Below, piece by piece: positions 1 through 64,000 of a stretch of 64,000 nucleotides of DNA. The stretch spans positions 608,001 through 672,000 of the forward strand of contig OY781089.1 in the NCBI GenBank assembly GCA_963676565.1. Reading direction: 5' to 3'. The notes beneath the pieces are model-generated. The model searched no databases. It saw nothing but the letters and a program-made list of their open reading frames with translations, and was not told the origin of the DNA. Positions within the stretch are counted from its first letter, which is position 1. Every line of letters begins with the position of its first letter. The position numbers and the translations under genes were made by a program. This DNA is from Halarcobacter sp. (GTDB lineage Bacteria; Campylobacterota; Campylobacteria; Campylobacterales; Arcobacteraceae).

Positions 1-1
1 A

Positions 2-670
2 AGTGATATTTCTGCAACAGCATATAAACAAGAGGCTAAAAATTTACTAAAAGATTTAAAGCTTCCAGAAGGGTTTTATTATGAATGGGCAGGGCAAAGT
101 GAGTACTTAGAATCTGCGATGGAAAGACTGACTTATATTATTCCATTGACATTCGTAATAATCTTCATTTTAATATATTTTGCCCTTAGAAATATTACAT
201 ATACATTTATAATATTCTTTACCTTGCCCTTTGCCTTAACAGGTGGTATATTCTATTTAGAATATTTGAATTTTAATATATCAATTGCTGTTATTGTTGG
301 TTTCCTTGCCTTACTTGGTGTTGCAGCTGAAACCTCAATTGTTATGTTAGTTTATTTGCATGAAGCTATGGATAATCTTGTAAAAAAATGTCCATTGCCA
401 GAAAAAGAACATATTTCCCATGCTATTTATAAAGGAGCGGTTCTTAGATTAAGACCAAAACTCATGACTCTATTTGCAATTTTAGGGGGTCTTATTCCTA
501 TAATGTATATAGATGGTGTGGGTAGTGAAGTTATGCAAAGAATTGCCGCACCTATGATAGGTGGAATGGTATCCTCTGCATTTTTAACGTTAGTTATTAT
601 TCCAGCTGTATTTTATATATTAGCATTGAAAAAGGGTGGTAATATGGCAAAATGTGATTTATCTCATTGA
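2..670 (+). CDS. CusA/CzcA-family heavy-metal RND efflux transporter, C-terminal part (5' end outside window)
   Basis: Frame is open from nt 2 into ORF 119..670; motifs LPEGFYYEWAGQSEYL, GAVLRLRPKLMT, GSEVMQRIAAPMIGG. Confidence 0.9.
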   Translation, partial: SDISATAYKQEAKNLLKDLKLPEGFYYEWAGQSEYLESAMERLTYIIPLTFVIIFILIYFALRNITYTFIIFFTLPFALTGGIFYLEYLNFNISIAVIVGFLALLGVAAETSIVMLVYLHEAMDNLVKKCPLPEKEHISHAIYKGAVLRLRPKLMTLFAILGGLIPIMYIDGVGSEVMQRIAAPMIGGMVSSAFLTLVIIPAVFYILALKKGGNMAKCDLSH

Positions 671-709
671 TTTGTGGATAAGTCCCACGTTTACTACACA
701 AAAAAAGTC

Positions 710-845
710 TATAATACTCTTACAGTTTTAGAAAAACGATGACAACAACCAACACAAATATAATGAAACTTGAAATTTATTTTGACAGTGTGACAACCAA
801 CATAAAATTCTTCTCCTTAATCAAGTTTCATTATATTAAACTTAT
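710..845 (+). ncRNA. Candidate small RNA (TATAAT promoter, 17-bp inverted repeat, anti-SD motif)
   Basis: TATAAT at 710-715; perfect IR 757-773/821-837; ACAACCAACA twice; TTCTCCTT at 811-818. Confidence 0.35.
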
Positions 846-897
846 TAAAAATCAAAATTTTACGTAAAGTTGCTAGAAAATTAAAAAAAGAAAAAGA

Positions 898-1164
898 TTA
901 GTATTGTCTTCTAGGTCTTTCTTCTCTTGGTTTTGCTTCATTAACTCTAAGCGATCTACCTTCAATTTCACTTCCGTTTAAAGATTCAATAGCTTCATTT
1001 CCAGCAAGATCAGTCATCATTTCAACGAAACCAAATCCTTTAGATCTACCAGTTTCTCTATCCATAATCACTTTAGCACTTTTAACTTCGCCAAATTTAG
1101 CAAAAACTTTCTCTAAATCACTATCACTCATTCTATATGATAGGTTACCAACATAAATGTTCAT
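898..1164 (-). CDS. RRM (RNP-1) RNA-binding protein
   Basis: RNP2 IYVGNL and RNP1 KGFGFVEM. Confidence 0.95.
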   Translation of the reverse strand: MNIYVGNLSYRMSDSDLEKVFAKFGEVKSAKVIMDRETGRSKGFGFVEMMTDLAGNEAIESLNGSEIEGRSLRVNEAKPREERPRRQY

Positions 1165-1236
1165 TATTCCTCTTCCTTAATTAAAGTAATGAACATTATG
1201 CCCTATTTATTGATAATTAGCAAGTATATTTTCTAA

Positions 1237-2643
1237 TTATTTATCGAAATTTCGCTCAATTGCGTTGTTTATTCTCTTTTTTACCTCGTCAAAACCTAAA
1301 ATTGCCATGATATCATAAACAGATGGTGCTTGAGTTCCTCCTGTTAAAGCAATTCTAATTGGTTGGAAAAGTTGAGGGAATTTTAACTCAAATTCTTCAA
1401 TAAATGGCTTAGTAATTAATTCATAATCACATGCTAAATGAAGAGTATCTTTGTTCTTTTCTAAAAGTTCTAAGTATGTTTCTAAGATTTTAATAGTATT
1501 CTCTTTTACAAACTTTTTACTTCCTTTTGCTTCATACTCTGTTGGAACTTCAAGAATTTTATTTATTGCATCTTTTAATTCAACTAAAGTTTGAGCTCTT
1601 TCCTTTGAAAGATCTAATAACATCTCTTTTTTATCATGACCCTCTAAATGGCAATCAAAAAACTTTAACTCTTGAGCAAGTCTTTCATTAGAAACATTTT
1701 TAATATAGTGCGCATTTAACCATAAAAGTTTTTCTTCATTATATGAAGATGCCGATTTATTTATATTTTTTGGATCAAAAAGCTTTAACATCTCGTCCAT
1801 TGAAAATATCTCTTGATCTCCATTCGACCATCCAAGTCTAACTAGAAAGTTCAATAATGCTTCAGGTAAATATCCTTTTCTTTTATAATCCATTACATCA
1901 AGTGCACCATCTCTTTTTGATAGTTTTTTACCTTGTGGATTATTAATCATTGGAACATGATAAAATTTTGGAACATCAAATCCTAATGCTTCATATATAA
2001 TAATTTGTTTAGCTGTATTTGTTAAATGGTCATCACCTCTAATTACATCAGTCATTTCCATTAAAGCATCATCAATTGTTACAACAAAGTTATATGTTGG
2101 CATACCATTACTTCTTGCAATTACAAAATCATCAACTTCAGAACATTCAAAATTCATAATTGATTTAACACCATCAATAAAAGTGATTTTACCTTCTAGT
2201 GGAGCTTTGATTCTTACAACTGGCTCAACTCCCTCAGGAATCTCTGGTAAAGTTTTACCATCTTCAGGTCTCCATGTACCATCATATCTTGGAGTTTGTT
2301 TATTTGCCATTTGAGTTTCTCTTAAAGCATCGAGTTCTTCTTTACTCATATAACAATTATAAGCCTTACCCTCATCAAGTAATTGTTGAATATATTTTTT
2401 ATAAATATCTAATCTTTGCGATTGATACTCAACTTCACCATCATAACTTAATCCTACCCAATCAAATGCTTCAAGTATTGCACTCATAGCTTGCTCATTG
2501 TTTCTTTGAGTATCTGTGTCTTCTATTCTTAATCTAAATGTCCCATTGTTTCTTCTGGCCCATAAAAAACTATATAAAGCCGTTCTTAACCCACCAATAT
2601 GTAAATATCCAGTTGGGCTTGGAGCAAATCTAGTTATAGTCAT
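1237..2643 (-). CDS. gltX: Glutamate--tRNA ligase
   Basis: TRFAPSPTGYLHIGG (HIGH) and KKLSKR (KMSKS). Confidence 0.97.
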   Translation of the reverse strand: MTITRFAPSPTGYLHIGGLRTALYSFLWARRNNGTFRLRIEDTDTQRNNEQAMSAILEAFDWVGLSYDGEVEYQSQRLDIYKKYIQQLLDEGKAYNCYMSKEELDALRETQMANKQTPRYDGTWRPEDGKTLPEIPEGVEPVVRIKAPLEGKITFIDGVKSIMNFECSEVDDFVIARSNGMPTYNFVVTIDDALMEMTDVIRGDDHLTNTAKQIIIYEALGFDVPKFYHVPMINNPQGKKLSKRDGALDVMDYKRKGYLPEALLNFLVRLGWSNGDQEIFSMDEMLKLFDPKNINKSASSYNEEKLLWLNAHYIKNVSNERLAQELKFFDCHLEGHDKKEMLLDLSKERAQTLVELKDAINKILEVPTEYEAKGSKKFVKENTIKILETYLELLEKNKDTLHLACDYELITKPFIEEFELKFPQLFQPIRIALTGGTQAPSVYDIMAILGFDEVKKRINNAIERNFDK

Positions 2644-2651
2644 AATTTTCC

Positions 2652-2750
2652 TTATTTATCTTTTTTGTTATTATTCATAAAAAAGCCTATTGCCGAAAAA
2701 ATTGCAACGGCTGCAATAAAAATTAACATTGCATAATCAAGAGCTTGCAT
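2652..2750 (-). CDS. 32-aa single-pass membrane protein MQALDYAMLIFIAAVAIFSAIGFFMNNNKKDK (not in ORF track)
   Basis: AAGGA SD upstream; overlaps rlmN stop; its own stop abuts the gltX SD; hydrophobic core with basic tail. Confidence 0.65.
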   Translation of the reverse strand: MQALDYAMLIFIAAVAIFSAIGFFMNNNKKDK

Positions 2751-3807
2751 TAGCGTCCTTCTCTTTTAGTTGACCACATGCAGCTGAGATATCAAGACCT
2801 TTTGATTCTCTTATTGTACATAGAAGTCCTCTACTTGTTAAATAATCTTGGAATTTTAGCATATCGTTCCTTTCGGGTCTTTGATATGATGTACCTGGAT
2901 AAGGATTAAAGTAAATTAGATTTACTTTAGCTTTAATCCCATCAAGTAAGTTTAAGAGTTTTTTAGCACTTGCTATATCATCATTTTTATCTTTTATCAC
3001 TAAATACTCGAACATAACCTTTTTTCGAGCATCAACAGGAAATTTTCTAACTGCATCAATTATTGATTTGATATTGTATGCTTTATTCATTGGAATAAGT
3101 TCACTTCTTAAATCATCATCAACTGCATGTAAAGATATTGCAAGTTGAATACCTAGGTTTTCGTTACCTAGTTTTTCAATTTTTGATGAAAGTCCAGATG
3201 TTGAAACTGTTTGTCTTCTTCTATTTATTGAAAGTCCCTCTTCTTGAGAGAATACTTTTACAGAGTGAACAAAGTTATTATAATTGTCTAAAGGTTCACC
3301 CATCCCCATATAAACAATATTTAAAGATTTGTTCTCAGCAATGTCATTATCTCTTTTTATTTCTACTATTTGATCAACAATCTCACCCACAGTTAGGTTT
3401 CTTACAAAACCACCTTTTGCAGTTAAACAAAAAGTACATCCTACTTTACAGCCAACTTGTGTTGAGATACAAACTGTGTACTGTTCACTTCTTTCAATAG
3501 AACCATCTTCATTTATTTTTTTCTTCTTCATCAATAGCAAAACAGCTTCAACTGTATGTCCATCTCTTAATCTAAATAGATATTTTATACTTCCATCTAT
3601 ACTTTGTTCTTTTTTAACAATTTCAAGAATATTGATTGGGTAGTTTTCTTCTAATGTTTGTTTTAAATCATTTGGTATATTTTTCATCTCTTCATAAGAG
3701 TTTGCATATTTTTTGTATATCCAATTATAAACTTGCTTGGCTCTAAAGCTTGGTTTTAATTGTTCTTTTAATTCATCTAATGTGTAATCGTAAATTGAAT
3801 TTTCCAA
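2737..3807 (-). CDS. rlmN: 23S rRNA m2A2503/tRNA radical-SAM methyltransferase; probable TTG start at 3807
   Basis: CISTQVGCKVGCTFC, MGMGEPL, DISAACGQL; SD GAAAGGA before the TTG. Confidence 0.95.
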   Translation of the reverse strand: MENSIYDYTLDELKEQLKPSFRAKQVYNWIYKKYANSYEEMKNIPNDLKQTLEENYPINILEIVKKEQSIDGSIKYLFRLRDGHTVEAVLLLMKKKKINEDGSIERSEQYTVCISTQVGCKVGCTFCLTAKGGFVRNLTVGEIVDQIVEIKRDNDIAENKSLNIVYMGMGEPLDNYNNFVHSVKVFSQEEGLSINRRRQTVSTSGLSSKIEKLGNENLGIQLAISLHAVDDDLRSELIPMNKAYNIKSIIDAVRKFPVDARKKVMFEYLVIKDKNDDIASAKKLLNLLDGIKAKVNLIYFNPYPGTSYQRPERNDMLKFQDYLTSRGLLCTIRESKGLDISAACGQLKEKDANASS

Positions 3808-3841
3808 TTTTTTCCTTTCATTTATAAAACGTTTTTGATAC

Positions 3842-3857
3842 TGTTTCACGTGAAACG
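3842..3857. promoter_or_regulatory. parS centromere-like site (15/16 match)
   Basis: TGTTTCACGTGAAACG versus consensus TGTTTCACGTGAAACA. Confidence 0.85.
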
Positions 3858-3900
3858 TTAGAAAACTAAATACTTTAGCTTATAACGTAAAAGTGTAATC

Positions 3901-4446
3901 TTATGCATCATATTTGATTATATTTTTATCAATAAGATATTTTGTCAGCTTTGACATAGCTTCTTTATGATTATTTATAAAATCTTCATGAGCATTTTTA
4001 TTTGTGTAGTTAGTAATAACAAATATTCCTGCAGCGGGTATTCCAAACTCACGGGCAACTTGTACAATAGAAAAAAATTCCATATTTTCAATACCAATGC
4101 CATAATCACCATAGTTTTTCGCTAAATCTAAATTTGTAGATATATAGTTTGAACTATTTACAATTGTATCGTTTCTAACTAGTTCATTTTCTGATTCTAA
4201 TACTTTATCTAAGGGAGTATAAGAATCATCTCTTAAAAAAGAGATTTCCACATTTGAAGCTTTTCTTGATTCAACTATATCAAGAATATTATAGTTCCCA
4301 TAACTTCCTGCACTTCCTATAAACAATAAAAAATTTGGCTTATCAAATAAACATTTTTTTGTTAAATTTATGGCAGATTCAATAAGTCCTACTCCCATAG
4401 GTTCTGCAAATTTGAAAGTTTCATTTCTTCCAGCACAAACTATCAT
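3901..4446 (-). CDS. Purine-nucleoside phosphorylase-like protein (PNP/UDP family)
   Basis: GVGLIESA, FIGSAGSY, ENMEFF, ITNY motifs. Confidence 0.75.
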   Translation of the reverse strand: MIVCAGRNETFKFAEPMGVGLIESAINLTKKCLFDKPNFLLFIGSAGSYGNYNILDIVESRKASNVEISFLRDDSYTPLDKVLESENELVRNDTIVNSSNYISTNLDLAKNYGDYGIGIENMEFFSIVQVAREFGIPAAGIFVITNYTNKNAHEDFINNHKEAMSKLTKYLIDKNIIKYDA

Positions 4447-5111
4447 TCACATTCCATAGTATAATTTGTAAATATAACAATATTTTCTTGTTTTGTGTCA
4501 GGTATGGGTATACTTTTATTTTTTATATCGCTTGTTGAATATATTTTTCCTGTATTTGCATTCATTAGTTGATTGTCTTTATCTATCTCAATATTTTTTA
4601 AGGCACAATTTCTACCTAAATCGTTTGATATATTTTTGATGTAATTTATCCCCCAATTTATTGCTTCTAATCTTAATAAATCAAAAGTCACATTGTAAGT
4701 ATCTTCTGGAACACTCCATGCTAGATTAGTTAATGAAATTTCAGTATCTCTATTTCTTTTAAGTTTTGTCAATTCTGAAATAAATTCATCCATGTAATTT
4801 GCTTTATATGAGTTAACTTTATATCTTAATTCACCAATATATCCAGATACTTTAGGTGTATTCATTGCATGCTTATATTTAGGCCTTATTGATAGGCTTA
4901 TGAATTTTTTTTCAACTTTATCAAACTGTTTTATTGTTTCATTAAACTTGTTTAATCTTTGCTCCAGTCTATATTGTTTTTTGTCATCAATAGTTATTCT
5001 AATGTTTGTTGTTAATGTGTCATGTGGAAGTTCATGTATAAATTTTTTTTCAAATTTTAACTCAAATGAGAAAAGAAAAATTGGAAGAACAAGTAGACTC
5101 AATAGTTTCAT
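4443..5111 (-). CDS. Exported SIMPL (DUF541)-like protein
   Basis: Signal peptide; SIRPKY...GYIG pattern and overall size. Confidence 0.55.
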   Translation of the reverse strand: MKLLSLLVLPIFLFSFELKFEKKFIHELPHDTLTTNIRITIDDKKQYRLEQRLNKFNETIKQFDKVEKKFISLSIRPKYKHAMNTPKVSGYIGELRYKVNSYKANYMDEFISELTKLKRNRDTEISLTNLAWSVPEDTYNVTFDLLRLEAINWGINYIKNISNDLGRNCALKNIEIDKDNQLMNANTGKIYSTSDIKNKSIPIPDTKQENIVIFTNYTMECE

Positions 5112-5112
5112 T

Positions 5113-5874
5113 TTATATCCTTACAGGTATATTGTTTTCCCTCAAATAGTGTTTTAATTCCATAATATCAATTTCTTTAAAATGGAAAATTGATGCAGCT
5201 AAGGCAGCACTTGCCCCATGAGTAAATGCTTCTTTCATATGTTCCATAGTTCCTGCTCCACCACTTGCAATTACAGGAATATCTACTAGTGACGAAATTT
5301 TTTCAGTAATATTTAGTTCAAAACCAGACTTAGCACCATCAGTGTCCATAGAAGTCAAAAGTATTTCACCTGCTCCTCTATCATAAACTTCTTTTGCCCA
5401 TTGTAAAGCATCAATTCCAGTATCCTCTCTACCACCTTTTACAAAAACGTGGTATGAGCCATCGTCAACTTTTTTTACATCAATTGCCACAACAATACAT
5501 TGACTTCCAAATCTTTTTGCGCCTTCATTGATAAAGTCTGGATTAACAACTGCTGAAGAGTTTACAGAAACTTTATCACAGCCTACATTAAGTAGTTTAT
5601 AGATGTCATCTAGCTTTCGTATACCTCCACCAACAGTTAATGGTATAAAGACCTCTTTAGCAACACTTTTGACTATATCAACTATAGTATCTCTATTTTC
5701 GTGGCTTGCAGTAATATCTAAAAAAGTAATCTCATCGGCACCTTCATTATTGTATCTTTTTGCAACTTCTACAGGATCTCCTGCATCTCTTAAACCTACA
5801 AAGTTTACACCCTTTACAACTCTACCATCTTTTACATCTAGACATGGGATAATTCTTTTTGCAAAATAACTCAA
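5113..5874 (-). CDS. hisF: Imidazole glycerol phosphate synthase cyclase subunit
   Basis: [26 protein letters not shown]. Confidence 0.98.
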
Positions 5875-5945
5875 ATTAGTTCCTTCATTTTTATGTAAAA
5901 ATCTTATCTAATTGTAAGTTAAAAGCAGATATACTCTTAATTCTT

Positions 5946-6746
5946 ATGGAAAAAGTTATAGCAAAAAAGAAATTTGGTCAAAATTTCTTAAAAGATCATA
6001 CCGTACTTAACAAGATCATCCAATCGATGCCCAATAACAATAATCATATTGTAGAAATAGGGCCTGGCTTAGGTGATTTGACAAAAAATTTAGTCAAGTA
6101 CAAAGACACGACTGCTTATGAAGTCGATACTGATTTAATCAGTATATTAAATTCTAAGTTTGCAAAAGAGATAGAAGAAAAGCGTTTTGAATTGATCCAC
6201 ACTGATGTTTTAGATGCTTGGGAGAAAAAAGGTAGTTTACATAATGGCAAATATGACTTAATTGCTAATTTACCTTACTATATTGCAACAAATATTATAT
6301 TAAGAGCATTTGAAGATGTTAACTGTGAAAATATAATTGTAATGATACAAAAAGAGGTGGCTGAAAAATTCTCTGCAAATGAGGGTGATAAAGAGTTCTC
6401 TTCCTTAAGTGTTATTACAAAAATGGTTTCAAAAGAGTGTAGGCTACTATTTGATGTACCTCCAGAATCTTTTGATCCGCCACCAAAAGTTACCTCTTCA
6501 ATTCTATATGTATCAAAAGATACTAGTGTAGAATTAGATAAAGACTTTATGAAGTTTTTGAAGGTTTGTTTTACACAACCTAGAAAGAAATTATCAAAAA
6601 ACCTTTTGTCGGTTATTGATAAAGAGTTTTTATCTAATATCTACAATGAACTTAATATAAAAGAGACTTTAAGACCTCATGAAGTAAGTGCGTCTTTGTA
6701 TAGCCAAATGTATACAAAGGTAAAGAATGGAAAACAACGAGGCTAA
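5946..6746 (+). CDS. rsmA: 16S rRNA dimethyladenosine transferase
   Basis: KKFGQNFL, EIGPGLG, ANLPYYI, PPPKVTS. Confidence 0.97.
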   Translation: MEKVIAKKKFGQNFLKDHTVLNKIIQSMPNNNNHIVEIGPGLGDLTKNLVKYKDTTAYEVDTDLISILNSKFAKEIEEKRFELIHTDVLDAWEKKGSLHNGKYDLIANLPYYIATNIILRAFEDVNCENIIVMIQKEVAEKFSANEGDKEFSSLSVITKMVSKECRLLFDVPPESFDPPPKVTSSILYVSKDTSVELDKDFMKFLKVCFTQPRKKLSKNLLSVIDKEFLSNIYNELNIKETLRPHEVSASLYSQMYTKVKNGKQRG

Positions 6747-8748
6747 AAATCAAGAAGATATAGCTAAAAAATCTGTTTCTTCAAACGAAGAAAAACCAAA
6801 ACAACAAAACAACAGAAGAAGACCTAGAAGTAATCAAGGAAATAAGCAAAACAGACAAGCTAATCCTAATACTACAAGTAATAATTCTTCTGAAGCAAAT
6901 AGTGAAAATCAAAATAAAACTACAAATTCTCAACAAAAAAGAAGAAGACCTAGTAATGGTAGTAGAGCAAAAACTCATCAGTCAAAAACAAACAGTACAT
7001 GGATTAATGACTTAAAAAAAGCTCATATCATCAATGAAAAATCTCATAAAGATAGATTAAATCCACACAATAAATTAAACCTTTCTACTAATGCAAAAGT
7101 TAGAATTACTCCATTGGGAGGATTAGGTGAAATTGGTGGAAATATGATGGTAATTGAAACTGAAAATTCTGCAATTATTGTTGATGTTGGTATGAGTTTC
7201 CCTGATGAAGATATGCATGGTGTCGATATTTTAATCCCAGATTTTACATATATTAGACAAATCAAAGATAAAATTGAAGCTGTTGTAATTACACATGGAC
7301 ATGAGGACCACATTGGTGCAATGCCTTATTTATATAAAGAATTACAGTTTCCAATTTATGGTACTTCACTACCATTAGAGATGATTGGTTCAAAATTTGA
7401 TGAACATAAAATAAAAGATCATAGAAAATTCTTTAGACCAGTAGAAAAAAGAGTTCCAATTAAAATTGGTGATTTTGAGATTGAATGGATTCATATTACT
7501 CACTCAATTATTGATGCTTCTTCATTAGCAATCAAAACAGAAGCGGGAACAATTATCCATACAGGTGACTTTAAAATTGACCATACTCCAATTGATGGTT
7601 TTCCAACAGATTTACATAGATTTGCTCATTATGGAGAGGAGGGTGTTTTATTATTAATGTCTGATTCAACTAACTCTCACTCACCAGGTTTTACTAAATC
7701 TGAAAAAACAGTTGGCCCTACTTTTGATAGATTATTTTCTACAGCTAAGGGTAGAGTTATTATGTCAACTTTCTCATCAAACATCCATAGAGTTGCACAG
7801 GCAATTGATCATGCTATGAAATATGGTAGAAAAGTTTGTGTTATTGGAAGATCAATGGAAAAAAACTTAGATTTAGCAATGAGTTTAGGTTATATTAAAT
7901 TTCCAAAAGATCAATTTATTGATGCTCACGAAGTTAATAAATATAAAGATAATGAAGTTTTAATTGTAACTACAGGTTCTCAAGGTGAATCTATGAGTGC
8001 TCTTTATAGAATGTCAATTCATGAACATAGACATATTAAAATTAAGCCAGGTGATCAAATTATCCTTTCTGCAAAAGCAATTCCTGGAAATGAAGCAAGT
8101 GTATCTCAAATAATCAACCACTTACTTAAAGCTGGTGCGCAAGTTGCTTATCAAGATTTTAGTGAAATTCACGTTTCTGGACATGCTGCACAAGAAGAGC
8201 AAAAATTAATGTTAAGATTAGTAAAACCTAAATTCTTTATGCCAATACATGGTGAATACAATCATGCAGTAAAACATGCAAAAACTGGTGTAGATTGCGG
8301 TGTTCTTGAAAGAAATACATATATTATGAGTGATGGTGAACAAGTTGAAGTTAGCCCAAAATATCTTAAAAAAGTTAAGTCAGTAAAAACAGGAAAAGTT
8401 TATATTGACAATCAATTAAACAACAAAATCTCAAATGATATTGTTATGGATAGACAAACTATGGCGAACGAAGGTGTTGTTATGATTGTTGCTCAAATTA
8501 ATGAAAATGATAGAAAAATGGAACAAAGACCAAGGGTTTCATCTTTTGGTTTAGTACCAGATAAGTTGGATAAACAATTTTCAAAAGAGATTGAAGATTT
8601 ATTATTAACTTTCTTAGAAAATGTAAAAGAGGGTATCTTCAAAAACAATAAAATTGTTGAAGATGAAATTAGAAAAGTTGTTAGAAAACATTGTGTTAGA
8701 AAATACAAAAAATACCCAGTGATAGTTCCAACGATTTTTGTTATATAA
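6727..8748 (+). CDS. rnj: Ribonuclease J with ~120-aa low-complexity N-terminal extension
   Basis: PLGGLGEIGGNM, THGHEDHIG, HTGDFK, HVSGHA. Confidence 0.97.
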   Translation: MENNEAKNQEDIAKKSVSSNEEKPKQQNNRRRPRSNQGNKQNRQANPNTTSNNSSEANSENQNKTTNSQQKRRRPSNGSRAKTHQSKTNSTWINDLKKAHIINEKSHKDRLNPHNKLNLSTNAKVRITPLGGLGEIGGNMMVIETENSAIIVDVGMSFPDEDMHGVDILIPDFTYIRQIKDKIEAVVITHGHEDHIGAMPYLYKELQFPIYGTSLPLEMIGSKFDEHKIKDHRKFFRPVEKRVPIKIGDFEIEWIHITHSIIDASSLAIKTEAGTIIHTGDFKIDHTPIDGFPTDLHRFAHYGEEGVLLLMSDSTNSHSPGFTKSEKTVGPTFDRLFSTAKGRVIMSTFSSNIHRVAQAIDHAMKYGRKVCVIGRSMEKNLDLAMSLGYIKFPKDQFIDAHEVNKYKDNEVLIVTTGSQGESMSALYRMSIHEHRHIKIKPGDQIILSAKAIPGNEASVSQIINHLLKAGAQVAYQDFSEIHVSGHAAQEEQKLMLRLVKPKFFMPIHGEYNHAVKHAKTGVDCGVLERNTYIMSDGEQVEVSPKYLKKVKSVKTGKVYIDNQLNNKISNDIVMDRQTMANEGVVMIVAQINENDRKMEQRPRVSSFGLVPDKLDKQFSKEIEDLLLTFLENVKEGIFKNNKIVEDEIRKVVRKHCVRKYKKYPVIVPTIFVI

Positions 8749-8756
8749 GGTAGAAA

Positions 8757-9722
8757 ATGGATTTTAATAAAATTGCCCAAGAGGTATTAGATACTGAAGC
8801 AAATGAATTAATAAATGCTTCGAAAAATATTTCAGATTTTGATCTAGAAAAAGCTATAGAATTAATTGTTAATTGCAAAGGAAAACTTATAGTTACTGGT
8901 GTTGGAAAATCAGGACTTGTAGGTGCAAAGATTGCTGCAACATTAGCAAGCACAGGTACATCATCGTTTTTCCTACATCCAACGGAAGCTATGCATGGTG
9001 ATTTAGGTATGATTGGTAAAGAAGATATTGTTTTAGGTATTTCATATAGTGGGGAAAGTGAAGAATTGATTCAATTACTTCCTCACCTTAAAAGATTTGA
9101 TATACCATTAATTGCAATGGCAAAAAGTAAAAAATCTACCTTAGGTAAATACTCAGATTTCTTTTTTGATATCTCAGTTTCAAAAGAAGCTTGTCCTTTA
9201 GATACTGCACCAACTTCTTCAACTACATTAACTATGGCAATGGGTGATGTTCTTGCTGTTTGCTTGATGAAAAAAAGAAATTTCCAAAAAGAGGATTTTG
9301 CATCATTTCATCCAGGTGGAAGTTTAGGGAAAAAACTATTTATTAAAGTATCTGACCTATTAAGAACTAAAGATTTACCAATTGTTTCACGTGAAACAAA
9401 ACTAAAAGATGCAATTGTAACTATGAGTGAAGGTAGACTTGGAAATGTATTAATTACAGATGAAGAGGGTAAACTAAGCTCTGTATTAAGTGATGGAGAT
9501 TTAAGAAGAGCCTTAATGAACGATGACTTTTCAATGGACTGTGAGATTGAAGAGATTGCAACAAAAAATCCTAAAATTATTGATGACCAAAATATTTTGG
9601 CAAGTGATGCACTTAAGATTGTTGAAGATTTTAAAATTCAATTATTGATTGTTACTGATAAAGATAAAAAAATAGTTGGTGTTTTACACATTCATGACCT
9701 GATTGAAGCAGGTATAAAATAA
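8757..9722 (+). CDS. kdsD: Arabinose-5-phosphate isomerase (KpsF/GutQ; SIS plus CBS domains)
   Basis: GVGKSG, HPTEAMHGDLG, APTSST, HPGGSLG. Confidence 0.9.
   Translation: MDFNKIAQEVLDTEANELINASKNISDFDLEKAIELIVNCKGKLIVTGVGKSGLVGAKIAATLASTGTSSFFLHPTEAMHGDLGMIGKEDIVLGISYSGESEELIQLLPHLKRFDIPLIAMAKSKKSTLGKYSDFFFDISVSKEACPLDTAPTSSTTLTMAMGDVLAVCLMKKRNFQKEDFASFHPGGSLGKKLFIKVSDLLRTKDLPIVSRETKLKDAIVTMSEGRLGNVLITDEEGKLSSVLSDGDLRRALMNDDFSMDCEIEEIATKNPKIIDDQNILASDALKIVEDFKIQLLIVTDKDKKIVGVLHIHDLIEAGIK
9383..9398. promoter_or_regulatory. parS site (perfect consensus) inside kdsD
   Basis: TGTTTCACGTGAAACA, 16/16. Confidence 0.9.
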
Positions 9723-9736
9723 ACCAAAGGAATGCC

Positions 9737-10534
9737 ATGAAAGGCAAAAATGAAGAGCAAGTTGAAGAAGAAACTAGATTAAATAAATTTATCTCTCATA
9801 ATAGTAATTATTCAAGAAGAGAAGCGGATAAGATAATAGAAGAGGGTAAAGTTTCGATTAATGGTACTCCTGTAAAAAATCTTGCGACAAAAGTTAAACC
9901 TGATGATATTGTAAGGATTGGCAAAAAGATTATCAAAGAAGATAAAAATAGAATGTATACAGTAATTATGTATAATAAGCCAAAAGGGGAACTTGTAACT
10001 AAAAATGACCCTCAAGGTAGAAAAGTTATCTTTGATTCTTTAGATAAAAAATATAAACACTTTATGCCAATTGGAAGACTTGATTATTCAAGTGAAGGTT
10101 TAATACTTTTAACAGATTCAGTTGATGTTGCTAATAAATTAATGCATTCAAAACTTGAGAGAATCTATAAAATAAAAGTAAATGGTGAAATCCATAAAAA
10201 AGTAGAAGAGGCAATGTTAAATGGCCTTGAACTTGAAGATGCAACAACAGGTGCCCATGAAAAATCAAAAATAAAATCGATGAATTTTGAGCCATTCATT
10301 GCATATCAAATTATCTCAAATAATAAAAATTTCTCTAAACTGAAAGTTGCAATTGCAGAAGGAAAGAATAGGGAGCTTAGAAGATTTTTTGGACATTTTG
10401 GTTTAGAAGTTATGGACTTAAAAAGGTTTGAGTTTGGTGGAATTTCACTAAACAATCTTCCTACAGGAAAATCAAGATATCTTACAAAAGATGAATATAA
10501 AGATTTAAGATTATTCCTAAACGAAAATGAATGA
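9737..10534 (+). CDS. rRNA pseudouridine synthase (RsuA/RluB family, S4 domain)
   Basis: SRREAD S4 motif; GRLDYSSEGL; EGKNRELRR. Confidence 0.92.
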   Translation: MKGKNEEQVEEETRLNKFISHNSNYSRREADKIIEEGKVSINGTPVKNLATKVKPDDIVRIGKKIIKEDKNRMYTVIMYNKPKGELVTKNDPQGRKVIFDSLDKKYKHFMPIGRLDYSSEGLILLTDSVDVANKLMHSKLERIYKIKVNGEIHKKVEEAMLNGLELEDATTGAHEKSKIKSMNFEPFIAYQIISNNKNFSKLKVAIAEGKNRELRRFFGHFGLEVMDLKRFEFGGISLNNLPTGKSRYLTKDEYKDLRLFLNENE

Positions 10535-11711
10535 TTTAGCTAACAAATTACGTCCACAAAATCTAAATGATTTTGTTGGGCAAACTCACATTATTGGAAA
10601 AAATAAAGCCCTTTATAAACTAATAGAAAAAAAAGAGATACCCCATCTGTTTTTTTATGGAAAACCAGGGACGGGAAAAACAACTCTTGCCAAAATTATT
10701 GCAAAACATATTGGAACTGATTATTACTACTTTAATGCAACAACTATTAAAATTGATGATTTAAGAAAGATTTTTACAAGATATAAAGATTCACTAATAA
10801 AACCAGTTATGTTTATTGATGAAGTACATCGACTTTCAAAAAACCAACAAGAAGTTTTACTTCCCATTATGGAAAATTATGAAGCAATAATTATAGGTGC
10901 CAGTACAGAAAATCCTTTTTTTACTTTAACAAGTGCAATTAGATCTAGGTCTTTTTTATATGAGTTTAAAGCCTTTACAAAAGAGGATATGAATAAGGTA
11001 TTAGACAAAGCAATTGCAAATACGCAAATAAAGATAAATGAAGAGGCTAGAGAGTACTTAATCTTATCAAGTAGTGGTGATGCTAGGGCTATGTTAAATC
11101 TTCTTAATTTTGCCATTAAAATTGATTTAGATGTAAAGTATGAAACATTGAAAGAATTAAGAGTAAATGTAATTGGTGATGGAGTTAGTTCTAAAGATTC
11201 TCACTACGATTTGGCAAGTGCAATGATAAAATCTCTTAGGGGTTCAGATGTCGATGCAGCATTATACTATTTAGCAAGATTGATTGATGGTGGAGAGAGT
11301 GTTGAATTTATTACAAGAAGGTTAGTGATTTTTGCTAGTGAAGATATTGGTAATGCAAATCCAAATGCACTAAATCTTGCAGTAAGTACAATGTTAGCAA
11401 CATCAAAGATTGGATACCCAGAAAGTAGAATTCTTTTAGGACAATGTGCAATATATTTAGCATCATGCCCTAAATCAAATTCTGCATATATGGGAATCAA
11501 TAAAGCACTTAATGAAGTAAAAAATGGTAAAATTTTGGATATACCAAAACATCTTGATAGTCAGCATGTTGGGTATTTGTATCCGCACGATTTCGGAGGA
11601 TGGGTAAAGCAAGAGTATTTGGCAAAGCCTTTAAGAATTTATGAATCGCTAAATGTAGGGTACGAAAAAACATTAAATGAGTGGCTTTTAAAAATTAAAG
11701 GTCAAGATTAA
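10527..11711 (+). CDS. rarA: Replication-associated recombination protein A (AAA+)
   Basis: GKPGTGKTT, FIDEVHR, IKSLRGSD, SEDIGNANP. Confidence 0.95.
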   Translation: MNDLANKLRPQNLNDFVGQTHIIGKNKALYKLIEKKEIPHLFFYGKPGTGKTTLAKIIAKHIGTDYYYFNATTIKIDDLRKIFTRYKDSLIKPVMFIDEVHRLSKNQQEVLLPIMENYEAIIIGASTENPFFTLTSAIRSRSFLYEFKAFTKEDMNKVLDKAIANTQIKINEEAREYLILSSSGDARAMLNLLNFAIKIDLDVKYETLKELRVNVIGDGVSSKDSHYDLASAMIKSLRGSDVDAALYYLARLIDGGESVEFITRRLVIFASEDIGNANPNALNLAVSTMLATSKIGYPESRILLGQCAIYLASCPKSNSAYMGINKALNEVKNGKILDIPKHLDSQHVGYLYPHDFGGWVKQEYLAKPLRIYESLNVGYEKTLNEWLLKIKGQD

Positions 11712-11729
11712 AACTTAAAGGGCGAATAA

Positions 11730-12260
11730 ATGGACGTTTTCTTAGAGTACTATCTATGGATAGTAGTTTTTCACGTTATGGCAATGATGTCATGGATGGC
11801 AATGCTATTCTATCAGCCAAGGCTTTATGTTTACCATACCGAACATAAAAATAAAAAAGACTTTGTAGATGTAGTAAAAATCCAAGAGTATAAGATGTAC
11901 AAGTATATTGGTTTACCTGCTATGTGGGCAACTTTTATTAGTGGTATTTTTATGATTTACCTAAGACCAGATTTACTACAAGGTGATGGTTGGATGGTAG
12001 CTAAAATTGTAGCTGTATTAATCTTAATGGCATACTCTTTTTCATTGGAATATTATAGAGTTCAATTGGAAAAAGGAAACTTTTCTAAAAGTGGTAATTT
12101 CTTTAGAGCGTATAATGAAGTACCTACAGTATTATCAATTTTGATTGTAGGTTATGTAATTACAAAAACTTTTTCTATCTGGTTTACTATTATTACACTT
12201 CTTTTTGGAGCATTTATCATATACAAAGTATTAAAACAAACACCAAAAGATGCTGAATGA
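11730..12260 (+). CDS. hemJ: Protoporphyrinogen oxidase HemJ
   Basis: FHVMAMMSWMAMLFYQPRLYVYH; FFRAYNEVPT. Confidence 0.92.
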   Translation: MDVFLEYYLWIVVFHVMAMMSWMAMLFYQPRLYVYHTEHKNKKDFVDVVKIQEYKMYKYIGLPAMWATFISGIFMIYLRPDLLQGDGWMVAKIVAVLILMAYSFSLEYYRVQLEKGNFSKSGNFFRAYNEVPTVLSILIVGYVITKTFSIWFTIITLLFGAFIIYKVLKQTPKDAE

Positions 12261-13675
12261 ATTTTGAGAAAATTTATGTATTAGACACAAATATCTTACT
12301 TGAAGATGCAACAAATATCTTCAAGCTAAGTGATGAAAATAAAAATCTGATTGTATTACCTGAGACAGTTTTAGATGAGATTGATACAAAAAAAAGTGGT
12401 TTTGATGAGATAAACTTCCAAGCAAGAGAATTTGCAAGAATACTTGAAAATTCTGACATTATAAGTTCAACTAATCAAGACGAACATAAGATTGTAAGAC
12501 TTGAAATTTATGGAAATAAAAATGCAACAATAGATGTAATCTCAAAAGAGAATTATGAAGTTAATACAAAAAATGTAGCATCCAATATCATAAATGATAG
12601 AAAGATTTTAGAAATTGCAAAGTATTGTTTTAAACACTATGAAAATTCTGATATAACATTTTTATCTTTGGATATTATGGCAAGAACAAGAGCTGTTAGT
12701 CTAGATATTAAAACAGATTCACTAATAGGATCAGATAAAGAAGAGTTTAATTATGAGTTTATAAAAACTATTGAAATACCCTTTGAAAAAACAGAATTTT
12801 TACAAGATTCATTAATTACAGATTTTGATGAAGATTATAAACCATACAATTTTTGTTATTGCTTCAAAGTTAAAAGTTCAGATCAAGTAATCTTAACATA
12901 TATTCAAAATAAAAGAATCTATCTTTTAGATGAAACAGAGATTAGAAATCAAATAATTGTTCCACTAAATAAAGAACAACTTTTCTTTTCAAATGCAATA
13001 CTTTCACACTTTTACAATGTTTTAATTGTAGAGGCTAAAGCTGGTTCAGGTAAAACTTTGTTAGCTTTAAGTGGAGCATTAAAGCTTATTAGACAAAAAT
13101 TTTTCCAAAGAATTATATATATTAGAAATTCAATTGAATCATTAGATAAAGGTGAAGATGTTGGTTATCTTCCAGGTTTAGAAGAAAAATTTAAAATATA
13201 TAATCATCCTTTAATGGATAGTTTAGATTATATTATAAGAACTGAATATAAAAAGAAACAATCAAATAGAAAAAACAATGAAAATATTCAAGAACTAGAT
13301 GATCAAGAAGTTAATCAAAGAGTAGAGCAACTTATTCAAAATTATGGAATTGAAACAATGTGGGTTGGAGAGATGAGAGGAAGAACTTTATCAAATGCTT
13401 TTGTAATTATTGATGAAGCTCAAAATATGTCAAATAAAACTATGCAAATGGTGTTATCAAGAATTGATAATTCATGTAAAGTTGTTGTATTAGGTAGTAA
13501 TAAACAAATTGATAACTTCTATGTAAATAAACACACAAATTCATTAACTACACTTTTAAACTCAACAAAAAATGGAAGTGAATTAGTTAACACTTTTGCA
13601 ATTAAACTTCAAAAGGTTCTTAGAGGTCCAATCACTGAATGGGCAGAACAAATTTTCTCAACTAAAAACAAATAA
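12257..13675 (+). CDS. PIN-PhoH (PhoH2/YlaK-like) protein
   Basis: N-terminal PIN YVLDTNILL; AGSGKT; GYLPG; MRGRT; DEAQN. Confidence 0.9.
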   Translation: MNFEKIYVLDTNILLEDATNIFKLSDENKNLIVLPETVLDEIDTKKSGFDEINFQAREFARILENSDIISSTNQDEHKIVRLEIYGNKNATIDVISKENYEVNTKNVASNIINDRKILEIAKYCFKHYENSDITFLSLDIMARTRAVSLDIKTDSLIGSDKEEFNYEFIKTIEIPFEKTEFLQDSLITDFDEDYKPYNFCYCFKVKSSDQVILTYIQNKRIYLLDETEIRNQIIVPLNKEQLFFSNAILSHFYNVLIVEAKAGSGKTLLALSGALKLIRQKFFQRIIYIRNSIESLDKGEDVGYLPGLEEKFKIYNHPLMDSLDYIIRTEYKKKQSNRKNNENIQELDDQEVNQRVEQLIQNYGIETMWVGEMRGRTLSNAFVIIDEAQNMSNKTMQMVLSRIDNSCKVVVLGSNKQIDNFYVNKHTNSLTTLLNSTKNGSELVNTFAIKLQKVLRGPITEWAEQIFSTKNK

Positions 13676-13734
13676 TAGCTTATTAAAATAAATTTTGGTA
13701 CCTTTACTAAATAAAATATGTAAAGGTATACAAA

Positions 13735-14664
13735 ATGAAAATCGTATTTTTAGACAGAAAAACAATTGGTTATGATATTGACATAAGTAAATTTGAAACT
13801 CTTGGTGATTTAACCATATATGACACTACAAATGAAGATGAGACTCTAGATAGAGTAAAAACTGCAGATATAGTAATTACTAACAAAGTAGTAATAGATA
13901 AAAAAATAATGGAAAATTCAAATTTAAAACTTATATGTATCACAGCTACAGGAACTGATAATATTGACCTTAAATTCGCAAAAGAAAAAGGTATAGTAGT
14001 AAAAAATGTTGCTGGCTATTCGACAGCTAGTGTATCTCAAGTAACTTTTGCTCATGTATTTCACTTTGTACAAAAGTTAAATTATTATATTGACTATGTT
14101 AAAAAAGGTAATTGGGGAGAGTCTGATATATTCACACATATAGACAAACCTTTTTACGAATTAAAAAACAAAAACTGGGGAATTATTGGTTTAGGTGAAA
14201 TTGGAACAAAAGTTGCAACTATAGCAAAAAGCTTTGGTTGTAATGTAAGTTACTATTCAACTTCAGGTAGGAATTCTAATACGGATTTTAAACAAAAAAG
14301 TTTAGAAGATTTATTAGAAGAATCAGACATAGTAACTATACATGCACCTTTAAATGATTCAACTTTTAATTTGATTAATAAATCTAATTTAAATTTGTTG
14401 AAAGATGGAGCAATTTTAGTAAATGTTGGTCGAGGTGGAATAATAAATGAAAAAGATTTAGCTGATGCTATAGATGGAGATAAAGTACTATTTTGTGGAC
14501 TTGATGTTGTGAGTAAGGAACCTATATTAAAAACTAATCCACTAAATTTTGTACAAAATAAAGATAGACTTATAATTACACCACATATAGCTTGGGGTTC
14601 AACAGAAGCAAGAAATAGAGTGATGAACTTAGTATTTGACAACATACAAGAATACATAGTATAA
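13735..14664 (+). CDS. D-2-hydroxyacid dehydrogenase
   Basis: GIIGLGEIG, NVGRGG, TPHIAW. Confidence 0.92.
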   Translation: MKIVFLDRKTIGYDIDISKFETLGDLTIYDTTNEDETLDRVKTADIVITNKVVIDKKIMENSNLKLICITATGTDNIDLKFAKEKGIVVKNVAGYSTASVSQVTFAHVFHFVQKLNYYIDYVKKGNWGESDIFTHIDKPFYELKNKNWGIIGLGEIGTKVATIAKSFGCNVSYYSTSGRNSNTDFKQKSLEDLLEESDIVTIHAPLNDSTFNLINKSNLNLLKDGAILVNVGRGGIINEKDLADAIDGDKVLFCGLDVVSKEPILKTNPLNFVQNKDRLIITPHIAWGSTEARNRVMNLVFDNIQEYIV

Positions 14665-14693
14665 TACATATTATAATTTGCATAGGAGTAAGC

Positions 14694-15125
14694 ATGGATC
14701 CTTTACACTACACTTCAGAAGAGATGTATTCATCTACAGAGTTGATAAGAAAAAGTAAAAAAATCTTTGATAAGTTAAATAAAAAAGAGATTGAAAAAGC
14801 AATAATTTTGCGGGATGGGAAACCTGGTTTTATGTTATTGGAGTTTTCAGAATATGAAAAAATCATGAAAGAATATTTAACTTTAAAGCAAATGAATAGT
14901 AACTCAAATAAAAAAATTAATGAAGAGATAAAAGTTACAAAAGATGAGAAAGAAACTAAAATTGAACATCAAAAAGTTGAACTTAGTGAAAAGGATTTGG
15001 AAGAAGCCTTAAAAGAGATTGAGAATTTAGATATTGGAGATGAGTCTAACTTTATAGATAGCGATTCTTCAATTAATGAAAAAACAATAGAACAAAAAGA
15101 AGCCTTAAAAGAGTTTTGGGAGTAA
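14694..15125 (+). CDS. Hypothetical protein with Phd/YefM-like N-terminus and acidic tail
   Basis: YSSTELIRK...AIILRDGKP pattern resembles Phd antitoxin DNA-binding domain. Confidence 0.45.
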   Translation: MDPLHYTSEEMYSSTELIRKSKKIFDKLNKKEIEKAIILRDGKPGFMLLEFSEYEKIMKEYLTLKQMNSNSNKKINEEIKVTKDEKETKIEHQKVELSEKDLEEALKEIENLDIGDESNFIDSDSSINEKTIEQKEALKEFWE

Positions 15126-15126
15126 A

Positions 15127-16731
15127 ATGATTGATGTATTGATAATTGGTTCAGGGGGAGCAGGATTAACTGCGGCTCTAAAAGCAAAAGAAAATGGCAG
15201 TAAAGTATTAGTTGTATCTAAAACATATCCCACCCATTCACAAACATGTCAAGCCCAGGGTGGGATAAATGCTGTATTAAATGAAACCAAAGATGATAAT
15301 ACTCAAAATTATATAAATGACACCTATAAAGCTTCCCATAAATTAGCAAATCAAAAAAACATTAAATACTTATGTGAAAACTCAAAAATTACTTTAAAAT
15401 GGTTAGACTCAATAGGAGTTCCTTTTAGTAGAAATGAAGACTCTGAAATCGCCCAAAGAAAATTTGGAGGTACTAAAGCTAAAAGAACTTGTTATAGTTC
15501 AGATTATACAGGCTTAAAAATACTTCACACCTTATATGATCAATGTATTAAAGAAGAAATAGAGTTTTTAAATGAGCACTATTTATTAGATTTAGTAGTT
15601 GAAGATAACTGTGTAAAGGGTGCTATTGTTCTTAATATGCAAACATCTGAACTTATTCAAATAAATGCAAAAACTGTAATTTTAGCAACAGGTGGATATG
15701 CTGGGCTTTATGATCAGTTTACTACTAACTCTTTTGTTTCAACTGGTGATGGTATAGCAGTAGCTTTAAGGGCAAAAGCAAAATTATCAAATATGGAATT
15801 TATCCAATTTCACCCAACTACATTAGAAAATAAAAATATTTTAATAAGTGAAAGTGCAAGGGGTGAGGGTGGTTATTTAGTTGATAAAGATGGGAATAGA
15901 TTTATTGATGAATTAAAACCAAGGGATGAAGTAGCAAGGGCAATCTTTAAAAAGAATCATGATGGGAAAAAAGTATATTTAGACTTAAGACATCTTGGCC
16001 TTGAAAAAATAAAAGAGGTAATGCCTCAAGAAAGAAGACTAGTAATTGACTTTTTAAATCTAAAAATGGAAGAGGATTTAATACCAATCAATCCATCAGC
16101 ACATTACACTATGGGAGGTATTGAAACAGATATAGATGCAAAAACTTCTATAACAAATCTATATGCCTGTGGAGAGTGTTCACAAAGTGGAATACATGGG
16201 GCAAATAGACTAGGAGGAAACTCTTTATTAGAGATTATCACCTTTGGTCAGGTTGCAGGAAAAAATGCAAGTCAATGTGCAAAAAATATCGATAATTTGA
16301 ATATAAATGATACACAACTTAAAAAAAATAAAAAAGAAATAGAAGAGATATTTAAAAAAGATAGCACTATAGACTACTTAAAAATAAAAAAAGAGATAGG
16401 AAAACTTTTTTTTGTAAATGTAGGATTATTTAGGGAAGAAAGAAAATTAATAAAAGCATTAGATTATATATACAAAAAGAAAGAAGAAATTGAAAAAATA
16501 GGTATAAAAAATAAAGATAGAATATACAACAAAAACCTTATTGAACTACTAGAATTAAAAAATTTAATTACTCTTAGTGAACCTATCTTATTATCAGCAA
16601 TTCAACGAAAAGAGAGTCGTGGGGCTCATTATAGAATAGATTTTAAAGAGAAATCTTTAGAGTATGAAAAAAATAGTGTCTGTTTACTAAAAGAAGGGAA
16701 AATAGAAAACTACTTTGAGGATGTTCTATGA
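15127..16731 (+). CDS. Succinate dehydrogenase/fumarate reductase-family flavoprotein subunit
   Basis: GSGGAG, AQGG, QFHPT, SESARGEGG, HYTMGG, HGANRLGGNSL, ESRGAHYR. Confidence 0.92.
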   Translation: MIDVLIIGSGGAGLTAALKAKENGSKVLVVSKTYPTHSQTCQAQGGINAVLNETKDDNTQNYINDTYKASHKLANQKNIKYLCENSKITLKWLDSIGVPFSRNEDSEIAQRKFGGTKAKRTCYSSDYTGLKILHTLYDQCIKEEIEFLNEHYLLDLVVEDNCVKGAIVLNMQTSELIQINAKTVILATGGYAGLYDQFTTNSFVSTGDGIAVALRAKAKLSNMEFIQFHPTTLENKNILISESARGEGGYLVDKDGNRFIDELKPRDEVARAIFKKNHDGKKVYLDLRHLGLEKIKEVMPQERRLVIDFLNLKMEEDLIPINPSAHYTMGGIETDIDAKTSITNLYACGECSQSGIHGANRLGGNSLLEIITFGQVAGKNASQCAKNIDNLNINDTQLKKNKKEIEEIFKKDSTIDYLKIKKEIGKLFFVNVGLFREERKLIKALDYIYKKKEEIEKIGIKNKDRIYNKNLIELLELKNLITLSEPILLSAIQRKESRGAHYRIDFKEKSLEYEKNSVCLLKEGKIENYFEDVL

Positions 16732-17480
16732 ATATCAAGATAAAAAGATTTAATAGCGAACAAGAGATTAATGAAATAGTAGATTATGATATTAAACATA
16801 ATAAAACTATTTTAGAATCACTTATTGAAGTGAAAGTGAAATATGATGAATATTTAGCCTTTAGATGTGGATGTAGAACAGGTATTTGTGGAAGTTGTTC
16901 TGTAAGAGTAAATGGGGTAGAAAAACTAGCTTGTAAAAGTAAATTAAATGAAAATGATTTAATTGAACCAATTAAAAATACAAAAGTGATAAAAGATCTA
17001 ATTATAGATTTAGAGCATGAATCAAAACTTTTAAAAAGTTCAAACTCTTTTTTAAATAAATTAGAAGAAACAAATATCACTAAAGAAGATGAAAAGTTAA
17101 TAGATACACAAAGTAATTGTATACTTTGCCAAAGTTGTTTTAGCTCATGCCCTATATATGAAGTTAATGATAAATTCTTAGGTCCTTATGCTTTAACAAG
17201 AGTTTTAAGATATGTTGATGATAAAAAAGAATCAAACAAGCTACAAACCTTGGAAAAGGTGCAAGATAATGGAGTATGGGACTGTACTTTATGTGGAAAC
17301 TGTACAATTGTATGTCCACAATTTATAGACCCTAAAACTGATATTATGAATCTAAGAATGAAATCTGTTCAAAATGGCTTTGAAGATAGATCAATGCAAT
17401 ATATGACAGGGGCAGGATTTGATGGTGGATTTGACACAGGTTTTGATCCAACAGGTGGCTTTAATCCAAATGGTTTTTAG
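16728..17480 (+). CDS. SDH/FRD iron-sulfur subunit
   Basis: CRTGICGSC [2Fe-2S]; CILCQSCFSSCP; CTLCGNCTIVCP. Confidence 0.92.
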   Translation: MNIKIKRFNSEQEINEIVDYDIKHNKTILESLIEVKVKYDEYLAFRCGCRTGICGSCSVRVNGVEKLACKSKLNENDLIEPIKNTKVIKDLIIDLEHESKLLKSSNSFLNKLEETNITKEDEKLIDTQSNCILCQSCFSSCPIYEVNDKFLGPYALTRVLRYVDDKKESNKLQTLEKVQDNGVWDCTLCGNCTIVCPQFIDPKTDIMNLRMKSVQNGFEDRSMQYMTGAGFDGGFDTGFDPTGGFNPNGF

Positions 17481-17499
17481 TAAATAAAAAAGAATAAAA

Positions 17500-19032
17500 A
17501 TGGAAGATACTGAACAAATAGACAAAATAGAATTGGTTTATCTAAAAAAAGAAGACCATTTAGAGATTGTACGATTGATGGAAAATGAATATAGACATCT
17601 TGATGATTCAACATGGACTCAAGAGGAGTTTTATGCATTGATTGAAAAGTTTCCAGATGGACAAGTTGGAATTAAAATCAATGATGAATTAGCAGGTTTT
17701 GCTTTATCCATTATTGTTGATTATGATAAATTTGATGACACTCATAGTTATAAAGAGATTACTGGAGATTATAGTTTTAATACCCATGATAAAAATGGAA
17801 ATATGCTTTATGGCGTAGATATTTTTATAAATAAGAAGTTTAGGGGCTTAAGACTTGGAAGAAGACTCTATGAGTTTAGAAAAGAGCTTTGTGAGGAAAA
17901 AAACCTTAAGGGTATTATTTTTGGTGGAAGAATTCCAAACTATGCAAAATATGCAAATGAGATTAGTCCAAAAGAGTATATTCAAAAGGTAAAGTCACGG
18001 GAGATTTATGACCCCGTTTTAAATTTTCAGTTATCAAATGATTTTTATGTAAAAAGGGTTATTAAAAATTATCTTGAAGGTGATATTGAAAGTAAAGAGT
18101 ATGCTTGTCTTTTAAGATGGGATAATATCTATTATTCAAAACCTACAACAAAACCTATGCAAGAAAAGTTAGTAATTAGGTTAGGACTTATTCAATGGCA
18201 AGTAAGACCTTATAAAAATATAGATGAGGTTTTAGAACAAGCAGAGTATTTTGTAAAATCTGTATCAAGCTATAGAAGTGATTTCGCACTTTTCCCAGAG
18301 TTTTTCAATGCCCCTTTAATGGCTAAATATAATCATCTTAGTGAAGCAGATGCCATTAGAAAACTTGCAGAATATACACCACAGTTTAAAGATGCTTTCT
18401 CTTCTCTTGCAATCTCTTATAATATAAATATTATAACTGGAAGTATGCCAGAGCTTGTTGATGGTGTACTCCAAAATGTTGGGTTTTTATGTAAAAGAGA
18501 TGGAACTATTGAAAGGTATGCAAAAATTCATGTAACGCCAGATGAAGAAAAAGTTTGGGGATTACAAGGTTCAAATGAGATTAAAACCTTTGATACTGAT
18601 TGTGGGAAAATTGGAATTTTGATTTGTTATGATTCTGAATTTCCAGAATTAAGTAGATTACTAGCAAATGATGGTATGAATATACTTTTTGTTCCTTTTT
18701 TAACGGATACCCAGAATGGTTACTCAAGAGTTAGGGTATGTGCACAAGCAAGAGCCGTTGAAAACGAATGTTATGTTGCTATTGCAGGATGTGTAGGTAA
18801 CCTTCCAAAAGTTAGTAATATGGATATACAATACGCACAATCAGCGGTATTTACACCTTGTGACTTTGCTTTTCCCTCAAATGGTATAAAAGCAGAATCA
18901 ACGCCTAACACAGAGATGATTTTAATTGCGGATGTTGATTTAGAATTATTAAAAGAGTTACATAATATTGGAAGTGTAAATAATTTAAAAGATAGAAGAA
19001 CAGATATTTATGATGTGATTAGAAAAAACTAA
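17500..19032 (+). CDS. GNAT acetyltransferase / carbon-nitrogen hydrolase fusion
   Basis: FRGLRLGRRL GNAT motif; FPEF, K-I-H, ICYDSEFPE nitrilase triad. Confidence 0.9.
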   Translation: MEDTEQIDKIELVYLKKEDHLEIVRLMENEYRHLDDSTWTQEEFYALIEKFPDGQVGIKINDELAGFALSIIVDYDKFDDTHSYKEITGDYSFNTHDKNGNMLYGVDIFINKKFRGLRLGRRLYEFRKELCEEKNLKGIIFGGRIPNYAKYANEISPKEYIQKVKSREIYDPVLNFQLSNDFYVKRVIKNYLEGDIESKEYACLLRWDNIYYSKPTTKPMQEKLVIRLGLIQWQVRPYKNIDEVLEQAEYFVKSVSSYRSDFALFPEFFNAPLMAKYNHLSEADAIRKLAEYTPQFKDAFSSLAISYNINIITGSMPELVDGVLQNVGFLCKRDGTIERYAKIHVTPDEEKVWGLQGSNEIKTFDTDCGKIGILICYDSEFPELSRLLANDGMNILFVPFLTDTQNGYSRVRVCAQARAVENECYVAIAGCVGNLPKVSNMDIQYAQSAVFTPCDFAFPSNGIKAESTPNTEMILIADVDLELLKELHNIGSVNNLKDRRTDIYDVIRKN

Positions 19033-19051
19033 TCACATCAATAGATTAAAT

Positions 19052-20104
19052 TTATATATTGTCTTTAATATATAAATAATCAGACATTTTTGTCCACTCT
19101 CTTACTTTTTTAATATATGCATCTTGAGAATCTAAAACCTCTTTTAACGCAGGAGATTTAGCTGATAACTCTTTTCTAAGTTCTTTGTTTGCTTTTTTCA
19201 TTGCATCCATAACCTCTTTAGGAAAAGTTTTTACTTGAATAGAAGGAATCTCTTCTTTCATTTTTTTCCATGCAGTAGCATTCATATCATAATTTTGAGC
19301 ATACATATTATAAGCTGCTAATTTCATTGAATTTTCTAAAATTGCTTGTAGATGTTTAGGTAGTTTATCAAAAAGCTTTTTATTAACTATAAAATGCATC
19401 TCTGATGCTGGCTCATGCCATCCTGTATAATAATATGGTGCAACTTTGTGAAATCCCATATTTATATCCATTGATGGTCCAACCCACTCTAATGCATCTA
19501 TATTGTTTCGCTCTAATGCAGTATAAAGTTCCCCAGGCGCAATATTTGTTACTTGTACACCAAGTTTTGCCATGATCTCTCCAGCAAATCCTGGAATTCT
19601 CATTTTAATACCTTTTAAATCATCAACAGTATTAATCTCTTTTTTAAACCATCCACCCATTTGAACTCCAGTACTTCCACCTGGATAAGAATAAAGGTTA
19701 TGTCTTGCATATACTTTTTGCATTAACTCTAAACCACCACCATAATAAAACCAAGCATATTGTTCAGGTGCAGTTAAACCAAAAGGCATAGAAGTAAAAG
19801 GTAGTGTAGCAATATCTTTACCTTTCCAATAATATGAAGCAGAGTGACCTAAATCATATTGACCACCTTTTACCATATCTAAAACTCCAAATGGTGCTTT
19901 ATGCTTATTAGCAGCGTCAACTCTAATTTTTAATTCACCATTAGACATCTCTTCAGCCATTTTTGCCATATTTACAGCCGCATCAAACAATGGAGATAGT
20001 GTTGGTCCCCATGTGGTAGCCATTTTTAGTTTGTAAACTTTTTTTGCAGAAGAAAAACTTACAACTAAAGATACTATAACTAGTATTTTCACCAAATTTC
20101 TCAT
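19052..20104 (-). CDS. Orphan TRAP substrate-binding protein (TakP/monocarboxylate type)
   Basis: QMGGWFKKEI, KMRIPG, DALEWVGP; close paralog of 43789..44862. Confidence 0.92.
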   Translation of the reverse strand: MRNLVKILVIVSLVVSFSSAKKVYKLKMATTWGPTLSPLFDAAVNMAKMAEEMSNGELKIRVDAANKHKAPFGVLDMVKGGQYDLGHSASYYWKGKDIATLPFTSMPFGLTAPEQYAWFYYGGGLELMQKVYARHNLYSYPGGSTGVQMGGWFKKEINTVDDLKGIKMRIPGFAGEIMAKLGVQVTNIAPGELYTALERNNIDALEWVGPSMDINMGFHKVAPYYYTGWHEPASEMHFIVNKKLFDKLPKHLQAILENSMKLAAYNMYAQNYDMNATAWKKMKEEIPSIQVKTFPKEVMDAMKKANKELRKELSAKSPALKEVLDSQDAYIKKVREWTKMSDYLYIKDNI

Positions 20105-20159
20105 TTTTTCCCTTTTTTAAATAGATTAAAAAATTTTAACAGATTATTAATTAAGAAAG

Positions 20160-20435
20160 TTATTTATTTTCGAGTTCAAAGTTAGAAATTTCTGATTCTG
20201 TAAGGTCTGAACCTTTATTTTTATTATTTTCAATTTCAAAACCATTTTCATCATAAGTTGCAGTATCAGTGTCAATATTTTGTGAGGCAGTTGGATGTGT
20301 TTGAATTTCATTTTCAATCATTAATGCTAAGTGATCCTTAGATTTTTCAATACTATTAACTATAAATAGATTAATACCAAGAAATAAAGAGATGGCAAGT
20401 ACAATGAATAAAGTAGTAATTTCAAAATATCTCAA
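20160..20435 (-). CDS. Small hypothetical membrane-anchored protein
   Basis: N-terminal hydrophobic segment; AAGGA SD before the TTG. Confidence 0.55.
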   Translation of the reverse strand: MRYFEITTLFIVLAISLFLGINLFIVNSIEKSKDHLALMIENEIQTHPTASQNIDTDTATYDENGFEIENNKNKGSDLTESEISNFELENK

Positions 20436-20545
20436 GTAAGTCCTTAGTAATAAATAAAGAAAATATTACGTATTATTGTTAAATTTTACTTAAAAGAAAA
20501 TATTATAAATATATAAATTTGTTATTAATAGATATTATATAAAGA

Positions 20546-20620
20546 TGGTGGTCGTAACTGGATTTGAACCAGTGACCACCACCATGTCAAGGTGGCACTC
20601 TACCACTGAGTTATACGACC
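20546..20620 (-). tRNA. trnV: tRNA-Val(GAC), integrase-proximal copy (att repeat)
   Basis: Cloverleaf GGTCGTA...CCACC-TTGACAT-GGTGG...TTCAAATC...TACGACC-ACCA with encoded CCA. Confidence 0.95.
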
Positions 20621-20654
20621 AGTTCGACGTTTGGTAGACTGTAAGTACTAAAGG

Positions 20655-20676
20655 TACACACAAACGATACACAAAA
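20655..20676 (+). repeat. 22-bp direct repeat, left copy; putative integrase arm-type site
   Basis: TACACACAAACGATACACAAAA, identical at 26849-26870. Confidence 0.8.
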
Positions 20677-20708
20677 GGGCTTCAAGAATAAACACTTGGA
20701 GTTATTTT

Positions 20709-21923
20709 ATGAGCACGACCCTATCATATTTGAAGTCATCAACTAATGGCTTTTTTAAGTATAGAAGAAGAACCCCTAAACTACTTGAAGAGATTATAGG
20801 TTCAAGAGAAGTAATTAAAGCCCTAGGAACAAATGAAACTCAAGCTATTACTAAAGCAATAAAACTTAATAACCTCATCAATGAAGCTGTTGAGTTAAGT
20901 AAGATACAGTCTATACCTAAAGAGACTATTATAGAGTTACTAAAGAGTGAACTAAAGTTAACCACAAAGAAAACAAAAGAACAGAAAAAGAAACTATCAT
21001 ATTTCATTAAGTTATATCTTGAGCAATCTAATGTGACAGATAAAGAGTATAGATATAGAGAGTATTTCTTTAATGAATACTTACCATTACTTATAGAGGT
21101 TTTATTCAAGAAAAGAGATTTAGATATAGAAGAACTTACTTACGACAAGCTCTTAAAGATAAGAACATTATTTATGAAGCTACCTAGTAGGAACTTTTAT
21201 AAGTATAGAGTTGTAAATCAACTAGAGTTAGTCTCAAAGGTCAATAAAGGGACTCTAAAGATAGCTAAAGAACATTTACTATCAGAAGATACAATAAACA
21301 AGAACCTAAAGAGGATAAAGTCACTACTATTTTTTGCAAAAGAACTTAATTGCTATAGTCATAACATACCTAAAACACTTGTAATCAATCGTAAAGGAGA
21401 TACCTCATCAAGAGGAGAGAAAGCAATACTAACAAAGGATGACCTAGAGATTGTCTTTAGTCACACTAATGATGACCTTAAGTACCTATATGAAGTATCT
21501 TATTACTCAGGGATGAGAAGGTCAGAGTTGTATAAATGTAATATAGTAGACTATGAAGGTGTCTTATGCTTTGACCTAAAGAACATTACAGAAAGACTAA
21601 AGACAAGTTCAAGTTATAGACTTATTCCTATCCATAGTAAGTTACTTTATAGAATAAATGAGTTTAAGGACATTATAGAGAATACTAAAGCTGGCTGGAT
21701 TAGTAATAGTTTTAGTAGATTAGTTAAGAGGTCATTTAAAGATACAAAAGGCAAGTCTTTATATTCACTAAGACATACATTTGCTACTAATCTTATAGCC
21801 AATAAAGTTAATCCTGAGGTTATATCTGAACTTATGGGACACTCACACTCTACAATGACTATGAGTAGATATGTTAAAGGTTACCCTATTGAAACCCTTA
21901 GAGAGGCTATAGAATGTCTATAG
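20709..21923 (+). CDS. Tyrosine recombinase/integrase with N-terminal arm-binding-like domain
   Basis: YSGMRRSE (R), LKT (K), YSLRHTFAT, LMGH, MSRY; N-terminal YRRRTP...KALGT. Confidence 0.95.
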   Translation: MSTTLSYLKSSTNGFFKYRRRTPKLLEEIIGSREVIKALGTNETQAITKAIKLNNLINEAVELSKIQSIPKETIIELLKSELKLTTKKTKEQKKKLSYFIKLYLEQSNVTDKEYRYREYFFNEYLPLLIEVLFKKRDLDIEELTYDKLLKIRTLFMKLPSRNFYKYRVVNQLELVSKVNKGTLKIAKEHLLSEDTINKNLKRIKSLLFFAKELNCYSHNIPKTLVINRKGDTSSRGEKAILTKDDLEIVFSHTNDDLKYLYEVSYYSGMRRSELYKCNIVDYEGVLCFDLKNITERLKTSSSYRLIPIHSKLLYRINEFKDIIENTKAGWISNSFSRLVKRSFKDTKGKSLYSLRHTFATNLIANKVNPEVISELMGHSHSTMTMSRYVKGYPIETLREAIECL

Positions 21924-21929
21924 TCTCTT
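21901..21929 (+). other. 13-bp RNA hairpin over the integrase stop codon
   Basis: AGAGGCTATAGA-ATG-TCTATAGTCTCT, with G.U pairs. Confidence 0.55.
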
Positions 21930-21985
21930 ATAGAGGTTAGGTTAATCAATGTCACTAAGACCAATAAAATACAAAGGATAAAACA

Positions 21986-22261
21986 ATGATGTATATTGAA
22001 TTAGAAAGTATAGGACAAATGTTAAGAGTTGTAGATGGTAGTCTATGTATTGGAAATGAGGATGGTGAAGGAGTTTATGTAGATGAGCTTAGAAGCTCTA
22101 AAGGTAGAGAAATATACAAAAAGGTTAGTGAGTTAGAAAAAGAGCTTGTAGGTGCCCTTACAGAGCTTAAAGATATTGCTATTGATAAGGTAAAAAGAAA
22201 TGAGTTAGAGGGAGTTATAGAAGGCTTAGAGGCAGACTTTAAGAGTCTAATTGATTTTTAA
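21986..22261 (+). CDS. Hypothetical phage-like protein (91 aa)
   Basis: AAAGGA SD; C-terminal amphipathic helix. Confidence 0.7.
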   Translation: MMYIELESIGQMLRVVDGSLCIGNEDGEGVYVDELRSSKGREIYKKVSELEKELVGALTELKDIAIDKVKRNELEGVIEGLEADFKSLIDF

Positions 22262-22302
22262 ATGAAAACATATATAATAATATTTATTTTTAAGGAGAAG
22301 AC

Positions 22303-22659
22303 TTGGACAAATATTTAAGTATTGTACTTCCAATATTATCTGCATTAGTTATTTATTATACCTTCACTAAAAATAATGAAAATGAGGATAATAAAATATT
22401 AATCACAGAGTTTAATGGGCAAAAAGTTATTTTAGCTAACTGGAGTAAAGATAAATATATAAGAAGTGGCTATTATAAAGGACATTGTTATGTTTTTCCT
22501 ATTGAACATAAAGTGACATATCAATATGTAAATACAGAATATAAAGATTTACTAGCAAAAGAAAATATGATTGGACTAAAAGAAAGTAGTAGAGATTGTT
22601 TTTCTAGAGTTAGATTATTATATGATAAACCTAACGAACTAAAACCTATGAAGTTTTAA
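22303..22659 (+). CDS. Hypothetical N-terminally membrane-anchored protein (118 aa)
   Basis: AAGGAG SD with TTG start; one hydrophobic segment; more AT-rich than its neighbours. Confidence 0.65.
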   Translation: MDKYLSIVLPILSALVIYYTFTKNNENEDNKILITEFNGQKVILANWSKDKYIRSGYYKGHCYVFPIEHKVTYQYVNTEYKDLLAKENMIGLKESSRDCFSRVRLLYDKPNELKPMKF

Positions 22660-22701
22660 CTTCTAAGATAACTGTTCAGTTCAAAGCTTATCTACTTACT
22701 T

Positions 22702-22743
22702 AAAGAAAAGAGGTCTGTAAGTCCACTTTACAGCTCTTCTTTT
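22702..22743 (+). terminator. Hairpin with T tract upstream of the tandem promoter-like motifs
   Basis: AAAAGAG..CTGTAA-GTCCACT-TTACAG-CTCTTCTTTT. Confidence 0.5.
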
Positions 22744-22810
22744 AATTTACCCTAATACTTTTATTACCTAACAACTAAAAAGCCTTGTAGCCTCCTCACA
22801 GAATATTTAT

Positions 22811-22904
22811 TAAAGATAACGACCTATAGGAGAGGACTTAATTTAGCAATCTCAGCAAATCCCTTAATTAAGGCTTTTTCTTAAGAGTGCCACCTATAGG
22901 AGGA
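22811..22904 (+). promoter_or_regulatory. Tandem T7-like phage RNA polymerase promoter-like motifs
   Basis: ACCTATAGGAG at 22822 and 22892 (70 bp apart), each preceded by a TTAA AT-rich block. Confidence 0.5.
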
Positions 22905-22974
22905 AAACCAAGAATGGACACTCTAGGAATAAACTATCTAAAAACTAAAATCAAAATCATAAAAGGAGGTTCAG

Positions 22975-23454
22975 ATGAACAACAATCAAACACAACTAAA
23001 AGAAGTTGTAATGTTTACTGATGGCTCTTGTTTAGATAATGGTAGAAATGGAACTGGAGGATACTGTGCATTACTACAGACACCAAACAAGAAACATCAA
23101 AAGATAATTAAAGGTAGTGAGTTAGATACTACGAACAATCGTATGGAGATAACAGCTATCATAGAAGGGCTTAAGGCAATTAAAAAGCCTTCTAAAGTTA
23201 CAGTTTATAGTGACTCAAACATCACTGTAAGAGCTATTAATGAATGGCTTGAAAGATGGATAAGGAAGAACTTTAGGAAGGTTGCTAATGTTGACCTTTG
23301 GAAAGAGTATTTAGAGGTATCAGCTAAACATCAAGTTAAGGCTATATGGGTTAAAGCTCATAGTGGTATTTATGAGAATGAACTTGTAGATGATATAGCT
23401 AGAAGTGAGGCTATGAAGTTGCATGGCAAGAGAGGTATTCATTATGGGTACTAA
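22975..23454 (+). CDS. Ribonuclease HI (element-borne)
   Basis: FTDGSC, TTNNRME, YSDS, NVDLW, WVKAHSG, NELVD; AGGAGG SD. Confidence 0.95.
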   Translation: MNNNQTQLKEVVMFTDGSCLDNGRNGTGGYCALLQTPNKKHQKIIKGSELDTTNNRMEITAIIEGLKAIKKPSKVTVYSDSNITVRAINEWLERWIRKNFRKVANVDLWKEYLEVSAKHQVKAIWVKAHSGIYENELVDDIARSEAMKLHGKRGIHYGY

Positions 23455-24694
23455 GATTACTATAATTGATGGAGTATGTGGCTCAGGAAAGAGTCAAGGT
23501 ATTATAAAACAAATGAAAGAACAAAGCTATAAGAAGTGGATTTGTTTTACTCAGTTCATTAGTGAATGTCATAGATACGCTGGAACTCAACCTATATCTA
23601 AGAAGAATGATGAACCAAAGAGAAGGAAAGATGGAACTTTAATCTATGATGAACCATCAGAGTTTAACTGTTCAGAGCTAGAGTTCAAACATCCACTGAG
23701 AAAAGGTAGAGGTCAGAAGAAAGAGGACTTAATAGAACTCCTTAAACAAAGAGAAAACATAGTTACAACCCATCAAATGCTTACAAACATAGGTTCAGAT
23801 GTACAAGAGTTAATCTCTGAGTTGTCTTATGTAGCTGTACTTGATGAAGTTGTAGACCCTATACAAGAGTATAAGATTACATCAAACAACAAAAAGGAAC
23901 TCTTTGAGCATGAGTATGTCTATCTATCTGATGATGGAGTGACCTTATGTTGGAACTATGAGAAATACCCTGATAGAAAGAAGGGAGATAACTTCTACAA
24001 AGAGAAACAGTTGATTGATAGTGGAAACTTAATCCTTTTAGATGGTAGTATTTATCTGTGGGAAATGTCAGAGAGTCTCTTCAACTCATTTACAGAGGTT
24101 TACATACTTACATATCAGTTTGAAGGTTCTCCATTGATGTGGTTCTTTAAAGCTAAAGGGATAAAGTATGAAGTACACTATAAACCTAAAGCTAATGTAA
24201 AGTATGGAGACCTAATCAATATCATTGAAGATGAAAGACTAAACTCTATTGGAGATAGTCCCAACTTCTTATCTTCAAACCGAACTAGAAAGTTATCTCA
24301 AGGAGAAATAAGAGACCTTAAAGCTAATCTAAACCATCTAAGAAAAAGAGTATGGAATGATGGGGAAGATAGAATGTGGACTTGTTTAGGTAGTGCTAAA
24401 GATGACTTAGGTGTTAATGGGTGGAAGAAAGGATTTGTACCATTCAACATTAGGGGCTCTAATGACTATAGACAAGTTAAGAACTGTGCTTACTTGTTCA
24501 ATGTATTTCTAAACCCAAACATCACTAAGTACTTTAGTAAGTATGATGTGACAGTTGATGAAGATACTTATGCTCTTAACAGTTTACTTCAATGGTTGTT
24601 TAGGTCTAGGCTAAGAGATGGTAAGTCAGTTAGTGTCTATATCCCCTCAAAGAGGATGAGGGAACTACTTAAAGAGTGGTGTAGACATAACTAA
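23444..24694 (+). CDS. Compact SF2-like P-loop helicase/replication protein; probable start 23444
   Basis: Walker A DGVCGSGKS, VTTH, Walker B VLDEV, ILTY, motif VI-like QWLFRSRLR; overlaps the RNase H stop. Confidence 0.7.
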   Translation: MGTKITIIDGVCGSGKSQGIIKQMKEQSYKKWICFTQFISECHRYAGTQPISKKNDEPKRRKDGTLIYDEPSEFNCSELEFKHPLRKGRGQKKEDLIELLKQRENIVTTHQMLTNIGSDVQELISELSYVAVLDEVVDPIQEYKITSNNKKELFEHEYVYLSDDGVTLCWNYEKYPDRKKGDNFYKEKQLIDSGNLILLDGSIYLWEMSESLFNSFTEVYILTYQFEGSPLMWFFKAKGIKYEVHYKPKANVKYGDLINIIEDERLNSIGDSPNFLSSNRTRKLSQGEIRDLKANLNHLRKRVWNDGEDRMWTCLGSAKDDLGVNGWKKGFVPFNIRGSNDYRQVKNCAYLFNVFLNPNITKYFSKYDVTVDEDTYALNSLLQWLFRSRLRDGKSVSVYIPSKRMRELLKEWCRHN

Positions 24695-24701
24695 AACTAC
24701 T

Positions 24702-25000
24702 AATGGACACAAAGTGTGAAGCTAAAAGTGTCCAATATGAAAGTTAAACCCCTATTGATGGTATCTACAGAGGTTTATCTGTAAAGAACAACAATCTTAA
24801 ATACTTTAAGTAGAGACTAACGGATAACTTTACTTGATGGTTAATCTAGATGACCTATAAATTAATTAATATAGAAATGAGTTTAGGTTAAAGGTATAGT
24901 AGTCCTAAATGTAGCGCTATAACTAGACCTTAATCTCATTTCTAAACAATCATAAGCTTAGAGTCAATACTTAAGAGATGACTATAGATTGACTTTAAGT
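24702..25000 (+). other. Structured non-coding region (inverted repeat and two long hairpins); candidate origin or RNA element
   Basis: TGGACAC/GTGTCCA 24704-24734; stems 24872-24944 and 24956-25000. Confidence 0.45.
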
Positions 25001-25059
25001 AACTACTTCACTACGTGTGTCTTTTATACTATCTATTCTATTTCTTAATATTAATTCAT

Positions 25060-25899
25060 TTAATCCTCTAAAGTCTTTTTTTGTCTATATTTAGAAATTA
25101 ATATAGTTGCGACTATTGAACTTCCAACTCCTAAAATAAAACTTAATGCATTTTGTAATAGTATGTCATACCAAGATTGTGATTTAATAGCCTCTTTAAA
25201 AGACTCAATTTGTTGTTCAGTAAGCTTTTCTAATTCTTTTGCCTTATTATATTCTTGTTCAATTATTTTCTTTGCTTTTTGTGTTTTCTGCATATCTTCT
25301 TTAATATCATTTAGTTGAACCTCTAAGTCTTTTAGATTTCCTATTGCAAGTTCTACATTTTGTATTTTTTTCTCTAAAGTTGGTTTTTGGATTTTTAAAG
25401 TAAAAGAAAATAATAAAAGTAAAACTGAAATAATTGATACAAAAGAAGAAATAGTTAATATTCTATTTTGTGTTAAAGAACGTTTTTTTGCTACTTTAAT
25501 CTGTTTAATATTTATTTTATCATTTTTAGTTAAAGTAATAAGTTCTTCTACATCTACTATCTTTATTTTTGCAATTGATAAAGCATTCTTTTCAACTTCC
25601 TTTTTTAATAAATCATCAGCTCTTTTTGTTAATTTTCCTGATGTTATCAATATAAAAACTTTAATTTTAGGAGTAAGTGAAAGTAACTTAAAAAAGATTT
25701 TAATATAATCAATATCAATACTCTTATGATGTTTAATTTCTATAGCAACTGTTCCATTATTTGCAATTAAGTCAAAACTGCCATCTAAGTTATACTCATA
25801 ATTATAAACATCAGGAGCAATATTTTTAATATTACTTAAACAAAAATCTTCAAACTCTTCTCCAGTTAATGCATATAAATCTTCTTTTGTGTATTTCAT
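25060..25899 (-). CDS. Mrr-like PD-(D/E)xK endonuclease domain + TM + coiled coil + TM (putative defence cargo)
   Basis: GEEFEDF, DGSFD, IEIK, ILITSGKLT, IKIVDVEEL; two hydrophobic segments flanking a heptad-rich region; own TATAAT and GGAG SD. Confidence 0.7.
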   Translation of the reverse strand: MKYTKEDLYALTGEEFEDFCLSNIKNIAPDVYNYEYNLDGSFDLIANNGTVAIEIKHHKSIDIDYIKIFFKLLSLTPKIKVFILITSGKLTKRADDLLKKEVEKNALSIAKIKIVDVEELITLTKNDKINIKQIKVAKKRSLTQNRILTISSFVSIISVLLLLFSFTLKIQKPTLEKKIQNVELAIGNLKDLEVQLNDIKEDMQKTQKAKKIIEQEYNKAKELEKLTEQQIESFKEAIKSQSWYDILLQNALSFILGVGSSIVATILISKYRQKKTLED

Positions 25900-26112
25900 T
25901 TATTCTCCAATTATAACTATAAGTATTATAACTTTTAGACTCTTAATAATTTATACTTTATTTTAAGATTATTGTAGCGAAGAGGCTCCTATAAGTGACA
26001 CCATAGAGACACTTATGACACAGTTGAAGATGACTGGAACTGTTCAAGAAACTCATGTGTGAGTGATTACAGTAGCTCTTATAGTAGTACAAGTGATTTC
26101 TAGGAGGTGACT

Positions 26113-26346
26113 ATGAAAATATTAGAGATTGTAGATAAAAAGATAGCTGAACTTGAAGCAGAAGTTAAATACTTTGAGGAGTCATTTGAAGGATGGCATG
26201 AAGAGATTGAGAAGGAAGGTTACCCTATTGCTGGAGATTTCTTTGGTCATTCTGATGACTGCTTTGATATGGGTATAGAGTATGGTGAAGGTCTAAAAGC
26301 TAGAGAGACTTTAACGTTTTTGAAGAAACTTAGAGGAGGTGAATAA
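26113..26346 (+). CDS. Hypothetical acidic phage-like protein; probable ATG start at 26113
   Basis: AGGAGG SD; TAATG coupling to the next gene. Confidence 0.65.
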   Translation: MKILEIVDKKIAELEAEVKYFEESFEGWHEEIEKEGYPIAGDFFGHSDDCFDMGIEYGEGLKARETLTFLKKLRGGE

Positions 26347-26813
26347 TGGAGTTAATTAAAGTAGATATTAGTGAAGAAGTTGTAGTAGAGGTTCAGCCAC
26401 ACGAAGAGCATGAATGGTTGTTGTCAAGTAAAGATGTGGCTGAGGGTTATGGTTTGAGTGCTAGTGGTTTGAGAATGACTAAAAAGAGATACTCAGATGA
26501 ACTAGAAGAAGGTGTACATTTTATCAATGTCACAAATAGTGATATTGGTGGCAGACCCTCAGTTTATTGGACTAAAGAAGGTGTAGTAATGTTAGGGTTC
26601 TTCATTAAGACACCTACAGCTAAAGAGTTTAGAAGATGGGCTTCAAACTTTATTGTTGAGAAGAGTAAAGAACCAAAAGCTCCAGCTGTACCTCAGACAT
26701 ACCTAGAGGCACTTCAAGCTCACTTAGAGTCAGTACAACAACTTGAAGAGGCTAATAAGGTAATTGCTTTACAAAAAATAGTAAAAATATCTGAAAGGAC
26801 ATATACGTATTAG
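26346..26813 (+). CDS. Phage antirepressor-like DNA-binding protein (ORF6N/BRO-N-like), apparently lacking its C-terminal domain
   Basis: DVAEGYG, ELEEGVHF, WTKEGVVMLGFFIKTPTAKEFRRWA, linker PQTYLEAL. Confidence 0.7.
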   Translation: MELIKVDISEEVVVEVQPHEEHEWLLSSKDVAEGYGLSASGLRMTKKRYSDELEEGVHFINVTNSDIGGRPSVYWTKEGVVMLGFFIKTPTAKEFRRWASNFIVEKSKEPKAPAVPQTYLEALQAHLESVQQLEEANKVIALQKIVKISERTYTY

Positions 26814-26848
26814 AGCAGATTAATTTTCCCCCGTAGGGTATCAAAAGA

Positions 26849-26900
26849 TACACACAAACGATACACAAAAATGCAAAAGGTACACAAAAAAGTGTGTATC
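26849..26900. repeat. Right-hand cluster of putative integrase arm-type sites
   Basis: 22-bp repeat copy, an extra GGTACACAAAA (26879) and an inverted GTGTGTATC (26892). Confidence 0.75.
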
Positions 26901-26993
26901 ATTCAGCTATAATTAAGTTTTTGTTAAGATTGTAAATGTTAAAGTTTTGGACTTGAAAGTCCTATTTGAAGGTATCTAGGAGTCAATCTTAAG

Positions 26994-27068
26994 TGGTGGT
27001 CGTAACTGGATTTGAACCAGTGACCACCACCATGTCAAGGTGGCACTCTACCACTGAGTTATACGACC
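26994..27068 (-). tRNA. trnV: tRNA-Val(GAC), copy retaining the host upstream region
   Basis: Identical to 20546-20620; -10-like GATAAT upstream at 27082-27087 (minus strand). Confidence 0.95.
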
Positions 27069-27097
27069 AAAAGAGTGAAATATTATCTTATTAGAAC

Positions 27098-27400
27098 TTA
27101 AATACTTAAATCATGCAGTTCACTAAATAAAAAAGCTTCTACAATCTCATCAATACTTCTTTGTTTTGGCGCAACTAAAATTGCAATACCTTCTTCTTGG
27201 AATTGCCATACATATTCAGCATCATTGATTACAACTACTGTTTCAACGAAAGCTTGAATATCATTTCTATCCTTATAAAACTTACAACTTGAAATTTGTC
27301 CTTCATCTAACTCTACAAAAGCCCAATATGATGACACGTCAAGTGTTGTAATAATAGCTTCGTGCCTTTTATTACTATCAACAGGGATTAATAAATTCAT
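27098..27400 (-). CDS. Hypothetical protein, possibly NifX/NifB-like fold
   Basis: LLIPVD N-terminus, size and AAAGGA SD; fold assignment is weak. Confidence 0.5.
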   Translation of the reverse strand: MNLLIPVDSNKRHEAIITTLDVSSYWAFVELDEGQISSCKFYKDRNDIQAFVETVVVINDAEYVWQFQEEGIAILVAPKQRSIDEIVEAFLFSELHDLSI

Positions 27401-27445
27401 GCATCTATCCTTTCAACGTTAGATATTATATAGTTTTAAGACTTA

Positions 27446-29227
27446 TTAAAAAATATAATTCTTTTTGTACCAAATTGAAAAAATAAATAAACTCCATAAA
27501 TGTTGTTTAAATTTTTTATTTTTAGATAAATTATAGATTTGTTTTATGTATTCATCATTGAATAAGCCAGTTTCTTTGTTAACAAGTAAAATAGTATCTA
27601 AAATAGAATCTTTATATTCTTCATGAATCCATTCATTAAAAGGGGAATTAAAACCCTTTTTAGTTCTATGAATGATTTTTTCAGGTATATATTTAGATGC
27701 AATTTTTTTAAGAAGATATTTATTAGTATCTCCCACTTTTATTTTTGAATCAATTGAAAAAACTAAATCAACTAATCTATAGTCTAGAAATGGCGTTCTA
27801 AGCTCTAAAGAGTTGTTCATTGATATTCTATCAACTTTACTTAGTAAAGCCTCTCCTAGCCATATTTTTAAGTCTATATAGCTCATCCAATCAACGGGGT
27901 CTTTTTTAGGATTTTCAGATTTAAATGTAGGAACTTTATTAAATAACCTTTTTTTCTGTGAATCTGAAAAAATTTCACCAAAAGAGTTATATAGGGTTTG
28001 TTTTTTTACTATTCTTCTTAAATATTCACTCTCTTTAGTATTATTTTGTAAGGCACCAATTATGGAGTTTAAAAAATCATTTTGACCACTACTTAAAGTT
28101 TTTTCAAAATCATAATATCTTAAAAACTTTGCATAATTATCATAACCTAAAAAAAGTTCATCGCTTCCTTCTCCACTTAAAACTGTTTTTATTCCCATCT
28201 TATGGATTTTATTAGTTAAAATATTCAATGGAATTGCAGCACTATCACCATGGGGTTGTTCTAAAGCTAGTAAAGTGTTTTCAAAATACTCTATAAAATC
28301 ATTCTTTGAAATAGTTACAGGATGGTGATTAGAGTTGATGTGTTCAGCTGTAATTTTAGCAAAATTAAGTTCACAATAGTTTTTATATTCATCATATCCA
28401 ATTGAAAAGGTATTGATTTTCTTATTTGTAATTTTTGAATAAAGTGCAGAGATTAAAGAGCTATCAATTCCACCACTTAATAAACTTCCAACCTCTACAT
28501 CAGAAACCAGTCTTGATTCAACACATTTGAAAAGAAGTTCCTCAATGGAAACTAAAGCTTCATCTTCTGTTTTTATTCTTTTGTATGTATTGATTTTATA
28601 ATACTTCTTCATTGAGATTGTATTATTCTTTAAAATCATATATGTAGAGTTTTCTAAGGCATTAATCCCTTGATAAAAACTATTTTCACCTAAAGGGACA
28701 AAATATTGTAAATATTGAGATAAGGCTACTTTATTTAATTTTGGAGTTGTTCCAAGTATATTTATAATAGATTTGATTGAACTTGAAAAAATGAAACTTC
28801 TCCCATCAAAGTGGTAGAAAAAAGGTTTTTTCCCATATCTATCCCTAGCACAAAAATACTTATCCTCTTTTATATCGTAAATACAAAAGCTAAACATTCC
28901 ATTTATTTTATTTAAAAATTTCTCTTGGTATTTTTGATAGAGTCTAATCAAAACCTCTGTATCTGAAGCAGTTTTAACTTCTAGATTTTCCTCTTTTATA
29001 AGCTCTTTATAGTTATATATTTCACCATTAAAAACAATTAATATATCGTCAAAAACCATAGGTTGATTTGCTTCATTGTCTAAATCAATTATTGATAATC
29101 TTGTATGACCAAAAAGTTTATCATCTACTTGAACTTTTTTATTAAAATCAGGACCTCTATTATTTAAGTTCTCTAAAGCTTTATCAAAATTTGATGAAAG
29201 GAAGTTACAACCTAATATACCACACAT
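27446..29227 (-). CDS. asnB: Asparagine synthase (glutamine-hydrolysing) family amidotransferase
   Basis: MCGI, RGPD, HTRLSIID, FNGEIYN, LSGGIDSS, SGEGSDE. Confidence 0.93.
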   Translation of the reverse strand: MCGILGCNFLSSNFDKALENLNNRGPDFNKKVQVDDKLFGHTRLSIIDLDNEANQPMVFDDILIVFNGEIYNYKELIKEENLEVKTASDTEVLIRLYQKYQEKFLNKINGMFSFCIYDIKEDKYFCARDRYGKKPFFYHFDGRSFIFSSSIKSIINILGTTPKLNKVALSQYLQYFVPLGENSFYQGINALENSTYMILKNNTISMKKYYKINTYKRIKTEDEALVSIEELLFKCVESRLVSDVEVGSLLSGGIDSSLISALYSKITNKKINTFSIGYDEYKNYCELNFAKITAEHINSNHHPVTISKNDFIEYFENTLLALEQPHGDSAAIPLNILTNKIHKMGIKTVLSGEGSDELFLGYDNYAKFLRYYDFEKTLSSGQNDFLNSIIGALQNNTKESEYLRRIVKKQTLYNSFGEIFSDSQKKRLFNKVPTFKSENPKKDPVDWMSYIDLKIWLGEALLSKVDRISMNNSLELRTPFLDYRLVDLVFSIDSKIKVGDTNKYLLKKIASKYIPEKIIHRTKKGFNSPFNEWIHEEYKDSILDTILLVNKETGLFNDEYIKQIYNLSKNKKFKQHLWSLFIFSIWYKKNYIF

Positions 29228-29229
29228 TT

Positions 29230-30147
29230 TTATAGTCCGAAAAAGTTATGAATTATAAGAATATAGATATAAATAAAAGCAACAAATACAGCAGAACTAA
29301 TTAAAACAGAAAATGTTGTATCTATTGGTTTACAATTGTATAAAGCTGACAGATTTACATTATTTACAGCTAAAGGTACAAGAAGTTCTAAAAAGATAAT
29401 TGCGCCAATAAATGGCTCTACATCAAATAGGAAAATTACATAAATACCAACTAAAGGAAGAACTATATGTTTAAATAAAGAGATATTTAATGCCAATTTC
29501 CAGTTTGCACTTCTAATTTTTACTTGGGACATAAATATCCCAAAAATTACTAATTGCATTACAATTGCTGCATAAGCACCCATAGTAAAAAATTTATCAA
29601 ACTCTTCACTTAATGTAAAACCAAAGTGGTTAAAGGCTAAAGCAATTATTGTTACATGAATGGCAGGGATTTTAAAAACCTCTTTTAAGGCATCAATAAA
29701 TCTAAATTTATCTCCAGCAAAAAAGTATACAGAGAAGATATAGATAAAAAATACATTTGCAATATTTAAAATAGAAGTATAAGGAACTGACGCAACTCCA
29801 AATAAAGCAATTCCTAAAGGAATCCCAAGATTTCCAGTATTCCCAACTAAAGATACTGCTCTGAAAATAGATCTATCTTGAACTTCGGTTTTAAAAATAA
29901 TTCTTGAATAAAAAAGTGCTAAGGCTAAGGTTATAAATATTACTACAAAATATATAAGTGGTGATAGTATAAATTGTTCATTAATAGGAGCTCTAGTTAA
30001 ACCCCAAAAAATAAGTATTGGTTGTAAAAAGTATAAGTTTAATAAAACAATCGTTTTTTCATTTACTTGCTCTTTGTATACAAGTTTAAAAATAAAACCT
30101 ATAATAATAAATAAATAGATTGTTGCTACTGAGATTAGTGTTTCGAT
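29230..30147 (-). CDS. AEC (auxin efflux carrier) family transporter, 305 aa, apparent ATC start
   Basis: Frame stays open 188 codons upstream of the tracked ATG and includes GNTGNLGIPL; AAAGGA SD 6 nt before ATC; in-frame stop just upstream. Confidence 0.8.
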   Translation of the reverse strand: METLISVATIYLFIIIGFIFKLVYKEQVNEKTIVLLNLYFLQPILIFWGLTRAPINEQFILSPLIYFVVIFITLALALFYSRIIFKTEVQDRSIFRAVSLVGNTGNLGIPLGIALFGVASVPYTSILNIANVFFIYIFSVYFFAGDKFRFIDALKEVFKIPAIHVTIIALAFNHFGFTLSEEFDKFFTMGAYAAIVMQLVIFGIFMSQVKIRSANWKLALNISLFKHIVLPLVGIYVIFLFDVEPFIGAIIFLELLVPLAVNNVNLSALYNCKPIDTTFSVLISSAVFVAFIYIYILIIHNFFGL

Positions 30148-30202
30148 AAAACGTCCTTTTTTAAAAAGGACATTTTATCATAATGTAGTAGTACCTTAGC
30201 TT

Positions 30203-31783
30203 TTAAGCCATTATACCTTTTATCATAAAGAAAATCGCAGCAGATAACAATGCTGCAGCAGGAACTGTAATAATCCATGCAGCAATAATTTTTTTAACTG
30301 CATCTCTTTTTACATATTTAACTCTTTTTGCAAGTTTGAACTCTTTTTTCTCTTCTCTTACTTGATCTATTTTTTCATCAATAAGTTTGTAAAGTTCTGC
30401 AATTCTTACATAGTCTGATTTACTTTTTTTTTCTAATTTTTCTAGTCCTACTAATTCAAGTTCATAGTTTTCTAGAATTTTCTTATCTCTTTTAAACTTT
30501 CTTCTCGTATCTGCAATAAATTTTGATTCTGATGAGTCTAGAAATTCCCTTAAGAAACCAACACCAAAAACACCACCAACAGCAATATGTGTTGATGAAA
30601 CTGGTAATCCTAGTTGAGAAGCAATAATAACTGTTATAGCTGCAGCCATTGCTATTGAGAAGGCTCTTACTTGGTCAAGCTCAGTAATTTCAGATCCAAC
30701 AGTTTTAATCAGTTTTGGGCCATATAAAGCAAGTCCAATTGAGATACCAACTGCACCAACTGCCATAACCCAAAAAGGAATACCAACTTTAGTATTAATT
30801 CCAGCACTCATAACGGCATCACTAATAGCTGCTAATGGTCCTATTGCATTTGCAACATCATTTGCACCATGGGCAAAAGATAAAAGTGCAGCAGCAAAAA
30901 TTAAAGGAATAGTAAATAAAGTATTTACACCCTCTCTATCATTTGAGATTTTTTTTGAAGCTTTTGCAATAGCTGGTTTTACTAATACATAACAAATTAC
31001 AGCAATTACAATACCAATACCAGCTGCTGTAAAGAAATCAAGTTTGATAAGTTTTTTTATACCTTTTAAAATGATATATGTAGAAAATGCCCATGTCATG
31101 ACAGCAACTAAAATGGGTACAAATTTATTTGCGGCTTCAATTAAATCTTTTTGATACATTATGTTGCGTTTAATATAGTATAAAAATGAAGCAGCAATGA
31201 TCCCCCCTAATACAGGAGAAATAACCCATGAAGCAGCAATTTTTCCCATTGTTCCCCATGAAACAATTGCAAATCCAGCAGCAGCAATTCCTGCTCCCAT
31301 TACTCCACCAACAATAGAGTGTGTAGTTGAAACAGGAGCTCCAATAGAAGTTGCAAAGTTTAACCATAAAGCAGCAGATAATAAAGCAGCTGTCATCGCC
31401 CAAATAAAGATATCAGGATTTGTAATTAAAGCTGGGTCAATAATTCCCTTTTTAATTGTTTTAACAACATCTCCCCCTGCAATAAAAGCTCCTAAAGCTT
31501 CAAAAACGGCAGCAATAACAATAGCCCACATTAATGTAATAGCTTTAGAACCAACTGCAGGCCCTACATTATTCGCAACGTCGTTTGCCCCAATATTCAT
31601 AGCCATATATGCACCAAAAACTGCACCTATAACTAAAAACATATGATTTTGAACTCCACCATGAGAATTGTAAGACCATAAAAACACCACTACCATAAAT
31701 AAAAGTGCTAGTGATAGTTTTGCAAACCCTGGTAAGGTTTTTTCCCTTGCCTTATCAAAACTTTCCATTGTGTTAATATCCAA
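30203..31783 (-). CDS. Inorganic phosphate transporter (PiT family)
   Basis: GANDVAN twice; PVSTTH and PVSSTH. Confidence 0.95.
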   Translation of the reverse strand: MDINTMESFDKAREKTLPGFAKLSLALLFMVVVFLWSYNSHGGVQNHMFLVIGAVFGAYMAMNIGANDVANNVGPAVGSKAITLMWAIVIAAVFEALGAFIAGGDVVKTIKKGIIDPALITNPDIFIWAMTAALLSAALWLNFATSIGAPVSTTHSIVGGVMGAGIAAAGFAIVSWGTMGKIAASWVISPVLGGIIAASFLYYIKRNIMYQKDLIEAANKFVPILVAVMTWAFSTYIILKGIKKLIKLDFFTAAGIGIVIAVICYVLVKPAIAKASKKISNDREGVNTLFTIPLIFAAALLSFAHGANDVANAIGPLAAISDAVMSAGINTKVGIPFWVMAVGAVGISIGLALYGPKLIKTVGSEITELDQVRAFSIAMAAAITVIIASQLGLPVSSTHIAVGGVFGVGFLREFLDSSESKFIADTRRKFKRDKKILENYELELVGLEKLEKKSKSDYVRIAELYKLIDEKIDQVREEKKEFKLAKRVKYVKRDAVKKIIAAWIITVPAAALLSAAIFFMIKGIMA

Positions 31784-32052
31784 TGAGTATCCTTTTTTGT
31801 AATTGTTTTGTAATTTAATTTTGATAGGATTCTACTGGGATATTATTTACAAATTCTTTAATTATGCTTAAAATATTTATTACTAAAATACTTAAATACA
31901 ATAAAATATCTATATTTTATTCCTTGCAAATTTTGAAATTTATCATTACTTTTTCCTTAAAAAAATAAATTTTTTTCTTAAAGCTTGACAAATTAAATTT
32001 TTTTATGTAATATAGGCATAAAATATAGAGAAAATAAATAAAAGGAGACAAA

Positions 32053-32265
32053 ATGAGTATTTCAATCATTAGAGAACAAGATTCTAACACTATCTCTAAA
32101 ATTAAAAAGAAGTATGATGTATTTAGAGTTATTACAATGAAAAAAGGTAATTTAAATATTATTGAATTTTTTAATAAAGATGGTGCATTTAGAGGATTTG
32201 GGAAAAGTTCAAAAGAAGCTTATAGAAAAGCTAAGAAAACACTTAAAAACTACTACGCAGCTTAA
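32053..32265 (+). CDS. Small basic hypothetical protein (70 aa)
   Basis: AAGGAG SD; TTGACA -35 upstream. Confidence 0.7.
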   Translation: MSISIIREQDSNTISKIKKKYDVFRVITMKKGNLNIIEFFNKDGAFRGFGKSSKEAYRKAKKTLKNYYAA

Positions 32266-32283
32266 GCGTTAAAGAAGAAGAGC

Positions 32284-33759
32284 TTAAGCTCTTCTTCCTC
32301 TTCTTTCTGATGAATTTCTATCCGATGAGTTTCTATTTCTAGATCTTCCACCTCTATCATTTCTAGGTTTTCCACCTCTGTTATATCCACCTCGGCCTCT
32401 ACCTCTTGAGTTTCTATCACCACCTCTATCATTTTGAAGTCTTTCAAAAAGTCTTTGGATGTCATTTTCTGATTTACCTATATAGTTCCCACCTTTAACA
32501 TATGTCTCATTTGTTAAAATAGAAGCTAGTTTATGGGCAATAGTTGATAAGTCATATCCTTCTTTTAGAGATTCAACTAAATCAATCCCAGAATCATAAA
32601 CTTTTTGATCTATAATTTTACTTTTTAATGAATCAGTTTTTTTCTCTTTTACAGAATTAATATTTGGGATAACTTTTGCTTCAAGTTTTCCACCTGTATC
32701 TTTTTGAATTTTTTGTAACATTCTAAATTCATGTGGAGTAACAATTGAAACTGCCATACCCTCTTTACCAGCACGTCCAGTTCTACCAATTCTATGAACA
32801 TAAGATTCTGAATCAAATGGTAAGTGGTAATTAAATACGTGAGTTACGTCATTAACGTCTAATCCCCTTGCAGCAACATCTGTAGCAATTAAAATCTCTA
32901 ATTTACTTTTTTTAAATGCTTTAATAGCTTCTTCTCTTTGTCTTTGTTCCATATCTCCATGAAGTCCCTTTGCTGAGAAACCTTGAGATACTAAAAAAGT
33001 AGAAAGTCTATCAACTTCTTTTTTTGTTCTACAAAAAATAATAGATTTTTCAGGGTTTTTAAAATCATACAGTCTAATTAATGCATCATCTCTTTCATGT
33101 TCATCAACAACATAAAAAGATTGAGTGATTTTTGAATTTGTAACTTCACTTTGTGTGATTGTAATAAACTCTGGCTCTTTTAAAATAGATTTAGCTAAAT
33201 TTTTAATAGCTGTTGGCATAGTTGCCGAGAATAACAATGTTTGTCTTTGATCAGGAAGATATGTAAAAATCTCTTTTATATCATCCAAAAATCCCATATC
33301 TAACATCTCATCTGCTTCATCTAAAACAACAAAAGATGGTTTAATATTGATTTTTCCACCCTTTAAAAGATCTAGAAATCTTCCTGGTGTAGCAATAATT
33401 ATACCTGCATTTTCCACATGTTTTAATTGTCTTGAATATGATTGTCCACCATAAACAGTTGCTGTATTAATTTTTAGATTTTTACCAAATCTAAATAACT
33501 CATCTGAAACTTGCATTGCTAGTTCTCTAGTTGGAACAATAACTACAGCTTCAACACTGCCATTTGCTTTCATCATATTTAATAATGGAAGTCCAAATGC
33601 AGCAGTTTTACCTGTACCTGTATGTGCTTGTCCAACAATATCTTTCCCTTCTAAAACTACTGGGATAGCGTCTTTTTGGATTGGACTTGGCTCTTTAAAT
33701 CCAGCTTCATTGATCGCATCTTGCAATCTCTCTTTAAAATTAAACTCGTTAAAAGTCAT
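32284..33759 (-). CDS. DEAD-box RNA helicase (DeaD/CshA-like) with RG-rich tail
   Basis: GTGKT, PTRELA, DEAD, SAT, HRIGRTGR. Confidence 0.97.
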   Translation of the reverse strand: MTFNEFNFKERLQDAINEAGFKEPSPIQKDAIPVVLEGKDIVGQAHTGTGKTAAFGLPLLNMMKANGSVEAVVIVPTRELAMQVSDELFRFGKNLKINTATVYGGQSYSRQLKHVENAGIIIATPGRFLDLLKGGKINIKPSFVVLDEADEMLDMGFLDDIKEIFTYLPDQRQTLLFSATMPTAIKNLAKSILKEPEFITITQSEVTNSKITQSFYVVDEHERDDALIRLYDFKNPEKSIIFCRTKKEVDRLSTFLVSQGFSAKGLHGDMEQRQREEAIKAFKKSKLEILIATDVAARGLDVNDVTHVFNYHLPFDSESYVHRIGRTGRAGKEGMAVSIVTPHEFRMLQKIQKDTGGKLEAKVIPNINSVKEKKTDSLKSKIIDQKVYDSGIDLVESLKEGYDLSTIAHKLASILTNETYVKGGNYIGKSENDIQRLFERLQNDRGGDRNSRGRGRGGYNRGGKPRNDRGGRSRNRNSSDRNSSERRGRRA

Positions 33760-33951
33760 TTGTTACCTTAATATGTAAATTTAATACACATCAATATAAC
33801 CTTTAACTCAAAACTAAGTATTAAATTAAAAAACTGCGTAAATCGATATTTAAACAGGAGCTTGAATTGCAGACTCAAAGTAAACTATAGATTATATTTT
33901 CGTGTAAGTTGCGGATTATATCTAAATTAAGATAAATATAAGCTTTTATAG

Positions 33952-33977
33952 AATAAGAGTGGTTTCCCACTCTTATT
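33952..33977 (-). terminator. Intrinsic terminator after accC
   Basis: AATAAGAGTGG-TTTC-CCACTCTTATT. Confidence 0.7.
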
Positions 33978-35329
33978 TATAGGTCTTCTAAACCTTTGTA
34001 GTTTTCTAAATATTTTGTATCGTAGTTATTTGAAATGAAGTCTTTATTTTCCATCATTTTAATATGGAATGGAATTGTTGTTTTAATCCCTTCTACTTCA
34101 AATTCGTTTAAAGCTCTTTTCATAATATTGATAGCTTTCTCTCTATCTCTTCCCCAAACAATTAGTTTTCCAATCATTGAGTCATAGTATGGTGGAACTA
34201 CATATCCAGCATAAACATGTGAATCAACTCTTACGTTTCTTCCACCTGGAACAAACCATTGTTTTACTTTTCCTGGACAAGGTAAGAAGTTATTTGGATC
34301 TTCTGCCGTGATTCTAACCTCAATTGCATGACCTCTAAATTTGATAGACTCTTGAGAAGGTAATTCCTCACCTTCAGCTACTCTAATCATCCATTCAACA
34401 ATATCAAGACCTGATACCATTTCTGAAACAGGATGTTCAACTTGAAGTCTTGTATTCATCTCCATGAAGTATACATTTTGTTTATCATCAGCTAAAAACT
34501 CAAATGTACCAGCACCTTCATATTTTAAATATTTAGTAGCTTTTACAGCAACATCATGAAGATGTTTTCTTGTTTCATCACTTAATAAAATTGCCGGTGA
34601 TTCTTCAATAACTTTTTGGTGTCTTCTTTGTAGAGAACAATCTCTTTCCCCAACATGGATTGCATTACCATGAGAATCACCAATAACTTGAACCTCAATA
34701 TGTCTTGGGTTATTGATAAATCTTTCAAGGTACATAGTACCATCACCAAAAGCAGCTAAGGCTTCAGAAGATGCAGCTGTAAATAGATTTTCAAACTTTT
34801 CTTCAGAATCAATAAGTCTCATACCTCTACCACCACCACCAGCAGCAGCTTTAGCCATAATAGGATATCCAATCTCTTTAGCAACTCTTTTACCCTCTTC
34901 AACAGAGTGTACAGCACCATCAGAACCAGGAACAACAGGAACACCTGCTCTAATCATCTCATCTTTTGCTTTAGATTTATCAGCCATTTTTTCCATAACT
35001 TGAGTTGATGGACCAATAAACTTAATATTGTGTAATCTACAAATTTCAACAAAATCTTGGTTTTCTGATAAAAATCCATATCCTGGGAAAATTGCATCAC
35101 AACCTGTAATTTCAGCAGCAGTAATAATTGCTGGAATATTTAAATATGAATCGATAGATTTAACATCACCAATACAAATTGCTTCATCAGCATGTTTTAA
35201 ATATGCCGCATTTTTATCTCCTGCAGAATAAACAGCAACAGACTTTTTACCCATCTCTCTAATAGTTCTAATAGCTCTTTGAACTATTTCACCTCTATTG
35301 GCGATTAATATTTTTTTAATTTCAGCCAT
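33977..35329 (-). CDS. accC: Acetyl-CoA carboxylase biotin carboxylase
   Basis: LIANRGEI, GGGGRGM, EMNTRLQVEH. Confidence 0.97.
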   Translation of the reverse strand: MAEIKKILIANRGEIVQRAIRTIREMGKKSVAVYSAGDKNAAYLKHADEAICIGDVKSIDSYLNIPAIITAAEITGCDAIFPGYGFLSENQDFVEICRLHNIKFIGPSTQVMEKMADKSKAKDEMIRAGVPVVPGSDGAVHSVEEGKRVAKEIGYPIMAKAAAGGGGRGMRLIDSEEKFENLFTAASSEALAAFGDGTMYLERFINNPRHIEVQVIGDSHGNAIHVGERDCSLQRRHQKVIEESPAILLSDETRKHLHDVAVKATKYLKYEGAGTFEFLADDKQNVYFMEMNTRLQVEHPVSEMVSGLDIVEWMIRVAEGEELPSQESIKFRGHAIEVRITAEDPNNFLPCPGKVKQWFVPGGRNVRVDSHVYAGYVVPPYYDSMIGKLIVWGRDREKAINIMKRALNEFEVEGIKTTIPFHIKMMENKDFISNNYDTKYLENYKGLEDL

Positions 35330-35343
35330 GTGAAACTCTCAGC

Positions 35344-35817
35344 TTATACTTTTTCAACTAAGAAAAGTGGCATATCATATTCAACTGGTGCAGAGTTATC
35401 AACTAATACTTTTAAAATTTTACAATCAAATTCAGCTTCAACTTCATTCATGATTTTCATTGCTTCTAAGATACATAAAGTTTGACCTTTTTTAACTGTA
35501 TCACCCTCTTTAACAAAAGCAGGTGCTTCTGGAGATGGAGAAGAATAATAAGTTCCAACCATAGGTGCGTTAATAGTATCACCACAAACACTTGGATCTT
35601 CAGTTGAACAAGTTACTGTATTATTTGCAGTAGAAGCAGGCGCAGGAACTGCAACGGGTGCAGGTGCAGCTAAAGCAGTTGGTGCTTGAGTTACAACAGT
35701 ACCACTTTCAAAACCTTTTTGCATAGATAATTCAAACTCACCTTCTTTTAATTTTAATTTACTTAATTCACTTTTATCAAAAATTCTTATTAATTCTTTT
35801 ACTTCTTTAAAATCCAT
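35344..35817 (-). CDS. accB: Biotin carboxyl carrier protein; probable start 35817
   Basis: EAMKIMN; Ala/Pro linker. Confidence 0.96.
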   Translation of the reverse strand: MDFKEVKELIRIFDKSELSKLKLKEGEFELSMQKGFESGTVVTQAPTALAAPAPVAVPAPASTANNTVTCSTEDPSVCGDTINAPMVGTYYSSPSPEAPAFVKEGDTVKKGQTLCILEAMKIMNEVEAEFDCKILKVLVDNSAPVEYDMPLFLVEKV

Positions 35818-36036
35818 ATTTAACCTTTTATTTTTAAATTTAGGCAATAATACCATAAAATTTGTTATAATTTCTTTTTTAAAAATCGATTTTTTTAAAA
35901 AATCTACTCTTTTTAAAGCAAAACTAGTATGAAATTGAATAAAATTAACTAAAAATAGATAAAAAAATAGCAGTTTGTATTTTTACAATTTAAATGAAAT
36001 TTTAATGTAATTAATATGTAACTTTAAAGGATAAGT

Positions 36037-36480
36037 ATGATTAGTGACCTGAACTTTATAAACATTGCCCATGAGATTGCAAGTGCATCAAAATGTGTAT
36101 CTAAACAAGTTGGTGCAGTTATAGTAAAAGATGGAAGAATTTTATCAACTGGATATAATGGAACTCCAGCAGGATATACAAATTGTAGTGAACATTGGAA
36201 TGATGAATATACAAAAGAGCATCATGATTGGTCAAAAACATATGAGATTCATGCTGAGATGAATGCAATTATTTGGGCAGCAAGAAAAGGTATAAGTATA
36301 GAAGATGGTACTATATACGTAACACTAGAACCATGTAGCGAGTGTTCGAAAAATTTAATAGCAGCAGGAATAAAAAGAATCGTTTATGATAAAGCGTATG
36401 AGCATACAAACTCAGAAATTGTATCTAAATTTATTAAAGACAATGGTGTTACAATAGAAAAACTAAATAGAGATGTCTGA
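36037..36480 (+). CDS. dCMP deaminase family protein
   Basis: HAEMNA and PCSEC zinc motifs; STGYNG. Confidence 0.92.
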   Translation: MISDLNFINIAHEIASASKCVSKQVGAVIVKDGRILSTGYNGTPAGYTNCSEHWNDEYTKEHHDWSKTYEIHAEMNAIIWAARKGISIEDGTIYVTLEPCSECSKNLIAAGIKRIVYDKAYEHTNSEIVSKFIKDNGVTIEKLNRDV

Positions 36481-37039
36481 GTTAAATCACAAATTTTATA
36501 AATCATCATATGAAACCTATGGTGTTTCAGCAAAGGGAGTTCACTGGAACTCAATGAAAAATCAATATATTAGATTTGAAGTGTTGACAAAATTTTTTCA
36601 AAAGGATTTAGAAAACTCTTCAATCTTAGATTTAGGTTGTGGCTTTGGTGATTATTTATATTTTTTAGAGAACAAAGAGATTATTCCAAAAGAGTATCTT
36701 GGTATTGATTGTGAAGAGTTTATGGTAGAAGAATCAAAAAAAAGATTCCCTAAAAACGAATTTAAAATATTAAACTTTTTAGAAGAGGAAATTCCTTCAA
36801 AGGATTATATTCTTTGTAGTGGAGCATTAAACATATTAAAAGAGAAAGAGTTTTTTTATGCAATAGAAAAATGTTTTAATTCTTCAAAAAAAGGTTTTGC
36901 CTTTAATTTTTTGAAAAAAGACTCCTTTAATAAGATAAAAGAGGAAACGATTATCGATTTTTGTAATAATTTAAGTAAAAAAGTAATCATCTCAAATCCT
37001 TATTTACCAAACGATACAAGTATATTTATTAAAAAATAG
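36473..37039 (+). CDS. Class I SAM-dependent methyltransferase
   Basis: ILDLGCGFG. Confidence 0.85.
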   Translation: MSELNHKFYKSSYETYGVSAKGVHWNSMKNQYIRFEVLTKFFQKDLENSSILDLGCGFGDYLYFLENKEIIPKEYLGIDCEEFMVEESKKRFPKNEFKILNFLEEEIPSKDYILCSGALNILKEKEFFYAIEKCFNSSKKGFAFNFLKKDSFNKIKEETIIDFCNNLSKKVIISNPYLPNDTSIFIKK

Positions 37040-37054
37040 ATTTCTTAACAATTA

Positions 37055-37939
37055 TCAAACATATTGTATTGGAAGATATAAAGTTGCTTCAAACCTTCCA
37101 CTTGAATGAGTATAATGGTTTTGTTTTAATATAGTATGTGCAGGATTTGTTGTAGTTTCAAAACCACTTTTTGGAAGCCAATCTTGATACACCCATTGTA
37201 ATAATCTTAAGATATCTCCGTGAACTCCACTAATCTCAAAAGAAGCATATAATCCTCCTGAAATTTTAAAATAAGGTAAATTGGTATTAGATAAATCTAT
37301 TTCCTCTTCAACAAAAACTGCTGCAACATAAACACAATCATTTGCTGGGGTAATTACAGGATTATCATGGTAAAAAGCCAATTCTTTGTATTTTGTTATG
37401 TTATTAGTAAAAATCCAAGCTTGAATCTTTTGCCATGTTTTTTTTAATGACTCTTTACTATACCCTTTGTTTCTTAGATAATAAATCTTCATAGGATCAA
37501 CTTTTACAATTTTTGGTTCACTTTTGTCAAGATTTTTAATCTCATCAAAATTAATATCAATATTTTTTAAAATATTATTAGCATAATTTTTATATCCACC
37601 ATCTCTCCAGCTTTTAGGGGTTTCATTAAATCTTAATCTAAAAGCTCTTATAAATGAAGTTTGTGAAGAGTAACCACACATAATAGCAATTTGTTTAATT
37701 GTAGATGATTTATTAGTAAGAAGTAGATTAGAAGCTTTATATAATCTAATATCTTTAATTGCTTCATATATGTTTTTTCCTATTTGTTCTTTGAATATAT
37801 TTTGAAAATATACACGACTAAGTTCAAATTTAGCGGCTAGTTCGTTAATATTTATATCTGTGTCTATATTATTGTATATATAGTTCATTGTATAGTTTGC
37901 TATTTGAGTATGTTTTTTTTGGGTTGTCTTTTTTTGCAT
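37055..37939 (-). CDS. AraC-family regulator with GyrI-like effector domain
   Basis: IAIMCGYSSQTSFIRAF HTH; YHDNP, WLPKSG. Confidence 0.9.
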   Translation of the reverse strand: MQKKTTQKKHTQIANYTMNYIYNNIDTDININELAAKFELSRVYFQNIFKEQIGKNIYEAIKDIRLYKASNLLLTNKSSTIKQIAIMCGYSSQTSFIRAFRLRFNETPKSWRDGGYKNYANNILKNIDINFDEIKNLDKSEPKIVKVDPMKIYYLRNKGYSKESLKKTWQKIQAWIFTNNITKYKELAFYHDNPVITPANDCVYVAAVFVEEEIDLSNTNLPYFKISGGLYASFEISGVHGDILRLLQWVYQDWLPKSGFETTTNPAHTILKQNHYTHSSGRFEATLYLPIQYV

Positions 37940-38082
37940 TTTTCCTTTATTATATTAAAAATAGATATAAAAAATATTAAAAATAGATAACTATTTATCC
38001 AAAATTATCACACTTTTCTTATACAATGATATTAGAATGATTAGATAATGTAAAAAAACCAAAAGGTACACTAGGAGAGAAG

Positions 38083-38823
38083 ATGAAAGTAGGTTTGTTT
38101 ATTCCCTGTTTTATGAACGAACTTTACCCTAATTGTGGTATTGCAACTTTAAACATTTTAAAGAAATTAGATATTGAAGTAGAATATCCAATGGAACAAA
38201 CATGTTGTGGTCAAGCGATGTCAAATTCGGGTTGTTCAAAAGATATGAAGGTATTAGCAGAACAGTTTGTTGATATTTTTAAAAAATATGATTATGTGGT
38301 TGCTCCAACTGGGTCTTGTGTGGTAACAGTAAAAGATCACTATAAACCATTTTTTGAAGAAGATGATAAAGCTTATAATAAAGTAAAAACATCAATTTAT
38401 GAGATAAGTGAATTTTTACATGATGTTTTAAAAATTGAAAAATTAGATGCTAAATTCCCTCACAAAGTTGGACTACACAATTCATGTCATGGACATAGAA
38501 TGTTAGATTTAGGGACACCTACTGAGTTAAATATTCCATATAACAATAAACTAAGAAATCTTCTTGAAATGGTTGAAGGTATAGAGATCGTTGAGTTAAA
38601 TAGAGAAGATGAGTGTTGTGGATTCGGTGGAACTTTTTCTGTAACAGAACCAGATATTTCTGTAGCTATGGGAAAAGATAGGATAAAAGATCATATTGAT
38701 TCAGATGCTCAAATCATAACAGGTGCAGATATGTCTTGTTTGATGCATATGGAAGGTATCATTAATAGAGAAAAATTACCAGTAAAAGTTATGCATATAA
38801 CTGAAATCTTAGTAGGGGAGTAG
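38083..38823 (+). CDS. lutA: L-lactate utilisation protein A (CCG domains)
   Basis: QTCCGQ and ECCGFGGTF. Confidence 0.9.
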   Translation: MKVGLFIPCFMNELYPNCGIATLNILKKLDIEVEYPMEQTCCGQAMSNSGCSKDMKVLAEQFVDIFKKYDYVVAPTGSCVVTVKDHYKPFFEEDDKAYNKVKTSIYEISEFLHDVLKIEKLDAKFPHKVGLHNSCHGHRMLDLGTPTELNIPYNNKLRNLLEMVEGIEIVELNREDECCGFGGTFSVTEPDISVAMGKDRIKDHIDSDAQIITGADMSCLMHMEGIINREKLPVKVMHITEILVGE

Positions 38824-38826
38824 AAA

Positions 38827-40206
38827 ATGAGCATACATAATCACCCACTTAAAGCAAAAGAGTTTGTTGCAAATGATGAGAGAATGCATTGGCACGACAA
38901 AGCCTTATGGTTTGTAAGAGAAAAAAGAGATAAAGCTTCTAAAAGTATTCCTGAATGGGAACAGTTAAGAACTTTTGCAGATCAAGTAAAAACCCATACT
39001 ATGGCAAATCTTGATAAATATCTTTTAGAGTTTGAAAAGAATGCTTCTAAAAAAGGTATTAAAGTTCATTTTGCAAAGGATGCACAAGAGCATAATGAAA
39101 TAGTATATAAGATTTTAAAAGAAAACAGTGTTAAAAAAGTTGTTAAATCAAAATCTATGTTAACCGAAGAGTGCCATTTAAATCCTTTCTTAGAAGGTAA
39201 AGGTTTAGAGGTTGTTGATACAGATTTAGGTGAAAGAATTGTTCAATTTAGAAAAGAGGTTCCTTCACATATTGTTCTTCCTGCAATTCACTTAAAAAAA
39301 GAGGATGTATCTGATACTTTTCATAAAGAATTAAATACCGAAAAAGGAAATTCAGATCCAACATATTTAACAAGAGCAGCAAGAGCTCACCTAAGAGAAA
39401 AGTTTTTAAATGCAGATGCAGGAATTACTGGAGTAAACTTTGCAATAGCACAGACAGGTGGAGTTGTAGTTTGTACAAATGAAGGAAATGCAGATATGGG
39501 TTCTTCTTTACCAAAACTACATATTGCATCAATGGGTATTGAAAAAATCATCCCTAGACTTGAAGACTTAAGTGTCTTTACAAGATTACTTGCAAGAAGT
39601 GCAACGGGACAACCTATAACTTCATATACATCACATTTCCATGGGCCAATTGAAGGTGGTCAGATGCATATTGTCATAGTTGATAACAAGAGAAGTCCAT
39701 TTTTACAATCAAAATCGTATAAAAAAGCTTTAAACTGTATTAGATGTGGTGCTTGTATGAATACTTGCCCAATTTATAGAAGAAGTGGTGGACATTCATA
39801 CGATTATGTTATCCCTGGGCCTATTGGTTCAACATTAGGAACATTTAGAGATCCTAAAAAACATAAAACTTTATCATTTGCTTGTAGTTTATGTGGTTCT
39901 TGTTCAAATGTATGTCCAGTTAAGATTGACCTTGATTCTCAACTATATACACACAGACAAGATTTAAGGGAAAAAGATATTATCTCAACTAAGAAAAAAT
40001 TGATTATACAGGCAGCTGTTTGGTTAATGACAAAACCAAAACTATTTACCTTTGCAGGAAAAGTTGCAAGAAAACTAGTTCCTATTATGCCAAGGGCACT
40101 TTTATACAATAAATTTAATGTTTGGGGTGAAGGTAGAGAGTTACCACCTTTTCCAAAGAAAAGTTTTAAAGAGATTTACAAAGAAGGATTAGAAAATGAC
40201 AAGTAA
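38827..40206 (+). CDS. lutB: L-lactate utilisation protein B (Fe-S)
   Basis: KSKSM, TNEGNA, CIRCGACMNTCP. Confidence 0.92.
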   Translation: MSIHNHPLKAKEFVANDERMHWHDKALWFVREKRDKASKSIPEWEQLRTFADQVKTHTMANLDKYLLEFEKNASKKGIKVHFAKDAQEHNEIVYKILKENSVKKVVKSKSMLTEECHLNPFLEGKGLEVVDTDLGERIVQFRKEVPSHIVLPAIHLKKEDVSDTFHKELNTEKGNSDPTYLTRAARAHLREKFLNADAGITGVNFAIAQTGGVVVCTNEGNADMGSSLPKLHIASMGIEKIIPRLEDLSVFTRLLARSATGQPITSYTSHFHGPIEGGQMHIVIVDNKRSPFLQSKSYKKALNCIRCGACMNTCPIYRRSGGHSYDYVIPGPIGSTLGTFRDPKKHKTLSFACSLCGSCSNVCPVKIDLDSQLYTHRQDLREKDIISTKKKLIIQAAVWLMTKPKLFTFAGKVARKLVPIMPRALLYNKFNVWGEGRELPPFPKKSFKEIYKEGLENDK

Positions 40207-40780
40207 AGAGCAGATTTTACAAAGCATTAGAAATAATAATGTAGTTGTTGATACAGAGTTACCTTCTTATAAAAATATTGGGATTAAATATGAAAATCCC
40301 TATGATCAGTTTTCTACAATGCTAGAGAGTGTTGGAGGGAAAGCACTTTTTATAAAAAAAGAGGAATTAGATAAGACAATTTCAGAACTGTATCCTAATG
40401 AAAAACAAATAGCTTCAAATGTGGATGGCTTCACCCTTGGTAATTTTGATTCAAATGCACAAGATGATCCTCACAAACTAAAAGATATAGATTTAGCAGT
40501 GGTAAAAGGTGATTTTGCAATCTCTGAGAATGGTGCAGTGTGGTTAAATAATCCAGAAAATAGACATAGAAGTTTATATTTTATTGCACAAAATATTGTA
40601 ATTGTAGTTGATAAGAAAAATATTGTTCATAATATGCATGAAGCCTATGAGCAAATAAATTTTGATAAATCAACATATGGTGTATTTGTAAGTGGCCCAT
40701 CAAAAACTGCAGATATTGAACAATCATTAGTAATAGGAGCTCACGGACCAAAATCAGGATATGTAATTTTTATTGATTAA
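40196..40780 (+). CDS. lutC: L-lactate utilisation protein C (LUD domain)
   Basis: SGPSKTADIEQSLVIGAHGP. Confidence 0.92.
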   Translation: MTSKEQILQSIRNNNVVVDTELPSYKNIGIKYENPYDQFSTMLESVGGKALFIKKEELDKTISELYPNEKQIASNVDGFTLGNFDSNAQDDPHKLKDIDLAVVKGDFAISENGAVWLNNPENRHRSLYFIAQNIVIVVDKKNIVHNMHEAYEQINFDKSTYGVFVSGPSKTADIEQSLVIGAHGPKSGYVIFID

Positions 40781-40794
40781 TGATATAATCTTTT

Positions 40795-43002
40795 ATGAAG
40801 AAAACAATCCTATTTTTATTACTTTTTATAAACTTTCTATATGCACAAAATAAAGAGGTGTTACTGATTCATTCATATCATAAAGGATATAAATGGACAG
40901 ATGACATCTCTAAAGAGATAGAAAAAAACTTTGAACCCTATGATAATATTGAACTTACAACTTTTTATATGGATACAAAAAGAGTTGTAGGGGAAAACTA
41001 TTTTTACAAATTAGCAAATTTATATAAAGAAAAAATCGCAAACAGAAATTTTGATTTAGTTATTGTAAGTGATAACAATGCCTTTGATTTTTTAGTTAAA
41101 TACCACGATTTTTTATTCCCTTCTTCACCTGTACTTTTCTGTGGGATTAATAATTTTAGTAAATCAATTCTTGATGAGAACTTTGTAACCCATTATATGA
41201 GTGGTGTTGTTGAGCAAGTTGACTTAGAAAAAAACTTCGAATTGATTTTAAATCTTCAACCAAATTTAGAAAAATTAATGATTATAAATGATAAGTCTAA
41301 AACTGGTATGGCTATGAAAAAAGATTTAGAACCTATTATGAAAAGATATAAAGACAGAGTAAAAATTGAATATATAGATGACTTAGATATAAAAAATATT
41401 CAAAACGAGATTACAAAACTAGATTCAAATAGTGCAATTTTACTAGTTTTACTTTTTAAAGATAAAACAGGCAAATATTTCACCTATAAACAAAGTGTAA
41501 AAGCAATAAGAAAAGTAAGTAATGTTCCCCTTTATGGTTTATGGGATTTTTATTTAGATTATGGGATTGTTGGAGGTTTATTAACTTCTGCAAAAGCTCA
41601 AGGGGATGCAGTTTCTAAAATGGCTTTAGAGGTTTTAAATGGCAAAAAAGTTTATGATATACCTATTTTAGAAAAATCTCCAAACAAGTATCTTTTTGAT
41701 TATAATGAATTAAATAGATTTGATTTAGATGTGTCGGAGATTTTAAAAGACTATACAATAATAAATGAACCACACACTTTTATTAGAAAATACACAAAAT
41801 TAGTAATAATTACAGTAACAATAATTGCTATTTTACTTATCATGGTATTTTCAATGAAAGCAAATATTCAAAGAAGAAAAATTGTTGAAAAAGATTTACA
41901 AAATAGAATTAAATTTGATAAAGTATTACTTGATACCTTGCCAAATCCAATATATTATAAAAATAAAGATGGGAAGTTTTTAGGTTGTAATAAAGCTTTT
42001 TGTGAACTTCTAAGTGTCCCTAAAAAAGATGTAATAGGAAAAACTGCTAAAGATTTTTTTAGCCCAGAGGTTGCAAAGAAGAATAAAAAAGTTGATGAAG
42101 AGCTCTTAAAAACCCATGGAACTAATACTTCTGAAGTAACATTGCATCTTCCAAACAATCATATGAAACATATTATTATCAATAAAGCAGTATATTTAGA
42201 TAATGATGGCTCAATTGGTGGAATTGTTTGTATTATGGATGATATAACTGAAAGAATACAGCAAAAACAGTTTTTAATACAGCAGGGAAAATTAGCAGAA
42301 ATGGGTGATATGGTTGCAGCGATTGCTCACCAGTGGAATGAACCTTTAGTTGAATTATCTGCACAGGTTCAAGATATACAAACCTCATTTTTATTAAATG
42401 AATTAAAAGATATTCAAGTAAAAGAGTTTGTAAATGATTCTATGGTTCAAATAAAGTATATGTCAAAAACCCTAAGTGATTTTAGAAACTTTTTAAAACC
42501 CTCAACGAGTAAAAGACTATTTGCCATTAGAAAAGCCTTTGAAGATATCTTTGAAGTTATAGGTAAACAAATATTTTATTCAAATATAAACCTTCACTTT
42601 AATTATGAGTATGATAAAGAGGAACTTTTAATTTATGGTTATGAAAATGAGTTTAAACAGGTCTTATTAAACTTAATAAACAATGCAAAAAATAAAGTTT
42701 TAGAGAAAAAGAGTTCAAAAAAATACAATATAACTATTAATATTTCAAGTTGTAATACTTATACTACAATTGAGATTATCGATGATGCTGGAAATATAGA
42801 TGAAAATATCATTGATAAGATATTCGAACCATATTTTACTACTAAAAAAGATGGTACAGGGTTTGGTCTTTATATGGCAAAGGTAATAATCGAGGATAAG
42901 ATGAATGGAACAATTAGTGTAAAAAATAAAGAGAAACATGTTATATTCACAATTAAACTTCCTCACAATAAAAGGTTAGCAAATGAAAATAATGCTTCTT
43001 GA
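40795..43002 (+). CDS. Sensor histidine kinase (periplasmic SBP-like domain, PAS)
   Basis: IAHQW H-box; FEPYFTTK; GTGFGL. Confidence 0.92.
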   Translation: MKKTILFLLLFINFLYAQNKEVLLIHSYHKGYKWTDDISKEIEKNFEPYDNIELTTFYMDTKRVVGENYFYKLANLYKEKIANRNFDLVIVSDNNAFDFLVKYHDFLFPSSPVLFCGINNFSKSILDENFVTHYMSGVVEQVDLEKNFELILNLQPNLEKLMIINDKSKTGMAMKKDLEPIMKRYKDRVKIEYIDDLDIKNIQNEITKLDSNSAILLVLLFKDKTGKYFTYKQSVKAIRKVSNVPLYGLWDFYLDYGIVGGLLTSAKAQGDAVSKMALEVLNGKKVYDIPILEKSPNKYLFDYNELNRFDLDVSEILKDYTIINEPHTFIRKYTKLVIITVTIIAILLIMVFSMKANIQRRKIVEKDLQNRIKFDKVLLDTLPNPIYYKNKDGKFLGCNKAFCELLSVPKKDVIGKTAKDFFSPEVAKKNKKVDEELLKTHGTNTSEVTLHLPNNHMKHIIINKAVYLDNDGSIGGIVCIMDDITERIQQKQFLIQQGKLAEMGDMVAAIAHQWNEPLVELSAQVQDIQTSFLLNELKDIQVKEFVNDSMVQIKYMSKTLSDFRNFLKPSTSKRLFAIRKAFEDIFEVIGKQIFYSNINLHFNYEYDKEELLIYGYENEFKQVLLNLINNAKNKVLEKKSSKKYNITINISSCNTYTTIEIIDDAGNIDENIIDKIFEPYFTTKKDGTGFGLYMAKVIIEDKMNGTISVKNKEKHVIFTIKLPHNKRLANENNAS

Positions 43003-43627
43003 AGATAATGTTAAGCTAAATGCAACAATTAAGAAAAGGCTGGAATTAAAAGGCTACAAAGTATTTAGTTATGTGGATGGAAAAGAAGCCTTTAATAATA
43101 TAACCGAAGGGTTCTCTTGTTTTATATTAGATATAAATGTACCAAATATTGATGGGATAAAGATTTTAAAGAAGATTAGAGAGTTTTATTCAGAAGTTCC
43201 AGTTATCATAATCTCAGCTTCAGTTGAACTTGATGTGATAAAGGAATCCTATGATTTTGGTTGTAATGATTATCTAAAAAAACCATTTTTTATAGATGAG
43301 CTTGAAATAAAAGTTGAAAGACTTTGTCAAATTACAAACGATTTAATTACCTTTGATGAAGATTGTTACTTTGATTACAAATCTTCAACAATAACAATTG
43401 ATGGTGAAACTCAAAGACTTACAAAAAAAGAAAGGTTATTAATCAATCTTTTTTTAACAAAAAAGAATCAAGTACTTACTTATGAAGCAATAGAAAATTA
43501 TGTTTGGGAAGGTTCTTTTGTTTCAATTGAATCAATTAGAAGTCTTGTTAGACGTCTTAGAAAAGTAGTAAAAAAAGATTATATTGAAACAGTAGTTGAT
43601 ACTGGATATAAATTTAAAGTGGACTAA
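42983..43627 (+). CDS. OmpR-family response regulator
   Basis: LLED, LDINVP, DYLKKPF, winged helix. Confidence 0.93.
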   Translation: MKIMLLEDNVKLNATIKKRLELKGYKVFSYVDGKEAFNNITEGFSCFILDINVPNIDGIKILKKIREFYSEVPVIIISASVELDVIKESYDFGCNDYLKKPFFIDELEIKVERLCQITNDLITFDEDCYFDYKSSTITIDGETQRLTKKERLLINLFLTKKNQVLTYEAIENYVWEGSFVSIESIRSLVRRLRKVVKKDYIETVVDTGYKFKVD

Positions 43628-43788
43628 ATAGTCAAAAATAGCATAAAAGTAGCATTTTGCTATTTTTATGAACATATGCTCACAAAGCCCTATTTATAGG
43701 GATTTTATCAAAAAAAATTATGAAAATATCATATCATTATCATGTATGGCTGTTACAATTTTTCCGAGACACAAAAAAAGGAGATCAC

Positions 43789-44862
43789 ATGAAAATGTTT
43801 GGTAAAACTACTAAACTACTTGTAGCAACTGTATTAGTTGCTGGATTAGCAACAACAGATGCTATGGCAAAAAAAGTATACAAATGGAAACTAGCAACAA
43901 CTTGGGGACCAACTTTACATCCATTTATTGATGCACCACTAAATATGGCAAAAATGGTTGAAGAGATGTCTGATGGAAGACTTAAAATTAGAGTTGATGC
44001 ATCAAATAAACACAAAGCTGCACTTGGTATCTTAGATATGGTTAAGGGTGGACAATATGAAATGGGTCACTCTGCATCATATTATTGGAAAGGTAAAGAT
44101 ATCAATACATTACCATTCTCAACAATGCCATTTGGTATGACTACACCTGAACAATATTCTTGGTTCTACTACGGTGGTGGAAAAGAATTAATGGAAAAAG
44201 TTTATAAAAAACATAAAGTATTATCTTTCCCTGGTGGAAGTTCAGGAAACCAAATGGGTGGATGGTTTAGAAAAGAGATTAATAGTGTTGATGATTTAAA
44301 AGGTCTTAAAATGAGAATTCCAGGATTTGCTGGAGAGATCATGGCAAAACTAGGATTAACAGTTACAAACATTGCTCCAGGTGAATTATATACTTCACTT
44401 GAAAGAGGAACAATTGATGCTTTAGAGTGGGTTGGACCAGGTATGGATATTAACATGGGATTCAACAAAATTGCTCCTTACTACTATACAGGATGGCATG
44501 AACCAGGATTAGATTTACAATTTTTAATTAATGAAAAAGCATTTAATAAATTACCAAAAGATTTACAAGAGATTTTAGTTACTGCAATGAAAGCAAGTGC
44601 TTTTGATATGTATTTACAAAATTATCACATGAGTGCTGAAGCTTGGGCTTCAATTGAAAAAGATTATCCAAATATCAAAATCAAAACTTTCCCAAAACCA
44701 GTAATGGATGCTATGAAAAAAGCAAATGTTGAGTTAAGAGAAGAGATGACAAAAAATAATCCTTTATTAAAAGAGATTTTAGATTCTCAAGAATCTTATC
44801 AGAAAAAAGTTAGAAAATGGACAGAAATGTCTGATTATATCTACTTAAAAGATAACTTATAA
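43789..44862 (+). CDS. dctP: TRAP substrate-binding protein, probably lactate/monocarboxylate; probable start 43789
   Basis: AAGGAG SD; signal peptide; QMGGWF, KMRIPG; lactate gene context. Confidence 0.9.
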   Translation: MKMFGKTTKLLVATVLVAGLATTDAMAKKVYKWKLATTWGPTLHPFIDAPLNMAKMVEEMSDGRLKIRVDASNKHKAALGILDMVKGGQYEMGHSASYYWKGKDINTLPFSTMPFGMTTPEQYSWFYYGGGKELMEKVYKKHKVLSFPGGSSGNQMGGWFRKEINSVDDLKGLKMRIPGFAGEIMAKLGLTVTNIAPGELYTSLERGTIDALEWVGPGMDINMGFNKIAPYYYTGWHEPGLDLQFLINEKAFNKLPKDLQEILVTAMKASAFDMYLQNYHMSAEAWASIEKDYPNIKIKTFPKPVMDAMKKANVELREEMTKNNPLLKEILDSQESYQKKVRKWTEMSDYIYLKDNL

Positions 44863-44875
44863 TATCTTTTTACAT

Positions 44876-44904
44876 CAACCTCTTTTCCTAAGGAAAAGGG
44901 GTTG
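44876..44904 (+). terminator. Intercistronic hairpin after the TRAP SBP gene
   Basis: CAACCTCTTTTCC-TAA-GGAAAAGGGGTTG. Confidence 0.65.
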
Positions 44905-44992
44905 CTTAATTTAAAAATGGGTAAGATAAATGTAAGAAGGATATATTTTTCTTACCTATTAACATATTTAGATAACACCCAAAGGAATTTTT

Positions 44993-45628
44993 ATGTTATT
45001 AAAACTAGAGCGTGGTTTTGATAAGTTTGCCGATTTTATCGGACTTATTACAGCTGTAGCAATGGTACTTATGATTTTAAATGTATTTTATGATGTTGTT
45101 ATGAGATACTTTTTTAAAGCAGGATCTATTGCAATGCAAGAGATGGAGTGGCACCTATTTTCTGTAATTATATTAATTGGAATTAGTTATACACTAAAAG
45201 AAGATGGTCATGTTAGAGTTGACTTAGTATATGATAAGTTAAGCCCAAGAAAAAAAGCAATGATTAATATGATTGGTGCAATTATTTTTATTTTACCAAT
45301 TTCTATTTTAGTAGGTATTGATTCAATTGCAAATGTTAAAGAGGCATTTAGCTCGATGGAAGGTAGTGGAGATCCAGGTGGGTTACCATATAGATGGATT
45401 GTTAAATCACTTATTCCATTATCATTTTTGCTTTTAATTATTACAACAATTGGATTTTTTATAAAAAATCTTAATATATATAAAGGTTATAGCGTACTTG
45501 ATGAGTATAATCTAAAAGGTGAAATTGAAAATCTAAAATGTGATTTAGAAGAGCATAAATTTCATGTTGTAAATATAGATGGAAGTGATGATGAACCAAA
45601 AAAAGATGAGAAAAGAGATTTAAAATGA
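44993..45628 (+). CDS. dctQ: TRAP small permease
   Basis: QEMEWHL, HVRVD, DPGGLP. Confidence 0.92.
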   Translation: MLLKLERGFDKFADFIGLITAVAMVLMILNVFYDVVMRYFFKAGSIAMQEMEWHLFSVIILIGISYTLKEDGHVRVDLVYDKLSPRKKAMINMIGAIIFILPISILVGIDSIANVKEAFSSMEGSGDPGGLPYRWIVKSLIPLSFLLLIITTIGFFIKNLNIYKGYSVLDEYNLKGEIENLKCDLEEHKFHVVNIDGSDDEPKKDEKRDLK

Positions 45629-46998
45629 TTGGTATAGTTATGTTCTTTACTGCATTGTTTATGCTAATCATTGGATTTCCAGTAGCATTTACATTTGCAG
45701 CTGTTTCAGTGTTTTTTGGAATTGCAGCAGGTTTTATTGAAATATTTAAATACGCAGAAGAGGGACAAGCCTTTATGGATCTTGTTCAATCAGGATGGTT
45801 AGAAGGTATTTCAATGTTTGAGTTTATGCCTTTTAGAATTTACTCAATTCAACAAAGTACAATTTTGATGGCTATTCCTATGTTTATCTTTATGGGAATT
45901 GTTTTACAAAAAACTGGGCTTGCTGAAAGGCTTCTTGAGTCTATGGGATTCTTGTTTGGAGAAATTAGAGGTGGTGTTGCAATTTCTACAGTTTTAGTTG
46001 GAACATTACTTGCTGCTTCTACTGGTGTGGTTGGTGCTTCAGTTGTGGCTATGGGAGTTATTTCTCTTCCTGTTATGCTGAAATATAAATACAATACCCC
46101 TATGGCTTGTGGAACCATATGTGCCTCAGGAACATTAGGGCAAATTATTCCACCATCTATTGTATTAATTATCTTAGGGGATGTTTTCCAAGTTCCTGTT
46201 GGTGATCTTTTTACAGCAGCAGTTTGGCCAGGACTTGCATTGGTTGGAGCATATATTGTATATATTTTGATTTTATCTTTTGTTAATAAAGATATGGCTC
46301 CTGCTATTCCAGCAGATCCAAGTAGAGGGAATAAAACAAAACAAGTTATTAGAGCCTTGATTGATATCATTCCTTCATTGACACTAATTATTTTAGTTTT
46401 AGGTTCAATTTTTGCAGGTGTAGCAACTCCAACTGAATCAGCAGCTGTTGGTTGTATCGGTGCAATTGCACTTGCCTTAATGTATAAAACATTTTCAGTG
46501 GGAATGGTAAAAGAAGCAGCTTTAGAGTCAGTTAAAGTTACATCTATGGTATTTGGTATTCTAATTGGTGCAACAGCCTTTTCAATGGTATTTTCATATA
46601 CAGGTGGAGAAGAAGTTGTTGAGCATGTGATGCTAAGTTTACCAGGTGATGAAAAATGGGGATTTGTAATCTTTACAATGTTAGCAATTTTAATTTTAGG
46701 TTTCTTTATTGACTTTATTGAGATTTCATATATAATTGTTCCTATTTTAATTCCTGTTGCTGAAACATTAGGAATAAATCCTGTATGGTTTGCTATTTTA
46801 ATTGCAATGAACTTACAAACTTCATTTTTAACACCACCATTTGGATTCTCCCTATTTTATCTAAAAGGGTGTGCCCCAGCTGGTGTTACAACAGGACAAA
46901 TATATAAAGGTGTAGTTCCTTTTATTGCAATACAAATTATAGTATTGTTTATAGTTGCTTTCTATCCAGAATTTTTCGGTATGAGCGCTGATATGTAA
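45625..46998 (+). CDS. dctM: TRAP large permease
   Basis: GTLGQIIPPS, TPTE, LTPPFG. Confidence 0.95.
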   Translation: MIGIVMFFTALFMLIIGFPVAFTFAAVSVFFGIAAGFIEIFKYAEEGQAFMDLVQSGWLEGISMFEFMPFRIYSIQQSTILMAIPMFIFMGIVLQKTGLAERLLESMGFLFGEIRGGVAISTVLVGTLLAASTGVVGASVVAMGVISLPVMLKYKYNTPMACGTICASGTLGQIIPPSIVLIILGDVFQVPVGDLFTAAVWPGLALVGAYIVYILILSFVNKDMAPAIPADPSRGNKTKQVIRALIDIIPSLTLIILVLGSIFAGVATPTESAAVGCIGAIALALMYKTFSVGMVKEAALESVKVTSMVFGILIGATAFSMVFSYTGGEEVVEHVMLSLPGDEKWGFVIFTMLAILILGFFIDFIEISYIIVPILIPVAETLGINPVWFAILIAMNLQTSFLTPPFGFSLFYLKGCAPAGVTTGQIYKGVVPFIAIQIIVLFIVAFYPEFFGMSADM

Positions 46999-47000
46999 TT

Positions 47001-47027
47001 AAAAGAGAGTTTCAAAACTCTCTTTTT
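47001..47027 (+). terminator. Intrinsic terminator after dctM
   Basis: AAAAGAGAGTTT-CA-AAACTCTCTTTTT. Confidence 0.7.
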
Positions 47028-47220
47028 AAAGGTCAAAATGTCATTAGTTATTGATTTAATTGAAAATATTATCTTACAAATTTGTGATAGGATGAACAGT
47101 TTTATTGATGATCCTCAACAAAGAATCTACACCGTTCCACGCCTTGAATAGCCCTAAAATAACATATTAATATCACACAAAAAATATATAATTAACAAAA
47201 TGAAGAAATAAGGAAAGATA

Positions 47221-50061
47221 ATGTTAGAAGGGAAATATCTAGATTTTTTTAATCAAATTTCACAAAAACTAAAAAAAGAGAATATCTTTACAGATAAATT
47301 ACACACTTATGCATATGGTACTGATGCCTCATTTTACAGACTAACTCCTAAAATTGTTATCAAAACTGATAATGCCGATGAGGTGGCGACAATTTTAGAA
47401 TTAGCACATGAAATGGAATTAAGTTCTACTTTTAGAGCAGCAGGAACTTCTCTATCAGGTCAAGCAATTTCAGATTCAATTTTAATTGTTACTTCAAGAA
47501 ATTTTAGAGACTTTAGAGTTTCAGATGATAAATCTTTAATCTCATTAGAACCAGGTTTAACTGGTCTTGAAGCAAATAATATCTTAGCACCATTTGGTAA
47601 AAAAATTGGTCCAGATCCAGCTTCAATTAATGCAGCGATGATTGGTGGAATTGCCGCAAACAATGCATCTGGTATGTGTTGTGGTATTTCACAAAACTCA
47701 TACAAGACTTTATCATCAATGAAGCTTATTTTTAAGGATGGTACAAAATTAGACACAGCTGATGAAAATTCAAAGGCAGCATTTAGAAAATCCCATGGAG
47801 ACTTTCTAAAAGGTTTAAAACAAATTGCAAGTGATACTGTAAATGATGAGGTTTTAAGAGCTAAAATTGAAAAGAAATTTAAAATCAAAAATACATGTGG
47901 GTACTCTTTAAATGCATTAATTGATTTTGAAGATGAATTTGAAATCTTACAACACTTAATCATTGGAAGTGAAGGTACATTAGCATTTATTGAAGAGATT
48001 ACTTATGAAACAGTTGAAGATTTAAAAGATAAATCAAGTGCATTAATCTATTTTAAAGATGTAGAAGAAGCATGTAATGCTGTTACAAAATTAAAACTTG
48101 CACGTGAAGCAGGAACAATCATTGTTGATGCTGTTGAACTGATGGATAGAGCAGGGCTTAGAAGTATTGAAAATGACCCAGCTATGCCTGAATACATAAA
48201 AGATTTTGACGAAAATGTCACTGCACTTTTAATTGAAACAAGAGCAGTAAGCGATGAAGCTCTTGATGTTCAAATTAAGCAATTAGAAGAGTTATTAGCT
48301 GAGTTTGAAGTAGTAAGAGACATTTACTTCACTAAAGATGTTGCTGAATACACTTTATATTGGAAAATTAGAAAAGGATTATTCCCAGCAGTTGGAGCAG
48401 TTAGAGAGCTTGGAACTACTGTTATTATTGAAGATGTTGCTTACCCTATTGAAAGACTTGCAGAAGCAACTTTAGAGCTTCAAGAATTATTTAAAAAACA
48501 TGGTTACAGTGAAGCACTTATTTTTGGACATGCATTAGAGGGGAATTTTCACTTTGTATTTACTCAAGATTTTTCAATTGAATCAGAGGTAAAAAGATAT
48601 GATGCTTTTATGAATGATGTTGTAAATTCAGTTGCTGTTAAATATGAGGGAAGCTTAAAAGCTGAACACGGTACAGGAAGAAATATGGCAGCTTTCATTG
48701 AAGTAGAGTGGGGTAAAACTGCATATGAAATGATGAAAAGAATTAAAAATCTTTTTGACCCAAAAAATCTATTAAATCCTGGTGTAATTATTAATGATGA
48801 TGCAGAAGCACATTTAAAAAATCTTAAACCTATGGCTGCTACAAATGAATTAGTAGACAAATGTATTGAGTGTGGATTTTGTGAACCAACTTGTCCTTCA
48901 AATGATATTACATTAACTCCAAGACAAAGAATTACAGTAAATAGACTTATTTCTCAACTTGAAGATGATGGGAAATTTGAAGAAGCTAAAGAGTATAAAG
49001 ATTTATACCAATATGATGGAGTTGATACTTGTGCCGCATGTTCACTATGTGCAACTGCTTGCCCTGTTAAAATTGATACAGGAGCATTAACAAAACATCT
49101 AAGATATGAACAAATTAGTCCTAGAGCAAACTCTATTGCTACAAAAATTGCAAACAATTATGCCTCAACATTAAGTGGTATGAGATTTGGTTTAGGAGGA
49201 GCAAACTTAGTTCATAAAATTTTAGGAACTGCTTCTATGGGTTCTCTTACATCAACTTTTAGAGATTGGTCAGGAGGAGCAATTCCAAAATGGTCACCAT
49301 ATCTACCAAAGGCTACCAATATTGATATTACATTTGAACAAAAATCAAGTGATAAAAAGATTGTTTATTTCCCATCTTGTTTAGCAAGGTCTATGGGTAG
49401 AAGTAGCGAAAGTAGCGTAGAAGAAGAACTATTTGATGTAACAGTTAGAGTTCTTAAAAAAGCTGGTTTTCAAATTTTATTCCCTGATAATTTAAGTGAG
49501 CTTTGTTGTGGTACCCCTTTTGCTTCAAAAGGATTTAAAGAACAAGAGAAAATGAAATCTGATGAATTAGAAAAAGAGTTATTAAAAATCACAAATAATG
49601 GTGAAATTCCAGTACTTTGTGAAACAGGTACTTGTACTAAGAAGATGCTTGATAATTTCTCTTCAGATATGAAAATCTATGAACCAATTGATTTCTCACT
49701 TGAGTATTTAGTTGATGCTTTAGAGTTTGAAAAAATTGATGACCCAATCACGATTCACACAAACTGTACAACAAGAAAAATGGGATTACATGAAAACTTT
49801 GTAAAATTAGCTAGCATGTGTGCTAAAAAAGTTATTGTTCCTGAAAATGTAAAATGTTGTGGATTTGCAGGGGATAGAGGTTTTAATTTCCCAGAATTAA
49901 ATAAATCAGCTTTAAGATTTTTAAAAGATGATATAAAAGATGCAAAATTTGCATTCTCTACGTCTAAGACTTGTGAAATTGGTCTTAGTGAATACTCAGG
50001 ATTAGATTACAACTCAATTTTCTATCTAATTGATAGAACTTCAAAAGCTAAAAACATCTAA
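47221..50061 (+). CDS. FAD- and Fe-S-containing D-lactate dehydrogenase (Dld-II-like)
   Basis: FRAAGTSLSGQ, GSEGTL, KAEHGTG, CIECGFCE, CCG domains; lactate gene context. Confidence 0.85.
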   Translation: MLEGKYLDFFNQISQKLKKENIFTDKLHTYAYGTDASFYRLTPKIVIKTDNADEVATILELAHEMELSSTFRAAGTSLSGQAISDSILIVTSRNFRDFRVSDDKSLISLEPGLTGLEANNILAPFGKKIGPDPASINAAMIGGIAANNASGMCCGISQNSYKTLSSMKLIFKDGTKLDTADENSKAAFRKSHGDFLKGLKQIASDTVNDEVLRAKIEKKFKIKNTCGYSLNALIDFEDEFEILQHLIIGSEGTLAFIEEITYETVEDLKDKSSALIYFKDVEEACNAVTKLKLAREAGTIIVDAVELMDRAGLRSIENDPAMPEYIKDFDENVTALLIETRAVSDEALDVQIKQLEELLAEFEVVRDIYFTKDVAEYTLYWKIRKGLFPAVGAVRELGTTVIIEDVAYPIERLAEATLELQELFKKHGYSEALIFGHALEGNFHFVFTQDFSIESEVKRYDAFMNDVVNSVAVKYEGSLKAEHGTGRNMAAFIEVEWGKTAYEMMKRIKNLFDPKNLLNPGVIINDDAEAHLKNLKPMAATNELVDKCIECGFCEPTCPSNDITLTPRQRITVNRLISQLEDDGKFEEAKEYKDLYQYDGVDTCAACSLCATACPVKIDTGALTKHLRYEQISPRANSIATKIANNYASTLSGMRFGLGGANLVHKILGTASMGSLTSTFRDWSGGAIPKWSPYLPKATNIDITFEQKSSDKKIVYFPSCLARSMGRSSESSVEEELFDVTVRVLKKAGFQILFPDNLSELCCGTPFASKGFKEQEKMKSDELEKELLKITNNGEIPVLCETGTCTKKMLDNFSSDMKIYEPIDFSLEYLVDALEFEKIDDPITIHTNCTTRKMGLHENFVKLASMCAKKVIVPENVKCCGFAGDRGFNFPELNKSALRFLKDDIKDAKFAFSTSKTCEIGLSEYSGLDYNSIFYLIDRTSKAKNI

Positions 50062-50131
50062 TCTTTTTTTGGACAAAACAGATATTTACCTTTTCTTTGG
50101 TAAAATATCTGTTTTTAAGAAAAAGGATAAA

Positions 50132-50986
50132 ATGATGAAACAATATGGAATTCTGTCAACAGGTAAAAAAGTATTTTTTACTCTTCTTTTAACTTCAAGT
50201 GTTGCATTTGCAGGGATGATAGATGCGATAGCTTTAGTTGTAAATGATACACCAATCACTCTTTACGATATTGAAAAAAGGAAAGTTGAACGAAACATTC
50301 CAAAGGAAGAAGCAGTTAGTCAATTAGTTGATGAAGCTTTATTTCAAGAATTAGTTCAAAAAAACAATATAACAGCTGACATTTTTGATGTTAATAATTA
50401 TTTAGAGAAGATTGCAGCTTCAAATGGTATGGACCTATATACATTCAAATCAATAATTAAACAAAAATATAAAAACTATGAAGCTTATGAAGAACAAATA
50501 AAACAGCAAATTATTAGAGAAAAACTAACTCAAAAATTAGTTAGAGGAAATATAAAAATAGCTACTGAAGAGGATTTAAAAATCTATTATGAAAATAATC
50601 AAAATCAATTTAAAGCAGCTTCAAATGTAAAAGCAGTTCAATATGCTTCTGCAAATAAAGCAGATTTGATTAAAGTTACTCAAAACCCAATGGTAAATAT
50701 CCCAGGGGTTACTAGAGCACCAATTGATTTAGACCAAACAACTTTAAATCCACAATTAAGATATGTGATTAATGAAACAAAGATAAACCAATTTACACCA
50801 ATTTTTACATCAAATAAACAATTTGTTACATTAATGATTGTTCAAAAAGAGAATCAACAAACAATAGCTTTTGAAAATGTAAAAGATAGAATTTTTAACA
50901 TAATTATGCAAGATAGAGAAAAAACATATTTAAAAGATTATTTTGAGAAATTAAAACTATCTGCAGATATAAAAATAGTAAGGTAG
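50132..50986 (+). CDS. SurA-like periplasmic chaperone/PPIase; probable start 50132
   Basis: Signal peptide; [25 protein letters not shown]. Confidence 0.8.
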
Positions 50987-50993
50987 AGGAGAG

Positions 50994-52427
50994 ATGTCAT
51001 CAATGTTTGAAGTTATTATTGGATTAGAAGTACATGTACAGTTAAATACAAAATCAAAACTTTTTTGTTCTTGTGCAACGAGTTTTGGGGAAGAGCCTAA
51101 TACAAATGTTTGTCCAACATGTTTAGGTCTTCCAGGAGCTTTACCTGTATTAAATAAAGAAGCAGTACATAAAGCAATTATGCTTGGAACTGCCCTTAAA
51201 TCACAAATTAATAAAAAATCAATTTTTAATAGAAAAAACTACTTTTATCCAGATTTACCAAATGGATATCAAATTTCACAATTTGAAGTACCAGTAGTAG
51301 GTCTTGGTGAACTAGTTATTGATTTTGAAGATGGAACTTCTAAAACAATAGGTGTAACTAGAGCACACTTAGAAAATGATGCAGGTAAAAATATCCATGC
51401 TGGAAGCGTTTCACATGTAGATTTAAACAGAGCAGGAACTCCTTTATTAGAAATCGTATCTGAACCAGACATGAGAAATGCAGATGAGGCAATTTTATAT
51501 CTTAAAAAACTTCACTCAATTGTAAGATACTTAGGAATTAGTGATGCAAATATGCAAGAGGGTTCATTTAGATGTGATGTAAATGTTTCTATTAGACCTA
51601 AAGGTGATGATAAACTTTACACTAGATGTGAAATTAAAAATATGAACTCATTTAAATTCATTGAAAAAGCTATTAAATATGAAGTAAATAGACATATTGA
51701 AGCTTGGGAAGATGGAATTCATGATACAGAGATTGTTCAAGAAACAAGACTATTTGATCCTGATTCTGGTGAAACTAGATCTATGAGAGGTAAAGAAGAT
51801 GCCGCTGATTATAGATATTTCCCAGATCCAGACCTATTACCATTAATCATTACAGATGAAATGATGGAAAAATATTCACAAATTCCTGAACTTCCAGATG
51901 AGAAAAAAGAGAGATTTGTAAAAGAGTTTGGTCTTAAAGATTATGATGCTTCTGTAATAACTGCTTCTTTAGAGATGGCTAAGTATTTTGATGAGATGAT
52001 GAAAGAGGGTATCTCAGGTAAAAATGCTGCTACATGGCTAACAGTTGAATTGCCAGGAAGATTTAAAGAGGGAGTTTCTATTGAAAATTCTCCTGTTGAA
52101 GCAAAAACATTAGCTACTCTTGTAAAAAGAATAGAAGATGGGACAATATCTGGAAAAGCAGCTAAAGAGGTTTTAGACTATTTAGTTGAAAATGATGTAG
52201 AGGTTGATTCAGTTATTGAAAAACTTGGATTAAAACAAGTATCTGATGATGGAGCTATTTTAGAGATTATTGATGGAATCCTAGCTGCAAATGAAGATAA
52301 AGTTGCTGAGTATAAAGGTGGGAAAGAGAAACTATTTGGATTCTTCGTTGGTCAAACAATGAAAGCTTCTAAAGGTAGTGCAAACCCAGCAAAAGTAAAT
52401 GAATTATTAAAGCAAAGATTATCATAA
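50994..52427 (+). CDS. gatB: Asp/Glu-tRNA amidotransferase subunit B
   Basis: [25 protein letters not shown]. Confidence 0.98.
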
Positions 52428-53327
52428 ATGACTAAAAAAACAATTGCAGTAATTGGAGCAGGGAAGTGGGGTCAAGCCTTACACTTTGCTCTTTCTCAAA
52501 AGCAAGAGTGTCTAATAACTTCAAGAACAAAAAAAGATATTAGAAATTTTGTTGATTTAGATACTGCTTTAAATTGTGAATATTTAGTTATTGCAATTCC
52601 TGCACAACAAATAAAACAATGGTTAAAAGACAACTTCATATATAAAGGTCAAAAAGTTTTAGTAGCTTCTAAAGGTATAGAAGCTACTAGTGGGCAGTTT
52701 TTAAATGAGATTTATGAAGAGTTTGTACCTTCAAAAAATGTTGGTTTTATCTCAGGTCCTTCTTTTGCAACTGAAGTTATAAAAGCTCTTCCTGCTGCTA
52801 TTGTTATAAATTCTAAATCAAAAAAACTTTATAATGAATTTGAGCCTTTTTTCCCAAACTTTTTGAAAGTATATTATTCAAAGGATGTAATTGGAGCTGA
52901 AGTTTCAGGAGCATATAAAAACGTTCTTGCAATAGCAAGTGGTATTTGTGCTGGATTAAATCTTGGGAATAATGCAAGGGCATCATTAATCTCTAGAGGT
53001 TTAGTGGAGATGCAAAGGTTTGGAAAACATTTTGGGGCTAAAAAATCTAGCTTTATTGGACTTTCAGGAGCTGGAGATTTATTTTTAACTGCAAGTAGTA
53101 CATTAAGTAGAAATTACAGAGTTGGACTTGGACTTGCCGAGGGTAAATCACTTGAAGAGATTTTAGAAGAGTTAGGGGAGGTGGCTGAAGGTGTAATGAC
53201 TGCTGAAGCTATAAATAAACTATCTCAAAAACACCAAATTTATACACCTATTGCAAAAGAGGTAAAACTAATCTTAGATGGGAAGAATCCCTTAGATAGT
53301 TTAAAAGATCTACTTAGTTCAAACTAA
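52428..53327 (+). CDS. gpsA: NAD(P)H-dependent glycerol-3-phosphate dehydrogenase
   Basis: GAGKWG, SGPSFA, GDLFLT, SRNY. Confidence 0.95.
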   Translation: MTKKTIAVIGAGKWGQALHFALSQKQECLITSRTKKDIRNFVDLDTALNCEYLVIAIPAQQIKQWLKDNFIYKGQKVLVASKGIEATSGQFLNEIYEEFVPSKNVGFISGPSFATEVIKALPAAIVINSKSKKLYNEFEPFFPNFLKVYYSKDVIGAEVSGAYKNVLAIASGICAGLNLGNNARASLISRGLVEMQRFGKHFGAKKSSFIGLSGAGDLFLTASSTLSRNYRVGLGLAEGKSLEEILEELGEVAEGVMTAEAINKLSQKHQIYTPIAKEVKLILDGKNPLDSLKDLLSSN

Positions 53328-53336
53328 TGATAGTTT

Positions 53337-54035
53337 ATGCAAACAATATCATTCTTTAATCTATCCCTTACCTTTATTCCTCTTATTTTTGTTTGGTATT
53401 TTTATAAAAAATGGACATTTAATAGTGATGAGATATTAATCTCAACACTTAGAATGGTTATCCAGCTAATTGCAATTGGGTACCTTTTAGTTTTTATTTT
53501 TGAAACAAAAAGTATCTATATTGATTTATCTATTATGCTTTTTATGATAAGTATCTCTGCTTGGATTACATTAAGAGTTACAAATAATAAATCCTTAAAA
53601 CATTATGGTCAAATATTCTCTTCTGTAGCTATATCAGGTTTTATAAATCTTGGTATTATAATAATTCTTGTTTTAGAATTAAAGCCACCCTTTGAAGCAA
53701 GATATGTAATTCCAATTGCAGGGATGGTATTTTCAAATGCCATGAACGCTTTATCAATTGCAATTGAAAGGTTCGAAAAAGAGACTCAAAGGGGTGAAGA
53801 GTTTGAAAAAGCAAGGGAAATAGCTTTTAAAGCTTGTATGATACCTCAAATTAATTCCTTACTTGCTGTGGGGCTTGTCTCACTTCCTGGAATGATGACA
53901 GGGCAAATTTTATCTGGAGTAGACCCTTTAATTGCTGTACGGTATCAAATTATGATTATGACTATGATTTTATCAAATGCAGGAATTAGTTCAATAATCT
54001 ATTTCACCCTAAAAAATTCAAAAAAGATTATTTAG
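53337..54035 (+). CDS. UPF0014 (FetB/YbbM-like) ABC permease
   Basis: [22 protein letters not shown]. Confidence 0.88.
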
Positions 54036-54381
54036 GGAATTTCTCTTTGTGAATTTCACCCCATAAATACATCTGTTTTAAAATAGGTTTTAAAGTCTCT
54101 CCATATTCTGTTAAAGAGTATTCAACTTTTGGTGGTACCACTGGATAAACTTTCCTATGTACAATTCCATCTTCCTCAAGTTCTCTTAGTTTTTGAATTA
54201 ACATCTTTTGTGTAACTCTTGGTAATAGTTTTTGAAGCTCATTAAATCTTAATGTTTTACTTCTTAAATACCATAAAATTAAGATTTTCCATTTCCCTGC
54301 TAAGATATCAAGTGCAGTTTCAACTGGACATTTTTCAAAATTTTCTTTTATTTCTATTTTTTTTGTCATCATAAACTCCAT
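54028..54381 (-). CDS. HxlR/MarR-DUF24 transcriptional regulator
   Basis: [17 protein letters not shown]. Confidence 0.93.
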
Positions 54382-54486
54382 AAAATCACATAGTATACTT
54401 TTTGATAGTACCTGTTTTTTTTGTTAGTACTTGCAATTATATCATATATTTGCTAAACTTTTAAAAAAATTTAAAGGATATTACAA

Positions 54487-55461
54487 ATGAAAGCATATGT
54501 TGTAGAAAAAATAGAAGATAAAAAATTCGATTCAGGTGTTAAAGAAGTAGAAAAACCAACGATTGCAGAGAATGAAGTTCTAATTAAAACAACTTATTCT
54601 TCTTTAAATTATAAAGATGCATTAAGTTCTGTTGGAAACCCAGGTGTTACTAGAGTTTTCCCACATGTTACAGGTATTGATGTAGCTGGTACAATTGAAG
54701 AATCAAACTCAAGTGACTTTGAAGTTGGTGAAAAAGTTTTAGTTACAGGTTATGATTTAGGGATGAATACAGATGGTGGACACTCTGAGTTCGTAAAAGT
54801 TCCAGCTTCATGGGTTGTAAAAATTCCAGAGGGTATTTCAGATAAAGAGATTATGACATATGGAACAGCTGGATTAACAGCGGCACTTTCTGTAAATGAA
54901 CTTTTAAATAATAATGTTACTTCAGGTGAAGTTTTAGTAACTGGAGCAACTGGTGGGGTTGGTTCTATTGCCGTAGCAATTTTAAGTAAATTAGGATTTA
55001 ATGTAACAGCTATCTCAGGAAAAGAGGACAAAATCCCATTTTTAAAAGAGCTTGGAGCTAAAGATGTAATCTTAAGAGCAGATTTTGATGTTGAAAATAA
55101 AAGACCAATGGGAAGTGAAAAATATGATGGAGTTATTGATACAGTTGGTGGAAATATTTTAGCAGAAGCACTTAAAGTGATAAAATATGATGGAGTTGCA
55201 ACTTGTTGTGGTTTAACATCATCACATGCGTTACCAACAAATGTTTTCCCATTTATTTTAAGAGGTGTTAGACTTATTGGTATTGACTCTGTTGAGTGTA
55301 AAATAGAGAAAAAACAAGCTGCATGGGAAAAAGTTGCAGGAGATTTTAAAATAGATACATTAGATGATTTAACAAATGAAATCTCAATTGATGGAATTAA
55401 AGAAGCTTATGAAGCATTATTAGCAGGAAAAGCTGTAGGAAGATTCCTAGTTAAATTTTAA
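54487..55461 (+). CDS. YhdH/AcuI-family quinone or acryloyl-CoA oxidoreductase
   Basis: SSLNYKDAL, GTAGLTA, GATGGVG, PFILRGV. Confidence 0.9.
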   Translation: MKAYVVEKIEDKKFDSGVKEVEKPTIAENEVLIKTTYSSLNYKDALSSVGNPGVTRVFPHVTGIDVAGTIEESNSSDFEVGEKVLVTGYDLGMNTDGGHSEFVKVPASWVVKIPEGISDKEIMTYGTAGLTAALSVNELLNNNVTSGEVLVTGATGGVGSIAVAILSKLGFNVTAISGKEDKIPFLKELGAKDVILRADFDVENKRPMGSEKYDGVIDTVGGNILAEALKVIKYDGVATCCGLTSSHALPTNVFPFILRGVRLIGIDSVECKIEKKQAAWEKVAGDFKIDTLDDLTNEISIDGIKEAYEALLAGKAVGRFLVKF

Positions 55462-56044
55462 AATATTTATCAAAATTTTTTAAAGAGGAAAGATGAATCT
55501 TTAAGTATTCATCTTCAAAATCCTCTTTAAATCTATAAAACTTGTTCCCGTTAATCTCTATTAAAAATTCCAAATTTTCTTCTTTATTAAATTTCTCAAA
55601 ATGAAAATGCATATTTATATATTTGTTTTGATAATCTTCAAAAACTTTATGTTCAAATGATTTTTCTAAGCTACCATTGCTTATTATTTTTTCCCCTTCA
55701 TTTCCAACTGCTGGACACAATAGGTCTATAAAAGGAACATTTGTTAAGTGTGGACTTAAAGGATAAACTTTGCAAACAGAGGGTCTCTTTTCATAAATTG
55801 TGCATTTATTATTTAAAAGATATCTACAACTATCAATACCATTTGTAAGAAGTATTACAGGTTTTATGTAGTTTAAATCCCCTTTCATAAAAACAATTGG
55901 GAATCGTTCAAAAATCTGTTTAAAATCTTCAAGTAAGAGTTGTGAGTAAACTGTCCCATTAAATCCTTTACAACATGCAGCATCACATATATCGCATGAA
56001 GAAAAATAGTATGTTTTATTTAAAGTATTTTCAAAAGTTTTCAT
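55451..56044 (-). CDS. YkgJ-family Cys-cluster protein
   Basis: CDICDAACC; CTIYEKRPSVCKVYP. Confidence 0.85.
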   Translation of the reverse strand: MKTFENTLNKTYYFSSCDICDAACCKGFNGTVYSQLLLEDFKQIFERFPIVFMKGDLNYIKPVILLTNGIDSCRYLLNNKCTIYEKRPSVCKVYPLSPHLTNVPFIDLLCPAVGNEGEKIISNGSLEKSFEHKVFEDYQNKYINMHFHFEKFNKEENLEFLIEINGNKFYRFKEDFEDEYLKIHLSSLKNFDKYFKI

Positions 56045-56046
56045 AA

Positions 56047-56418
56047 TTACTCAATTATACAATTTGCATCTTTTATAATATTTATATCATTTTCCTTTGC
56101 AAACTCTTTTCCCCAATCATGTAATTGTTCTAATATAGGTATTAGCTTTTTGCCATTTACAGTTAATTTATACTCCACTTTTGGTGGAATAACTGGGTAT
56201 ACAATTCTTTCAACTATTCCAACATCCTCTAATTCTCTTAATTGTTGAGTCAACATTTTTTGAGAAATATTGGGTATTAACTTTTTTAGTTCACCATTTC
56301 TTTTGACATCTTTTTTCAATGCCCAAAGAACCATACCTTTCCATTTGCCACCAATCATATCAGTTGCCAATTGAAAAAAACAATTATATTCTTTAGCTTC
56401 CATAACAAACTCCCTCAA
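56047..56418 (-). CDS. HxlR/MarR-DUF24 transcriptional regulator (second paralog)
   Basis: YNCFFQ, GGKWK, PPKVEYKLT. Confidence 0.93.
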   Translation of the reverse strand: MREFVMEAKEYNCFFQLATDMIGGKWKGMVLWALKKDVKRNGELKKLIPNISQKMLTQQLRELEDVGIVERIVYPVIPPKVEYKLTVNGKKLIPILEQLHDWGKEFAKENDINIIKDANCIIE

Positions 56419-56546
56419 TATACATATTTTACATAAAACTTTTTTATAGTTACCTAAAAGTAACTATAATACTATTTGGTATGTACTTGACTTTTGTTCA
56501 CTAATCCGTTAATATTCATGCACAAAAAAATATAAAAGGATATTTA

Positions 56547-56864
56547 ATGGCAGGATATGTTGAATTAACAGCTGATAACTTTGATGCAACTGTAGGAACT
56601 GGTGTTTCTTTAGTTGACTTTTGGGCTCCATGGTGTGGACCTTGTAGAATGATTGCTCCCGTAATTGATGAATTAGCAACTGAGTTTGATGGAAAAGCAA
56701 ACATTTGTAAAGTAAACACAGACGAACAACAAGATTTAGCAGTAAAATATGGTGTTAGATCAGTTCCAACAATTTTATTTATGAAAGATGGAGAAATAGT
56801 TGACCAAGTTATTGGTGCTCAATCAAAACAAGCACTAGCGGATAAAATTAACGCACAACTTTAA
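56547..56864 (+). CDS. trxA: Thioredoxin
   Basis: WCGPC. Confidence 0.97.
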   Translation: MAGYVELTADNFDATVGTGVSLVDFWAPWCGPCRMIAPVIDELATEFDGKANICKVNTDEQQDLAVKYGVRSVPTILFMKDGEIVDQVIGAQSKQALADKINAQL

Positions 56865-56874
56865 TAACACTTTT

Positions 56875-56897
56875 TGGCAGTGAAACATTCACTGCCA
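56875..56897 (+). terminator. Hairpin after trxA
   Basis: TGGCAGTGAA-ACA-TTCACTGCCA followed by CTTT. Confidence 0.65.
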
Positions 56898-56973
56898 CTT
56901 TCAACTAAACTCCCCTTTTCTTAGGCTTTTTTAGATAAAATATTCTCAAATGTAAAGAGTATAGGAAAATTAC

Positions 56974-58206
56974 ATGACACAATTCTTAGAAGAATCAAAA
57001 AAAATCAGTAGAGAAATAGCTACACTTAGTGGTGAAGTAAAGAACAAAGTTCTAAATGAAATGGCTGATGCTCTTATGGATCATTGTGACTTTATAGTAA
57101 GTTGTAATGATAAAGATATGAGCGAAGGAAAACTTAATAACCTTTCAGATGCTTTACTTGATAGATTATATTTAGATGGTGACAGAGTTAAAGGTATGGC
57201 TGATGCAATTAGAGAAATTGCAACACTAAAAGAACCAGTAGGAAGAACACTTGATGGTTGGGTTACTGAAAATGGATTAAATATTCAAAAAGTTTCAATT
57301 CCAATTGGTGTGATTGGAATCATTTATGAAAGTAGACCAAATGTTACTTCTGATACTGCAGCACTGTGTTTTAAAAGTGGTAATGTTTGTGTTTTAAAGG
57401 GTGGAAAAGAAGCTGAACACTCAAACAATGCAATTGCAAATGTTTTAAGACATGTATTAGCTAAAAACAAACTTCCAGAGCAAGCTATTGCACTTTTACC
57501 AGATTCAAGCCGTGAAGGTGTTGCAAACTTAATTAAACAAGATAAGTATGTAGACCTTATTGTACCAAGAGGTGGTGCAGCATTAATTAAATATGTAAGT
57601 GAAAATGCAACTGTGCCAGTTGTAAAACATGATAAAGGTCTTTGTCATATCTATATTGATAAAGATGCAAACCATAAAAAAGCGATTCAAATAGCAATAA
57701 ATGCAAAGGTTCAAAGACCTGGAGTTTGTAATGCTATGGAGACTTTATTAGTTCATAAAGAAGTTGCTGCTTATATTTTACCACCTTTATATGAGGCTTT
57801 TATTGCAGAAGGTACTGAACTTAAAGGTTGTGAAGTAACTAGAGAATATATTGAAATTGATTGTGCTACCCATGAAGATTATGACACTGAGTACTTAGCA
57901 AATATATTAAATATAAAAGTTGTTAAAAATGTAGATGAAGCAATTTTTCATATAGGTAAATATGGTTCAGGTCATTCAGAAGCAATTATTAGTGAAAACT
58001 ACTCAATAGTAAATAAATTTTTAAATGAGGTAGATGCTGCTTGTGTATATGCAAATGCAAGTACAAGGTTTACCGATGGTGGAGCTTTTGGATTAGGAGC
58101 AGAAGTTGGTATCTCAACAAATAAACTTCACTCAAGAGGACCAATGGGAATCAATGATTTAACAACATTTAAATATAAAATTTATGGTCAAGGACAAATA
58201 AGATAA
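56974..58206 (+). CDS. proA: Gamma-glutamyl phosphate reductase
   Basis: IYESRPNV, CNAMET, NASTRFTDG. Confidence 0.97.
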   Translation: MTQFLEESKKISREIATLSGEVKNKVLNEMADALMDHCDFIVSCNDKDMSEGKLNNLSDALLDRLYLDGDRVKGMADAIREIATLKEPVGRTLDGWVTENGLNIQKVSIPIGVIGIIYESRPNVTSDTAALCFKSGNVCVLKGGKEAEHSNNAIANVLRHVLAKNKLPEQAIALLPDSSREGVANLIKQDKYVDLIVPRGGAALIKYVSENATVPVVKHDKGLCHIYIDKDANHKKAIQIAINAKVQRPGVCNAMETLLVHKEVAAYILPPLYEAFIAEGTELKGCEVTREYIEIDCATHEDYDTEYLANILNIKVVKNVDEAIFHIGKYGSGHSEAIISENYSIVNKFLNEVDAACVYANASTRFTDGGAFGLGAEVGISTNKLHSRGPMGINDLTTFKYKIYGQGQIR

Positions 58207-58532
58207 TGTCAAAAAAAATATACTGTATAGCTTCATTTAAAGCAAAAGAGGGGAAAGAACAAGAGCTTTTAGAGATTCTACAAAGTCTTGAACCTCAAAC
58301 AACAAGAGAAGATGGGTGTATTCAATATATTGTTACAAAACATATTGAACATCCAAATGCAATGGGTAAATCATTTCCTATAGTATTTAATGAGATTTGG
58401 GAGTCTAAAGAGGCTTTTGAACTTCATTGCAATAAACCATACATAACTAACTTTTTTGAAGCACAATGTGTTGATAAAAACGGTTTAGTTGAGGATTTTA
58501 ATGTATGTGTTTATAGTGATGAGGTAAACTAA
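58206..58532 (+). CDS. ABM-family putative quinol monooxygenase
   Basis: EDGCIQY, EIWESKEAFELH. Confidence 0.85.
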   Translation: MSKKIYCIASFKAKEGKEQELLEILQSLEPQTTREDGCIQYIVTKHIEHPNAMGKSFPIVFNEIWESKEAFELHCNKPYITNFFEAQCVDKNGLVEDFNVCVYSDEVN

Positions 58533-58552
58533 TGGCATAAGCCATTAGTTTA
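58525..58552. terminator. Bidirectional terminator between convergent genes
   Basis: TAAACTAATGGC-ATAA-GCCATTAGTTTA. Confidence 0.7.
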
Positions 58553-58560
58553 ATCCTAAT

Positions 58561-59277
58561 TTACTTTTCATCTTCAAATATTCCACCCATACTTTTCATC
58601 ATCTCTTCCATCATTTTTTGTTGTTCTGGAGGTAAATCTTCCATTTGTTTTTGATTTTCTCTCATCATATCTTTCATGGTTCTAATAGGATAATTTGGTA
58701 ATTTAAATTTACTATCATCAAGAGAGATATTTAATTTAACTTTTGTAGCTATTTGAGTCTCTTTTATACCCATCGCTTCAGTTTCTATTTTTAAAGGGAT
58801 CCCTTTATAAATGCACATAGAAACTCCGCTTACATTCCATATATCACATCTATATCCAGCAACTTTTTCACTACCAACTTTTACACCGCCAAGGGATTCT
58901 AATCCTTTTTTCCCATCTTGATTAAAGTATATATCTTTTTGATCTTTTGGGATAGTTTGTTTATAAATAACATTCTCTTCATTATCAACACTATAAACTA
59001 CACCATTATCAAATTTTGTAGTCTCATCTTCAATCTCTTCTTGTCCCATTATTGTTTGAACTCTATGTTCTTTAGCTAATTCAAGGGCACCATAATTTTT
59101 AAAAAAAAGTGATTTATTACCTATTAATTTTGTAGGCATACCCATCATAGAGCCACTACCTGAGATTTTGTAATCTATAGCTGCTGATTTAATCTCATAA
59201 CGTTTTGTATCTGCAAATAAAGAACTAACACTAAATATTAAAATAATACCTATTAAATAGATAAAATGATTTTTCAT
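58561..59277 (-). CDS. Exported hypothetical protein (DUF4412-like), Met-rich tail
   Basis: Signal peptide; GSEKVAGYRCDIW. Confidence 0.6.
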   Translation of the reverse strand: MKNHFIYLIGIILIFSVSSLFADTKRYEIKSAAIDYKISGSGSMMGMPTKLIGNKSLFFKNYGALELAKEHRVQTIMGQEEIEDETTKFDNGVVYSVDNEENVIYKQTIPKDQKDIYFNQDGKKGLESLGGVKVGSEKVAGYRCDIWNVSGVSMCIYKGIPLKIETEAMGIKETQIATKVKLNISLDDSKFKLPNYPIRTMKDMMRENQKQMEDLPPEQQKMMEEMMKSMGGIFEDEK

Positions 59278-59346
59278 AACTTCTCCTTTATGACAATCTT
59301 TATCTAATTATACTCCTCTATAATTAAATAGGTTATTAACTATTCT

Positions 59347-59976
59347 TTATCTTGAAGATAGGGCTAGTTTTACTGCAAGAGCCCCTAAAACAAAAGAGGT
59401 TATGATATTCATATATTTTGCAATACTTGGGTTCTCAACTAATCTTTTACTTAATACATTTCCAGCAATTCCAATTGAAGAGAAAACCACAATAGTCATT
59501 GCCATAAAAATCAGCCCTAGAAATATCATTTGTAAAGGTACATTACCATTTGCTGGTGTGACAAATTGAGGTAAAAAGGCTAAAAAGAAAATAGAAACCT
59601 TTGGATTTAAAACATTCATAAAAAAACCTTTTACATATAGTTTTTTTAGTTCACCACTACTATTTTGAACAGATAAATCAAGGGGTTCATTTCTATATCT
59701 AAACGCTTGATATGCTATATAAAGTAAATAAGCAGCTCCAGCATACTTTACGATATTAAAAGCTATTTCAGAGGTTTTAAAAATCACAGAGATACCAAAA
59801 GCAGCGGCACTTGTATGTATTATAATCCCTGTACAAAGCCCAAGGGTAGTTACTATTGCAGCTTTTTTACTTTTTGTCATCCCTTGCGTTAATACATAGA
59901 TATTATCAGGACCTGGGGCAAGACATAGTAAAAATGAAGCTATTAAAAATAGATATATATTTGAAAGTTCTAACAT
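59347..59976 (-). CDS. LysE/RhtB-family exporter; probable start 59976
   Basis: APGPD, GAAYLLY, NPKVSIFFLAFLPQF. Confidence 0.92.
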   Translation of the reverse strand: MLELSNIYLFLIASFLLCLAPGPDNIYVLTQGMTKSKKAAIVTTLGLCTGIIIHTSAAAFGISVIFKTSEIAFNIVKYAGAAYLLYIAYQAFRYRNEPLDLSVQNSSGELKKLYVKGFFMNVLNPKVSIFFLAFLPQFVTPANGNVPLQMIFLGLIFMAMTIVVFSSIGIAGNVLSKRLVENPSIAKYMNIITSFVLGALAVKLALSSR

Positions 59977-60194
59977 GCAATTACCTTTAAATTGTCCCAA
60001 TCTAAAGGGACCAATTATTATCTGTCTACTTTTTATCAATGGATGTAAAATCCATTTAAAAGTAGCAAAACACTAAAGGGCTTTAAGAATAAAGCCTAGT
60101 AAACTTGTCTTTGAATTATAACAAAAACTATAAAAAAATATTCCATACCACCAAATGAACACCATTTGTCACTAAAGTGTCACTATAAAAAAAT

Positions 60195-61550
60195 TTGGAG
60201 AGAATTATGAACTATTCTGAAAAAAGATATTTAACTTATGGTGTAATTACAATCTTTACACTTCTGCTTCCTTTTATAACTATAAATGGAAACCACATGT
60301 TGCTTTTATCCTTTGATAAATTGCAATTCCATCTCTTAGGATTTGTTTTTAATATGAACGAACTATATGTGATGCCGTTTTTATTAATGTTCCTATTTAT
60401 TGGCATTTTTGCCATGACAGCAATGTTTGGTAGAGTTTGGTGTGGATGGGCATGTCCTCAAACTATATTTAGAGTAATATATAGAGACTTAATTGAGACA
60501 TGGCTTTTAGGGTTAAGAAGAATAAAGAATAAACAAAAAGATATTGATTATTCAAAAAACAATAATAAAATCAAAAAATATATTGGTGTAATTTTATGGA
60601 CAATACTATCTTTTGTTGCTGCTTCGAACTTTATGTTGTATTTTGTTCCTCCTGAAGATTTTTTTAATTATATACAAAATCCAAGTGGACATCTTATCCT
60701 TTTCATGTTTGTTATAAGTATTGCATTATTCTTAGTTTTTGACATTATATTTATGAAAGAAGATTTTTGCACCTTTGCCTGTCCTTATTCTAGAATTCAG
60801 TCAGTTTTATATGATGATGATACTAAACAAGTTGTTTACAATACTAATAGAGGTGGTTCTGTTTACAATAAGGGTGAAAAATCTATTTTTGATGTAAAAC
60901 AATGGGTAGCAAATGAAGAGTGTACAACCTGTGAAGCATGTGTTAAAATCTGTCCAACCCATATTGATATTAGAAAAGGTTTACAAGTTGAATGTATTAA
61001 CTGTTTAGAGTGTTCTGATGCTTGTAGTACAGTGATGGGTAAACTTGGAAAAACTTCACTTATTGAATGGGGAAGTACAAATTCAGTAATAAAAAAGAGA
61101 ATCACTACTATTTTTTCAAAAAGAAATATTGCATATTTAGCATCTTTAGTTTTTTGCATAGTTTTAGCAGGATATTTTGCATCAGGGAAAGAAGACTTTT
61201 TAGTTAATATAAATAAAACTACAAAACTTTACAATATTGAAGAAAATGGATTGGTTTCAAATAACTATCTAATTACATTACATAATACAAGTAGAAAACC
61301 TATAGATCTAGCTGTTGAATTGATGGATAAAGAGAAATATGAAGTGAAAAGATTTAGAGAAGTTAAACTTAATCCAAAACAAAGGGTGAAAACAGTTTTA
61401 ATTATAAAAGTAAAAGAAAAAATGTTCTTATCAAATAAAAAAGATACACCATTAAAAACTAAAATTAAATTTTATGACAAAAACAATTCTAAAATTAGTG
61501 TGATAAAAGAAAGCTCTTTTATTTATCCAAGAAATGATTTAATTAAATAG
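60195..61550 (+). CDS. ccoG: Cytochrome c oxidase accessory Fe-S protein CcoG/FixG
   Basis: GRVWCGWACPQT, FCTFACPY, CTTCEACVKICP, CINCLECSDAC. Confidence 0.93.
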   Translation: MERIMNYSEKRYLTYGVITIFTLLLPFITINGNHMLLLSFDKLQFHLLGFVFNMNELYVMPFLLMFLFIGIFAMTAMFGRVWCGWACPQTIFRVIYRDLIETWLLGLRRIKNKQKDIDYSKNNNKIKKYIGVILWTILSFVAASNFMLYFVPPEDFFNYIQNPSGHLILFMFVISIALFLVFDIIFMKEDFCTFACPYSRIQSVLYDDDTKQVVYNTNRGGSVYNKGEKSIFDVKQWVANEECTTCEACVKICPTHIDIRKGLQVECINCLECSDACSTVMGKLGKTSLIEWGSTNSVIKKRITTIFSKRNIAYLASLVFCIVLAGYFASGKEDFLVNINKTTKLYNIEENGLVSNNYLITLHNTSRKPIDLAVELMDKEKYEVKRFREVKLNPKQRVKTVLIIKVKEKMFLSNKKDTPLKTKIKFYDKNNSKISVIKESSFIYPRNDLIK

Positions 61551-62862
61551 CTTTTTCAATAAAGAGGGAGAAAACAGCTCCTTCTTTATCATTTTCTACT
61601 TCTATTTTCCCATTAAAACTATCTTTTATAATAATCTTTGTTAAATATAAACCAATTCCTGAACCATTCTCTTTAGTTGTAAAATATGGTTCAAAAATCT
61701 TATCCATAATTCTTTTTTTAATACCACCTGCATTATCCTTTACTTTGAGTATAACTTCAGCAGATGTTGAATCAACTTCAACTTTTATAATTGGTTTTTC
61801 TGTGTCTTTTAATGCATCATTTGCATTTGATATTAAAGCCAATAAAACTTGAGAAAGTTCATTTCTTATCCCAAACATTTTTATATCTTCACTTACTTTA
61901 AAATCAATAAGAAATTGAATATTCCTTTTTTTCAAATCTGCACTTAAAATTGTAGATACATTTTCAATTACTTCTTTAATACTAAAATACTCTTTTTTCT
62001 TAGAGGGTGCATAAAACTCTTTAAAATCGTCTATTGTTTTTGATAGAAAATTCAATTGACTATTTGCTTGATTTACTTTTTTTTCAAAATATTCACTATC
62101 TAGTTTTTTATTTTCATATTTTTTCTTTAGATTTATTAAAATATATGAAATATTGTTAAGTGGTTGCCTAAATTGGTGTGTGATATTTTCTATCATTTCA
62201 CCTGATTTAGCAAGTCTTGATTGTTGTAAAAGCATATTCTCAAAACTTTTGTTTTGTTTTTGTAGAGTATTGTATTTATAAGCAAGAGATAAAGTAAATA
62301 ATATTGCTTCAATAGCAAAAGCAACTAAAACTAAATCCATAAAACCTTGGTGCTCATAATAGGTTTTAAAATCAAAAACAAATACAATAAAACAAAAAAA
62401 CGACCAACCTATTACATAAACAAAATTGGCTTTAAACCCATCTCGTAAATTAAAAGCAACAGATATAAATAAAATGGCATAGATAATTGTATATGGAAGA
62501 TATTCAAAAAGTATATAATGATAAAAAGCAGTTAATATAATGATATTTAAAATGATGGTATTTATAACTAATTCTTTAAAGTTTTCTAATTTTGGAAAAA
62601 ATTTACCTTCATAAAATCCAATTGCAAAAACTAAAGAACTTAAAGTTGCAAATAGTAATGAGATTTGCTCTACATAATGGGGTATATTAAACAATTTACT
62701 AGTAGAGAATATAAAAATTAAAGAGAAAATCTGGGTTAAACAATAACTAATATAAAATAGCTCTTTAGAGTAGATATATCTAACAAAAGTGTAGACTATA
62801 GTCATTATAACTATTCCAAAAGTTATACCATAGGCTAAAACTATATTTAAATCAGACATCAA
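61543..62862 (-). CDS. Multi-TM sensor histidine kinase
   Basis: ITHQFRQP, DNAGGI, GSGIGL. Confidence 0.92.
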   Translation of the reverse strand: MMSDLNIVLAYGITFGIVIMTIVYTFVRYIYSKELFYISYCLTQIFSLIFIFSTSKLFNIPHYVEQISLLFATLSSLVFAIGFYEGKFFPKLENFKELVINTIILNIIILTAFYHYILFEYLPYTIIYAILFISVAFNLRDGFKANFVYVIGWSFFCFIVFVFDFKTYYEHQGFMDLVLVAFAIEAILFTLSLAYKYNTLQKQNKSFENMLLQQSRLAKSGEMIENITHQFRQPLNNISYILINLKKKYENKKLDSEYFEKKVNQANSQLNFLSKTIDDFKEFYAPSKKKEYFSIKEVIENVSTILSADLKKRNIQFLIDFKVSEDIKMFGIRNELSQVLLALISNANDALKDTEKPIIKVEVDSTSAEVILKVKDNAGGIKKRIMDKIFEPYFTTKENGSGIGLYLTKIIIKDSFNGKIEVENDKEGAVFSLFIEKAI

Positions 62863-63532
62863 TTTTATACCCAGATCCCGAAAGATTTTGAATTATATCT
62901 TTTGGTATCTTTGTTTTTAAATTTTTCATTAAAGTTTTTAATGCATCTTTTGTCATTACGGAGTCTTTCCATACAAAGTTTTCAATTTCTTCATATGTAA
63001 CATATCTATTTTTATTAGATAAAAGTAAAAATAACAGTTCTAGTTCTTTTGCTCTTAATTTTACAAGTTCACCGTTTTTTACTAAGGTTTTGTTATATAA
63101 ATCAAAAGTAAAATTCTCAGGTAGATGAATAATGTTTGAATCATCATTTTCAATATATTTTATACATAGATTTAAAGCTTCATCAAACTCTTTTTCTTTT
63201 ATGGGTTTGATTAAATATTTTACTAAACCTAATTCGATGGCTGAAAAAAGATAATCTTTATTAGAATAAGCACTTAATACAATAACTTGAGTTTTTTTAT
63301 CTTTTTTTCTTATATTTTTTATAAACTCTAAACCATTTAATTTTGGCATTTGTATATCTGTAATTATAATTTCTGGTTTAATCTCATCATATAGTTTTAA
63401 AGCTGTTAATGCGTTTGATGCTTCATATAAGTTTTCAAAATAGTTTTCTAAGTACTCTAAACCATTTTCTCTTGCAATATCATCATCTTCAACATATAAA
63501 ACTTTTATTCTTTTATTAATCTCATTTTGCAT
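62852..63532 (-). CDS. OmpR-family response regulator
   Basis: YVEDD, TDIQMP, YLIKP. Confidence 0.93.
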   Translation of the reverse strand: MQNEINKRIKVLYVEDDDIARENGLEYLENYFENLYEASNALTALKLYDEIKPEIIITDIQMPKLNGLEFIKNIRKKDKKTQVIVLSAYSNKDYLFSAIELGLVKYLIKPIKEKEFDEALNLCIKYIENDDSNIIHLPENFTFDLYNKTLVKNGELVKLRAKELELLFLLLSNKNRYVTYEEIENFVWKDSVMTKDALKTLMKNLKTKIPKDIIQNLSGSGYKIDV

Positions 63533-63581
63533 ATGATATTATATCTTTTATGTTAAAATTCTCCCTTATTAAGGAAATTTC

Positions 63582-64000
63582 ATGAGACCATATAAACAAA
63601 CTGTAAAGAAAAATATTTTAGCAACATCTACCATTAAAACACCCCTAGGAGATATGTTTTGTGCCGCTACTTCTAAAGGTGTTTGTTTATTAAGTTTTTT
63701 TAACTCTAAACATCTAGAAAAACAAATTGAAAAGATTCAAAAGTTTTTTGATGCCCAAGTAATACCAGCACACAATAAATATTTTGAATGCTTACAAAAA
63801 GAGTTAGATGAGTATTTTGAGGGAAAAAGAAAAGAGTTTACAGTCCCTTTGCAATTAGTAGGTACACCTTTTCAACAAGATGTGTGGAAAGTTTTACAAC
63901 TAATACCCTATGGTGAAAAAATATCTTATAAAGATGAAGCCTTGCTTCTAAAAAAACCAAATGCTTCTAGAGCAGTTGCCAATGCAAATGGTCAAAATAT
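63582..64000 (+). CDS. ogt: Methylated-DNA--protein-cysteine methyltransferase (3' end outside window)
   Basis: Manual translation: TPLG, GTPFQQDVW, IPYGEKISY, RAVANANGQN. Confidence 0.9.
   Translation, partial: MRPYKQTVKKNILATSTIKTPLGDMFCAATSKGVCLLSFFNSKHLEKQIEKIQKFFDAQVIPAHNKYFECLQKELDEYFEGKRKEFTVPLQLVGTPFQQDVWKVLQLIPYGEKISYKDEALLLKKPNASRAVANANGQN

Follow-up and report, generated by a model that had tools for sequence, protein, structure and literature searches.

RESULTS

A compact unit between two tRNA-Val genes

The 64-kb stretch of DNA analysed here (the window) holds exactly two tRNA genes, both tRNA-Val(GAC) on the minus strand, which ARAGORN placed at 20546-20620 and 26994-27068. In a repeat search these copies form a 76-nt direct repeat, 100% identical and with a start-to-start spacing of 6448 bp, in agreement with a first-pass annotation that had drawn a 6448-bp unit between them, and the gene order given there, from the integrase through to the arm repeats, was reproduced by ORF, profile and motif scans (Table 1). 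The integrase adjoins one end of the unit, with its start 88 nt from attL, and the arm repeats at 20650-20676 and 26844-26870 are 96% identical. As had been claimed, none of the eight ORFs scanned matched a capsid, terminase, primase, polymerase, relaxase or AlpA gene in Pfam, PHROGs, NCBIfam or PADLOC; no mobilisation gene was found among them with Pfam, PHROGs and NCBIfam, and no excisionase or initiator was recognisable in the element. Because three small ORFs carry no assignment, the absence of hallmark families holds only at the sensitivity of these searches. The 91-aa acidic ORF matched no family in Pfam, PHROGs or NCBIfam, and its AlphaFold model is poor (pLDDT 67).

Table 1. Features of the element, in window coordinates
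Feature	Position	Strand	Support
attL: complete tRNA-Val(GAC) copy, left arm of the 76-nt direct repeat	20546..20621	-	ARAGORN, repeat search, Rfam tRNA 73.2 bits
Left arm-type repeat GGTACACACAAACGATACACAAAA	20650..20676	+	Repeat search
Tyrosine integrase, 404 aa	20709..21923	+	PF00589 Phage_integrase 3.2e-12; phrog_1 3.4e-30; DUF6538 below cutoff
Conserved small acidic ORF, 91 aa	21986..22261	+	Core gene of five close elements, 47-79% identity
Cargo slot 1: 118-aa ORF, unique to this element	22303..22659	+	Low-GC stretch, GC 0.286
Hairpin with T-run (terminator-like, by eye), then non-coding block	22696..22805	+	Block kept in five of five elements
Tandem 20-nt motifs AAGAG..N7..YTATAGGAG	22813-22832, 22883-22902, degenerate 22910-22929	+	All directed towards RNase H
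RNase HI, 159 aa	22975..23454	+	PF00075 2.7e-37; NCBIfam RNase HI 155.8 bits, below cutoff 160; PHROGs
YonV-family SF2 helicase (predicted), 423-aa P-loop protein	23423..24694	+	phrog_2467 2.5e-62, residues 8-420
Conserved hairpin-rich spacer; candidate origin, packaging site or RNA	24695..25059	+	26 predicted pairs, 2 with compensatory change
Cargo slot 2: 279-aa protein, N-terminal Mrr_cat nuclease domain (predicted)	25060..25899	-	GC 0.228-0.240
Acidic ORF, 79 aa	26107..26346	+	No family match (Pfam, PHROGs)
Ant/Bro-N-like regulator, 155 aa	26346..26813	+	phrog_63 9.1e-11; Pfam Bro-N 21.8 bits, below cutoff 25.6
C-run (~26828) and right-hand arm repeats, GATACACA copies direct and inverted	26823..26900	+	Repeat search
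attR: second complete tRNA-Val(GAC) copy	26994..27069	-	ARAGORN, repeat search, Rfam tRNA

Insertion, loss and transfer of the element

The 6.4-kb unit is a discrete, recently mobile integrative element, with precise insertion and loss at tRNA-Val, where its neighbours are a DctP-type gene and an asparagine synthase. The first-pass annotation had proposed a comparison with empty tRNA-Val sites, and such sites exist. In a sister species (G010), with flanks 88-90% identical, the site carries no element, and a contig from a different run with the same organism label (X3) joins 20545 to 26994, skipping exactly 6448 bp, with 76 letters at the junction that fit either side with 0-1 mismatches. The island is 92-94% identical to an element of another species (G006), whereas the flanks of the two are only 75-83% identical; sequence comparison indicates that the element has moved between species. 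In the assembled contigs of the source run, from which rare forms are lost, depth is 119.8 over the island, similar to the 104.8 and 140.9 of its flanks, no back-joint was reported, and nothing points directly to circular excision, replication or packaging.

A family of small elements at tRNA-type sites

Searching for homologs and conserved synteny, we recovered a recurring family whose close elements, 5.4-8.5 kb in size and at least five in number, are found in Arcobacter and Halarcobacter, with one distant relative of 9.6 kb in a gammaproteobacterium (L028). The tRNA-derived repeats of the five close elements measure 76, 76, 48, 58 and 59 nt, at spacings of 6448, 5437, 8160, 6991 and 8528 bp, respectively, and L028 lies between tRNA-His repeats 9639 bp apart; the six elements occupy four different tRNA-type sites, with repeat borders intact. 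Gene order is the same in the five close elements. The backbone common to the family consists of a tyrosine integrase with GATACACA arm repeats (next to each end in all five close elements), the small acidic ORF, three or four tandem 20-nt motifs, RNase HI, the YonV-family SF2 helicase, the hairpin-rich spacer and an Ant/Bro-N/Rha-type regulator, a core unlike that of P4, PICI, PLE or PICMI, and every backbone gene that can be assigned is phage-type. Tyrosine and serine recombinases are both present in three of the five close elements and in L028. Across subtypes the integrases are 29-47% identical, compared with 83-96% for RNase H and helicase, which points to exchange of modules; the integrase of the present element is 98% identical to that of the G006 element, but only 29-36% to those of the others. 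Two of the five elements look damaged, one with a split helicase and a short integrase (G005) and one, in an Arcobacter MAG, with RNase H deleted.

Close helicase homologs are rare, occurring in 4 of 184 Arcobacteraceae species genomes, and no close relative was found among IMG/VR viral contigs (best match 38% identity). The pairing of this helicase with RNase H in a small island was seen here and in L028 alone. Homologs confined to large complete prophages had been named in the first-pass annotation as the outcome that would speak against a satellite; those that are close and placeable lie instead in small repeat-bounded elements, and in this test only distant helicase homologs (<=38% identity) sat in large phages, of 85-140 kb. 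Among the records listed, helicase relatives occurred in phages of 86-134 kb and never in T7-sized ones. The family is small and apparently undescribed; literature searches, which for the VEIME and PICMI papers covered the article text, gave no description of it.

Cargo slots and regulator

Two slots hold genes that differ between elements. The 118-aa ORF of slot 1 has no homolog in the other four close elements, whose slot 1 holds other genes, and the segment carrying the slot 2 cargo (25038-26007) is precisely absent from the G006 element. The first 140 residues of the 279-aa slot 2 protein pass the Pfam Mrr_cat model (29.3 bits, cutoff 21), and hydrophobic and coiled-coil segments follow, as judged by eye. 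Elsewhere, L028 carries a PDC-S20 KAP NTPase (4e-78) and L013 has AbiH-like fragments; most cargo-slot genes belong to no known family. The suggestion that the element carries a defence gene is favoured by the variable slots, some of which hold defence-like genes. The nearest phage relatives of the Ant-like protein are from phages of Nitratiruptor and Campylobacter.

RNase HI, helicase and structured spacer

The RNase HI of the element shares only 47% identity with the product of the rnhA-like gene that the chromosome itself carries. The helicase matches the YonV profile (phrog_2467/PF27199) over its full length, and is 30% identical over 97% of the length to YonV of Bacillus phage SPbeta; a Pfam scan of the ORF itself gave no match, though PF27199 is present in all 120 of the homologs listed. 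Its AlphaFold model (pLDDT 87.3) resembles XPD/DinG SF2 helicases, with XPD as the top Foldseek match (1.6e-07, TM 0.51) among 91 matches at E <= 0.001 that include CasDinG and Hna. Walker A (GSGKS, K23) and the DE pair (D141 E142) are conserved and Q390, R394 and R398 are invariant, and the modelled protein has the two RecA-like domains of an SF2 helicase, with a Walker A, a DE(x)x and an arginine-finger motif. Unlike the element's gene, YonV, like most of its relatives, stands as a single gene in a large phage, often adjoining a YonO-type polymerase gene (45 of 158 helicase loci, the neighbour being not of T7 type). Relatives of RNase H and helicase lie in phages of 83-640 kb. The spacer behind the helicase gene (24690-25060) folds better than its shuffles (z -2.98), only 1 of 100 of which was as good.

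The tandem motif array

Two CCTATAGG motifs, at 22824 and 22894, lie within the first two 20-nt repeats; the third, degenerate copy was identified by eye. The pattern occurs 2, 4, 4, 3 and 3 times in the five close elements, in each case as a cluster on the gene strand, compared with three matches, each single, in 158 unrelated phage and prophage loci (2.65 Mb) and nine in the whole 3.34-Mb genome, where the sole adjacent pair is that of the island. The tandem array is real and family-specific. A terminator scan made no call for the hairpin and T-run upstream, and a simple scan of the plus strand from 22660 to 22975 gave no sigma-70-like site. The core of T7/T3/SP6 promoters is given in PMC13029058 as CACTATAG, at -7 to +1; this exact core is in no motif copy, but several copies resemble it, and by manual count GACACTCTAGGA-type copies agree in 14 of 17 positions with an SP6-like promoter that has been tested (..TGGACACTATAGGAGGA). 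Several copies are also palindromic (AGAGTG..CACTCT), a form that fits a dimeric DNA-binding protein equally well.

DISCUSSION

Among known satellites, P4-like elements, PICIs/cfPICIs and PLEs share with the element an integrase, phage-type regulators and accessory hotspots with defence genes. They differ in their hallmarks (capsid-size or capsid genes, small terminase, Pri-Rep or alpha primase-helicase, AlpA), none of which was matched here in Pfam, PHROGs or NCBIfam, and they are larger, with mean sizes of 9.5-18 kb quoted by PMC10803314. Capsid-less satellites of 6-7 kb are known from the literature as PICMIs (PMC10803314) and VEIMEs (bioRxiv 10.1101/2022.07.26.501625). The PICMIs of Vibrionaceae resemble the element in size (6.7 kb on average, against 6.4 kb), integrase, variable defence gene, marine hosts, lack of capsid-remodelling and packaging genes and proposed way of life, but they are defined by AlpA (PF05930/PF12728), a primase of the DUF3987/DUF5906 type and a position beside fis. 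The eight ORFs of the element gave no match to AlpA or to this primase; the element lies at tRNA-Val rather than fis, in a family that inserts at tRNA genes, and its genes instead encode RNase HI together with an SF2 helicase and an Ant-like regulator. PICMI behaviour, moreover, has been shown by experiment, whereas the element is known from sequence. VEIMEs are likewise small integrative elements, mostly without capsid genes and with tyrosine and/or serine recombinases, but they are defined as concatemers in virus particles (bioRxiv 10.1101/2022.07.26.501625), and the element is known from assembled contigs of public runs. "RNase H" has no occurrence in the VEIME main text, and a VEIME module in the supplementary datasets may share the RNase H-helicase core.

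With a backbone of only phage-type housekeeping genes and a swappable, defence-like cargo, the element may ride on a helper phage, and a satellite reading is plausible from its gene content. It is a site-specific integrative element of an apparently undescribed family, and we put at roughly one half the probability that it is the minimal "hitcher" of a phage, with a way of life like that of PICMIs and VEIMEs. A phage that enters the cell or is induced there would activate the motif array, in which no host-type promoter is recognisable, and the RNase HI-helicase operon would then be expressed. Transcription would continue into the structured spacer, where RNase H might cut the RNA to yield a primer, as at the ColE1 or T7 origin, and such R-loop priming would allow the excised circle to replicate although the element encodes neither an initiator nor a primase. 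Copies would exit in the capsids of the helper, and the genes of the two slots would protect the host against other phages. No helper was found, and TerL_ATPase, Terminase_6N and Phage_capsid are all absent from the complete genome. One form of this proposal, which we hold to be speculative and on the whole unlikely, is that the satellites are switched on by the helper's single-subunit RNA polymerase, of T7/SP6-like or two-barrel YonO type, with the array serving as decoy promoters of differing specificity that also make the R-loop primer at the spacer. If this were true, array-driven expression of RNase HI and helicase together with the primer would leave the element with no need for an initiator, primase or packaging gene.

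The same data could be read as a phage-independent island, spread by its integrase together with conjugative mobilisation, vesicles or natural transformation, in which the RNase H-helicase pair would act in maintenance, defence or counter-defence. The lack of packaging and capsid genes and of a detectable helper is in keeping with this, an oriT-like site is a possible role for the structured spacer, and the XPD/DinG fold includes defence proteins such as CasDinG and Hna, alongside a defence-like cargo. However, no relaxase or mobilisation gene was found in Pfam, PHROGs or NCBIfam searches, the assignable backbone genes are all phage-type, PADLOC recognises neither RNase H nor helicase, and it is this pair that forms the conserved core and the defence-like genes that vary, a pattern suited to a life-cycle function. 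We consider such an island rather unlikely.

The first-pass annotation had proposed a satellite of a T7-like (Autographiviridae) phage, with the motifs as promoters for the T7-type polymerase of the helper. Enterobacterial "T7 islands", described by Chen and Schneider (Nucleic Acids Res 2006), reportedly span 4-13 kb, with terminal direct repeats, recombination among islands, an integrase followed by promoter-like sites in a tandem of two or three, a few phage-type non-structural genes and no polymerase gene. The element, also a short island with terminal direct repeats and a few phage-type non-structural genes, agrees in layout, but phylum, motif sequence and the genes behind the array differ, and its repeats are whole tRNA genes. 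We know of no experimentally shown helper for either. Tandem, co-oriented motifs upstream of a phage-type operon, their likeness to T7/SP6 cores and the absence of a polymerase gene all favour the proposal, with the likeness as the sole evidence for a T7-like helper; a helper, a T7-type polymerase gene and a matching phage promoter set did not come to light. Copies lack the exact core and diverge from one another far more than is usual for the promoters of one T7-like phage, and the palindromes suit another kind of protein equally well. Of 104 stretches of viral contigs with a motif match, all 80 listed were single, about the chance expectation. No PF00940 polymerase was found in 25 genomes of the genus, in a search whose control also gave no match anywhere. 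The relatives of RNase H and helicase lie in large phages, and those of the Ant-like protein lead to phages that infect Nitratiruptor and Campylobacter. We consider a T7-like helper unlikely. That the element is a decayed remnant of a larger prophage is highly improbable, since the distant helicase homologs in large phages and the broken genes of some family members are set against six independent elements of 5.4-9.6 kb with one compact order and intact borders, no structural-gene fragments in Pfam or PHROGs searches, intact integrase, RNase H and helicase here and a site, identical in other respects, from which the element is precisely absent.

Should the satellite reading hold, the family would represent a further form of minimal phage parasitism, which makes do with an integrase, a regulator, RNase HI and an SF2 helicase and lacks primase, AlpA and packaging genes, and to our knowledge the first such element in Campylobacterota. 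Activation by a helper polymerase, if true, would extend the unproven "T7 island" idea to another phylum, with a mechanism. The two cargo slots offer a ready place to seek new anti-phage genes. Finally, YonO may need an extra factor (PMC5467207), and the frequent position of the helicase family next to YonO-type polymerase genes suggests it as a candidate.

Gene Content of the Island

Both tRNA genes in the window are arms of one direct repeat of 76 nt, 100% identical and spaced 6448 bp apart, which bounds the island tabulated below. The gene list drawn up in the first-pass annotation is matched by the open reading frames and their family matches, and the arm repeats that it described proved real by repeat search. 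Its structured spacer folds more strongly than shuffled copies (z = -2.98), and, as it had stated, no island ORF matches a capsid, terminase, primase, polymerase, relaxase or AlpA family. An Rfam scan placed the tRNAs alone above threshold (HPnc0260 reached 48.5 bits against a threshold of 59), and the model of a 91-aa core ORF (pLDDT 67, pTM 0.38) fell below the quality usable for a fold search.

Features of the island and their window positions
Feature	Position	Strand	Remarks
tRNA-Val(GAC)	20546-20620	minus	
attL	20546-20621		
Tyrosine integrase			family match
Two small ORFs			between integrase and RNase HI
Tandem motif array	22813-22929		upstream of RNase HI
RNase HI			family match
423-aa P-loop protein (helicase)	23423-24694		after RNase HI
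Non-coding spacer			after P-loop protein
279-aa gene		minus	low-GC stretch, 0.228-0.240 versus 0.30-0.37 elsewhere
79-aa ORF			after 279-aa gene
Ant/Bro-N-like protein, 155 aa	26346-26813		after 79-aa ORF
tRNA-Val(GAC)	26994-27068	minus	
attR	26994-27069		

The P-loop protein had no match in the local Pfam copy or among PDB sequences. Its structure model is confident (pLDDT 87.3) and matches SF2 helicases, with XPD as the top structural match (E = 1.6e-07, TM 0.51) and DinG and CasDinG next, so that the predicted fold backs the earlier call of an SF2-like helicase. When the first 140 residues of the 279-aa cargo protein were scanned alone, they matched Pfam Mrr_cat (29.3 bits, cutoff 21), and in agreement with this its language-model neighbor is a "Restriction endonuclease" cluster (score 0.96); these matches support the cargo as a putative nuclease, as had been proposed.

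A Family of Elements with Exchangeable Modules

Comparison of gene order and identity shows that the backbone is conserved and that integrase and cargo can be exchanged. The search of Campylobacterota genomes and the synteny comparison that had been suggested, carried out with the helicase and with island DNA, yielded four further close elements with identical gene order, namely those of G006 (a third species), G005 (a Halarcobacter ebronensis MAG), L017 (= G422, an Arcobacter sp. MAG) and the metagenome contig L177. Each of the four lies between direct repeats formed by complete or partial tRNA-like genes (76, 48, 58 and 59 nt, respectively, at spacings of 5437, 8160, 6991 and 8528 bp). The shared order runs from the integrase through a conserved acidic ORF of 85-91 aa, a variable slot (slot 1), a serine resolvase (in three), a hairpin with a conserved non-coding block, the tandem motif array, RNase HI, the helicase, a conserved spacer, a second variable slot (slot 2), small ORFs and an Ant/Rha/Bro-N-type protein to attR, and each of the five close elements has GATACACA-type repeats on the inner side of its two ends. 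RNase HI is deleted in L017, where its first codons alone remain. Integrases of different subtypes are just 29-47% identical, compared with 83-96% for RNase H and helicase, which marks the close elements as module-exchanging mosaics.

The slots differ accordingly in their content. Slot 2 holds the Mrr-type gene in the island and AbiH-like fragments in G005, and 47 nt stand in place of segment 25038-26007 in G006 and in a contig of the public sequencing run X7; slot 1 holds a DUF4145/phrog_1305 protein in L017. In L028, a distant gammaproteobacterial member, slot 1 holds a KAP NTPase matching the candidate defence family PDC-S20 (4e-78). All other slot genes lack a family match. Because two of the 12 proteins scanned match a PADLOC model, the claim that these elements carry defence genes is supported for some members; for the island itself it comes down to a nuclease domain rather than a known system.

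L028 (Litoribrevibacter euphylliae) is also the one locus, among 158 with distant helicase homologs, in which RNase H adjoins the helicase. It is a 9639-bp unit bounded by tRNA-His repeats, with an integrase, two ORFs, a resolvase, the KAP NTPase on the minus strand, RNase HI, a helicase (∼30% identical) and, on the minus strand, a gene of 359 aa, an order that extends the layout outside Campylobacterota.

Elements of this kind are rare: among 184 Arcobacteraceae species genomes, four contain a close helicase homolog, with a single 55-residue remnant and a single 37% homolog in addition, and a sample of 401 genomes across the order has two with a close homolog. A large protein collection holds 16 clusters at least 60% identical to the helicase, and their longest contigs measure 1.4-9.5 kb with a single exception of 87.8 kb.

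A further small element adjoins a tRNA-Cys/Ser/Leu cluster in genome G016 (L015 6800-12100). It encodes a resolvase, an RNase HI with 87% DNA identity to that of the island, an unrelated protein of 265 aa, a regulator and an integrase, with motif-like sequences upstream of RNase H.

Insertion, Loss and Transfer at tRNA-Val

A comparison with empty tRNA-Val sites had been proposed, and two such sites were found. In G010, a species of the same genus, the same neighbors (88-90% identity) surround one tRNA-Val with no insert. In run X3, which has the organism label and study of the best holder and comes from another sample, a contig fuses 20545 to 26994 and omits 6448 bp; 76 letters fit both sides, and the junction has 0-1 mismatches across 246 + 212 nt. 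The related element of G006 occupies the same site, and its 94% (integrase region) and 92% (core) identity to the island, set against chromosomal flanks that are just 75-83% identical, points to interspecies transfer. Together these data show that the island inserts and leaves site-specifically at tRNA-Val and has spread between species.

The 6432-nt island contig of the source run X1 has a depth of 119.8, close to that of its flanks (104.8 and 140.9), and no circular joint is reported in the contigs, which cannot reveal rare forms; there is thus no sign of amplification. Among the public runs that contain this sequence, no RNA dataset is listed. Run X7 contains a G006-type island contig (5411 nt) at a depth of 57.3 with window-like flanks at ∼120-126, which may reflect either a mixed sample or partial loss. 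Beside its empty site, X3 contains island pieces at 100% identity, amounting to ∼22% of the island's words, that map to 22882-23032 (motifs and the start of RNase H) and 25638-26991 (cargo gene through right arm). The X3 strain may therefore carry a related second element, with a different integrase, elsewhere in its genome.

Upstream of the island, window 17500-19032 encodes a 510-aa GNAT and carbon-nitrogen hydrolase ORF that has no counterpart in G010 (window 17450-18975), where the region is otherwise collinear.

Phage Relatives of the Helicase and Linkage to YonO

The helicase belongs to the YonV family. All 56 phage records that match it do so at below 60% identity, and the 30 listed of these are of 86-134 kb, with SPbeta yonV among them; of 582 viral stretches with a helicase match, 566 were confirmed as relatives (top identity 38%). 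We screened the 158 loci with distant homologs (L019-L176; the SPbeta locus is L297) for YonO, the two-barrel single-subunit polymerase of SPbeta (PMC5467207). A YonO homolog lies near the helicase gene in 45 of them, a count that overstates independent events because of relatedness among the phages. A median of 853 nt separates the two genes, YonO is downstream on the same strand in 38 of the 45, and the linkage holds even at 20-46% YonO identity. The YonO study leaves its promoter and its need for other factors open (PMC5467207), and an XPD/DinG-fold helicase could serve as the accessory factor, which according to that study is not yet identified. A YonO R-loop was also considered as special ground for an RNase H partner and rejected; the same study reports YonO transcripts as RNase H-resistant in vitro, so that YonO gives no special reason for such a partner.

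The Tandem Motif Array

In each close element a ∼20-nt motif, AAGAG-N7-(C/T)TATAGGAG and variants, recurs three or four times in one orientation upstream of RNase H; copy number and internal sequence vary between elements within conserved surrounding DNA. Counted with fixed IUPAC patterns, a method blind to degenerate copies (for example 22910-22929), the motif has 2, 4, 4, 3 and 3 matches in the five close elements and three, each single, across the 2.65 Mb of the 158 control loci. The 3.34-Mb genome has nine matches, versus five for a reversed control, and the sole adjacent pair is that of the island. When the pattern was made stricter and at most two mismatches were allowed, the window gave five matches against an expected 1.44.

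A simple scan found no sigma-70-like site on the plus strand of the motif-array interval upstream of RNase H, and the 18 such sites in the island are fewer than in shuffles (30.9 ± 5.2). Compared by eye, the motifs do not fit the sigma-54 and sigma-28 consensus sequences, nor do they resemble the SPbeta region upstream of yonK. The SPbeta yonN-yonK interval corresponds to L303 2654-4334. From -7 to +1 the T7, T3 and SP6 promoters have CACTATAG as their common core, and a working SP6-like promoter ends in ..TGGACACTATAGGAGGA, according to PMC13029058 (2026); the island contains ..TGGACACTCTAGGAATA and ..GCCACCTATAGGAGGA. Some copies bear a resemblance, in sequence, to promoters of phage single-subunit polymerases. 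Several are palindromic, and these would suit a dimeric regulator equally well.

A Possible Dependence on Phages

We infer, with a probability of about one-half, that the island is a minimal phage hitcher. The operon downstream of the motif array would be silent until a phage brings a polymerase or an activator, whereupon RNase HI and the helicase would power an initiator-free replication of the element, primed from a transcript at the hairpin-rich spacer. Transcript priming has its analogy in ColE1 and the T7 origin. Conservation of the spacer extends to the most divergent of the close elements, and the spacer shows two compensatory pair changes. Transfer would take place inside the particles of the helper, analogous to PICMIs, for which PMC10803314 describes such transfer as demonstrated.

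Three common terminase and capsid families are absent from the complete genome, so a helper would need an outside origin; the relatives of RNase HI, as for the helicase, are found in large phages, and the Ant-like protein has its nearest phage relatives, at 36-48% identity, among those of Nitratiruptor and Campylobacter.

That the helper of such a hitcher is specifically T7-like, a subset of the phage-dependent reading, we regard as doubtful. The pattern AAGAGTGNNNNCTNTAGGAR matched 104 stretches of viral contigs, and the 80 listed are single matches with no clustering, which leaves no helper candidate among them. The T7-type polymerase family PF00940 had no match in 25 genomes of the genus, and SPbeta YonO had none among 184 Arcobacteraceae genomes; neither search included a positive control, which makes both uninformative. 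Nothing was found that points to a T7-like phage as helper. An island that lives independently of phages is possible, if rather unlikely. It is highly improbable that the island is a prophage remnant, and the catalytic-type motifs of its integrase, RNase H and helicase are intact.

As a phage hitcher, the island would come nearest in its proposed way of working to PICMIs and VEIMEs. In layout it is nearest to the enterobacterial "T7 islands". The hallmark genes of P4-like, PICI, cfPICI and PLE satellites are all absent from it, which bears out the earlier remark that P4, PICI and PLE use other core genes. It also lacks AlpA, a primase and a fis site, three of the four testable features that define PICMIs in PMC10803314. 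We found no description of a core of RNase HI and a YonV-type SF2 helicase in the literature searched, supplementary datasets aside. When phage and plasmid records were searched with the DNA of the full island, the tRNA was the sole match; two places on the 36.6-kb Sulfurimonas lithotrophica plasmid NZ_CP043618.1 match the island tRNA-Val at 92%.

Follow-up and report, generated by a model that had tools for sequence, protein, structure and literature searches.

The window analysed here (64,000 nt of Halarcobacter sp. DNA) carries a segment of 6.37 kb in which an earlier note, made by eye, had seen neither GATC nor RAATTY. The locus thus raises the question of whether both words are really missing beyond what composition would give and, if so, whether the DNA words themselves have been selected against, and by what agent.

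An integrative element between two tRNA genes

The segment was found to be an integrative element located between two identical tRNA-Val copies (Table 1), which share all of their 76 nt (100% identity). An empty site, with a single tRNA-Val and directly adjoining flanks, was present in three congeners (G106, G086 and G104), and a further empty-site contig was found in run X5, labelled with the same species; the latter is evidence of presence/absence polymorphism rather than of induction. Perfect 76-bp repeats, empty sites in congeners and the X5 contig together establish the element as a real mobile unit, as had been proposed. YonV proteins 94–97% identical to that of the element occur in other species. 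The two 27-nt subterminal repeats are candidate recombinase arm sites, and a word resembling them is present near both ends of two related elements (L002 and L095).

Table 1 Features of the element and its boundaries (positions in the window).
Feature	Position	Strand	Basis or remark
tRNA-Val(GAC), left att copy of 76-bp perfect direct repeat	20546..20621	-	ARAGORN; Rfam tRNA 73.2 bits
Element interior	20622..26993	.	0 RAATTY, 0 GATC, 0 GAWTC, 2 VAATTB
27-nt subterminal repeat, left copy	20650..20676	+	96% identity to 26844-26870
Tyrosine integrase, 404 aa	20709..21923	+	PF00589 E=3.2e-12; phrog_1 integrase E=3.4e-30
Small 91-aa ORF	21986..22261	+	blastn 72-94% to L001, L002, L014, L095
118-aa ORF, no assigned function	22303..22659	+	ORF list and Pfam search
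RNase H, 159 aa	22975..23454	+	PF00075 E=2.7e-37
YonV-family SF2 helicase-like ATPase, 423 aa	23423..24694	+	phrog_2467 E=2.5e-62; PF27199 in homologues
Cargo gene, 279 aa, AT-rich (23% GC)	25060..25899	-	Atlas 0.96 to 'Restriction endonuclease, Mrr_cat'
79-aa ORF, no assigned function	26107..26346	+	Pfam and PHROG searches
Bro-N / anti-repressor-like phage regulator, 155 aa	26346..26813	+	phrog_23341 E=4.7e-18; phrog_63 Ant E=9.1e-11
27-nt subterminal repeat, right copy	26844..26870	+	Partner of 20650..20676
tRNA-Val(GAC), right att copy of 76-bp direct repeat	26994..27069	-	ARAGORN; Rfam tRNA

The gene set includes no transfer, capsid or packaging genes, and nothing T7-like was found in its content. 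The YonV-family ATPase contains conserved GSGKT and LDEVV motifs, and the Atlas groups YonV_C with DEAD/ResIII; it is probably the replication protein and a marker of the element family; searching PDB sequences with the YonV alignment returned spurious PPR matches only. The 91-aa ORF matched no Pfam or PHROG family, and the match of the Bro-N regulator to PF02498 (E=3e-4) fell below the cut-off. As a lead, the Atlas match and a D..ExK pattern spotted by eye suggest that the cargo gene may encode a membrane-anchored Mrr-like nuclease. The cargo protein had no Pfam match at E<=5 (none to PF04471), its structure model reached a pLDDT of 49 with no confident nuclease fold, and no homologues were found in 183 other genomes of the family.

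RAATTY and GATC are absent beyond composition

Exact counting confirmed the visual impression, with 0 GATC and 0 RAATTY in the element compared to 69 and 198, respectively, in the whole window, and it also bore out the higher density reported for the host flank (12 GATC and 31 RAATTY, or 4.8 per kb, in positions 1-6500). The RAATTY void extends from 20515 to 27292 (6777 bp) and the GATC void from 20333 to 29870 (9537 bp), the latter reaching about 2.9 kb into the right-hand host DNA. Nowhere else in the 3.34-Mb genome are both words missing together over such a length (6777 bp here, followed by 1967 bp); of 33,343 genome windows of element length, 58 lacked RAATTY and 119 lacked GATC. A second RAATTY void in the genome (1909671-1925027) was rejected as an instance of the same phenomenon, as it consists of a single 5118-aa ORF that carries 39 GATC.

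Correction for composition left the depletion in place. When synonymous codons were shuffled within each of the 8 ORFs with protein and codon usage kept (5055 of 6372 nt shuffled), 11.6 ± 2.3 RAATTY (minimum 3) and 14.2 ± 2.9 GATC (minimum 5) were expected, and none of 3000 shuffles reached zero. The same procedure applied to 2729 host ORFs gave baseline ratios of 0.73 for RAATTY and 0.44 for GATC. In the element, AATT was low overall (30 versus 63.8 expected), whereas TGCA, GANTC, TTAA and CATG were not depleted. The cargo gene contains 11 AATT and no RAATTY, in agreement with the earlier description of many AATT contexts; for the cargo alone, the shuffle expects 3.1 RAATTY and 2.8 GATC (with the host baseline taken into account, about 2.3 and 1.2), so that its zeros are weak taken by themselves.

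The avoided set is wider and lost through synonymous codons

When degenerate motifs were ranked by Poisson p-values against host rates, general differences in A/T runs swamped the outcome, and CpG words did so when shuffle ratios were ranked with no correction for the host; host-corrected shuffles were adopted instead and applied to 16.9 kb of coding sequence pooled from three elements. Observed versus expected counts were 0 versus 30.2 for RAATTY, 1 versus 17.9 for GATC, 7 versus 65.9 for VAATTB and 4 versus 22.8 for GAWTC, where pooled p-values overstate the evidence because the elements are kin with a common core. The avoided set is wider than the earlier note had it, including VAATTB and GAWTC in addition. 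Its statement that GANTC is not avoided was half wrong, since GAWTC is depleted in the pooled elements and absent from the one in the window (0 sites, where the flank rate predicts 14.7 and shuffling 5.4); it holds for GANTC overall and for GASTC, to which all 11 GANTC sites of the element belong.

Among words with an AATT core, the absence of RAATTY is absolute, while other VAATTB words are down about five-fold. For the non-palindromic members of the set, both orientations were depleted (AAATTC 0 and GAATTT 0; AAATTG 1 and CAATTT 1; GAATC 4 and GATTC 0), whereas TAATTN/NAATTA and AATT flanked by TpA steps were tolerated, with AAATTA at 0.97. Codon choice revealed how the words are lost: in the three elements, Lys-Phe pairs were encoded as AAG-TTY in 14 of 14 cases (71% AAA-TTY in the host), Glu-Phe as GAG-TTY in all 15, Asp-Pro as GAC-CCT in 5 of 5, and each of the 12 Asp-Leu(CTN) pairs used GAC. 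This synonymous choice supports selection on the DNA words themselves, as was previously suggested. AAAA and AAAT were mildly depleted as well (both 0.74), and the composition therefore differs for other reasons too.

The trait is common to a family of five elements

RAATTY is equally missing (0 sites) from four relatives (L001, L002, L014 and L095), whose integrases and att sites differ from those of the window element. The five copies, ranging from 5.4 to 8.5 kb, use three att sites, being integrated in tRNA-Val, tRNA-Arg or another tRNA, and hold 0 RAATTY and 1 GATC in a total of 35.2 kb. In sequence unlike the window element (5719 + 2735 + 1683 nt), 0 RAATTY were found versus 19.6 + 9.4 + 5.8 at the genome rate. 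Upstream of the RNase H gene, three relatives (L001, L002 and L095) encode a serine recombinase in place of the 118-aa ORF of the window; a plasmid search with this recombinase gave no Arcobacteraceae plasmid among the 30 matches listed. Rha-like phage-type regulators are encoded in the family beside Bro-N. The absence of the words, obtained by synonymous codon choice and symmetric between strands, is seen again and again in modules of the five elements that are unrelated to one another.

The claim that even the cargo had been purged found only partial support: in the window element the zeros of the cargo gene are weak by themselves, and family-wide 12 of the 16 residual sites of the wider set lie in opposite-strand cargo ORFs, which make up 13.9% of the sequence. 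In the window element, both VAATTB sites (25206 and 25572) fall in the cargo gene. The concentration of residual sites suggests that cargo is purged last. More distantly, a 60% YonV relative (L096), known from a 3-kb contig too short to judge the trait, has 4 RAATTY and 0 GATC, and a 37% relative (L011) has 8 RAATTY in 4 kb and therefore no avoidance.

Nucleases and methylases in Arcobacteraceae

The available text of two sources describes CtsM as a methylase with the motif RA(m6)ATTY which, in C. jejuni, licenses methylated DNA for uptake (PMC10046745, PMC4294202). The earlier note had placed the missing RAATTY in this Campylobacter frame, which was not supported by comparison with the host: although the word and the phylum are the same as in those accounts, the host belongs to the Arcobacteraceae, its genome encodes no D12 (CtsM/Dam-class) methylase, and RAATTY occurs on its chromosome at a normal 3.44 per kb. 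The sole PF02086 match of the host (23.2 bits) was dismissed as a TrmA tRNA methylase (PF05958 E=1.9e-135). D12 adenine methylases are present in 68 of 184 family genomes, some in operons without assigned specificity; none was found in the genome G105. The analysis hence corrects the assumption that CtsM causes RAATTY avoidance in the element.

GATC is the site of MboI/DpnII, RAATTY that of ApoI and GAWTC that of TfiI. Nuclease families directed at GATC were found in Arcobacteraceae genomes (DpnII in 17/184, DpnI in 8/184 and MutH/Sau3AI-like in 10/184), each in 0/24 genomes of the host's genus and none in the host genome. Of 28 family chromosomes sampled, 25 had GATC at 0.04-0.54 times the Markov expectation, whereas RAATTY (0.88-1.12) and GAWTC (0.62-1.76) were not depleted in the 28. 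The EcoRI and MunI families were each found in 0/184 Arcobacteraceae genomes, in searches whose controls also matched nowhere, and no single enzyme specificity known to us would cover VAATTB while sparing TAATTN/NAATTA. No RAATTY or GAWTC depletion was detected around 6 other integrase genes of the host genome or in 3 secondary replicons (101-189 kb, contigs of three genomes). Among the DNA sampled, avoidance of AATT-core words and GAWTC is confined to these elements. A search for a helper phage gave 34 viral contigs (1 + 33) with Bro-N or Rha relatives; none avoids RAATTY and, at 31-55% GC, none is of Arcobacter-like composition.

Explanations for the missing words

We favor, with moderate confidence, the explanation that a small element, probably carried by phage, avoids restriction sites. 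Such avoidance is a familiar survival route of travelling DNA, here unusually complete. Selection would have purged the family of those short palindromes that expose double-stranded DNA to cutting on entry: each transfer would bring methylation mismatched to the new host, any site could then become a lethal cut, site-free variants would win, and newly captured cargo would be cleaned last. For GATC, the DpnII-type, DpnI-type and Sau3AI/MutH-type nucleases of Arcobacteraceae are plausible agents. DpnII-type nucleases cut unmethylated and DpnI-type nucleases methylated sites, and if both states are attacked, only loss of the site is safe. Entry as double-stranded DNA in virions is suggested by the small size and the phage-type regulators. 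Against restriction-site avoidance stand the lack of any agent found for GAWTC or for the AATT-core words (for the latter, EcoRI/MunI searches with silent controls) and the absence of all three GATC nuclease families from the host genome and its genus; furthermore, if restriction acted as a general barrier, one might expect its mark on other mobile DNA as well.

The confinement of the AATT-core/GAWTC avoidance to the family, with chromosomes, other islands and secondary replicons unaffected, also fits an unlikely alternative in which the words are cutting sites of a nuclease met only by the element, for example a host-DNA-degrading or anti-satellite endonuclease of a helper phage, so that site-free copies outlast infection by the helper and are packaged. 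Since the fingerprint of VAATTB and GAWTC (with GATC) is specific to the family, there is a small chance that it reflects what is cut by a nuclease encountered solely by phage-dependent satellites; if true, the element would be a satellite proof against that nuclease, and its sequence would predict where a phage enzyme still to be discovered cuts. The phage-type regulators (Bro-N, Rha-like) and lack of own transfer genes agree with this, but no helper phage was identified among the 34 viral contigs, none of which avoids RAATTY, a single nuclease could account for the distinct palindromes only if its specificity were loose and several would otherwise be needed, and the GATC part is already accounted for by host systems. 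A variant of restriction-site avoidance with the methylation sign reversed, in which adenine methylases of the donor mark the words and methyl-dependent restriction in recipients (Type IV, DpnI-/Mrr-like) cuts them, is rather improbable. No enzyme acting on RAATTY or GAWTC in a methyl-dependent way is known to us, and the current host and G105 lack a D12 methylase; in its favor are the D12 methylases and DpnI-family nucleases counted above in the family, as well as RAATTY being a D12 methylase target in C. jejuni according to the available text of PMC4294202.

Passive inheritance from a donor lineage generally poor in the words has little probability. It would agree with a codon usage foreign to the host (Lys AAG 37% versus 12%, Glu GAG 43% versus 26%) and with rarer long A/T runs (for WWWWWW, about 0.55 times the rate in the host), but shuffles retaining each gene's own codon usage still expect the 11.6 and 14.2 sites, the trait is common to unrelated integrases, recombinases and cargo genes, no RAATTY-poor chromosome was found among those sampled in the family, and residual sites cluster in cargo as ongoing purging predicts. 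Least of all do we expect a structural or regulatory cause, where rigid A-tract/AATT DNA bound by a nucleoid or silencing protein is avoided to stay expressed. Depletion of AAAA, AAAT and AATT, with TTAA not depleted, TATA not under-represented versus the genome rate and AATT tolerated between TpA steps, would be in line with such a cause; however, it leaves GATC and GAWTC unexplained, AAATTA is retained despite holding a 5-bp A-tract, and to our knowledge no A-tract/AATT-binding silencer has been described in the host's phylum.

Relation to known systems

Phages and small plasmids show avoidance of palindromic restriction sites. The element resembles them in that short palindromes corresponding to Type II specificities are missing far beyond composition and that loss proceeds via synonymous codons, most strongly in a small element. 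In contrast to those cases, the carrier is a tRNA-integrating island, no enzyme cognate to the strongest motif was found in Arcobacteraceae by the EcoRI/MunI searches, and no other replicon or island sampled shows avoidance of that motif. For an integrative element as small as this, the purging of restriction words is cleanly quantified and its order can be seen, the core being clean and the cargo last. Restriction-site avoidance predicts that hosts or phages of the clade have an activity directed at GAWTC and at AATT-core sites (RAATTY, CAATTG-like), although no known enzyme family of that kind turned up there.

In size (about 6 kb), marine hosts and gene content, with an integrase, few regulators and one replication-type gene, the element is similar to the small marine phage satellites PICMI and VEIME as portrayed in the available text of two sources (PMC10803314, PMC9618062), and like them it has no capsid or packaging genes. 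As described there, PICMIs are located next to fis in Vibrionaceae, with AlpA and a primase among their genes, whereas the present family resides in tRNA genes of Arcobacteraceae, encodes an RNase H and a YonV-type ATPase, and gave no AlpA or primase family match in any ORF searched. The five elements define a small family of tRNA-integrating Arcobacteraceae elements built around these two genes. YonV relatives at 26-38% identity are encoded on 80 viral contigs.

GATC and RAATTY are absent from a mobile element

Exact counting found no GATC and no RAATTY in the element (window 20622-26993), as the earlier note had claimed, compared with 69 GATC and 198 RAATTY in the whole window. The flank figures of that note were also correct (window 1-6500 has 12 GATC, and RAATTY at 4.8 per kb), as was its remark on the AT-rich cargo gene, which contains 11 AATT and no RAATTY among them. 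The composition-corrected expectation for which it had called was obtained by shuffling synonymous codons inside each of the eight ORFs, holding proteins and per-gene codon usage constant (5055 of 6372 nt shuffled), and the depletion persisted: the shuffle gave 11.6 +/- 2.3 RAATTY (minimum 3) and 14.2 +/- 2.9 GATC (minimum 5), with a zero count for either word in 0 of 3000 shuffles. TGCA, GANTC, TTAA and CATG were normal under the same treatment. On 2729 host ORFs the shuffle set the baseline ratio at 0.73 (RAATTY) and 0.44 (GATC), and the host genome is thus GATC-poor too. The joint void is the longest in the 3.34-Mb genome (6777 vs 1967 bp, a factor of 3.4). The only longer RAATTY void is a different phenomenon, a single 5118-aa ORF with 39 GATC that probably encodes a repetitive giant protein; it holds 8 RAATTY vs 52.8 by shuffle.

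The element is bounded exactly by two identical tRNA-Val(GAC) genes, forming a 76-bp perfect direct repeat. Three congeners (G106, G086 and G104) have one tRNA-Val with both flanks adjoining, i.e. an empty site, which identifies a clean 6.37-kb insertion. A sequencing run bearing the same species label contains a contig in which the flanks meet at a single tRNA copy (1 mismatch in 558 aligned bases), and the run also holds identical pieces of the right part of the element. Near-identical strains thus differ in whether they carry the element, which shows mobility but not induction.

Coordinates of the element, its genes and other features
Feature	Coordinates	Description
Element	window 20622-26993	
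RAATTY void	window 20515-27292	
GATC void	window 20333-29870	
Gene 1		tyrosine integrase
Gene 2		conserved 91-aa ORF
Gene 3		118-aa ORF
Gene 4		RNase H
Gene 5		YonV-family (PF27199) helicase-like ATPase, 423 aa
Gene 6	window 25060-25899 (-)	AT-rich cargo gene, opposite strand
Gene 7		79-aa ORF
Gene 8		Bro-N/anti-repressor-like regulator
27-nt repeat	window 20650-20676 and 26844-26870	just inside either end of the element
Subterminal repeats, L002	5874-5893 and 13781-13800	
Subterminal repeats, L095	113-132 and 8388-8407	
Split YonV gene and short integrase, L002	10013-11235 and 6305-7144	integrase of 279 aa
5118-aa ORF, host	G000:C1:1909671-1925027	longer RAATTY void, outside the window
Methylase/DUF operon, L109	G106:C2:566834-570565	
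DndB-like and DUF6997 genes, host	L210 4652-6843 (G000:C1:762651-764842)	

Codon usage in the element is foreign to its Arcobacteraceae host, with Lys AAG at 37% (host 12%), Glu GAG at 43% (26%) and Asp GAC at 22% (12%). Close to its N-terminus the cargo protein shows a D..ExK pattern, with long helices after it, and Atlas groups the protein with Mrr_cat restriction endonucleases (score 0.96). Pfam gave no match, 183 other genomes of the family contain no homologue, and a structure model gave no support for an Mrr-like nuclease; going by the Atlas score, the protein may be a membrane-anchored Mrr-like nuclease.

Avoided words and codon choice

The set of avoided words was defined on the 16.9 kb of coding sequence in three elements, and the expectation for each word was its codon-shuffle value times its host ratio.

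Word counts in three elements against the host-corrected shuffle
Word	Observed	Expected
VAATTB	7	65.9
RAATTY	0	30.2
GATC	1	17.9
GAWTC	4	22.8
TCGA (borderline)	0	8.1

AATT preceded by T or followed by A occurred at host-like levels, and AAAA and AAAT were mildly depleted (0.74). The earlier statement that GANTC is not avoided holds for GASTC, to which all 11 GANTC sites of the window element belong, but fails for GAWTC. Non-palindromic members were depleted in both orientations, and recognition is therefore of double-stranded DNA. Selection acted on synonymous positions, and the loss was achieved through codon choice, as is visible in dipeptide encodings: Lys-Phe is AAG-TTY in 14 of 14 cases (host: forbidden AAA-TTY 71%), Glu-Phe GAG-TTY in 15 of 15 (host: forbidden GAA-TTY 45%) and Asp-Pro GAC-CCT in 5 of 5 (host: forbidden GAT-CCN 61%), while Asp-Leu(CTN) uses GAC in 12 of 12. 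Opposite-strand cargo ORFs hold 12 of the 16 residual sites in 13.9% of the sequence (8 of 9 VAATTB, the single GATC and 3 of 6 GAWTC), a distribution consistent with late acquisition of cargo, which would then be the last part to be purged.

The trait across related elements

The YonV gene has its nearest relatives in two MAGs, one of Halarcobacter ebronensis and one of an Arcobacter sp.; among the 183 other genomes of the family, just 4 gave a YonV match at E <= 1e-20. Four relatives were delimited via their direct repeats, and words were counted over five element interiors (35.2 kb in total) with the flank rate as expectation. The integrases differ, and so do the cargo genes; three of the relatives carry a serine recombinase.

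Related elements, with observed vs flank-rate expected counts
Element	Source	Attachment site	RAATTY	GATC
WIN (window element)	host	tRNA-Val(GAC)	0 vs 27	0 vs 7.3
L014	G105	tRNA-Val	0 vs 16	0 vs 1.9
L002	H. ebronensis MAG	3' part of another tRNA	0 vs 17	0 vs 3.7
L001	Arcobacter sp. MAG	tRNA-Arg	0 vs 29	0 vs 2.9
L095	metagenome contig	same as L002	0 vs 46	1 vs 0.0

Since the five elements have a common core, a separate count was restricted to sequence of the relatives that matches neither the window element nor the other relatives at the nucleotide level. These 5719, 2735 and 1683 nt held no RAATTY vs 19.6, 9.4 and 5.8 at genome rate; the absence recurs in unrelated modules. No void was found at distant YonV loci (Clostridia, Bacteroidales) or in a 37% relative from another Arcobacteraceae genus. 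In L002 the YonV gene is split and the integrase short, which may reflect decay or assembly error; this copy nevertheless keeps 0 RAATTY and 0 GATC.

Candidate agents

According to PMC4294202 and PMC10046745, C. jejuni CtsM is a D12 methylase marking RAATTY and licensing DNA uptake. The present host genome lacks both an EcoRI-methylase family gene and a DpnII gene, and the one gene in it that scores as D12 encodes a TrmA tRNA methylase, not a D12 adenine methylase, so the Campylobacter CtsM frame of the earlier note is inapplicable to this host. Across 184 Arcobacteraceae genomes, D12 methylases occur in 68 (6 of 24 in the host's genus), DpnII in 17, DpnI in 8 and MutH/Sau3AI-like nucleases in 10, the last three each in 0 of 24 of the genus. 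Of 28 sampled Arcobacteraceae chromosomes, 25 have GATC reduced to 0.04-0.54 of the Markov expectation; the other three are samples with 33-42% GC. With these families present and the chromosomes GATC-poor, GATC avoidance is common to hosts and element, and agents are plausible. By their specificities, these nucleases attack both methylation states.

For the other words, EcoRI and MunI families were found in 0 of 184 genomes, with controls equally silent. The 28 sampled chromosomes showed no depletion of RAATTY (0.88-1.12 of Markov expectation) or GAWTC (0.62-1.76), and there was no void at six other integrase neighbourhoods of the host genome or in three secondary replicons (101-189 kb). In 5 of 6 loci examined (L109-L112 and L119), the gene of a D12 adenine methylase shows translational coupling to that of a ~405-aa DUF6996/DUF6997/DUF7226 protein, and an integrase adjoins the G106 copy; the operon is a candidate restriction-modification system. 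DUF6997 is present in 10 of 184 family genomes. In the host, a DndB-like gene is followed by a DUF6997 gene without an adjoining methylase, and this pair may be a defence island.

Restriction and rival explanations

We favour restriction-site avoidance, with restriction at entry as the force that would have selected the loss, and hold this with moderate confidence overall, more firmly for GATC and less so for the AATT-core and GAWTC words. For these latter words, for which no agent turned up in the sampled clade, a nuclease encountered only by this element, e.g. from a helper phage, would account for the pattern; no helper was found among 34 viral contigs encoding Bro-N/Rha relatives, and we consider this unlikely. 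About equally unlikely is that methylatable sites are avoided under methyl-dependent restriction, although D12 methylases and DpnI do occur in the family.

Inherited composition could be proposed given the foreign codon usage; the shuffle holds that usage constant, the words are also missing from dissimilar modules, and we regard this explanation as improbable. Structural or silencing avoidance, to which the mild deficit of AAAA and AAAT might be related, would leave GATC and GAWTC unexplained and is very improbable. Compared with these, restriction-site avoidance remains our preferred reading. Palindrome avoidance is well known in phages and small plasmids, and the purge is therefore a further instance and not a new phenomenon. 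It is unusual in being complete, with no matching agent or matching avoidance elsewhere in the clade as sampled, and the list of avoided words is thus a testable prediction of a matching agent.

Transfer in virions, which the earlier note had thought probable, is plausible from the small size and phage-type regulators. Among small marine satellites, PICMI has defining features (fis-adjacent integration, AlpA, primase) that the window element does not share, whereas in size and economy it is similar to both PICMI and VEIME as described in PMC10803314 and PMC9618062. The subterminal repeats of the window element, L002 and L095 lie just inside both ends and share the word ACAAA(A)CGATACACA despite different integrases; they may serve a recombinase as arm-type sites or a regulator as binding sites.

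Follow-up and report, generated by a model that had tools for sequence, protein, structure and literature searches.

What drives the expression of a small RNase H-helicase operon on the chromosome of a Halarcobacter sp., and what is the role of the short motifs repeated in front of it? In the 64,000-nt stretch of DNA analysed here (the window) two such motifs had been pointed out, TAAAGATAACGACCTATA|GGAGAG at 22811-22834 and TAAGAGTGCCACCTATA|GGAGGA at 22882-22904, and the original prediction read them as tandem T7/SP6-like promoters through which an incoming phage RNA polymerase would transcribe the operon. The two motifs were placed correctly: the 11-mer shared by them, ACCTATAGGAG, has exact matches at 22822 and, 70 bp further on, at 22892. 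A third copy, AAGAATGGACACTCTAGGAA at 22910-22929, had been overlooked. Our best reading of the array is as promoters for phage single-subunit polymerases on a mini-satellite resembling the PICMIs and VEIMEs, a reading to which we give a probability of roughly 0.45 and which suggests that an infecting phage may switch on the RNase H and helicase genes.

The motifs belong to a mobile, integrative island of 6.45 kb in an Arcobacter-like chromosome, bounded by a perfect 76-nt direct repeat of which each arm is an entire tRNA-Val(GAC) gene. One scan of genome contigs revealed two close relatives of the island, here called L001 (an Arcobacter MAG, helicase identity 85%) and L002 (a Halarcobacter ebronensis MAG, helicase identity 94%). 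The features of the island, with coordinates counted from the start of the window, are the following.

20546..20621, minus strand: tRNA-Val(GAC) gene, left copy, left arm of the 76-nt direct repeat
20709..21923, plus strand: tyrosine integrase (Pfam Phage_integrase, 3.2e-12; phrog_1, 3.4e-30)
21986..22261, plus strand: small ORF of 91 aa (orf91) without family match, its DNA conserved in L001 and L002
22303..22659, plus strand: orf118, small protein with a hydrophobic N-terminus, in a variable slot
about 22702..22743, plus strand: terminator-like hairpin with a U-rich tail, CUUUUAAUUU
22744..22808, plus strand: non-coding block with a CCCTAATAC box, conserved in all three islands
22813..22832, plus strand: motif copy 1, AAGAT-AACGACC-TATAGGAG, predicted +1 at G22829
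22883..22902, plus strand: motif copy 2, AAGAG-TGCCACC-TATAGGAG, predicted +1 at G22899
22910..22929, plus strand: motif copy 3, AAGAA-TGGACAC-TCTAGGAA, predicted +1 at G22926
22975..23454, plus strand: RNase HI (Pfam RNase_H, 2.7e-37; NCBIfam ribonuclease HI, 5.8e-46)
23423..24694, plus strand: SF2 helicase of 423 aa, SPbeta YonV family (PF27199, phrog_2467; Walker A GSGKS, DEVV box)
24695..25059, plus strand: structured, conserved non-coding region of 365 nt, 3' of the helicase gene (z = -2.6)
25060..25899, minus strand: orf279, variable cargo without confirming family match
26107..26346, plus strand: orf79, small ORF of 79 aa, AGGAGG upstream of ATG 26114
26346..26813, plus strand: Bro-N/Ant-like regulator (Pfam Bro-N, 3e-4, below cut-off; phrog_63, 9e-11)
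26994..27069, minus strand: tRNA-Val(GAC) gene, right copy, right arm of the 76-nt direct repeat

Both elements that had been described as flanking the motifs were found, the terminator-like hairpin upstream and, downstream, the RNase H-helicase operon, a label that is correct in view of the RNase_H Pfam match together with the helicase motifs and the XPD/DinG-like fold. The RNase HI gene is preceded by the Shine-Dalgarno sequence AAGGAGG, with the predicted +1 of copy 3 (G22926) situated 48 nt 5' of its ATG, and its product scores 155.8 bits against the NCBIfam model, slightly below the 160-bit cut-off. The start of the helicase gene overlaps the end of the RNase HI gene (23423 and 23454, respectively). 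The helicase fold has a pLDDT of 90.6 and its top structural matches are XPD/DinG (E 6e-8); a search of solved structures by the helicase sequence gave no useful match. The region 24695..25059 is a candidate origin or packaging region. In our reading of its sequence, orf279 may consist of an N-terminal Mrr-like nuclease motif (D...EIK) followed by a membrane segment and a coiled coil, and the true start of orf79 is likely ATG 26114, after the AGGAGG.

When the island was searched with Rfam, gathering scores were reached by the two tRNAs only, and with E up to 1 the region 22600-26200 gave a single chance match to a lncRNA. In PADLOC the RNase H and the helicase matched none of the defence families and the Bro-N protein gave only weak PDC-S05/S23 matches. 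Searches with Pfam, PHROGs and NCBIfam found no gene for a single-subunit RNA polymerase on the island, and the window island contains no divergent repressor gene.

L001 and L002 are modular versions of the window element, with different integrases and attachment sites. The three islands have in common the small ORF and the terminator block, the operon together with the non-coding region 3' of the helicase gene, and the Bro-N-type regulator. In the slot of orf118, L001 and L002 instead harbour a resolvase and a DNA-binding protein, the gene of the latter being divergent. Of the resolvase only the last ~50 nt (22665-22715) are left in the window, and in both relatives the terminator hairpin overlaps the resolvase stop codon. 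The block 22744-22808 shows 86–93% identity across the islands, which in the comparison with L001 exceeds that of the helicase coding DNA. The RNase H gene of L001 is deleted except for its first codons, making RNase H dispensable for the element. Further relatives of the helicase, with 60–96% identity, are carried by metagenome contigs of 1.4–9.5 kb and one of 88 kb, the close relatives by contigs of 4–9.5 kb.

The repeat unit is 20 nt long, AAGAK-N7-TNTAGGAR, and is present three times in the window, four times in L002 (starts at 6365, 6435, 6461 and 6488) and four times in L001 (starts at 6630, 6738, 6760 and ~6868, the last being a copy with a 1-nt indel). Successive copies start 70 and 27 bp apart in the window; the corresponding distances are 70, 26 and 27 bp for L002 and 108, 22 and ~108 bp for L001, where the array includes a plain tandem duplication of ~129 bp. 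In all three islands every copy is located between the terminator and the operon and points at the operon. The AAG at -16 to -14 is invariant and the TNTA at -4 to -1 conserved; all 11 copies share the T at -4, the TA at -2/-1 and, from +1 to +3, GGA. Three copies contain TTAA at -18 to -15, as in the promoter of phage VSW-3, and the G at -14 and at -12 is atypical of the A/T-rich box of phage promoters.

A bare repeat of an 11-mer at close distance is within reach of chance. About 13 places in the real window have an exact 11-mer with at least four G/C recurring within 150 bp, and 64% of Markov simulations (n = 300) contain one or more such repeats. When up to one mismatch was allowed, ACCTATAGGAG gave four matches with 0.73 expected, a number reached in 2 of 100 shuffles. 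The motif takes its weight from the two related Arcobacteraceae islands, which carry the same unit in the same place and in the same orientation, and the lack of any such conservation in related elements had been named among the arguments against the promoter reading. The three islands are mutually related, as are the copies within one island, and their copies are therefore not independent samples.

With a matrix derived from 10 of the island copies, the window copies score 23–35 bits and the best other site in the 64 kb reaches 13.0 bits. The weaker look-alikes earlier pointed out at 24841-24860 and 24971-24988, both inside the non-coding region 24695..25059, do exist and are conserved in the related islands, but they are not the same motif: both fall outside the top 14 of the island matrix, and the one at 24841-24860 comes at rank 9 with 9.5 bits under the four-phage matrix described below. 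The occurrence of TATAGGAG at 25986-25993 on the minus strand was considered as a further copy and discarded, its score under the island matrix being low (9.7 bits at 26008, minus strand).

A comparison of the window with L002 showed differences at 3 of 39 positions in the boxes and at 13 of 102 in other non-coding DNA, so that the boxes are clearly constrained. The copies vary mainly in the stretch corresponding to the specificity region, which agrees with what had been stated for the first two motifs, and between the window and L002 the N7 stretches differ at 9 of 21 positions. A hypervariable N7 centre was rejected for this pair of islands, since six of these nine differences come from the pair formed by copy 1 and L002a, situated at a homology breakpoint; when that pair is left out, 3 of 14 positions differ, not clearly above the background of 13/102, and the case for N7 centres evolving faster than the background is weak.

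The promoter of Pseudomonas phage VSW-3, TTAATTGGGCCACCTATA, is 18 bp long with a G at +1 and has been defined experimentally, and the polymerase of the phage has been purified and used in in vitro transcription (PMC9624206). In copy 2, positions 22881-22898 are identical to this promoter in 15 of 18 bases, including the whole of -10 to -1, and both have a G at +1. In the reverse direction the island matrix was run on the VSW-3 genome (KX066068, about 81,000 positions), placing the five VSW-3 promoters at ranks 1, 2, 3, 4 and 6. When the four VSW-3-like training copies were removed from the matrix the promoters were found at ranks 1–4 and 8, and a matrix of the flanks only, likewise lacking those four copies, still placed four of them at ranks 1, 3, 4 and 5. 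On the phages Nerthus and phi-A318 the top 12 sites of the island matrix include only some of the promoters, in which the left box is 3 nt closer to the start.

Matrices made from phage promoters alone also pick out the copies. One made from 17 annotated T7 promoters ranks the window copies 1, 36 and 124 of 127,956 sites, those of L002 1, 4, 13 and 93 of 30,490 and those of L001 6, 20, 103 and 151 of 30,440. One in which T7, VSW-3, Nerthus and phi-A318 have equal weight gives, out of the same totals, ranks 1, 3 and 589 in the window, 1, 6, 8 and 164 in L002 and 2, 5, 373 and 2771 in L001. The scores under phage-only matrices are modest, 12–20 bits; copy 2 has 12.4 bits under the T7-only matrix, with 11.4 for the best background site, and the first rank in the window is partly an effect of selection because the site had originally been chosen for its T7 look. 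With matrices of Nerthus alone or phi-A318 alone most copies rank poorly, which is due to the 3-nt offset of the left box. Weak matches to the T7-like matrix are enriched on the island, with 10 of the top 15 in what constitutes 10% of the window, and in 12 column-shuffled controls at most 5 of 15 top matches fell there.

Nine core strings were looked up in the promoter tables that accompany Zhu et al. 2025 as a supplementary dataset. Three of them are found, in the matching register, within T7-like promoters that have been validated or predicted, namely GCCACCTATAG in the VSW-3 promoter, GCAGTATAGG in promoters of the Pseudomonas phages Nerthus and Alpheus, and ACACTCTAGG in one predicted promoter. 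One string is found in palindromic repeats of unassigned role in polymerase-encoding phages, two match low-scoring lists only, and the remaining three have no match in these tables. According to the same authors, no part of T7-like promoters is more conserved than region III (-7 to -3), which reads CACTA in more than 50% of promoters, and 91% of cognate pairs have C at -7 (Zhu et al. 2025). The island copies do not show this pattern: C is found at -7 in 4 of the 10 ungapped copies, the VSW-3 promoter itself having A there, and the triplets at -7 to -5 differ among copies (ACC, CAC, CAG, TCG, GAC, CTT, TCT).

T7-type promoters in general are contiguous motifs of about 17–23 bp that end at the start site, with TATA or TAAA at -4 to -1 and a purine start that is usually GG or GA. 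The units share this form, with TNTA at -4 to -1 and GGA from +1, and have a promoter-like rank under phage-only matrices (first in the window and L002 and sixth in L001 with the T7-only matrix). A cognate polymerase within the system and near-identical promoter copies, both expected of T7-type promoters, are not found. Measured against the VSW-3 promoter in particular, the units have the same contiguous form of ~20–23 bp ending in TATA|GGA, with what may correspond to the A-rich box at -18 to -14, their variable stretch overlaps the specificity region, and they are likewise strand-specific and intergenic, in front of a gene with a strong Shine-Dalgarno sequence. They differ in being located on a bacterial island without a gene for such a polymerase, in diverging at -11 to -5 where the phage's own promoters are near-identical, in their non-conserved -7 to -5 and in the unusual G at -14 and -12. 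Of the proposed T7/SP6-like promoters, the promoter likeness held up under the phage-only matrices and the reverse test on VSW-3, but the closest analogue is VSW-3 (Napahaivirus) and not T7 or SP6.

When the three arrays were run with BLAST against 50,697 phage records the result was AT-rich chance matches or none, in a search where the size of the database allowed only near-exact matches of at least about 19 nt to appear. In the literature searched, nothing relevant was found on Autographiviridae of Arcobacter, the sole co-mention being an oyster-microbiome methods study, and neither a satellite or island driven by phage-polymerase promoters nor functional information on YonV was found. The helicase has relatives in large phages, SPbeta-like ones among them, and in Acinetobacter plasmids; those of RNase H are in large phages and those of the Bro-N protein in temperate phages of Nitratiruptor and Campylobacter. 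A link to T7-like phages through gene content was thus rejected, the relatives being located in large or temperate phages and not in Autographiviridae. The neighbourhood of a homologue in an Aeromonas phage was uninformative. The motif ATCTGTT is the class II pause motif of T7; it has 18 matches with 16.7 expected and none downstream of the helicase.

The main rival explanation, in our view unlikely though to be taken seriously, is that the units are tandem sites bound by a protein of the island or host (such as the Bro-N regulator, the helicase or orf91), serving as operators, activator sites or iterons, with a coincidental likeness to T7 promoters. Repeats of ~20 nt in direct orientation whose ends are conserved and whose centre is loose, some of them 22–27 bp apart, are the classic layout of iterons and operators, copy number (3, 4 and 4) and spacing vary between the islands, the helicase gene adjoins the array, the Bro-N/Ant-like regulator is conserved in all three islands, and the gene content points to temperate and not T7-like phages. 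Such binding sites would leave unexplained why the invariant positions form a T7-type grammar at the right spacing and why the matrices work in both directions. An initiator role is argued against by the type of the helicase, XPD/DinG-like SF2 helicases not being known to act as origin-binding initiators. SaPI-type satellites have their origin downstream of the replication gene, and here the place downstream of the helicase is taken by a separate conserved structured region. Moreover, four distant loci of YonV-family helicases show no consistent upstream array, with none or one weak two-copy family each. The units are tandem direct repeats of 17–22 bp, as iterons are, but no match to a Rep family was found with Pfam, PHROGs or NCBIfam and their central 7 nt vary.

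It is less probable still that the units are ordinary promoter or leader elements for the host polymerase, duplicated by slippage or recombination and now part of the leader or functionless. The region is AT-rich and contains many -10-like hexamers (in our reading TAAAAT near 22945, for example), a CCCATAAAAT box that could be a -10 element is conserved ~20 nt 5' of the long units in L001 and L002, and the ~129-bp tandem duplication of L001 fits such an origin. The constraint on the boxes between the window and L002 argues for selection on them, however, and TAAAAT near 22945 is conserved in neither L001 nor L002. Promoters of Campylobacterota are not known to have a clear -35 box. A simple scan that assumes an E. 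coli-type -35 box found no σ70 consensus site in 22660-22975, for that reason a weak negative; its rules for loops and tails also make the scan overlook the hairpin at 22706-22743. Apart from that hairpin the RNA folds no better than shuffled sequences (z = +0.67) and the array region has no Rfam match, neither of which favours a leader. To the suggestions, raised as objections in the original prediction, that AGGAG is simply a ribosome-binding site or CCTATAGG a palindromic repressor operator we attach hardly any credence. In copy 2 an AGGAGG does precede an ATG at 22914 by 10 nt, opening a frame of 36 codons that overlaps the RNase H start, and copies 1 and 2, as well as copy c of L001, contain CCTATAGG as a perfect palindrome. 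On the other hand, no start codon is within reach of copy 1 or of most of the copies in the two related islands, the 36-codon frame is not conserved (GTG for ATG in L002, absent from L001), and of the 11 copies no more than 3 contain the palindrome, the remainder reading GTATAGG, TTATAGG or CTCTAGG. Both suggestions were rejected as contradicted by the copies in the related islands.

With phage-polymerase promoters as the preferred reading, the island can be compared with the small satellites and origins it resembles. PICMIs are minimalist satellites of virulent marine phages, of about 6.1–6.7 kb and packaged as concatemers, defined by int, alpA and prim next to fis in Vibrionaceae, and in that account the activation of their early regulon by the helper is a question left open (PMC10803314). 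The window island is similar in its ~6 kb, its integrative nature, its very few genes without capsid genes and its variable slot for anti-phage cargo. It differs in having no match to alpA or a primase in Pfam, PHROGs or NCBIfam, with an SF2 helicase instead, and in its int, which is present but at tRNA-Val, the relatives being in Arcobacter and Halarcobacter. Podophages have genomes in a size range that includes about 35 kb. VEIMEs are virion-encapsidated integrative mobile elements of marine bacteria, from <5 to 16.8 kb, whose concatemers peak near 35 and 60 kb, and the main text describing them mentions neither 'promoter' nor 'RNA polymerase' (PMC9618062). They share with the island a small size, integration, a tyrosine or serine recombinase, helicase or primase genes and the lack of capsid genes; VEIMEs are, however, defined by concatemers found in virions. 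The divergent stl/str pair, pri-rep, terS, ppi and cpm of PICI/SaPI elements were not detected in the window island with Pfam, PHROGs and NCBIfam.

Two kinds of replication origin also show resemblance. The tandem promoters phi1.1A and phi1.1B constitute the primary origin of replication of T7. They are 75 bp apart, and the island has the same arrangement of tandem units at 70 bp (70–75 bp for the two systems) followed by AT-rich DNA, to which it adds RNase H and a helicase acting on RNA-DNA hybrids; it differs in that the region 3' of the helicase is an equally good candidate for the origin. Iterons are usually conserved over their full length, and those of SaPIs are located 3' of the rep gene. 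Iteron origins of plasmids and SaPI-type elements share with the island the ~20-nt tandem direct repeats beside a replication helicase gene, while the island lacks a recognised initiator and its repeats follow the grammar of phage promoters.

From the anatomy of the locus, its conservation and the promoter likeness we infer how phage transcription and the gene products may work together. The three tandem units at 22813-22929 would be T7-type promoters with VSW-3 (Napahaivirus) as their closest known form, their AAG, TNTA and GGA boxes corresponding to generic parts of such promoters. The terminator-like hairpin would shield the operon from read-through from the integrase side and the operon would be largely silent until an infecting podophage brings its polymerase; with G22829, G22899 and G22926 as the start sites, transcription would then lead to expression of RNase HI and the XPD/DinG-like helicase, so that the operon may function as the infection sensor originally proposed. 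Because the variable 7 nt (-11 to -5) overlap the part that determines polymerase specificity, a variant array could answer several phages. RNase HI and the helicase act on RNA-DNA hybrids or forked DNA, and either of two outcomes would fit: processing of R-loops at the array could start replication of the island, as at the T7 primary origin or in ColE1, or the two proteins could interfere with replication of the phage by dismantling its transcription-primed mode.

A broader proposal, which we put forward tentatively and consider doubtful as a whole, is that mini-satellites of ~6–7 kb in Arcobacteraceae do without a repressor and rely instead on promoter variants in an array that recombines, each variant matching the single-subunit polymerase of a different podophage, so that any of these phages would switch on the module and the transcripts or R-loops would prime replication of the island or sabotage that of the phage. 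If true, such an array would be a natural sensor of polymerase specificity. If the units are working promoters, the switch of the island needs no repressor and a phage would hardly be able to escape it, since with a polymerase of altered specificity it would have to alter every one of its own promoters. They would also show concretely how very small satellites can be induced by a specific helper. For elements of this kind, polymerase-specific promoters would be one answer to the question of how the PICMI early regulon is activated. The motifs themselves are confirmed and extended by the third copy, their interpretation is partly supported, and if they are working promoters the island would be the first case of a satellite-like element connected with T7-type phages by its regulatory DNA and not by its genes.

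The window island, which carries the RNase HI-helicase operon, is an integrative island in which both arms of the flanking 76-nt repeat are complete tRNA-Val(GAC) genes. The features referred to here are listed below.

20546-27069, integrative island of 6.45 kb, flanked by a perfect 76-nt direct repeat
20650-20676 and 26844-26870, a 27-nt repeat (26/27 identical) just inside both island ends
24695-25059, conserved non-coding region 3' of the helicase (L002, ~8262-8640; L001, ~8240-8775)
25060-25899, minus strand, orf279, which reads as an Mrr-type nuclease motif (D...EIK) fused to a membrane segment plus a long coiled-coil region
25900-26106, divergent intergenic region separating orf279 from orf79

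The copies of the 27-nt repeat lie at unequal distances from the tRNA-Val copies and may be arm-type sites for the integrase. Both the integrases and the integration sites differ in the related islands; a tRNA-Arg adjoins the island of L001 (Arcobacter MAG) and a tRNA-like gene is found close to that of L002 (Halarcobacter ebronensis MAG).

The RNase H gene is lost from L001 (6937-7000), where the first ~8 codons and the Shine-Dalgarno sequence remain, and the helicase frame of L002 (7013-8235) is broken into two ORFs (298 and 94 aa), which reflects either a pseudogene or an assembly error in the MAG. A resolvase/invertase gene is intact in L001 and L002 and its final ~50 nt can be identified at 22665-22715 in the window island, from which the rest of the gene is absent; since this 3' remnant remains without its gene, the sequence suggests a module exchange with a breakpoint within the 3' end of the resolvase/invertase gene. 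The promoter-like array of L001 (6600-6860) is made of a ~129-bp tandem duplication, and in each unit a CCCATAAAAT box is accompanied by two copies of the motif and by a hydrophobic mini-ORF of 9–11 codons (products MKLKIVIFF and MKLEIIILLKI), and this mini-ORF is absent in the window and L002 islands.

Weak matches to the four-phage matrix (T7, VSW-3, Nerthus and phi-A318 promoters) are enriched throughout the island, between 20622 and 26993, which makes up 10% of the window and accounts for 10 of the 15 best hits and 27 of the best 120, while 12 column-shuffled control matrices gave maxima of 5/15 and 17/120. Within the top 30 the island hits are mostly on the plus strand and several are intragenic (manual count). 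The sole further exact occurrence of TATAGGAG in the window is situated in the divergent intergenic region (25986-25993, minus strand), pointing to orf279, and is overlapped on the plus strand by GTGACACCATAGAGAC (8.6 bits with the T7-only matrix, rank 30); both are weak under the matrix built from the island motif copies. The reading of orf279 itself is without a supporting family match. Its slot is occupied by other genes in L001 and L002, and orf279 may therefore be anti-phage cargo.

The region 3' of the helicase is conserved in all three islands to about the level of coding DNA, with a ~150-nt insertion in L001. Folding gave several hairpins (z = -2.6), among them a 28-nt inverted repeat at 24872-24944, and this structured region is a candidate for either an origin or a packaging region. 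The 15 closest relatives of the helicase (P0002-P0016, 60–96% identity) are mostly found on short contigs of 1.4–9.5 kb, including two of 6,822 and 6,291 nt, approximately the size of the island, and some of these short contigs could be excised or packaged forms.
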